DNA of 18,187 nucleotides, taken from positions 1 through 18,187 of the forward strand of contig CAXXVK010000034.1 of the NCBI GenBank assembly GCA_963676915.2, in the 5' to 3' direction. Numbering within the stretch: position 1 is the stretch's first letter; each line of letters starts with the position of its first letter. The notes beneath the pieces were generated by a model. That model was not told the DNA's origin and made no database searches. It saw only the letters and a program-made list of their open reading frames with translations. The translations under genes and the position numbers were made by a program. Of the stretch, positions 1-18,187 are shown one piece after another. The stretch comes from Myxococcota bacterium (lineage in GTDB: Bacteria > Myxococcota_A > SURF-8 > G963663525).

Positions 1-43
1 TTTTTCTTTGGCCTGGAAAATTCCATTAAAAATATGATTGGAC

Positions 44-71
44 TTGCCAAAAATGTTCAACTCCCTATAAT
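44..71 (+). promoter_or_regulatory. Putative sigma70-type promoter for the ZipA-like gene
   Basis: TTGCCA (44-49), 16-bp spacer, perfect TATAAT (66-71), in an AT-rich stretch upstream of the 163 start. Confidence 0.5.
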
Positions 72-162
72 AACAAGTGATATTTAACTATTTGCGTCCT
101 GTTTGCGGTGTCTGTGTGAAGGAGAACGTTCTTCGCGCTGACCGATGAATTGACGGGGGTCC

Positions 163-1320
163 GTGAGCGATATGGCAAACGTCGGAATGGATTCTTTCTT
201 GGTTCTAATTTCGATCGCTGTACTTCTAATTCTCGTTGTGGCGTATGTCGTGGCGAGGCACAACGCGAAAAAATCCAAGCAATTGGAGGAAGTTACGGAC
301 GATTCCTTTGTGGATGACAATCCTCGGTTCACCTCGGAAACGGTGATACAAGAAGAGAACTCCCAGGCATTGAAGTCCATGGGAAGCGAAGATGTTCGCG
401 AGATTCTAAGCGTAAACTTGAAAGCCTATCAAAAAGAAAACTCTACCGAATCGACGGATGAATATCTGCCCGACGAAAAAAGCGATTGGGTGGTGAGTTT
501 GGAGATTCGAAACGTTACGGAGATCGAACGGGAAGAAGTCCTGCGAATTTTCGATAGCGCCTGGCGCGAAGCCAATGGAACGCCGGAATTGTATGGAAAA
601 TCCGTTGAGACTGGAAAGTGGGCATTCCTGCTGGCGTCCGATGCCCCGGAAACGGTTTCCCAGGTACGATTTGCTTGGAAACTGTACCAGGATGAAGACC
701 AGGACCGCCCCAGCCTATGGACTCAAACCGATTTACGTTCGTTCCTCAATGCAACCAAAGTTGCTGGTGCGCAAATGGGGGATATCGTCATCGGTTCGAG
801 AACAACTCCCGAACAAGGTGGAGAACGTGCCGAATTTTTGAAAAACCTTGCCGAAGATTGCGATTGGACCGCCGGAATCGTTTTGAAAGCGGGAGAAGGA
901 AAAACCTTCCAAGGTAAAGATGTTTGGGACGTTATGATGAGTCTCGGTCTGCAATGGGGTGACATGGAAATTTTCCATTGGGTCAACGATAGCGGATTGG
1001 GAGACGACTCTTTCTTCAGCGTCTGGTCTTCGACCTCTCCCGGCTATTTTATTCGTGACCAGATCGAAGCCGGAGAGGTTCAGGTGGACGACCTCGTGTT
1101 CGGCTTCGCGATTCCTCGGTGCATCGATCCGGTACAAATCTACGATGCGATGCTCGAAGCCGCCCGCTATGCCAAAGAAAGGCTGGGGGGAGAGTTGCTG
1201 GATACCAACGGTGATACATTGCAGGATGAGGCTCTGAAAAAGGAAATCGAAGAAGCGGTTCGGCAGCTCGATGAATCCGGGTATCCTCCGGGCAGCGATG
1301 CATCTTTGTACGTTTTTTGA
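163..1320 (+). CDS. Membrane-anchored protein with a C-terminal ZipA FtsZ-binding-like domain
   Basis: N-terminal TM helix (FLVLISIAVLLILVVAYVV) followed by basic residues and an acidic linker. The C-terminal LGLQWGDMEIFH...FFSV...PGYF...FAIP...MLEAARYAKERLGGELLD resembles the ZipA_C pattern (GFIFGDMNIYH...LFSL...PGTF...MLQSAQHIADEVGGVVLD). The start could be GTG163, ATG172 or ATG187. Confidence 0.75.
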   Translation: MSDMANVGMDSFLVLISIAVLLILVVAYVVARHNAKKSKQLEEVTDDSFVDDNPRFTSETVIQEENSQALKSMGSEDVREILSVNLKAYQKENSTESTDEYLPDEKSDWVVSLEIRNVTEIEREEVLRIFDSAWREANGTPELYGKSVETGKWAFLLASDAPETVSQVRFAWKLYQDEDQDRPSLWTQTDLRSFLNATKVAGAQMGDIVIGSRTTPEQGGERAEFLKNLAEDCDWTAGIVLKAGEGKTFQGKDVWDVMMSLGLQWGDMEIFHWVNDSGLGDDSFFSVWSSTSPGYFIRDQIEAGEVQVDDLVFGFAIPRCIDPVQIYDAMLEAARYAKERLGGELLDTNGDTLQDEALKKEIEEAVRQLDESGYPPGSDASLYVF

Positions 1321-1432
1321 TATTTTTGCATCTTTCGAACATCTTTGTTTCGTTCGCGAATCATCATTCTGATCAAACATATCCTTTTTTGCGGCGAATC
1401 GAACGAAAACAAGCAAACGGGAGCGTTTACGA

Positions 1433-4400
1433 ATGACTTTTCGGAATTGGGTATGGATTCCTGTCCTGTTGGTATGTCTTGGAATGCCTGGATGGAGTCA
1501 GGCGGACGACTCCTTGCAACTCGAATCCATTCGGCAGGCGATTCAGCGGCAAGGTGCAACCTGGGAGGCGGCGGAGACGTCGTTTTCTCGACTGACACCC
1601 GCCGAGAGACTCCGGCACATGGGATGGAATCCTCCTGAAAATCTCAGGAAAAACAAACGGTTCGAACCGGCTTCGGTTTATCCTTTGCCTAGAAAGCTTG
1701 ACTGGCGCGATCATGGCGGCAACTGGGTCACTCCCGTTCAACAGCAGGGAGCGTGCGGAAGTTGCTGGGCTTTTGCGTCGATTGCCGCCATCGAGTCGGC
1801 CTTGCTGCTCAGTGAAGGCAAAACCTACGACGAATGGCCGATCGATCTCTCGGAAGGACAGGCGTTTGCCTGTGCCCCCGCTTCCGTGAGTTGCGAAACG
1901 GGAGGCAATGCAGAGTACACCTACAATATAGGGATGGACGACGGCATCACGGTAGAGGAATGCCTCGACTACGACAGCTATCTCGTGCTTGGCTCCAAAA
2001 ACGATATTGCCTGCGAATACGAATGTGACGACTGGCAGGATAGGGTCTATAAACTGCGTGGATACGCCTATGTCACAACGGGAGATTACCACTACCCCGA
2101 GGATATCGAGCGCGTCAAAGCGGCTTTGCAATATGGTCCCGTGGTGGCTGGTTTGGCGATTTTTTCCGACTTCAGCTACTACTCGGGCGGTATTTATCGA
2201 CACGTCTGGGGAGAATACGAGGCCGGACATCTGGTATTGCTCGTAGGATATGATAGCGACGAAGGATATTGGATTGCAAAAAACAGTTGGGGTGGATTCT
2301 GGGGAGAAGAAGGCGGTTATTTTCGTGTGGCTTTCGATGATGCGGCGACGAACATCATGCGTTGGGTGTCGATGCCTTTTGTCGAGGGCGACGAGCCGCC
2401 CGGTAGTTCCTGCAACAACCCCATAGAGCTCGATTTCGACGATGATGGCGTCGCCGAGCGCTTTTTCGATAGCGGACACACCTCTTTCGGTAGCGCTATC
2501 AACGGTTCCTGTGGCGGCTACGGCAAGCAAGTGGTGCTTCGTTTCGATGTCGACCAGGCTTCCGCTTTCACGGCTACGTTGGACGGCTCGGACGCCGTGC
2601 TGTACCTGCGTGAACAATGCGACGACGAACAAAGCGAGCTTGCCTGCGATAGCGGCAGCACGTCCTATCCCGGTATCGGGGATTGCTATATTACCGTCGA
2701 AAACCTCGATCCCGGCACGTATTTCCTGTTTGCCGATTCCAGCCACACGGACGCTGGCGAGTGGTTTCACCTGCAAGCGGAATTGCATCCCAAACGCGGA
2801 CTGCTGCACGTGGAGCCTTCGAGTGTAACGGTTTACGCCAAACAAGATCGTTCGATTTTGTGGTTCGATCCGGCTCAAGAACTTCTCTTATCCAATCTCG
2901 GAACGAAGACGATCGACTACGAAACGTCGGTGGAAGGGGAGGGCATTTCCCTGGAAGGTACCACCTCGGGGAGCCTCGATCCTGTCGTGTCCATCGAGGA
3001 CGGCTCCTCCGTTCTTCTTCAGGCTGCGGACCCGATTCAACCGGTCACGCCCGAGGTGATCGTGCGTTCCGAAGGCGTACCCGGAGCACCGGCCACGGTT
3101 GCGGTGGATGTCCGAACGTTTCCATATGGCATGGAATCTTTCCTCGAAAACCCGCAGCGGCTCCCTCGTCTAGGCAATTCACCGTACACGATGACATTGA
3201 CCAGCGAGGTGGAAGGCTCGGTGTACGATGTTTCGTTGTGTCTCAAGGTGCAAGGCGGAGAAATGGGTACTTTTTCCGCTACGTTGGAAACACCCGCCGG
3301 GCGGAAGCTCGAACTGTTCGAGAACAATCCCCGTGACCGCAGAGCGGTAGGCCCGATGATCTGTTTCGGCCCGGATAATCCTCCTTTCGAAGACCTTAAC
3401 GCCCTTGTGGGTGATGAAGCATTGGGAGATTGGACGTTTCATCTCAACTCGGACAACTGGGCCGAATTTGAGGGAGCGGCTTTGTTTTTCGCCACGATGC
3501 CGTGTGACGTTTCCCACTGCGACGACGGCAACGCCTGTACCGCAGATATCTGCCTGGAGGGCGAAGTCTGCGATTACCGCAACATGAAATTCGGTCTTCC
3601 GTGCGTAGACGATCTCTATTGCACGGTATACGAACACTGCGACGAGGGTCAGTGCGTGGGAGCCGAGCGGGAACCGACCTTCGATTTCCCGGATTGCGGT
3701 GTGCCCGACTGCAACGAAGAGGAACAAAAAGTCACTATCGAACCGATGGACGACCGTTGCGACGATGCCAACGTTTGCAACGGTGAAGAAACCTGCAATT
3801 TACTGTTGGGTTGCATGGCGGGTGAACCGCTCGAACTGGACGACGGAATCGACTGCACCAACGATGGTTGCGATGAAATCGACGGCGTATTTCACGAGCC
3901 GGACGACAGCCTTTGTCCCGAAGCTACGGATGAATGCCACGAGCCGTATTGTGACGCGCAAAAAGGGTGTTCCGTTTCATTCAAAGAGCAAGCGGCCTGC
4001 ACCATGACGACTGGCGCAGACGGCATTTGCGACGAGGACGCCTGTATCGCCATTCAGACCGGAAGCTTTTGCACGGATGCCGTTGTGCTCGAACCGGGAG
4101 AACATGGATTTTCTTTTTCCGAATTGAAGCAGTATGACACCGCCGGGTCCAAATGTGTGTCGGAAAACGAAACGCCTGGAAAACGCATGTATTTCCGGCC
4201 TTCTACAACTCCCGTTGACGTGACGCTTTCTTCGACCGGTGGAAAACTGCTGGCGCTTTCTTCCTGTAGCGGCGATTGCCTGGACCTCGTGACGAACGAC
4301 GATGCAGGCCAGACGCTACGATTCGATAATCCTGAGTCGGTATTGGCTGTTGTGAATATCGGGGATTCCGCAACCGAAAGTTTTACACTGACGATCCGAA

Positions 4401-4510
4401 AAATTTCCTCCTCCAGTGGTTGCCGTGCGGTTGGTAACTCCCAAGGCTGGATCGGCGTTTTTCTGATGCTTTGGCTTGTGGGATCTAGAAAACGTTTTGG
4501 GCTAAGGTAA
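1433..4510 (+). CDS. Secreted/surface C1A (papain-family) cysteine peptidase with accessory domains (P-domain-like, Cys-rich repeats) and a MYXO-CTERM-like tail
   Basis: Signal peptide. Catalytic motifs QGACGSCWAF (Cys), GHLVLLVGY (His) and YWIAKNSWG (Asn). A proprotein-convertase P-like segment (TLETPAG...LVGDEALGDWTF). Repeats CDDGNACTADIC, CVDDLYCTVYEHC, CDDANVCNGEETC and LDDGIDCTNDGC. C-terminus SSSSGC + hydrophobic helix + RKR. Confidence 0.9.
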   Translation: MTFRNWVWIPVLLVCLGMPGWSQADDSLQLESIRQAIQRQGATWEAAETSFSRLTPAERLRHMGWNPPENLRKNKRFEPASVYPLPRKLDWRDHGGNWVTPVQQQGACGSCWAFASIAAIESALLLSEGKTYDEWPIDLSEGQAFACAPASVSCETGGNAEYTYNIGMDDGITVEECLDYDSYLVLGSKNDIACEYECDDWQDRVYKLRGYAYVTTGDYHYPEDIERVKAALQYGPVVAGLAIFSDFSYYSGGIYRHVWGEYEAGHLVLLVGYDSDEGYWIAKNSWGGFWGEEGGYFRVAFDDAATNIMRWVSMPFVEGDEPPGSSCNNPIELDFDDDGVAERFFDSGHTSFGSAINGSCGGYGKQVVLRFDVDQASAFTATLDGSDAVLYLREQCDDEQSELACDSGSTSYPGIGDCYITVENLDPGTYFLFADSSHTDAGEWFHLQAELHPKRGLLHVEPSSVTVYAKQDRSILWFDPAQELLLSNLGTKTIDYETSVEGEGISLEGTTSGSLDPVVSIEDGSSVLLQAADPIQPVTPEVIVRSEGVPGAPATVAVDVRTFPYGMESFLENPQRLPRLGNSPYTMTLTSEVEGSVYDVSLCLKVQGGEMGTFSATLETPAGRKLELFENNPRDRRAVGPMICFGPDNPPFEDLNALVGDEALGDWTFHLNSDNWAEFEGAALFFATMPCDVSHCDDGNACTADICLEGEVCDYRNMKFGLPCVDDLYCTVYEHCDEGQCVGAEREPTFDFPDCGVPDCNEEEQKVTIEPMDDRCDDANVCNGEETCNLLLGCMAGEPLELDDGIDCTNDGCDEIDGVFHEPDDSLCPEATDECHEPYCDAQKGCSVSFKEQAACTMTTGADGICDEDACIAIQTGSFCTDAVVLEPGEHGFSFSELKQYDTAGSKCVSENETPGKRMYFRPSTTPVDVTLSSTGGKLLALSSCSGDCLDLVTNDDAGQTLRFDNPESVLAVVNIGDSATESFTLTIRKISSSSGCRAVGNSQGWIGVFLMLWLVGSRKRFGLR

Positions 4511-4523
4511 AAGAACTCGCCAA

Positions 4524-4566
4524 AAATTCTGGAGCGATAACGCTGGATTTCGTGTGGTGAGCAAGT
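4524..4566 (-). repeat. 43-bp diverged copy of internal comM sequence (matches 6847-6889)
   Basis: 39/43 identical to 6847-6889. All four differences fall at third codon positions, so both copies encode [14 protein letters not shown]. Confidence 0.9.
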
Positions 4567-4732
4567 TGTTCGACCTGTAACAATAATGTTTCCTAAAGCC
4601 CCCCTTATATTTCTCTTGACACGTTGTGAAATACTATGATCTCTTATCATCACACACTTTATGCTGGATCTGGAAGAGAAGGGTGAGTTTGATCCTTCCT
4701 GATACCACGGATATTATTGATAAGGAGGCATT

Positions 4733-5086
4733 ATGCAAGAAGTTGCCAGGAAGTCTGAAAATGAGAAATATTGCAGTGAATGTGGTGCAGTAATCTTAAA
4801 AAAAGCTGAAATATGTCCAAAGTGTGGAGTCAGACAAATGGCAATCCCTAACGGAATGGGAGGAGCCGTCGCAGATAACGGAAAAAGTCGTATCGCGGCG
4901 GCATTGCTTGCATTCTTCTTAGGAGGATTTGGGGTTCATAAATTCTACCTTGGCCAGGTCGGACTTGGTGTTGTTTACTTAATATTTTGCTGGACATTCA
5001 TACCAGCTATTATTGCATTCATAGACTTTATAATACTATTGACAATGAGTGATGATACTTTCAATCAAAAATATGGAAGCGCCTAA
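4733..5086 (+). CDS. TM2 (NINE)-domain membrane protein with N-terminal zinc ribbon
   Basis: Strong RBS TAAGGAGG (4721-4728). CSEC...CPKC zinc ribbon. TM2 signature KSRIAAALLAFFLGGFGVHKFYLG followed by a second TM helix. Confidence 0.9.
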   Translation: MQEVARKSENEKYCSECGAVILKKAEICPKCGVRQMAIPNGMGGAVADNGKSRIAAALLAFFLGGFGVHKFYLGQVGLGVVYLIFCWTFIPAIIAFIDFIILLTMSDDTFNQKYGSA

Positions 5087-5205
5087 TAATTCTATTTTTA
5101 CAAAGAACAGCAAGGTTGGGTAAGAAGTCCTGTAGCATGAACGTTGGGTTCTGGTGAAGAATCATTCAACCTAGTCCCACTTTCCAGCCCAGACAGCCAT
5201 CCCAT

Positions 5206-5235
5206 AAAAAACAGGTGCCTACGAAAACTCGTAAG
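5206..5235 (-). terminator. Possible intrinsic terminator downstream of the tRNA fragment
   Basis: On the minus strand, CUUACGA-GUUU-UCGUAGG forms a 7-bp stem (one G-U pair), with U6 six nucleotides later. Confidence 0.3.
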
Positions 5236-5244
5236 TGCTTGATT
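5232..5244 (-). promoter_or_regulatory. IHF-binding consensus next to the tRNA-derived att core
   Basis: Minus strand AATCAAGCACTTA matches WATCAANNNNTTR exactly, 4 bp beyond the CCA end. A weaker same-orientation match (TTTCAAGCCATTT) lies at 5357-5369. Confidence 0.55.
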
Positions 5245-5248
5245 TTAT

Positions 5249-5308
5249 TGGTGCCGAAGGGGGGACTCGAACCCCCACACCCAAATACGGGCACTAGACC
5301 CTGAATCT
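5249..5308 (-). tRNA. 3' fragment (60 nt) of tRNA-Leu(CAG); truncated and att-like, not a complete gene
   Basis: Minus strand reads AGA-TTCAGGG-TCTAG (anticodon CAG), long variable arm GCCC-GTATTT-GGGT, T-arm GGGGG-TTCGAGT-CCCCC, acceptor 3' strand CTTCGGC-A-CCA. The upstream sequence has no D-arm and no GCCGAAG 5' acceptor strand. Confidence 0.85.
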
Positions 5309-5463
5309 TTATAGAGGATATATTGGAGATTCAATACGAATCCCAATGTTTTCAGGAAATGGCTTGAAATTTCACTATATTTTCATCTTTGGGGAGCTTT
5401 TTATATATGACGTTGCCAATATCTATTTCCCCATGGGAAGAGATTCGTCGTGCAGCTTGATGC

Positions 5464-5588
5464 ACCATGGAGCGGGTGATCTTTGATGGGTGGCACAGAA
5501 TTTCGAGCACTTTTTCTTGAATTCCGGCAACTCGTTCAGGAAAAGCACGTCGTTATTAGCAAGGCTGATTTCTCCCAACTTCGGGATC
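5464..5588 (-). pseudogene. comM: Degenerate internal comM fragment (matches 6978-7118, Walker B region)
   Basis: 5464-5480 is identical to 6978-6994 (17/17). A 14-bp deletion follows. 5481-5520 vs 7009-7050 is 37/42 with two 1-bp gaps, and 5521-5588 vs 7051-7118 is 59/68. It encodes IPKLGEISLANNDVLFLNELPEFKK versus [25 protein letters not shown]. Confidence 0.9.
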
Positions 5589-5611
5589 ATTGGTGAATAT
5601 CCAGCTCGAAC

Positions 5612-6430
5612 TCACCCGAAATTCCTTGGAAAATCCGTGGTTTCCACGACACCTCGTTCCTTAATCGACAGTCCAACGGTTTTTCGTCCCGTGCCGAAGC
5701 CACGTTCTGCTTTTACGATGGTGAAGGTGTCGGTTATCGGCTGCATTCCCAGTCGAAAACGTCCCCCGCGTCCGCCACGTTGTGAGCCGTCCGGACGTGT
5801 TGACAGCGAAACGAGCGCTGTTCCTGTTCTTCGGGCACAATCGAGCAATGGAGAAATCGCCGCTGACCTGTCGTTAGAGGTGTTCAGCGATGCAAGGGGA
5901 GTGGCGTAGCGGGAATCGGTCAATACATTTGGTGCGAAAACTACGGCATCCACGCCACCCGAGGTGAGAAGCCGTTCCAGGGACGCCGCGAGGGTTTCGG
6001 GATGGGAAGCACGAAGCATAACGGTGCGTCGGGCGTCGAGTCCATGCAACGATAGCAAACGGCTTGGAAATGCGCTTTCGGGATCGATCCAAGCCACGGT
6101 AGCGCCTTCCTGCTGACTGTGCCGTATCAGGCTCATCACGAAAACGGCCCGACCGCTGCCTTCGGTTCCGATGATTTCCAACAGGTCGCCACGCGGCAGA
6201 CCATCCAGTCCCAACATGCGAAAAACATTGGGGAATCCAGCGGGGATCTGACAAGACAAAGGCGGAGTGCCTTGAGGGGATTCTTCTTTACGCTCCAATT
6301 CGTTCAGGGAACGTTGAAGATCCTGCATGGCCATCGTGAGGGCCATGCGAAAATCGTCGGCGACTCGTTGAAGCACGGTGCGTCCGGGGGATTGAGTGAG
6401 AATGTCCGATTTCTGATTTCGTGCAATCAT
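5612..6430 (-). CDS. RecA-superfamily paralogue (ImuA-like), probably ATPase-deficient and lacking the RecA C-terminal domain
   Basis: Collinear with the RecA core: LGLDGLPRGDLLEIIGTEGSGRA (RecA GGLPxGRIVEIYGPESSGKT), QQEGATVAWIDPE (QREGKTCAFIDAE), LLTSGGVDAVVFAP (LARSGAVDVIVVDS). 272 aa; starts 21 bp after the comM stop. Confidence 0.8.
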   Translation of the reverse strand: MIARNQKSDILTQSPGRTVLQRVADDFRMALTMAMQDLQRSLNELERKEESPQGTPPLSCQIPAGFPNVFRMLGLDGLPRGDLLEIIGTEGSGRAVFVMSLIRHSQQEGATVAWIDPESAFPSRLLSLHGLDARRTVMLRASHPETLAASLERLLTSGGVDAVVFAPNVLTDSRYATPLASLNTSNDRSAAISPLLDCARRTGTALVSLSTRPDGSQRGGRGGRFRLGMQPITDTFTIVKAERGFGTGRKTVGLSIKERGVVETTDFPRNFG

Positions 6431-6451
6431 GTCGTTCTCTTCAAAAATGAA

Positions 6452-7978
6452 TTAGCTCATGGTTCGGTCCAGACTGCGGTATTGGATCGCTTCCGACAGG
6501 TGGGCCGTCTGGATCGACTCGCTTGCGTCGAGATCCGCAATGGTTCGAGCCACTTTCAGAATCCGGTCGTAGGCTCGTGCGCTCATGCCGAGGCGATCCA
6601 CGACCATTTCGAGCAGCCGACCACCCTCGTCGTCTACTTTGCAGTCGCGCCGAAGCAGGGGCGGAGTCATCTGAGCGTTGCAGAAAAGATGATCGGAGCC
6701 GAGTCGTTCGAGTTGCAAGCGACGCGCAGCCACCACGCGATCCCGAATCGTTTCGGAGGTTTCTCCCCGGCGTTTGTCGCTCAAGTCACGATAGCGCACG
6801 GCGGGAACTTCCACATGCAGGTCGATGCGATCCATCAACGGACCGGAAATTCTGGAGCGATAGCGCTGGATTTCGTGCGGGGAGCAGGTGCATTCATGAT
6901 TGGGGTCTCCAAGAAAGCCACACGGACAAGGATTCATTGCGGCAACAAGCATGATGCGAGACGGGTAGGTGACCGATACCATGGAGCGGGTGATGGTCAC
7001 CTGCCGGTCTTCGATGGGTTGGCGCAGAACTTCGAGCACATTTTTCTTGAATTCAGGTAACTCGTCCAGGAAAAGCACGCCGTTATGGGCAAGGCTGATT
7101 TCTCCAGGCTTCGGGATCGATCCGCCCCCGATCAGTCCCACATCCGAAATCGTGTGGTGCGGCGCTCGAAACGGCCTTTGTGTCATGATGCCCTGGCCGT
7201 TTTTCAGTAATCCCGCAACGGAATAAATCTTGGTGGTTTGCAAAGCTTCTTCGAAACTGGGAGGTGGAAGTACCCCGGCGATTCTGCGTGCAACCATCGT
7301 TTTGCCCGACCCGGGCGGACCTACGAGAATCAAATTGTGTCCACCGGCAGCAGCGACCTCCAGAGCGCGCTTGACGTGCTCCTGTCCTTTGACATCCGAC
7401 AAGCAGGGCCAACCGCCGGGCGGTGGTATGTCGTCTTTGTGGGGAAGTTCCACCGGTGGGATAGGATTTTGACCCAGCAGGAAGCCCACGGCCTGATCCA
7501 CAGTTCGTACGGGAATAACCTCGATACCTTCGACGACGGCGGCTTCCTCGACGTTTTCTTCCGGTAGCAGGATGCCGTCCATTCCGGCATCCCGACACGC
7601 GACGGCGATGGACAGCGCGCCTCGAACGGGACGGATCGTGCCGTCCAAGGCGAGTTCTCCCGAGACCATGTAGTGATTGAGTTGGGGAAAGTCCAGGTTT
7701 CCCGACGATGCCAAAATACCGAGTGCAATGGGCAGATCGAAGGCTGCGCCTTCTTTGCGGATATCGGCAGGCGCGAGGTTGATGGTAATACGTCGTGGTG
7801 GAATGGCGAAGCCGGTATTGCGTAATGCCGACCGTACGCGCTCTTTCGATTCTCGGACCGCACCATCGGGAAGGCCGACGATCTGCACGCCGGGCAATCC
7901 CAAAGAAAGGTCCACCTCGACTCGAACCTGATAGGCATCGATTCCCAGTACCGCACCGGATTGAACACAGGACAACAT
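6452..7978 (-). CDS. comM: ComM / YifB Mg-chelatase-like AAA+ ATPase
   Basis: Start reassigned to ATG 7978 (RBS AAGGAGG at 7984-7990), giving 508 aa. Motifs: [35 protein letters not shown], Walker [69 protein letters not shown]. Confidence 0.95.
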
Positions 7979-8045
7979 GGGCACCTCCTTGGCTGCGTAA
8001 TTACAGCAAGGCTTGTGCCAATCGGTGAAAGTCCCGATAGCCCGC

Positions 8046-8205
8046 ATATTTCATGAGGATCGTCACGAGACGCCGAAAACCGAAGATATTTCATGAAGTT
8101 GGAGCGATTTTCACCCGCAGGCATACTGAACAGTCTGTCGAGGATGAAAATCGGGAAACAAGTGAAAGATCAAGGGGTTTCAAGTCGCAGTAGATTCTTC
8201 ATGAA
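8046..8205. promoter_or_regulatory. Repeated TTCATGA(A) motifs upstream of comM (candidate operator sites)
   Basis: ATATTTCATGA at 8046-8056 and 8086-8096 (exactly 40 bp apart) and TTCATGAA at 8198-8205. Confidence 0.35.
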
Positions 8206-8247
8206 TTATGTGGGCTAGATCAAGTTGATTCAAATGGGTCTAAATGG

Positions 8248-8272
8248 CTACCGTTCGGTTTTCAAACGGTAG
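8248..8272 (-). terminator. Hairpin downstream of the VWA gene (possible terminator or stabiliser)
   Basis: Minus strand CUACCGUUUG-AAAAC-CGAACGGUAG gives a 10-bp stem with one U-G pair. There is no clear U-tract. Confidence 0.35.
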
Positions 8273-8336
8273 AGCGTACGGATGTTGGACGGTGGATTGA
8301 AAACTGCACGTTGTGAATGTGCAAAGAACCTGAAGA

Positions 8337-10646
8337 CTACGGAAGCCTTCGCCGTTTGCGCCACCACCACTCACTTGCGGCAAGCAGTACGATCAATCCC
8401 AGCATGAAGGCGTTGTCCCAGATCGGAATGTCCTGTTTCGCACCGATTCTTTCGTTATGGCGGCCTTCAAAATCTATCGGATCGCTTAAACGGTCGGGAA
8501 GAGGTTCGAAGTGCCCTCCCGATGCATCGGCGAGGCGCTCCAATTGCCGGAAATCCACTGAAACTTCATCCAATTCCCGACTTTTACCTTCGATGAAAAC
8601 CATTGCTTCGCCGTGTTGCTCGCTGCCGTCTTCCAGACGATGAACGAGACGGATTTCGAGCAATCCTTCTTTTTGCGGAGCGGGTAGCGTGGTGCGGATG
8701 ATGCCGTCTTCGTCGCTGGTTTTCTCTTCTTCAAACACGATGTCGGATTCCCCCTGGAACCGTGCTTCGATTTTCGCTGTGGCTCCGGATTTGGGCTGGA
8801 ATCCCGTGTCCGTGATCCGAAAAGAGACATTGACATTTTCGCCGGGTTGATAGCTGTCCTTGGCGGGAGTGGCTTGGATGTGCGTCAGTTCGGGATCTTT
8901 GATCAACCAGCGCAGGGCATTGTTCCAGAAGGTGCGGTAGTGTTCGGCCCGTTTTCCCTGACCGACGGACTGAAAATTCCAAACCCAGGTGGAATCGACG
9001 GCCAACGCCAGTACACGCCCTTTCTCCGGTTCTCGCAACGCAATCACCGGAGGAGATCCGAACGCTCCGCTCAAGCGAGGATGCACCGCCAAAACCACAG
9101 CGTCGGGACGAGGTTTCAGTCCGAGGTTGATTCCCATCAGATTCGGCAATGAATTCCATACTTTGCGATTGGCGTCCAGGTCTTTGACCAGCCGTGTGAC
9201 GGGATGTTGCTCTCCTTTGGGTGTCAGACGAGCAGGAAACGGTTCCAAGCTCGCCGCGTTGCCGCCTTCCTCGATCGTAAACGGTAAAATCGCCTCGATA
9301 GCGGTACGTTGATAGCCGCCCAATCCGTAAGAAACATCTCCACCGATGACCAGCAGCGAGCCGCCTTGTTCGACGTAGCGGCGAATGTTGGGTAGGTACT
9401 GGGACATCCGGTAGCCGACGTAGGTAAAATTCTGGAAAATCACCAGGTCGAAGGTGTGCAGTTGTTTGTCGAACAGTTCTTCGGTTGGGAAGGGAATCAA
9501 CGAAAGCTCGTGATCCTGACTCATTACGGAATCTTCAGGCGTACGCAAGATGAAAAAGCTGATGAGATCCACGCTGGGATTTCGTTTCAGATGGCGTCGC
9601 AGGAACATTTCATCGTAATCGGGATGTCCGCAGACATGAAGAATGCGGATTTTGTCGCGGATCACCTGAACGATGAATTTTCTGCTGTCGTTCTCGGGGA
9701 TGGCGTCTTCGGGAGGCGTATCGATGTGGGCTTCATATACGAATTGTCCGACTTTCTCCGGTGCGAACGTGAAACGGGCCACTTGCCGTTCCCCCTCGGC
9801 GACATGCACGGTTTTCGCTTGGATGGGCGAACCGTTCAAAGATAACGTCGCAGTGACATCCCTTGCAGGGTAGCCGGTATTGCCGATTTCTATTTCGACC
9901 GCCATTTCGTTGTGAACGAAGGCGAATCCGTCGTATCGAACGTCACGGATCGCAAGATCGGCCAGACCTTTTTCGACACCGACTCCGTAGGCCACAATGG
10001 GCAAACGTCGCTTTTTCAGCAAGGTCAATAGGGCTTCTTCATCGGTTTCAGCATGTTCCGGTGGGTTGTCCACACCGTCCGAGATGACGACGATACCGGC
10101 CAGTTCCTCGGAAGGATAGCCTTCCATCGTACTTTGGATGGAGGAAAGCAGAGTTGTGTAGTCGTCTCTGGAGTTCAGAGGCTCGGACAACGTATCGAGG
10201 CTGACGCTTGACGTTTTGGCTCCGAAAGTCATCGGGTGTAAGTGATGTCGTTCCGCCAATTCAGAGAACGCTTCACGACTATTGGAGAAAAACTCGGTCA
10301 TTTGTGCCGAGCGACTTGGCTTACCGGGAGCGGAGGGAAGGTTCATCGAGCGTGAACGATCGGCCAGAACGACGACATGAGATTTAAATTTGAGGCGTTT
10401 CTGCAATTGAGCGGCTGGTTCGAGCCATAGCAGCACCAACAGCACGATCAATAAAATGCGCAGGATAAACAACGACCAGCGGATTTTTTTGACCTGAATC
10501 CGGGAAAGATTGCTCCAGGAAAGCCACACGGCGATAAGAATTCCAACGCCGAAAAGCATCCATTCCCAAGGTCGAGGATGGTGCAGGAATACCCATTCCC
10601 AGTAATTGTAATCTCCCAAAGCGGAAGGATCGAACAGGTTGCCCAC
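8337..10646 (-). CDS. Membrane protein with VWA (MIDAS) and class-I glutamine amidotransferase-like (DUF1355-type) domains
   Basis: Two N-terminal TM helices; MIDAS VLADRSRS...T...VISDG; Ig-like segment; FDLVIFQN...IRRYVEQGGSLLVIGGDVSYGLGGYQRTAIEAILP; GRVLALAVDSTWVW; C-terminal TM ending SEWWWRKRRRL. RBS GAGGAGG before the GTG. Confidence 0.85.
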   Translation of the reverse strand: MGNLFDPSALGDYNYWEWVFLHHPRPWEWMLFGVGILIAVWLSWSNLSRIQVKKIRWSLFILRILLIVLLVLLWLEPAAQLQKRLKFKSHVVVLADRSRSMNLPSAPGKPSRSAQMTEFFSNSREAFSELAERHHLHPMTFGAKTSSVSLDTLSEPLNSRDDYTTLLSSIQSTMEGYPSEELAGIVVISDGVDNPPEHAETDEEALLTLLKKRRLPIVAYGVGVEKGLADLAIRDVRYDGFAFVHNEMAVEIEIGNTGYPARDVTATLSLNGSPIQAKTVHVAEGERQVARFTFAPEKVGQFVYEAHIDTPPEDAIPENDSRKFIVQVIRDKIRILHVCGHPDYDEMFLRRHLKRNPSVDLISFFILRTPEDSVMSQDHELSLIPFPTEELFDKQLHTFDLVIFQNFTYVGYRMSQYLPNIRRYVEQGGSLLVIGGDVSYGLGGYQRTAIEAILPFTIEEGGNAASLEPFPARLTPKGEQHPVTRLVKDLDANRKVWNSLPNLMGINLGLKPRPDAVVLAVHPRLSGAFGSPPVIALREPEKGRVLALAVDSTWVWNFQSVGQGKRAEHYRTFWNNALRWLIKDPELTHIQATPAKDSYQPGENVNVSFRITDTGFQPKSGATAKIEARFQGESDIVFEEEKTSDEDGIIRTTLPAPQKEGLLEIRLVHRLEDGSEQHGEAMVFIEGKSRELDEVSVDFRQLERLADASGGHFEPLPDRLSDPIDFEGRHNERIGAKQDIPIWDNAFMLGLIVLLAASEWWWRKRRRLP

Positions 10647-10649
10647 GGA

Positions 10650-11471
10650 TCAATCCTCCTCGCCGACCGGTTGCGAACCCCTGAAAGGAGAACGACGCCG
10701 CTTGAGAATGAAGGGAATATGCACCTGATCGGATTTGTAATTGGTGCACAGAGCATACATGATGACGTTGACTCCGAAGCGGAACGCCAATTCCCGTTGA
10801 TGATCGCCACCGGGATAGACCGGAAGGCTCCAGTTGCCGAATTGATCCCTCATCCAAGCGCCACCGAGGTCGTTTCGGGAATAAATGACCGGAGTCCGTT
10901 CGTCGATGTGGATTCCTTCTACGTAGGGAAGCCGCTCGCGTCGTCCTGGGCGACCGTCGATCAAATAGAACGACTTGAACAACGTATGGTCGTGATCGAT
11001 ACGTTCGAAGGGGTTTTTCGGGAAAATACGCCCGAATTCTCTGCGAATCGCTGTATCGAAGCCATCGTCTTCACCGAAATCGTCGATGAATAAAAAACCT
11101 CCCAAACGCAAAAAACGGTGCAATTTCAGGATGTGGGCTTCGCTGAAGGGTGCGAAGTCGGTGTTTCCGTTCAAATACAACACCGGATAATAGAATAAAT
11201 CTTCGTGATCCAATGTGATTTCGGGGCTGTCCAAGTTCGCTTCGATGCTTGTTCGGCGAAGCAGTTCCCACGCAAGACGGCTTTGAGCCCCTCTACGTTC
11301 GGTGCTTGCTCCCAGGTACATCAGTGAGGGGAATGAAAATTTGGAGCGCACACCAAAACCCCAAGCCGGTTTGGAAACAAAGGGGAACGCCAATCCCAAC
11401 AGAGGTAGTCCGGTGAGAAAACGACGCCTGGAGAAGCGATTTCCTTCGGATGTCGGCTTGTTGGGAGTCAT
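10650..11471 (-). CDS. DUF4159-family protein with Tat-like signal
   Basis: Start reassigned to ATG 11471, followed by SRRRFL + hydrophobic stretch + AWG. DLFYYPVLYLNG, LHRFLRLGGFLFIDD, IYSRNDLGGAW and AFRFGVNVIMYALCTNYKSDQVH are typical of DUF4159. Confidence 0.85.
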   Translation of the reverse strand: MTPNKPTSEGNRFSRRRFLTGLPLLGLAFPFVSKPAWGFGVRSKFSFPSLMYLGASTERRGAQSRLAWELLRRTSIEANLDSPEITLDHEDLFYYPVLYLNGNTDFAPFSEAHILKLHRFLRLGGFLFIDDFGEDDGFDTAIRREFGRIFPKNPFERIDHDHTLFKSFYLIDGRPGRRERLPYVEGIHIDERTPVIYSRNDLGGAWMRDQFGNWSLPVYPGGDHQRELAFRFGVNVIMYALCTNYKSDQVHIPFILKRRRSPFRGSQPVGEED

Positions 11472-11547
11472 GAAGTGTTCGATTCTATTGCAAAAGGGAG
11501 AACGTCTTTGAGAGACGACATGTTGATAAAAGAATCCTCTTTTGAGG

Positions 11548-12307
11548 TCAAGGAGTTTCGTTTGTCTTCGCTGGGGGGGCACCTGTCGATTCTGTTTTTC
11601 CACGAATCTTTTTCAACGTTCGTACCGCGTTGAGTTGTATTCCCCTGTTGAATGTGATTTTCGGTGTTGCCCAGGGACCGTCAAGGCGAAGCTCGTGCAT
11701 TGGTTTCGAAGACGGATCGAACGCTTCGACCGGCCAGCCTTTGACAAGAAGAAGTGTGTAATTTTCGTGGTGTTTCCAGGGTTTTAGATCATTTTGAACC
11801 TGTTTGAACGCCCAAAACAACGCTTTTCGCTGGGCTGTTTCACTGGCTTCCGGGTCCAACCATAAGTCGATTTCGACAACGGCTTCCTTTTCGTCTTCCC
11901 GTTGGCGGACATCGATGGTCTTGCAGGTTTGCTCGGGGGGGAGGTCTTTCCATTCCAGGTTGCGTTTGATGGTCTGGCTTTTTTTCGTCCCGGCGGATTG
12001 AATAATCGGCTTGCGTTGCCCTTTCAACGTTCGATTCAAAAACGAGAGTCGGCTGTTTTCAGACAGGGCATCGAAACGTTTTTTTTTGCGTTTCGTCGGC
12101 GAATGCCAGCCGGTATCCACGGATGTCAGAATAACTTGTGGGTTGTTCTGGGGTTCCGGCAACGGGGCGACCGCTGAGCGGACAGACTTTGTTTCCTAGT
12201 GTCTTGACCGGGACACTGGTTTCGGGAGTTGCTTTTTCCGAACAAGAGAAAACGCATAGAACAGCGAAAAGTAACAAAACCGGAAAAGCGATATGGGTGA
12301 ATTTCAT
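11548..12307 (-). CDS. Putative lipoprotein with YHS/TRASH-like motif, split by a +1 frameshift in an A9 tract
   Basis: ATG 12307 gives MKFTHIAFPVLLLFAVLCVFSC (lipobox-like), then NKVCPLSGRPV...RGYRLAFADE. Removing one T from the T9 run at 12079-12087 joins it in frame to the 11548-12162 ORF (...DETQKKRFDALSEN...), giving 252 aa. Confidence 0.6.
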
Positions 12308-12433
12308 CCTATTGTCCTTTTTTCTCGTCACTTTTCGTTACTATCGCGAAAAATGGTGAAAAAATCCACCCCCCAACAATGAAATGATCGACTTTTCAGG
12401 CTTTCTTTTCAAAATTGTCGAATCGAAAGGAGT

Positions 12434-15298
12434 TTACTTTTCTTTAGAGACGGTTTTGTTGACCTGTTCAACCAGTTCTTGAGAGGAAAAAGGTTTTTGA
12501 AGAAAACCGGATATGGTTTTGCCTTGGAAACGTTCCAATACAATGTTTCGGTTGTAGCCGCTGGTCAAAAGAATGGGAATCTTGCACCCAAGGTGTCGCA
12601 ATTCCTCAAGAGCTTGTTCACCTCCCATTTTCGGCATGGTTAGGTCTAGAATGATTAAATCGATGTTTTCCTTGTGTTTCTGGTATTTGGCAATAGCTTC
12701 GAAGCCGTTCGATGCGGTAAATATCTCCATGCCGTTTCGTGAAAGAGTTCTTTCCATCATGCGTCGTACGACGGATTCGTCATCGGCGATAAGAACGGTA
12801 TGCGTCGTGACGGTCGAGTATTTTGATTCCGGTATTTCCAACTCTTTGCTGCCGGATTCCATTACGGGGAAAAACGCTGTGAAAACAGAACCTTTTCCGA
12901 GACTGCTGTCCACGGTGATCGTACCGCTGTGACCCCTGATGATACCGATAACCGTGGCTAAGCCCAAACCTCGTCCGGTAAACTTCGTCGAGAAAAAGGG
13001 ATCGAAAATTCGCGAAAGGGTTGCCGGGTCCATGCCTGCCCCGGAATCTGAAACTTTGACAAAGGCATAGGAGCCTTCAGGAAGATCCTCGTCGATCAAT
13101 GTCGCGGATAAAAAGTCCCGGTCACAGTGTTTTTCACCTGTTTCAATGATAATTTCGCCGTTTCGTCTGCCAACGGCTTCTACTGCATTGGTTACGAGGT
13201 TTAGCACCAATTGTTGAAATTGTACGGAATCGGCTTCGATGAACGTGTTCATTTCATGAAGGCGATACGACAACGTGGTGCCCAGGTTCATTGTGGCGTT
13301 GATGATGTGCCGCATGCTGTTGATGGTTTCAGTTACATGCAGCGGAGCTTTGATAACGCGCCCTTTTCCGGAATACGCCAGCATCTGCATGGCCAGTTCC
13401 GAAGCTTGAAACGCAGAATGTTCTACGTCTTTAAGGAAATCGTAAATTGGTGATTCCGGGTTGAGATCCATCAGGGCGAGACTGACATTACCCATGATTC
13501 CGGTTAGTAGGTTATTGAAGTCGTGGGCAACGCCTCCGGCCATATGTCGGAGACTTTCGAGTTTTTGGTTTTCCTGAATTCGGAAATCCTTTTGTTTGAG
13601 AAGAGGGTCCGTTTTTCGACGGGACGAGATGTTTCTGGATACACCCAGCAAGCCAATGTTTTCGCCATCTTCGTTTTGTAAAAGTGTAATGATGGTTTCG
13701 GTTGTGACGTGGTTTCCGTTTTTGTGAATGAAATCCAATTCCATTCTCAAAGAGTTGTCCTGCTTTTCATTCAGGTTGGATGAAACCAGTGCTTCAGGAA
13801 TCCATTTCATTGCTTTTTCAAGGCTGGATTCGGTCATTCTGTCGTGGAGTTGAAGACCGATGGCTTCTTCCGGCTTGAATCCACAGAGAGTCTCGACCGA
13901 TGGACTGACGTACGTCAGTGAAAACGTCATGTCGGTCATCCAGATCATGTCCGTGATGTTATCCGCAATAAAGCGGTATTTTTGTTCGCTCTGGTCCATG
14001 TCGTGCTCCACCCCAAGGGTTGTTCCATTTGTTCCTGTGGAAAACAAAACACCCGAAGGTTCGCCATGTTTGTCGAAGACGGGGGATCGAGTTACGCTCA
14101 ACTGCCGTTTTTCCAAGTCACAGGTCATTTCTTCTTCATCTTGCAATGCGGTTCGCTGGTAGATTGCTTTAAGGTCTTTTTCCTGGTGGCGTTGAGCTTC
14201 TTCCTCGTCGAACAGATCGAAATCCGTCTTGCCTAAAATGTCAGTTTCGTCAAGATTCACGAGACGACAAAAAGCTGGATTGGCGATTTCGTATTGCAAC
14301 TCTTTGTTTTTGTAAGCAAAAGGAAGAGGCGTTGATAAAAGCCATGCTTCGAATAATTCATGATGAGGATGGCGCGAAGACAACGTTTTGTCAGCGGAAC
14401 TTCCGGTTTCGGTGTAACAAACCACGATGTGGGTTTCATCCGCTTTTTCGGCGATGCATCGAAGGGTTTTTCCTATCAACGGAGAATATTCTTCAAAGCG
14501 ATAGGGCTCGGAAAGGTCAAGAGCCATAAAAAAATGAGCGAACCACGAAGGATGAGCGACACGGGATACCAATTGACCGAGATAGGTTTGTTCGTCCAGT
14601 TCCGTAATTTGTTTCGAGCCTTTATTCGTGCCGACCAGGCGGAAGTCCAAAGGTTTCTTTCGGCGATCGTATAGAATTTCGAACATGGCGAACCCCAAAA
14701 GACCGTCTTCCGCCATTTTTTCCATATACGGTTTCAACAATCGCGATACTTTACGGTTGTCTATCTCGATTCTTGGAGCAATTGGTTCTTCGAATGGCTG
14801 CGGCGAATGAGGGGCAGGATAGTTTGAAACGATGGAATCTCTTAGTATTTCCAGTGTTTTACGATGGAACTGACCGATTAGTTCGAGGTTTTCATCTTTT
14901 AATTCCGGAAGGGAGGCATTCCATTCTTCCTCGAAAATTTCTTGGCCGAAAAGAGCTGCACCTTTTTCGTTGGAGGTCGTATTGTCTCGGTCCCACTGAA
15001 GAGTGAAAGGTCCGATGACAATGGTTCCTTCATTAGGTCCATCCAGGGGGACAGGCAAGTGAAGATCACGCAAGCCGTTGCTACGTTGAAACGCCTGAAA
15101 ACCACTAAGATTGATACGTTTAAAAGGTAACTGAAGATGAGCCTGAGCATGAAGAACATTCAGGCCGGAAGCGCTGACAAGTTCCCCATTCGTTCCAAGC
15201 AAAAGTACTGGAACGTTGATCATGGCCGAAAACCGCTTACAATACCGTTGCAGGGTTTCCAAAACAGAAGGTTCGGATTGTGGAACCGGTAGTTTCAT
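12434..15298 (-). CDS. Cytoplasmic hybrid sensor histidine kinase (PocR-like, PAS x2-3, HisKA, HATPase, REC)
   Basis: H-box AGGVAHDFNNLL, N-box QLVLNLVTNAVEA, G1 DSGAGM, F-box IFDPFFSTK, G2 GRGLGL. Receiver VLIADDE...ILDLTMP...TSGY...QKPF. PAS signatures ANPAFCRL...ILGKTDFDLF and YVSPSVETLCGF. Start at ATG 15298 or TTG 15325. Confidence 0.92.
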   Translation of the reverse strand: MKLPVPQSEPSVLETLQRYCKRFSAMINVPVLLLGTNGELVSASGLNVLHAQAHLQLPFKRINLSGFQAFQRSNGLRDLHLPVPLDGPNEGTIVIGPFTLQWDRDNTTSNEKGAALFGQEIFEEEWNASLPELKDENLELIGQFHRKTLEILRDSIVSNYPAPHSPQPFEEPIAPRIEIDNRKVSRLLKPYMEKMAEDGLLGFAMFEILYDRRKKPLDFRLVGTNKGSKQITELDEQTYLGQLVSRVAHPSWFAHFFMALDLSEPYRFEEYSPLIGKTLRCIAEKADETHIVVCYTETGSSADKTLSSRHPHHELFEAWLLSTPLPFAYKNKELQYEIANPAFCRLVNLDETDILGKTDFDLFDEEEAQRHQEKDLKAIYQRTALQDEEEMTCDLEKRQLSVTRSPVFDKHGEPSGVLFSTGTNGTTLGVEHDMDQSEQKYRFIADNITDMIWMTDMTFSLTYVSPSVETLCGFKPEEAIGLQLHDRMTESSLEKAMKWIPEALVSSNLNEKQDNSLRMELDFIHKNGNHVTTETIITLLQNEDGENIGLLGVSRNISSRRKTDPLLKQKDFRIQENQKLESLRHMAGGVAHDFNNLLTGIMGNVSLALMDLNPESPIYDFLKDVEHSAFQASELAMQMLAYSGKGRVIKAPLHVTETINSMRHIINATMNLGTTLSYRLHEMNTFIEADSVQFQQLVLNLVTNAVEAVGRRNGEIIIETGEKHCDRDFLSATLIDEDLPEGSYAFVKVSDSGAGMDPATLSRIFDPFFSTKFTGRGLGLATVIGIIRGHSGTITVDSSLGKGSVFTAFFPVMESGSKELEIPESKYSTVTTHTVLIADDESVVRRMMERTLSRNGMEIFTASNGFEAIAKYQKHKENIDLIILDLTMPKMGGEQALEELRHLGCKIPILLTSGYNRNIVLERFQGKTISGFLQKPFSSQELVEQVNKTVSKEK

Positions 15299-15566
15299 GA
15301 TCCTACAGTCCAAACAAGTATTCAAACAAGGTTCGAGAATCTTTCCTCAGTAAAGAGGAAAAGTGGATATCCAAATACTGAATGGATTACATTGTATTAC
15401 ACCATTTGCTTTTTTGCAACTAATGATGGCTAATCGCACGTTGGTCACTTGCATTATTAAGGCATCTTTATATAACCGAGAGCTGTACAATTTGCAACTG
15501 CTTTGCGATGAGAATATGCTGATTTTCAGGAAAACGAAAACCAACAGGTACAAGTGGAACTAAAGT

Positions 15567-16385
15567 ATGAATATCGTTAGACAATGGAAGTATGCAGATA
15601 TTGAGGCTGTTGAATTGGGGTTTAGTCCTATCGGGTCGCCCCTAATGACAGTGTGTTTGTACCGATACCGTGGAACTCTGATAGATTCGGGACAAAGTAG
15701 GATGCGTTCGACCGTCCTTGAATGGATCAGGACAAACCCTGTAAACACAATCTTACTGACCCATCATCATGAAGATCATTCGGGAAACGCCGCAGAGATT
15801 GCACGACGATACGGAGCGGAAATCCTTGCGCATCCTCTCACATTGGAAAAAATGTCCGGTCCCAACCGGATTCTTCCCTACCAGAAGTGGGTTTGGGGGC
15901 CGTCGAGTCCCATAAGTGGCTATGCTTTTGCCGATGAAATCGAAACCGATGGTCTGTGTTTGATTCCAATTCATACGCCGGGACACAGCAAGGATCACTG
16001 CGTTTTTCTCGTGCCCGACAAAGGCTGGTTGTTTTCCGGAGATTTATACTTGGGTGATCGAATCAAATACTTTCGTTCGGACGAATGCATTGGAGAGCAG
16101 ATCGCTTCGATCAGGGACGTCCTGACCTTCGATTTCGATGTATTGCTATGTTCGCATCATCCTCGTTTGAAAAACGGAAAACGTCATTTGAAACGCAAAT
16201 TGCAGTTTTTGGAAGATTTTTGCGGGAATGTGCATCGTTTGAAAGGAGAAGGGAAACCTTTGCGGGTGGTTGCTCGTGAACTTGAAATCAAAGAAACTTG
16301 GCTGGTGCGAGGGATTACATTAGGAAACGTCAGTATGCGTAACATGATTGTTTCAGCGTGGGAAACCTGTGGGGATTTCAAGTAA
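15567..16385 (+). CDS. MBL-fold metallo-hydrolase
   Basis: LIDSG, THHHEDHSG (HxHxDH), HTPGHS, LFSGD, LCSHH. Confidence 0.9.
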   Translation: MNIVRQWKYADIEAVELGFSPIGSPLMTVCLYRYRGTLIDSGQSRMRSTVLEWIRTNPVNTILLTHHHEDHSGNAAEIARRYGAEILAHPLTLEKMSGPNRILPYQKWVWGPSSPISGYAFADEIETDGLCLIPIHTPGHSKDHCVFLVPDKGWLFSGDLYLGDRIKYFRSDECIGEQIASIRDVLTFDFDVLLCSHHPRLKNGKRHLKRKLQFLEDFCGNVHRLKGEGKPLRVVARELEIKETWLVRGITLGNVSMRNMIVSAWETCGDFK

Positions 16386-16556
16386 ATTCCTCAATTTTAT
16401 TACATTTATACTGAACACTTTGTAGGATTGCGACATGTGTCTCCTTCAGGTATGGACCCATAAATGAATTTGCCACCATATTAAGAAAATGTTAAAGAGG
16501 GGATGTGGTCTTTTTCAGTGAAAACTGTTGCCTTTCCCATTGCAAGCGAGGTGAAC

Positions 16557-17883
16557 ATGACGCGAACCGATTTCCCGTGGATGGATACTTTGTGCAATGC
16601 TGTTGTGGATGTTTTCATGGACCTTGGCAAGTGCTGAAACGCTTCCAGAATCGAAAGAAAGCGTTTCTCCTCCTTCGAAAAGCACTGTTGAAACCGAATC
16701 TTCTGAATCTTCCGAGTCTACGTGGCCCTCTAAAATTCCCCCTCTCATTATTAGAAGCAGTGATGATACCCACCGACTGAGGTTGGCGCTGGTCGCGCAG
16801 ATGCACTATCAGATGGACGGCGTCGAGTCAGAGCCGGGAGAAGGACGCGATTACTCGCATCTTTTCCGCTGGCGCAGATTGCGACTTGACCTTCGTGGGT
16901 CCGTACTTCCGGCGAAACTCGATTATCGGGTACATATGAACGTCTCTCCAGGGTCGTTGGAATTGATGGATATGTATCTGAATTACCGCCCTTACGCCAT
17001 CGTACCAGTTTCGTTTGGGACAGCAGAAAGTACCGTTTACCCGTCATCGGCTAAATTCTCCTTTACCAACCTGCAATTCGTGGATTGGTCGGTGGTGTCT
17101 CCATGGTTCGGGGGGTGAACGACAAGTTGGCTTGACGCTGCATAACGGCTACAAAGATCTACCGATCGTCGAGTATGAAAATCGGCCTGTATTCGGGGAC
17201 AGAATGCCCGAAAATCTCACGGTGTCGGTGTTGCGTTGGCCAGTGACAGGAAAAACGCCTCAACCCGTCGAGTCTGACCAATTCGGAGCCACTGGACGAG
17301 TTTCATCCTGCCTTTGCCTGGCATCTGGCTTACAACTACAACGATATCCGAACGTCCTATGATACGGATTATCGAAAAACGCGAGTTTCGTTTCACCTTG
17401 GGAGCGAGTATGGTGGCCGATATCCGTCCCGTTGCCTATCGGGATGCGGCATTGCGTGCGGCGTTCGAAGCGCTGATGAAGGTTCGAGGATTTTCCTTCG
17501 GCGGTATCTATTATCTGCTGGCGCACGAAACGGATGCCGAGTTGGATATCCATGGCATGGAGATCCACGCCGGATATCTCATCGGGCAACATGTGGAATT
17601 GGCGCTACGTTATGCCTCGGTGATGTTGCTGAAAAAATTTCCGGGACGAACTGCGTACTCGTTCCGCGAGGTTACGTTCCGAATTCACCGATCCGACCGA
17701 TACCCGCTACCTGACCTCCGGGACGTTGCAGGATGAACACGAAATCACCTTCGCGGTAAACGTCTACATCATTGGGCGGAAATCTCAAATGGCAAACGGA
17801 CGCCTCGTGGCTGATTCATTCCCTCGATGCCGGGAACCACCCACGACGCACGGATACGCTCGCAAATTCAACTGGCGTTTTAA
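16557..17883 (+). pseudogene. OprO/OprP-like outer-membrane porin with multiple frameshifts (pseudogene or sequencing errors)
   Basis: RBS GAGGTG + ATG 16557. Pieces across frames: signal peptide (GWILCAMLLWMFSWTLASA), FRWRRLRLDLRG, LELMDMYLNY, FRLGQQKVPFT, SFTNLQFVDW, ERQVGLTL, HAGYLIGQHVELALRYA, EITFAVNVY, LKWQTD, and RIRSQIQLAF-stop (terminal Phe, TAA 17881-17883). Confidence 0.75.
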
Positions 17884-17908
17884 AAACTTAACCCTGCCAG
17901 AGAAACAT

Positions 17909-17946
17909 CCCTCACCCTTGAATGATTCCCATTCCAAGGGCGAGGG
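17909..17946. terminator. GC-rich inverted repeat between convergent genes (terminator or REP-like)
   Basis: CCCTCACCCTTG-AAT...ATTCCAAGGGCGAGGG, a stem of about 15 bp with one mismatch and one bulge. Confidence 0.5.
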
Positions 17947-17951
17947 GCTGG

Positions 17952-18187
17952 CTATTTGTCTGCGGCAAGCACTTCGTGGGTGCCTTTGCCGTTCATCTCG
18001 AAGGTCTTGTCTCCAAGTTTGATCTTGAATTCATAGGTGTTTTCCGCACGGAAGAAAATGGGGTTGCCGGCAATGGACTTGACGACTGACCGCATCACGC
18101 TTTCCATCTGATCCAGCATCACGAAGCGTTGCATGTAATTGACCAGTTTCCATTCGCCTGCAACAGCGTTTTTGTCATCGAAGGCTT
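17952..18187 (-). CDS. Hypothetical protein, C-terminal part only (runs off the window)
   Basis: The frame is open from the window edge (AFDDKNAVAGEWKLVNYMQRF...GTHEVLAADK-stop). No family recognised. Confidence 0.6.
   Translation of the reverse strand, partial: AFDDKNAVAGEWKLVNYMQRFVMLDQMESVMRSVVKSIAGNPIFFRAENTYEFKIKLGDKTFEMNGKGTHEVLAADK

Follow-up and report, generated by a model that had tools for sequence, protein, structure and literature searches.

Intact comM and a partial second copy

The window, by which we mean the whole stretch of 18,187 nt that was analysed, carries on its minus strand an intact comM gene (6452..7978). The gene codes for a YifB-family Mg-chelatase-like AAA+ ATPase of 508 aa with the Pfam domains ChlI, Mg_chelatase and Mg_chelatase_C. 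The protein matches TIGR00368 with 644.4 bits (cut-off 362.4) and is thus a full-length member of the ComM/YifB family; its Walker B motif VLFLDE is found at aa 301–306 (Walker B codons nt 904–918 of the gene). In the protein collections searched its cluster has only this one member and the closest relative is 69% identical. Downstream of comM and on the same strand lie a gene for a RecA-fold protein (5612..6430), starting 21 nt past the comM stop codon, and then a partial second copy of comM in the same orientation (4524–5588), which we call the ghost. No gene other than the RecA-like one separates these two copies. On its other side the ghost is bounded by a live gene (1433..4510, plus strand) which is convergent with the comM strand and codes for a papain-family protein of 1025 aa (Pfam Peptidase_C1).

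The ghost consists of two fragments which match comM co-linearly and on the same strand, as found by a repeat search and by a BLASTN comparison of 4400–5700 with 6400–8100. Fragment B (5464..5588, minus strand) corresponds to comM 6978–7118 and fragment A (4524..4566, minus strand) to comM 6847–6889; within the gene these are nt 861–1001 and nt 1090–1132, without overlap. With BLASTN fragment B aligned at 5480–5588 to 7008–7118 (97/111 columns, E 4e-29), and a gapped local alignment added 17 further identical bases (5464–5480 with 6978–6994) across a 14-nt deletion, so that the two matching segments, which the first-pass annotation had placed in the same order and orientation as in comM, turned out to be exact to the base. 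Identity to comM extends to 113 of the 125 aligned bases of fragment B and to 39 of the 43 of fragment A (BLASTN E 3e-10), and the ghost retains 168 nt of comM in all. Fragment B covers comM codons 288–334 (ending in ITRSM) and its reading frame alone matches Pfam Mg_chelatase (E 8e-6); fragment A covers codons 364–377 and all four of its differences are synonymous. When the window with comM masked was searched with ComM by tblastn only these two fragments were found (E 7.5e-8 and 1.3e-5). There is no third comM-like place in the masked window, the next-best match having an E of only 1.6, and tblastn found no ghost of the comM 5′ part in the window either.

Between the two fragments comM 6890–6977, the 88 nt coding for the AAMNPCPCG region, are absent from the ghost. 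In their place there is an AT-rich insert of 897 bp (4567..5463; 40.8% GC), as the first-pass annotation had also described. Alignments of the insert edges with the missing 88 nt were no better than chance (154/2000 and 1273/2000 shuffles scored equally). The ghost stops at nt 1132 of the 1527 nt of comM, its 3′ end (comM nt 1133–1527, including the stop-codon boundary) being gone. The ghost ends close to a live gene on either side, with 23 nt between the upstream end of fragment B and the RecA-like stop codon and 13 nt between the end of fragment A and the stop codon of the peptidase gene; its ends were therefore probably set by deletion and not by an attachment site.

The ghost is a non-functional, eroding remnant of comM and has the marks of a pseudogene, namely significant similarity combined with disabling lesions. 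Fragment B has suffered three deletions (1, 1 and 14 nt), two frameshifts among them, and to these are added the 88-nt replacement, truncation at the 5′ and 3′ ends and the exchange D305N, by which the Walker B aspartate is lost. All 7 amino-acid changes of the ghost affect residues which are conserved in 57–59 of 59 homologues and whose conserved state the resident gene retains. The divergence from comM amounts to 9.5% plus indels and comprises 7 synonymous changes, 6 single non-synonymous changes and one triple change. The 6 single-base non-synonymous changes all lead from G/C to A/T, and the GC content is 47–48% in the ghost versus 54–56% in comM. Ghost and resident comM have been shown to be of one lineage; both share I322, which occurs in 4/59 homologues and in 0/10 of the closest ones, and H368, which occurs in 0/10 of the closest homologues.

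The RecA-like gene and the AT-rich insert

The product of the RecA-like gene (272 aa) matches Pfam RecA over aa 68–165 (E 3.8e-11) as well as RecA entries of the PDB. Its P-loop is degenerate, reading GSGRA instead of GxxxxGK[ST], and P0122, which is 53% identical, retains GSGR. The degenerate P-loop and the Atlas clusters (MT3502_N/RecA_N, score 0.95) suggest a resemblance to ImuA. By its sequence the protein appears to be ImuA/ImuA′-like at scores below the family cut-offs: the NCBIfam model of ImuA (NF033429) yielded 39.9 bits with a cut-off of 150, which leaves the protein outside this family, Pfam MT3502_N did not match at E ≤ 0.001, and a polymerase-like neighbour such as imuB or dnaE2 is absent from the window ORFs scanned. 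Only three close relatives were found among 1.84 billion representatives; an 87%-identical RecA-like fragment (P0245) is encoded on a 26-kb contig. Searches of PADLOC and PHROGs returned weak RecA/UvsX-type matches only and the search of plasmids one weak RecA match. With 56% the GC content of the gene is host-like.

The insert within the ghost is compositionally foreign DNA with mobile-element ancestry, as indicated by its 40.8% GC (comM and the genes for the RecA-like protein and the peptidase have 55–58%), by a truncated tRNA-Leu gene of which it holds the 3′ half, and by the homologues which its intact protein-coding gene has on plasmids and in PHROGs. The latter gene (4733..5086, plus strand) codes for a membrane protein of 117 aa with a zinc ribbon and a TM2 domain (Pfam TM2 E 2.6e-19); it has a GC3 of 33% and AAGGAGG upstream of its ATG. 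The protein has 3145 homologues at E ≤ 1e-10 in diverse phyla (67–80% identity among the 120 matches listed) and matches PHROG families of unknown function. At the nucleotide level the gene is 71–77% identical to genes annotated as TM2 domain-containing / NINE protein on enterobacterial plasmids, which have sizes of 2 to 105 kb among the matches listed. Among 16 six-frame ORFs in or overlapping the insert the TM2 gene gave the only Pfam match, and pseudogene remnants were not found there.

The tRNA-Leu(CAG) 3′ half (5249..5308, minus strand) was recognized by BLASTN to annotated phage tRNA-Leu genes (E 3e-6). Aligned to two of these, it spans the end of the anticodon stem, the anticodon loop, the long variable arm, the T arm, the 3′ strand of the acceptor, A73 and CCA, and the 5′ half is absent. 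Rfam detected only the T arm of this half (E 0.0067), and neither ARAGORN nor a whole-window Rfam scan found a complete tRNA in the window. A terminator-like hairpin with a T run (5218..5235, minus strand) lies 13 nt past the CCA; it is a consensus match only, and such sites occur 7 times in the region versus 4.4 expected.

Integrative elements that target tRNA genes usually leave a tRNA 3′ half as their footprint; in genomic islands and prophages of this kind it stays at the far end. The half tRNA-Leu gene, which the first-pass annotation had not noticed, therefore makes the ancestry of the insert point to a tRNA-targeting and not to a comM-targeting element. The insert resembles such islands and prophage remnants in its tRNA 3′ part, extending from the anticodon stem to CCA. 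Unlike them it comes with neither an intact tRNA at the other end nor an integrase in the window, and its half tRNA is located within a comM pseudogene. Integrase, transposase and recombinase domains are lacking in the 14 window ORFs scanned and in the six-frame pieces, and no terminal inverted repeats, other terminal repeats or target-site duplication were found at the insert edges. In 30 of the 80 comM loci used for comparison we looked at adjoining tRNA genes and found just one, an unrelated tRNA-Ser.

Other comM loci and known elements

The 80 comparison loci were obtained by a genome-contig search queried with ComM (50–64% identity). Apart from domain-level histidine-kinase matches none of them shares neighbour genes with the window, and in 0/80 does a RecA-like gene of this type adjoin comM. 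Downstream ghosts of comM were present in three (L035, L039 and L042). The arrangement in L039, from a Crocinitomicaceae MAG, and in L042, from an Omnitrophota MAG, is like that in the window: intact comM, a small gene 72–85 nt downstream of it and a same-strand ghost of the comM 3′ part. In both loci the small gene has an ORF6N domain, the two being 44% identical to each other, whereas here the cargo is the RecA-like gene. The L039 ghost remains in frame; over its last 156 nt the 9 differences are without exception synonymous and at third positions (9/9), and its homology ends at the stop codon. With this pattern, which an allelic 3′-end replacement predicts, L039 displays a clean signature of 3′-end replacement. 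The ghost in the window is, in contrast, heavily decayed. That of L042 shows 100% identity and is located at a contig end, so that it may be an assembly effect. L035 holds two ghosts, both starting at the same comM position. As the ghosts start at different places in comM (nt 861 here, ~1054 in L042, 1311–1342 in L035 and 1361 in L039), a shared attachment site is not evident. The unknown proteins of the three inserts had no matches in NCBIfam.

It had been noted in the first-pass annotation that comM is recurrently targeted by mobile elements, and the literature bears this out (PMC10293859, PMC11014353 and a table row of PMC10322971). The Tn7-like Tn6022/AbaR elements and Tsy choose this same gene via TnsF (PMC10293859, PMC11014353), and within the region coding for Walker B Tn6022 and Tsy recognize a stretch of 10 bp (PMC10293859). 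From the upstream boundary of the ghost at comM nt 861 it is 43 nt to the Walker B codons, whose coding sequence these selectors recognize. According to PMC10293859 and PMC11014353 Tn6022/AbaR and Tsy split comM with a 5-bp duplication or none, whereas here comM is whole and 168 nt are duplicated. With no Tn6022/Tn7-like domains in the 14 ORFs, an intact comM and no terminal inverted repeats the locus does not belong to the Tn6022/Tn7-like elements, nor does it belong to Tsy, as the window contains no tyrosine recombinase, HTH protein and active TnsF between comM portions.

A displaced 3′ pseudo-end of the kind proposed below has its textbook example in phage 21 and e14 at icd of E. coli. There the incoming DNA supplies the 3′ part of icd, the gene stays intact and the old 3′ part becomes a decaying direct repeat in the same orientation. 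The present locus likewise combines an intact target gene with a direct repeat of its 3′ part. Unlike phage 21 and e14 it has no integrase between the repeats but only the one RecA-like gene, its repeat would have spanned 667 nt of coding sequence, and the ghost is interrupted and has lost its own 3′ end, maybe by a later deletion. The cis-mobilisable elements at fda of Streptococcus thermophilus are decayed, devoid of an integrase and flanked by att repeats. With these the locus shares the short cargo between direct repeats of the 3′ part of a housekeeping gene and the absence of an own recombinase; it differs in that no att core can be defined and that from this lineage no complete cognate element is known.

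Origin of the ghost

We see about an even chance that the ghost is the remnant of a same-lineage comM which was displaced by an incoming comM 3′ part together with the RecA-like gene, and which was later trimmed and came to bear the insert. A DNA segment with these two parts would have recombined into comM, either as an integrative element whose recombinase has since been lost or via one homologous crossover inside comM and one illegitimate join. comM would have been kept whole and its old 3′ part moved downstream. The displaced piece would then have been trimmed by deletions until it fitted between two live genes, and the remnant of a tRNA-Leu-targeting element would have come to sit inside it, before or after the trimming.

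This displacement is supported by the observations that the RecA-like gene adjoins comM in none of the other 80 loci and is very rare, that the window contains no second RecA-like remnant (best tblastn E 0.8) and that L039 has the same architecture with a synonymous-only ghost ending at the stop codon. Against it speak the lack of a recombinase, att core or terminal repeat in the window, the loss of the ghost's 3′ end, which leaves no stop-codon boundary of the L039 type, the host-like composition of the RecA-like gene, the differing ghost starts and the possible assembly effect in L042. In the first-pass annotation it was proposed that an element had supplied a replacement 3′ half of comM and that discordant phylogenies of the two halves would support this. 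The second copy behind comM and its splitting by foreign DNA were borne out; the replacement itself is not demonstrated. Both halves of comM are sister to P0004 and belong to one and the same clade of 11 members (support 0.97 and 0.99), and are thus concordant at the available resolution; the ghost falls with the 3′ half of the resident gene, and I322 and H368 are common to ghost and resident gene. This result also argues against displacement, but as the nearest ComM relative is only 69% identical the test of the halves is powerless against a closely related donor.

A local tandem duplication is a possible, less probable origin. Unequal crossover or a replication slip would have copied a block made up of the 3′ part of comM and the RecA-like gene, or else the entire unit of both genes, and the second copy would later have lost all but 168 nt of comM by deletions and gained the foreign insert. 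The shared lineage-specific residues, the concordance of the comM halves, the missing recombinase and the host-like GC content of the RecA-like gene are all in line with such a duplication. So is the ratio of synonymous to non-synonymous changes, which fits divergence from identical copies and in this respect counts against displacement: by arithmetic and not by a formal test, decay of the ghost should account for ~3 synonymous changes and the resident copy for a similar number. However, a tandem duplication requires that every trace of a second RecA-like gene has been lost from the window, the RecA-like gene is no conserved neighbour of comM, and L039 as the best-preserved analogue fits replacement better. 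Because ghosts occur in 3/80 loci and L039 has the clean signature described above, displacement by incoming DNA is slightly favoured over local tandem duplication.

It is unlikely that the parent element of the insert had inactivated comM and that an intact comM arrived upstream afterwards by recombination, together with the RecA-like gene, so that the downstream part of the disrupted gene remained as the ghost. The location of the insert within the ghost, where it replaces the conserved NPCPCG-coding stretch, would agree with such a rescue, as would the start of the L042 ghost at ~aa 351, inside the stretch of aa 334–363 replaced here; comM is moreover a known target whose loss affects transformation (PMC10293859). 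Yet the sole att-like feature of the insert is the tRNA-Leu half and not a comM-derived site, there is no comM 5′ ghost in the window and the sequence does not reveal which event came first.

The other option considered in the first-pass annotation, in which comM-targeting elements followed one another and each fragment is an att scar of its own, is very improbable. comM is a recurrent target (PMC10293859, PMC11014353 and PMC10322971) and fragment B includes the Walker B coding region recognized by TnsF-type selectors, but the fragments are co-linear, non-overlapping pieces of one copy, whereas reintegration at the same site gives common starts as in L035. Tn6022 and Tsy moreover split comM and leave a duplication of ≤5 bp (PMC10293859 and PMC11014353), and tnsABC, tniQ, tnsF or a tyrosine recombinase were not found among the window ORFs. 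The least probable origin is an assembly artefact in which strain variants were chimerically joined in a metagenomic contig; it could be suspected since the window is the whole contig. Against it stand the divergence of the copies, 9.5% plus indels, and the changes of the ghost at invariant residues, the Walker B Asp among them, which no co-occurring functional allele would carry; assembly errors moreover yield exact repeats or abrupt joins rather than a piece that has decayed and lost internal parts.

Displacement by incoming DNA could be part of a wider pattern, although we regard this as rather doubtful: comM may host small recombinase-less cassettes (RecA-like here, ORF6N in the Flavobacteriales and Omnitrophota MAGs), each bringing its own comM 3′ end and displacing that of the resident. 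Such 3′-end displacement at the housekeeping gene of a competence helicase would formally resemble what happens in rhs/cdiA toxin genes, in which tip replacement creates orphans. If it is true, displaced ghosts are a readable record of past acquisitions at comM. We found no description of a comM-restoring insertion of this sort in the open-access comM/yifB literature. As ghosts occur in 3 of 80 unrelated loci, a survey of the regions downstream of comM for partial comM copies suggests itself, which could reveal how common gene-preserving insertion at comM is and what cargo it carries.

The value of the ghost lies in what it records: the comM locus of an uncultured lineage gained DNA at least twice, namely the RecA-like gene and the insert with the TM2 gene and half tRNA, and comM stayed whole, whereas the studied comM-targeting transposons (Tn6022/AbaR, Tsy) disrupt the gene. 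The ghost is now without function and its sole possible effect is that of a short direct repeat of 88–91% identity; through rare recombination between ghost and comM the RecA-like gene could be lost and comM broken.

A decayed second copy of comM

The window is an entire contig of 18,187 nt, and its comM gene (6452-7978, minus strand) is complete: it encodes 508 aa with all three Pfam domains, and the protein scores 644 bits against TIGR00368, for which the cut-off is 362. After the stop codon of comM a gene for a RecA-fold protein of 272 aa (5612-6430, minus strand) starts at a distance of 21 nt, and this gene is followed by the decayed partial copy of comM, hereafter the ghost, in which a gene for a zinc-ribbon/TM2 protein of 117 aa (4733-5086, plus strand) is embedded. 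Further along, ORF and Pfam searches, on which all these assignments rest, gave a papain-family peptidase of 1025 aa (1433-4510) and a ZipA_C protein (163-1320), both on the plus strand. On the other side of comM there are genes for a GATase1-like protein (8337-10646), a DUF4159 protein (10650-11603) and a hybrid histidine kinase (12434-15325), all on the minus strand, and for a metallo-beta-lactamase-fold protein (15567-16385, plus strand). In the peptidase the Peptidase_C1 match is confined to aa 85-312; the long C-terminal part, for which no Pfam match was found, is cysteine-rich and ends in a hydrophobic tail.

Repeat search and BLASTN both recovered the ghost as two fragments that keep the strand and the order of comM. 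The core of fragment B (5480-5588) matches comM 7008-7118 with 97 of 111 positions identical (E 4e-29) and fragment A (4524-4566) matches 6847-6889 with 39 of 43 (E 3e-10). A gapped alignment continued fragment B past a 14-nt deletion into a further stretch of 17 identical bases out of 17 (5464-5480 against 6978-6994), and therefore the fragment boundaries in the first-pass annotation, 4524-4566 and 5464-5588, proved to be exact. Overall the ghost agrees with comM at 152 of 168 aligned bases, and fragment B lacks 1, 1 and 14 nt relative to comM. When the window was masked for comM and searched with ComM by tblastn, only the two ghost places were matched (E 7.5e-8 and 1.3e-5; next match E 1.6), and the reading frame of fragment B alone matches Pfam Mg_chelatase (E 8e-6). 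The sequence observation of the first-pass annotation is right, and "ghost copy split by a foreign islet" describes this region fairly. The 88 nt that separate the fragments in comM were undetectable in the AT-rich insert between them (4567-5463); the alignments at its two edges were equalled by 154 and 1273 of 2000 shuffles.

The ghost was compared codon by codon with ComM aligned with its 59 best database homologues. Of the 16 substitutions seven are synonymous, six change a residue by one base each, and the remaining three make up a single triple change (P291L). Seven residues are thereby altered (P291, H298, G300, D305, V317, R319 and E323), D305 being the Walker B aspartate; at each of these positions 57-59 of the 59 homologues have the conserved residue, which the resident gene keeps throughout. 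In all six cases where one base makes a non-synonymous difference, comM has G or C and the ghost A or T. Since the changes fall on conserved residues kept by the resident gene and have this direction, they arose on the ghost once selection had ended. The GC content of the ghost is 47-48% compared with 54-56% for the corresponding comM stretches. Judged by its sequence the ghost is a dead copy, and the feature is a scar without present function. I322 and H368 are common to the ghost and the resident gene and were found in none of the 10 closest homologues; the source of the ghost is the same lineage or a very near one.

Origin of the copy and other comM loci

The first-pass annotation had proposed that an incoming element supplied the 3′ half of comM. 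This is plausible and has a good analogue at another comM locus (L039, described below), but for the window it is no more than a proposal. The N-terminal (aa 1-286) and C-terminal (aa 287-508) parts of ComM have the same ten proteins as their closest relatives, and in FastTree trees both are sister to P0004, a ComM homologue, in the same 11-member clade (support 0.97 and 0.99). Thus the discordance between the halves that was proposed as a test was not seen, and this test is powerless if the donor was as near to comM as the ghost is (88-91% nucleotide identity). Local duplication is a serious rival. By our arithmetic from the codon comparison, the substitution pattern of the ghost agrees with both duplication and displacement. 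A tandem duplication of the block, however, predicts a second RecA-like remnant, and none was found in the window. The outer ends of the ghost lie 23 nt from the stop codon of the RecA-like gene and 13 nt from that of the peptidase gene, as deletional erosion limited by selection on the live neighbours would leave them. It follows that the start of the ghost at comM nt 861, 43 nt ahead of the Walker B codons, may be neither a crossover nor an insertion point.

A genome scan with ComM gave 580 confirmed relatives, and the best 80 loci (50-64% identity, the top rows being Candidatus Poribacteria) were analyzed. Among these 80 neither neighbour genes shared with the window nor a RecA-like gene beside comM were found. 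Extra ComM-like pieces were sought in the 80 loci by tblastn and self-BLASTN, and same-strand ghosts downstream of comM were found in three of them (L035, L039 and L042).

At L039, from a Crocinitomicaceae MAG (Flavobacteriales), comM is followed 72 nt downstream by an ORF6N-domain gene and then by a repeat of the last 173 nt of comM (11606-12302 for gene and ghost region) with 90.8% identity, the homology stopping at the stop codon. The nine differences within the last 156 nt are confined to third positions and are all synonymous, the 51 encoded residues being identical. This is the signature of two functional alleles, and so of replacement of the 3′ end rather than decay of a duplicate where it lies. 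At L042, from an Omnitrophota MAG, an ORF6N gene 85 nt downstream of comM is followed by an HTH gene, a gene for a 922-aa protein without Pfam or NCBIfam match and 127 nt of comM (11619-16130 for the whole region). This ghost, from about aa 351, is 100% identical and lies at the contig end; it may have arisen recently, or the assembly may have produced it. The ORF6N proteins of L039 and L042 share 44% identity and occur in only these 2 of the 80 loci, both with ghosts. L035, from a Chloroflexota MAG, has two downstream comM 3′-end fragments with 77% and 66% identity (14124-14326 and 20848-21116). The first comes after a 739-aa protein that belongs to no known family; the other comes after guaA, rnhB and other housekeeping-type genes and lies in an 82-aa ORF still scoring as Mg_chelatase_C (E 2e-12). 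The loci differ in where their ghosts start and hence share no attachment site. The other suggestion of the first-pass annotation, that the fragments are att scars of successive elements, is unlikely. In two further loci (L033 and L051) tblastn matched the N-terminal domain elsewhere, and a third (L034) gave one weak antisense BLASTN match.

Elements inserting into comM have been published. According to one article, the TnsF proteins of Tn6022 and of Tsy, a transposon with a tyrosine recombinase, recognise 10 bp in the part of comM that encodes Walker B, and both elements leave the gene as separate 5′ and 3′ portions (PMC10293859). A second confirms an insertion within comM with a 5-bp duplication (ACCGC) (PMC11014353), and a table row of a third lists for Acidithiobacillus ferrooxidans a 94.9-kb island at comM with integrase, RitABC and a 14-bp repeat (PMC10322971). 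The machinery of Tn6022, Tsy and this island is absent from the window, whose comM, in contrast, is whole. We take the nearest formal analogue of the arrangement to be phage 21 and e14 at icd. Searches of open-access text on comM/yifB gave no paper on a comM-restoring insertion. The most useful lead is that ghosts which leave the gene intact recur at comM across unrelated phyla.

The AT-rich insert

The insert is 897 bp long with a GC content of 40.8% compared with 55-58% in the neighbouring genes. The region of the histidine kinase and metallo-beta-lactamase-fold genes (12200-16600) has 42-50% GC versus 53-58% on the comM side, so that the composition of the window is heterogeneous beyond the insert.

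The zinc-ribbon/TM2 gene is intact and has a good ribosome-binding site. Its protein has 3145 homologues at E<=1e-10; among the 120 listed, identities are 67-80% and the source bacteria are scattered over many phyla. The TM2 domain also matches PHROG families, and among the matches listed enterobacterial plasmid genes annotated as TM2 or "NINE protein" (plasmids of 2 to 105 kb) have 71-77% nucleotide identity. Across phyla the protein is more conserved than ComM of the same organism, whose best relative is 69% identical. This distribution suggests that the gene moves horizontally often.

On the minus strand of the insert lies a tRNA-Leu(CAG) gene of which only the 3′ half, CCA included, is present (5308-5249); BLASTN against phage genomes matched it to annotated tRNA-Leu genes (E 3e-6). 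Aligned with two phage tRNA-Leu genes, the homology runs from the last three bases of the 5′ strand of the anticodon stem through the anticodon loop, the long variable arm, the T arm and the acceptor strand up to A73-CCA, and the 5′ half is absent. Rfam detects only the T arm, and ARAGORN found no tRNA in the window. Elements that integrate into a tRNA gene typically leave such a 3′ half as their footprint. Six-frame translations of the insert gave no detectable integrase fragment, and the insert has no terminal repeats. Downstream of the tRNA half there is weak evidence for a terminator-like hairpin (5235-5218, minus strand).

The RecA-like gene

In the protein encoded next to comM, similarity is confined to the RecA core (Pfam E 3.8e-11, aa 68-165), with further matches to PDB RecA chains. 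Its family is very rare: among 1.84 billion representatives an exhaustive HMMER scan gave three close relatives, P0122 (about 53-54% identical), P0246 (35%) and P0245. The last is a 97-aa fragment, 87% identical across the first 70 residues, whose sequence looks frameshifted after about residue 63; it shows that a close relative of the source organism exists in protein collections. A search of proteins of 279-889 aa gave no ComM above 69% identity, and in the organism of P0245 comM may lie off the contig, or be broken or shorter.

The P-loop reads GSGRA, with GSGR(A/R) in place of GSGK(T/S), and as P0122 retains GSGR the degenerate motif is a family trait. Look-alikes found with a language model fall into clusters of proteins of about 250 aa with MT3502_N and RecA_N domains, MT3502 being the mycobacterial ImuA′. 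Since the ImuA match is weak (39.9 bits, cut-off 150) and neither imuB nor dnaE2 was found near the gene, we name the protein RecA-fold, ImuA′-like, and not a member of the ImuA family.

Follow-up and report, generated by a model that had tools for sequence, protein, structure and literature searches.

The gene directly behind comM in the DNA described here (the window, a stretch of 18,187 nt) occupies a slot that is conserved across the phylum, in which comM is followed by a RecA-family gene. Its product is probably a non-catalytic RecA/ImuA-like accessory protein. The explanation preferred here, to which a probability of about 0.45 is assigned, is that this non-catalytic ImuA-like protein sits in the comM slot and modulates RecA for ComM; taken by itself, a role in the RecA/ComM recombination pathway is tentatively placed slightly below even odds. 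The features concerned are:

5612..6430, minus strand: RecA-fold, ImuA-like predicted pseudo-ATPase of 272 aa (HMM scores, RecA alignment, AlphaFold2 model, fold searches)
6431..6451, minus strand: spacer of 21 nt between comM and the RecA-like gene, with a purine-rich, RBS-like GAAGAG stretch before the RecA-like ATG
6452..7978, minus strand: intact comM, a YifB-family Mg-chelatase-like AAA+ helicase of 508 aa (TIGR00368; Pfam ChlI, Mg_chelatase and Mg_chelatase_C)
5480..5588, minus strand: decayed comM fragment, codons 287-324, 87% nucleotide identity with the intact comM
4524..4566, minus strand: second decayed comM fragment, codons 364-378, 91% nucleotide identity with the intact comM

The comM product scores 644 bits against TIGR00368 (cut-off 362). 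Its ORF spans 6452-8047 on the minus strand, within which the ATG at 7978, preceded by an AAGGAGG RBS, is the true start. The ORF listing confirms that the ATG of the RecA-like gene lies 21 nt past the comM stop on the same strand; no terminator-like site was found in the spacer, and the two genes are probably expressed as one transcript. As originally predicted, imuB and dnaE2 do not follow the RecA-like gene and neither was found in the window; the comM scars and a TM2 gene lie downstream instead, together with the end of a protease gene. For the neighbouring protease, NCBIfam returned no sorting-signal match diagnostic of a phylum.

Profile searches, sequence alignment and structure prediction agree on a RecA-type protein with degenerate catalytic motifs. 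Pfam RecA (PF00154) matches it with 43.4 bits (cut-off 27), the match being confined to aa 68-165 (profile positions 39-136 of 262), and TIGR02012 (RecA) gives 44.0 bits, below the cut-off of 325.3. When aligned with the genome's own RecA, the Walker A motif GPESSGKTT becomes GTEGSGRAV, with Lys replaced by Arg and Thr by Ala (P-loop GSGR, aa 91-94), Ala-Pro stands after the Walker B strand VDAVVF in place of the Asp-Ser of RecA, and IDAEH becomes IDPES, so the catalytic Glu is retained. Loop L2 is shortened to about 7 residues and followed by RGGRGGRF, as against TGGNALKF in RecA. The AlphaFold2 model (mean pLDDT 78, pTM 0.71) comprises a helix at residues 19-47 and a RecA core at 60-264; the strand at 162-165 stops before Ala166, D172 being the next acidic residue, and no C-terminal domain follows the core sheet, which ends at residue 264. 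Foldseek places RecA at the top for this model (E 3e-13, TM 0.55-0.61) and VIA aligns 191 residues of it with 3cmv_A (RecA) at Z 19.9 and an rmsd of 2.8, both searches assigning it the RecA/Rad51 core fold; positions 35-172 of the family profile align with RecA residues 9-145.

The original prediction is borne out by alignment and model for the degenerate Walker A, the missing Walker B Asp and the retained Glu, and by the alignment with the genome's RecA for the short L2 with RGGRGG and the missing C-terminal domain. It had also proposed an N-terminal helix of the RecA type, which stands in part: helix 19-47 aligns with the RecA N-terminus, but the strand motif that follows it in RecA (FGKGxxMxLG) is absent, and the model is of low confidence at residues 45-59 (pLDDT <50). 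Since the Walker A Lys-Thr and the Walker B Asp are lost, the pseudo-ATPase claim is upheld as a prediction, and judging by sequence the protein is very probably without ATPase activity. The laboratory mutant RecA K72R binds ATP and barely hydrolyses it. The RecA-like protein has the same exchange of Lys for Arg in Walker A but has lost the Thr next to it and the Walker B Asp as well, which makes even nucleotide binding doubtful. With RecA and with the RecA paralogues encoded behind comM in other genomes it shares the fold, the N-terminal helix and the core up to Walker B, and with the genes for the latter also the slot, the strand and the short spacer; it differs from RecA in the absence of the P-loop Lys-Thr, the Walker B Asp, L2, the N-terminal strand motif and the C-terminal domain.

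Of 41 genomes sampled across the phylum, 18, belonging to 11 of 24 families, carry a RecA-family gene immediately after comM (same strand, 16-271 nt from the end of the aligned comM match to the start of the RecA-domain match). Thirteen of these 18 genes are full-length RecA paralogues with P-loops of the GPESSGKTT type, one is cut by a contig end (G036), and those of G013 and G033 are independent degenerate forms. The idea of a pseudo-ATPase partner of comM finds no support in most genomes, where the slot is filled by a complete RecA. Loss of the catalytic motifs and the C-terminal domain in the linked copy has occurred in at least three lineages (G000/G001/G003, where G000 is the present genome; G013; G033), which suggests that the partner may matter for its interfaces rather than for strand exchange. 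A search of main texts found no published account of comM paired with imuA or a recA paralogue. How ComM is recruited to recombination intermediates is stated as an open question in a 2024 structural paper, which finds the partners of ComM little documented and suggests that RecA on dsDNA serves as their landing pad (PMC11612176). The conserved pair of comM and a RecA-family gene is a concrete candidate for an answer, and hints at a putative partnership between ComM and RecA-type proteins.

According to the mechanism proposed here, the RecA-like protein would itself be unable to polymerise or exchange strands, and its intact core surface would accept a motif of the RecA N-terminal type, i.e., the free N-terminal arm at the end of a RecA filament. 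In this way it might modulate RecA filaments or joints, which ComM would then branch-migrate. A RecA-NT motif is reported to be the means by which ImuB and UmuC bind ImuA and RecA (PMC6511836); docking of the present protein through an interface of this type is considered less likely than not. Recruitment or loading of a branch-migration helicase by a RecA-type protein has a precedent in RecA-RadA/Sms of B. subtilis and S. pneumoniae (PMC11612176, PMC6755099), where, however, the helicase is RadA and not ComM and the partner is an active RecA. The Rad51 paralogue complexes (BCDX2, RAD51C-XRCC3, Shu) are filament accessory factors built on RecA/Rad51 cores, some of them without ATPase activity, and VIA finds likeness to such complexes (Z 17.4 for 8faz_X, 16.9 for 8gja_A); the analogy is one of role, with no specific kinship beyond the superfamily. 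A bolder extension, considered unlikely, is that in the whole phylum the product of the gene following comM serves as a dedicated RecA-type partner of ComM and that in this order it has been reduced to a purely structural RecA-core adaptor, comparable in bacteria to the Rad51 paralogues; by recognising RecA filament ends or D-loops, this adaptor would recruit or assemble the otherwise monomeric ComM at such sites.

The closest known counterparts are the ImuA proteins. ImuA and ImuA' have a RecA fold of ~250-290 aa without C-terminal domain and L2, ImuA1 and ImuA2 likewise carry degenerate Walker motifs, and the P-loop Arg (GSGR) is frequent among cassette-linked ImuA-like genes of the phylum. 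The RecA-like protein scores 71.7 bits against a phylum ImuA-like profile and 50.0 against a phylum RecA profile, the ImuA-like profile is the better match for five of the six family members scored, the hhalign alignment extends over 159 columns for ImuA-like proteins as against 109 for RecA, and the nearest Atlas clusters consist of ~250-aa RecA_N + MT3502_N proteins. The taxa of the Atlas clusters make Myxococcota the probable phylum. It is thus short, devoid of the C-terminal domain and nearer to ImuA than to RecA profiles. The curated ImuA models do not capture it: NF033429 gives 39.9 bits, below its cut-off of 150, but discriminates weakly (36.8-57 bits for three ImuA-like proteins of the phylum, two of them cassette-linked; 44.9-57 for true RecA), and NF058630 (ImuA', Rv3395c type) gives no match at E up to 1. 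The HMM comparison called for at the outset therefore supports the RecA fold and ranks the ImuA-like profile best, the curated ImuA cut-off being missed. Unlike ImuA, the protein has Ala-Pro after the Walker B strand, and its gene lies behind comM and not beside imuB/dnaE2, with which co-occurrence is not strict.

These ImuA-like features (P-loop, Atlas clusters, profile scores) also agree with a second reading, in which the protein would serve a split mutasome as its ImuA subunit and bind PolY for DnaE2-dependent translesion synthesis, the comM neighbourhood being incidental. The genome carries a lexA-DUF72-PolY-dnaE2 cassette on contig C6, separate from the comM contig and without an imuA of its own; the C-terminus of its PolY carries a RecA-NT-like motif (DRFGTDAVRMG), which would be the site of binding, and cases in which imuA, imuB and dnaE2 lie apart have been described (bioRxiv 10.1101/2020.12.14.422803). 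Among the 10 genomes of the order, family and cassette occur together in 6, the family only in 2 (G003, G008) and the cassette only in 2 (G002, G006); completeness is 93% for G003 (one contig), 95% for G002 and 79% for G008, G006 being a fragment. The exceptions speak against a split mutasome: G003 keeps the gene behind comM, with DnaE2 and PolY not found there by the queries used, and the nearly complete G002 has the cassette but not the gene. Moreover, lexA-PolY-dnaE2 operons of this kind are reported from imuA-less genomes, where they are thought to use RecA itself (PMC6511836, PMC12926913), and the PolY on C6 is PolIV-like, with 420 aa and no ImuB-C domain. Shared regulation is not apparent either. 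The delta-proteobacterial SOS box has one match in the window, with 2 mismatches, at chance level and far from genes; it is also not found before lexA on C6, so that it is not the box of this organism. A CTGT-N8-ACAG box precedes the genome's recA but has no counterpart in the window, and these box searches revealed neither a LexA box nor any other regulatory signal in common, which counts against the preferred reading as well. An ImuA role in a split mutasome is consequently considered unlikely. The original prediction would have been refuted by homologues normally sitting in imuA-imuB-dnaE2 cassettes, and this is the case for remote relatives but not for near ones; the existence of an ImuA-like protein outside any mutasome is of relevance to the descent of ImuA from RecA.

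Still less likely is a third reading, drawn by analogy, in which the protein would be a dedicated RecA inhibitor that caps or poisons filaments and limits recombination with incoming or repeated DNA. Its architecture is that of ImuA, it retains the core but not the N-terminal strand motif needed for filament extension, and ImuA of M. xanthus is reported to bind RecA1 and inhibit it via the core polymerisation site (bioRxiv 10.1101/2020.12.14.422803), a finding that is also a precedent for the preferred reading. The evidence, however, does not separate inhibition from stimulation, and a slot held mostly by apparently active RecA does not suggest an anti-recombination role.

Within the order, a profile search finds the family in 8 of the 10 genomes, including full-length matches in G004 (112 bits) and G008 (49 bits), from which the profile had not been built. 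It is linked to comM in three (G000, G001, G003), two of which (G001, G003) are the nearest genomes with an orthologue; the other five members do not adjoin comM and lack conserved neighbours. The proposed comM linkage holds for G001 and G003 but not for these five. The spacer varies in length among the linked genomes (G000, 21 nt; G001, 32 nt up to the ATG as called; G003, ~40 nt as estimated from coordinates), and the alignment shows a purine-rich stretch before the start in all of them. A contig from a second study covers positions 6276-6586, across the junction of the two genes, at ~92% identity. Adjacency to comM is by itself no proof of protein contact. Where islands split comM, the RecA-like gene remains behind the 3' piece; this applies to G001 and G003, in which comM is interrupted and the RecA-like gene intact, so that its function does not strictly need an intact comM in cis.

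Family ORFs have 246-272 codons at 19-53% identity and are stop-free in 7 of the 8 genomes, the match in G009 having one in-frame TAA. Conservation is concentrated in core elements, while motif loss is progressive across the order: the P-loop Arg is retained in G001 and P0005, and the P-loop is fully lost in G003 and the five unlinked members, whose identity is 19-24% and whose function may therefore differ or drift. A metagenomic relative at 31-33% identity retains both the GSGR motif and the length. P0005 and P0154 lie on contigs of 995 and 2292 nt. Compared with the same-genus orthologue of G001, the gene has pN 0.336 and pS 0.702 (saturated), a ratio of ~0.22 against 0.064 for the comM 3' part and 0.032 for RecA; its dN is higher by a factor of 4.6 than in the comM 3' part and by a factor of 14 than in RecA. 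These sequence comparisons indicate purifying but relaxed selection and not the neutral evolution expected of a decaying recA. The gene is no lone oddity and very probably not a decaying recA.

A careful tree leaves the protein on the ImuA side, apart from a clade that unites all 26 full-length RecAs (98/97; long branches), and a clade shared with comM-linked RecAs survives the AU test (p 0.266). The gene may stem from in-situ decay of a comM-linked recA or from an ImuA-like gene. The placement in a 74-row quick tree was set aside, a constrained tree having a log-likelihood 26 higher. A functionless relic of a comM-linked second recA, heading for loss, is the least probable reading, for the raised dN, the progressive motif loss, the in-frame TAA, a 97-aa record from a close strain that reads like a frameshifted copy and the AU result (p 0.27) are opposed by a pN half of the saturated pS, by the length and stop-free state of most ORFs at such divergence, by the metagenomic relative and by the conservation of core elements.

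Further relatives were sought in several ways. Patterns from a three-member alignment gave 83 matches in genome contigs and 269 in metagenome contigs, none of them confirmed, and a seven-member alignment has no stretch conserved enough for such a pattern. A word-based protein search returned 4 proteins at E <=0.001 among 2583 candidates, and contigs of three runs provided no usable within-species variation.

The 272-aa ORF situated behind comM encodes a RecA core with an N-terminal helix that is non-catalytic, maintained by selection and placed tightly downstream of comM in a conserved slot. The two genes are:

6452-7978, minus strand: comM, 508 aa, with domains ChlI, Mg_chelatase and Mg_chelatase_C (TIGR00368, 644 bits vs a cut-off of 362)
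5612-6430, minus strand: RecA-like ORF (the window protein), 272 aa

AAGGAGG stands ahead of the comM ATG at 7978, and a purine-rich stretch ahead of the ATG of the RecA-like ORF. ORF coordinates bear out the original prediction that the RecA-like gene begins 21 bases past the comM stop on the same strand, and no terminator-like site was found between the two. Pfam RecA matches the window protein at aa 68-165 only (43.4 bits), and the scores obtained with the TIGR02012 RecA model (44 bits, cut-off 325) and the NCBIfam ImuA model (39.9, cut-off 150) are below the cut-offs. The normal recA of this genome (453 bits) is encoded on contig C10.

Alignment with the latter RecA and with relatives shows that Walker A reads GTEGSGRAV in the window protein vs GPESSGKTT in RecA, that Ala-Pro takes the place of RecA Asp-Ser after the Walker B strand VDAVVF, that the Glu of RecA IDAEH is retained (IDPES), that loop L2 and the preceding strand are reduced to ~7 residues followed by RGGRGGRF (TGGNALKF in RecA), and that the C-terminal domain is missing. 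An AlphaFold2 model based on seven sequences (mean pLDDT 78.4, pTM 0.71, core blocks ~90) comprises a long helix (19-47), a low-confidence linker (45-59) and the RecA core (60-264); strand 162-165 stops short of Ala166, and no acidic residue follows until D172, at the start of a helix. Top Foldseek matches are bacterial RecA throughout (E about 3e-13, TM 0.55-0.61), and a fold search independent of Foldseek ranks RecA first (Z 19.9, rmsd 2.8 over 191 residues) followed by Rad51, UvsX, DMC1, Rad51 paralogues, KaiC and RadA. The profile of the family (the window protein and its relatives) aligns with RecA residues 9-145, which makes the N-terminal helix homologous; RecA continues after this helix with the strand FGKGxxMxLG, which the window protein lacks. 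Alignments, model, fold searches and profile thus uphold, on every point that could be checked, the earlier description of a degenerate RecA paralogue with altered Walker motifs, a kept Glu, a short L2, no C-terminal domain and a helix like the RecA polymerisation helix.

A profile built from the window protein and the orthologue in G001 (G001-G009 are genomes of the same order) was run with HMMER against 1.84 billion representatives and produced 3944 matches at E up to 0.001. Just two of these have E up to 1e-30: one is the cluster to which the G001 orthologue belongs (269 aa, 53% identical), the other a metagenomic protein, P0005 (271 aa), in which GSGR is present and Asp replaces the catalytic Glu. 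The remaining matches cover the RecA core only, apart from P0006 (97 aa, on a 26-kb contig), which is nearly identical to the N-terminus of the window protein to ~residue 62, with a few substitutions, and then runs out of frame; it stems either from an assembly error or from a close strain whose copy is frameshifted. With a wider profile, including weak second RecA-like matches of same-order genomes, full-length members were detected in 8 of 10 order genomes, among them G004 (112 bits) and G008 (49 bits), which took no part in building it; G002 (95% complete) and G006 (86% complete) yielded none. The Pro following the Walker B strand is invariant in seven aligned members, and the P-loop is wholly lost in the members from G003 and from family f4 of the order.

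In G001, two inserts (about 37 kb and 125 kb) break comM up into three collinear parts, aa 1-229, 224-352 and 347-507, and the orthologue sits behind the last of these parts; in G003, where comM is cut at aa 347-354, the family member is again behind the 3' piece. In G004, G005, G007 and G009 it lies away from comM and imuB, with no conserved neighbours in the three surroundings examined (G005, G007, G009), and the contigs of G008 are too short to show linkage. Cross-referencing of window-protein and ComM matches in 41 same-phylum genomes, followed by ORF extraction, placed a RecA-family gene directly behind comM, in the same orientation, in 18 genomes from 11 of 24 families (gap 16-271 nt, measured from where the aligned comM match ends to where the RecA-domain match begins); 18/41 is a lower bound, the contigs of G012 and G015 ending at comM. 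No RecA-like frame occurs in roughly 2.8-3.7 kb downstream of comM in seven genomes (G002, G004-G007, G009, G020), and non-adjacency in the remainder was judged by coordinates alone.

Thirteen of the 18 linked genes encode full-length RecA (333-379 aa, GPESSGKTT-type P-loops, local RecA profile scores of 463-546 bits) and one further RecA gene (G036) is truncated by the contig end; most genomes with a full-length linked RecA also have a separate recA. Two linked copies, each from another family, are independently degenerate. That of G013 (locus L059 2062-2961; TIGR02012 53 bits) has lost the P-loop and C-terminal domain and kept the RecA GN..F..V.RL motif. The G033 copy (locus L053 2535-3485, with 100 N between it and comM) retains Lys-Thr, carries an Ala/Pro/Glu-rich tail instead of the C-terminal domain, and in the tree branches among the comM-linked RecAs. 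The RecA-family slot behind comM sheds catalysis repeatedly.

Two origins are candidates for the window gene: in-situ decay of a comM-linked recA, or an ImuA-like gene occupying the same slot. The genome encodes a PolY and DnaE2 cassette elsewhere:

contig C6, locus L009 5301-11061: lexA - DUF72 - PolIV-like PolY - DnaE2-like cassette

No imuA was found beside it, and its PolIV-like Y-family polymerase (420 aa) carries a RecA-NT-like motif at the C-terminus. The available text of the literature on these operons contains no description of a DUF72 gene in such a position. DnaE2 is 90% identical between this genome and the f4 genomes G004 and G005, and ComM just 69%, a disparity suggesting that the cassette may move horizontally.

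Short RecA-like genes adjoin dnaE2 or imuB-like genes in six other genomes of the phylum (G012, G016, G023, G024, G034, G037) and, with a layout that is less clear, in G032; the proteins of G012 and G016 (cassette-linked) and G027 (unlinked) also fail the NCBIfam ImuA cut-off (36.8-57 bits). When 11 such phylum genes were aligned without the window family (7 cassette-linked, 3 unlinked, 1 comM-linked), five contained GSGRT, and the same five share with the window protein a Trp in AW.D and an Arg at the Gln position of RecA SQP. The window protein scores 71.7 bits on the phylum ImuA-like profile vs 50.0 on the phylum RecA profile, a preference displayed by 5/6 scored family members; hhalign scores both sets equally, with alignments of 159 columns (ImuA-like) vs 109 (RecA). 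The nearest ESM Atlas clusters, at 0.95, are RecA_N + MT3502_N proteins of about 250 aa, and a 38-row tree splits all 26 full-length RecAs from the window family and ImuA-like rows (98/97).

By form, then, the window protein is ImuA-like; a role as mutasome subunit is putative only. Family and cassette co-occur in six of the ten order genomes, the family is found without the cassette in G003 (a single contig) and G008, and the cassette without the family in G002 and G006. This loose phyletic pattern, the long branches of the tree and an AU test in which a clade uniting the family and the comM-linked RecAs is not rejected (p 0.266) weaken the simple ImuA reading, and it is unlikely that the protein is the ImuA of a split mutasome. 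Published surveys, in their available portions, report ImuA1 and ImuA2 without Walker motifs and many DnaE2-PolY operons in imuA-free genomes, where RecA is probably used instead (PMC12926913; PMC6511836).

The reading we favour, with a probability of roughly 0.45, is that the window protein would have an accessory role in the pathway completed by ComM, acting on RecA filaments or joints; it would neither polymerise nor exchange strands, and its core surface would be offered to a RecA-NT-type arm. It is preferred because of three precedents, as given in the accessible parts of the sources: M. xanthus ImuA binds RecA1 and stops filament extension via the core polymerisation site (bioRxiv 10.1101/2020.12.14.422803), RecA-NT motifs are the means by which ImuB and UmuC bind ImuA and RecA (PMC6511836), and RecA is a suggested landing pad for ComM, which has no known partners (PMC11612176). 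A plain RecA inhibitor, a role in keeping with the first precedent, is improbable. The comM-linked RecA-like gene is a concrete candidate for the open question of ComM recruitment.

Between the window gene and its G001 orthologue, pN is 0.336 and pS 0.702, a ratio (about 0.22) that is only rough as pS is near saturation; the same comparison gives 0.064 for the 3' part of comM and 0.032 for RecA. These values point to a gene evolving fast and not neutrally, and family ORFs are maintained at 246-272 codons and 19-53% identity, with the exception of an in-frame TAA within the G009 match. A functionless relic, with which that stop codon would agree, is improbable in the face of these figures.

Behind the RecA-like gene (window 4519-5600) lie two decayed comM pieces flanking about 950 bp of low-GC DNA:

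5480-5588, minus strand (comM orientation): decayed comM fragment, codons 287-324, 87% nt identity
about 5250-5285, minus strand: tRNA 3'-end-like piece within the low-GC DNA, where no whole tRNA was found
4733-5086, plus strand: TM2/zinc-ribbon gene, between the fragments
4524-4566, minus strand (comM orientation): decayed comM fragment, codons 364-378, 91% nt identity

The fragments bracket codons that serve as island insertion site in relatives, and this stretch resembles a scar left by a comM copy that bore an island. Splits recur in the stretch coding for Walker A, at codons about 224-229 (G001, G007, and G009 with its two pieces on separate contigs), and at codons about 347-354 (G001, G003), and one occurs at about 319-324 (G017). 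The overlap between pieces is 5-8 codons, and GmrSD-like and DnaB-like genes are located at the end of the G001 insert. Judged from the loci with large insertions (G001:C1, loci L046, L049 and L047; G003:C1; G007:C1; G009; G017:C36), comM is an integration hot spot in the order.

Elsewhere in the window, positions 1433-4510 (plus strand) encode a 1025-aa secreted protein that contains long repeats rich in Cys, ends in a Gly-Cys, hydrophobic and basic tail, and was recognised by eye as a papain-like cysteine protease; it has no NCBIfam match at E up to 1e-4. The true recA of the genome is preceded by a CTGT-N8-ACAG palindrome (locus L001, contig C10, about 1400-1425), which has the form of an E. 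coli-type LexA box, and is followed by one further ORF:

contig C10, locus L001 2556-3761: 401-aa ORF, presumably resembling a PilT-type ATPase
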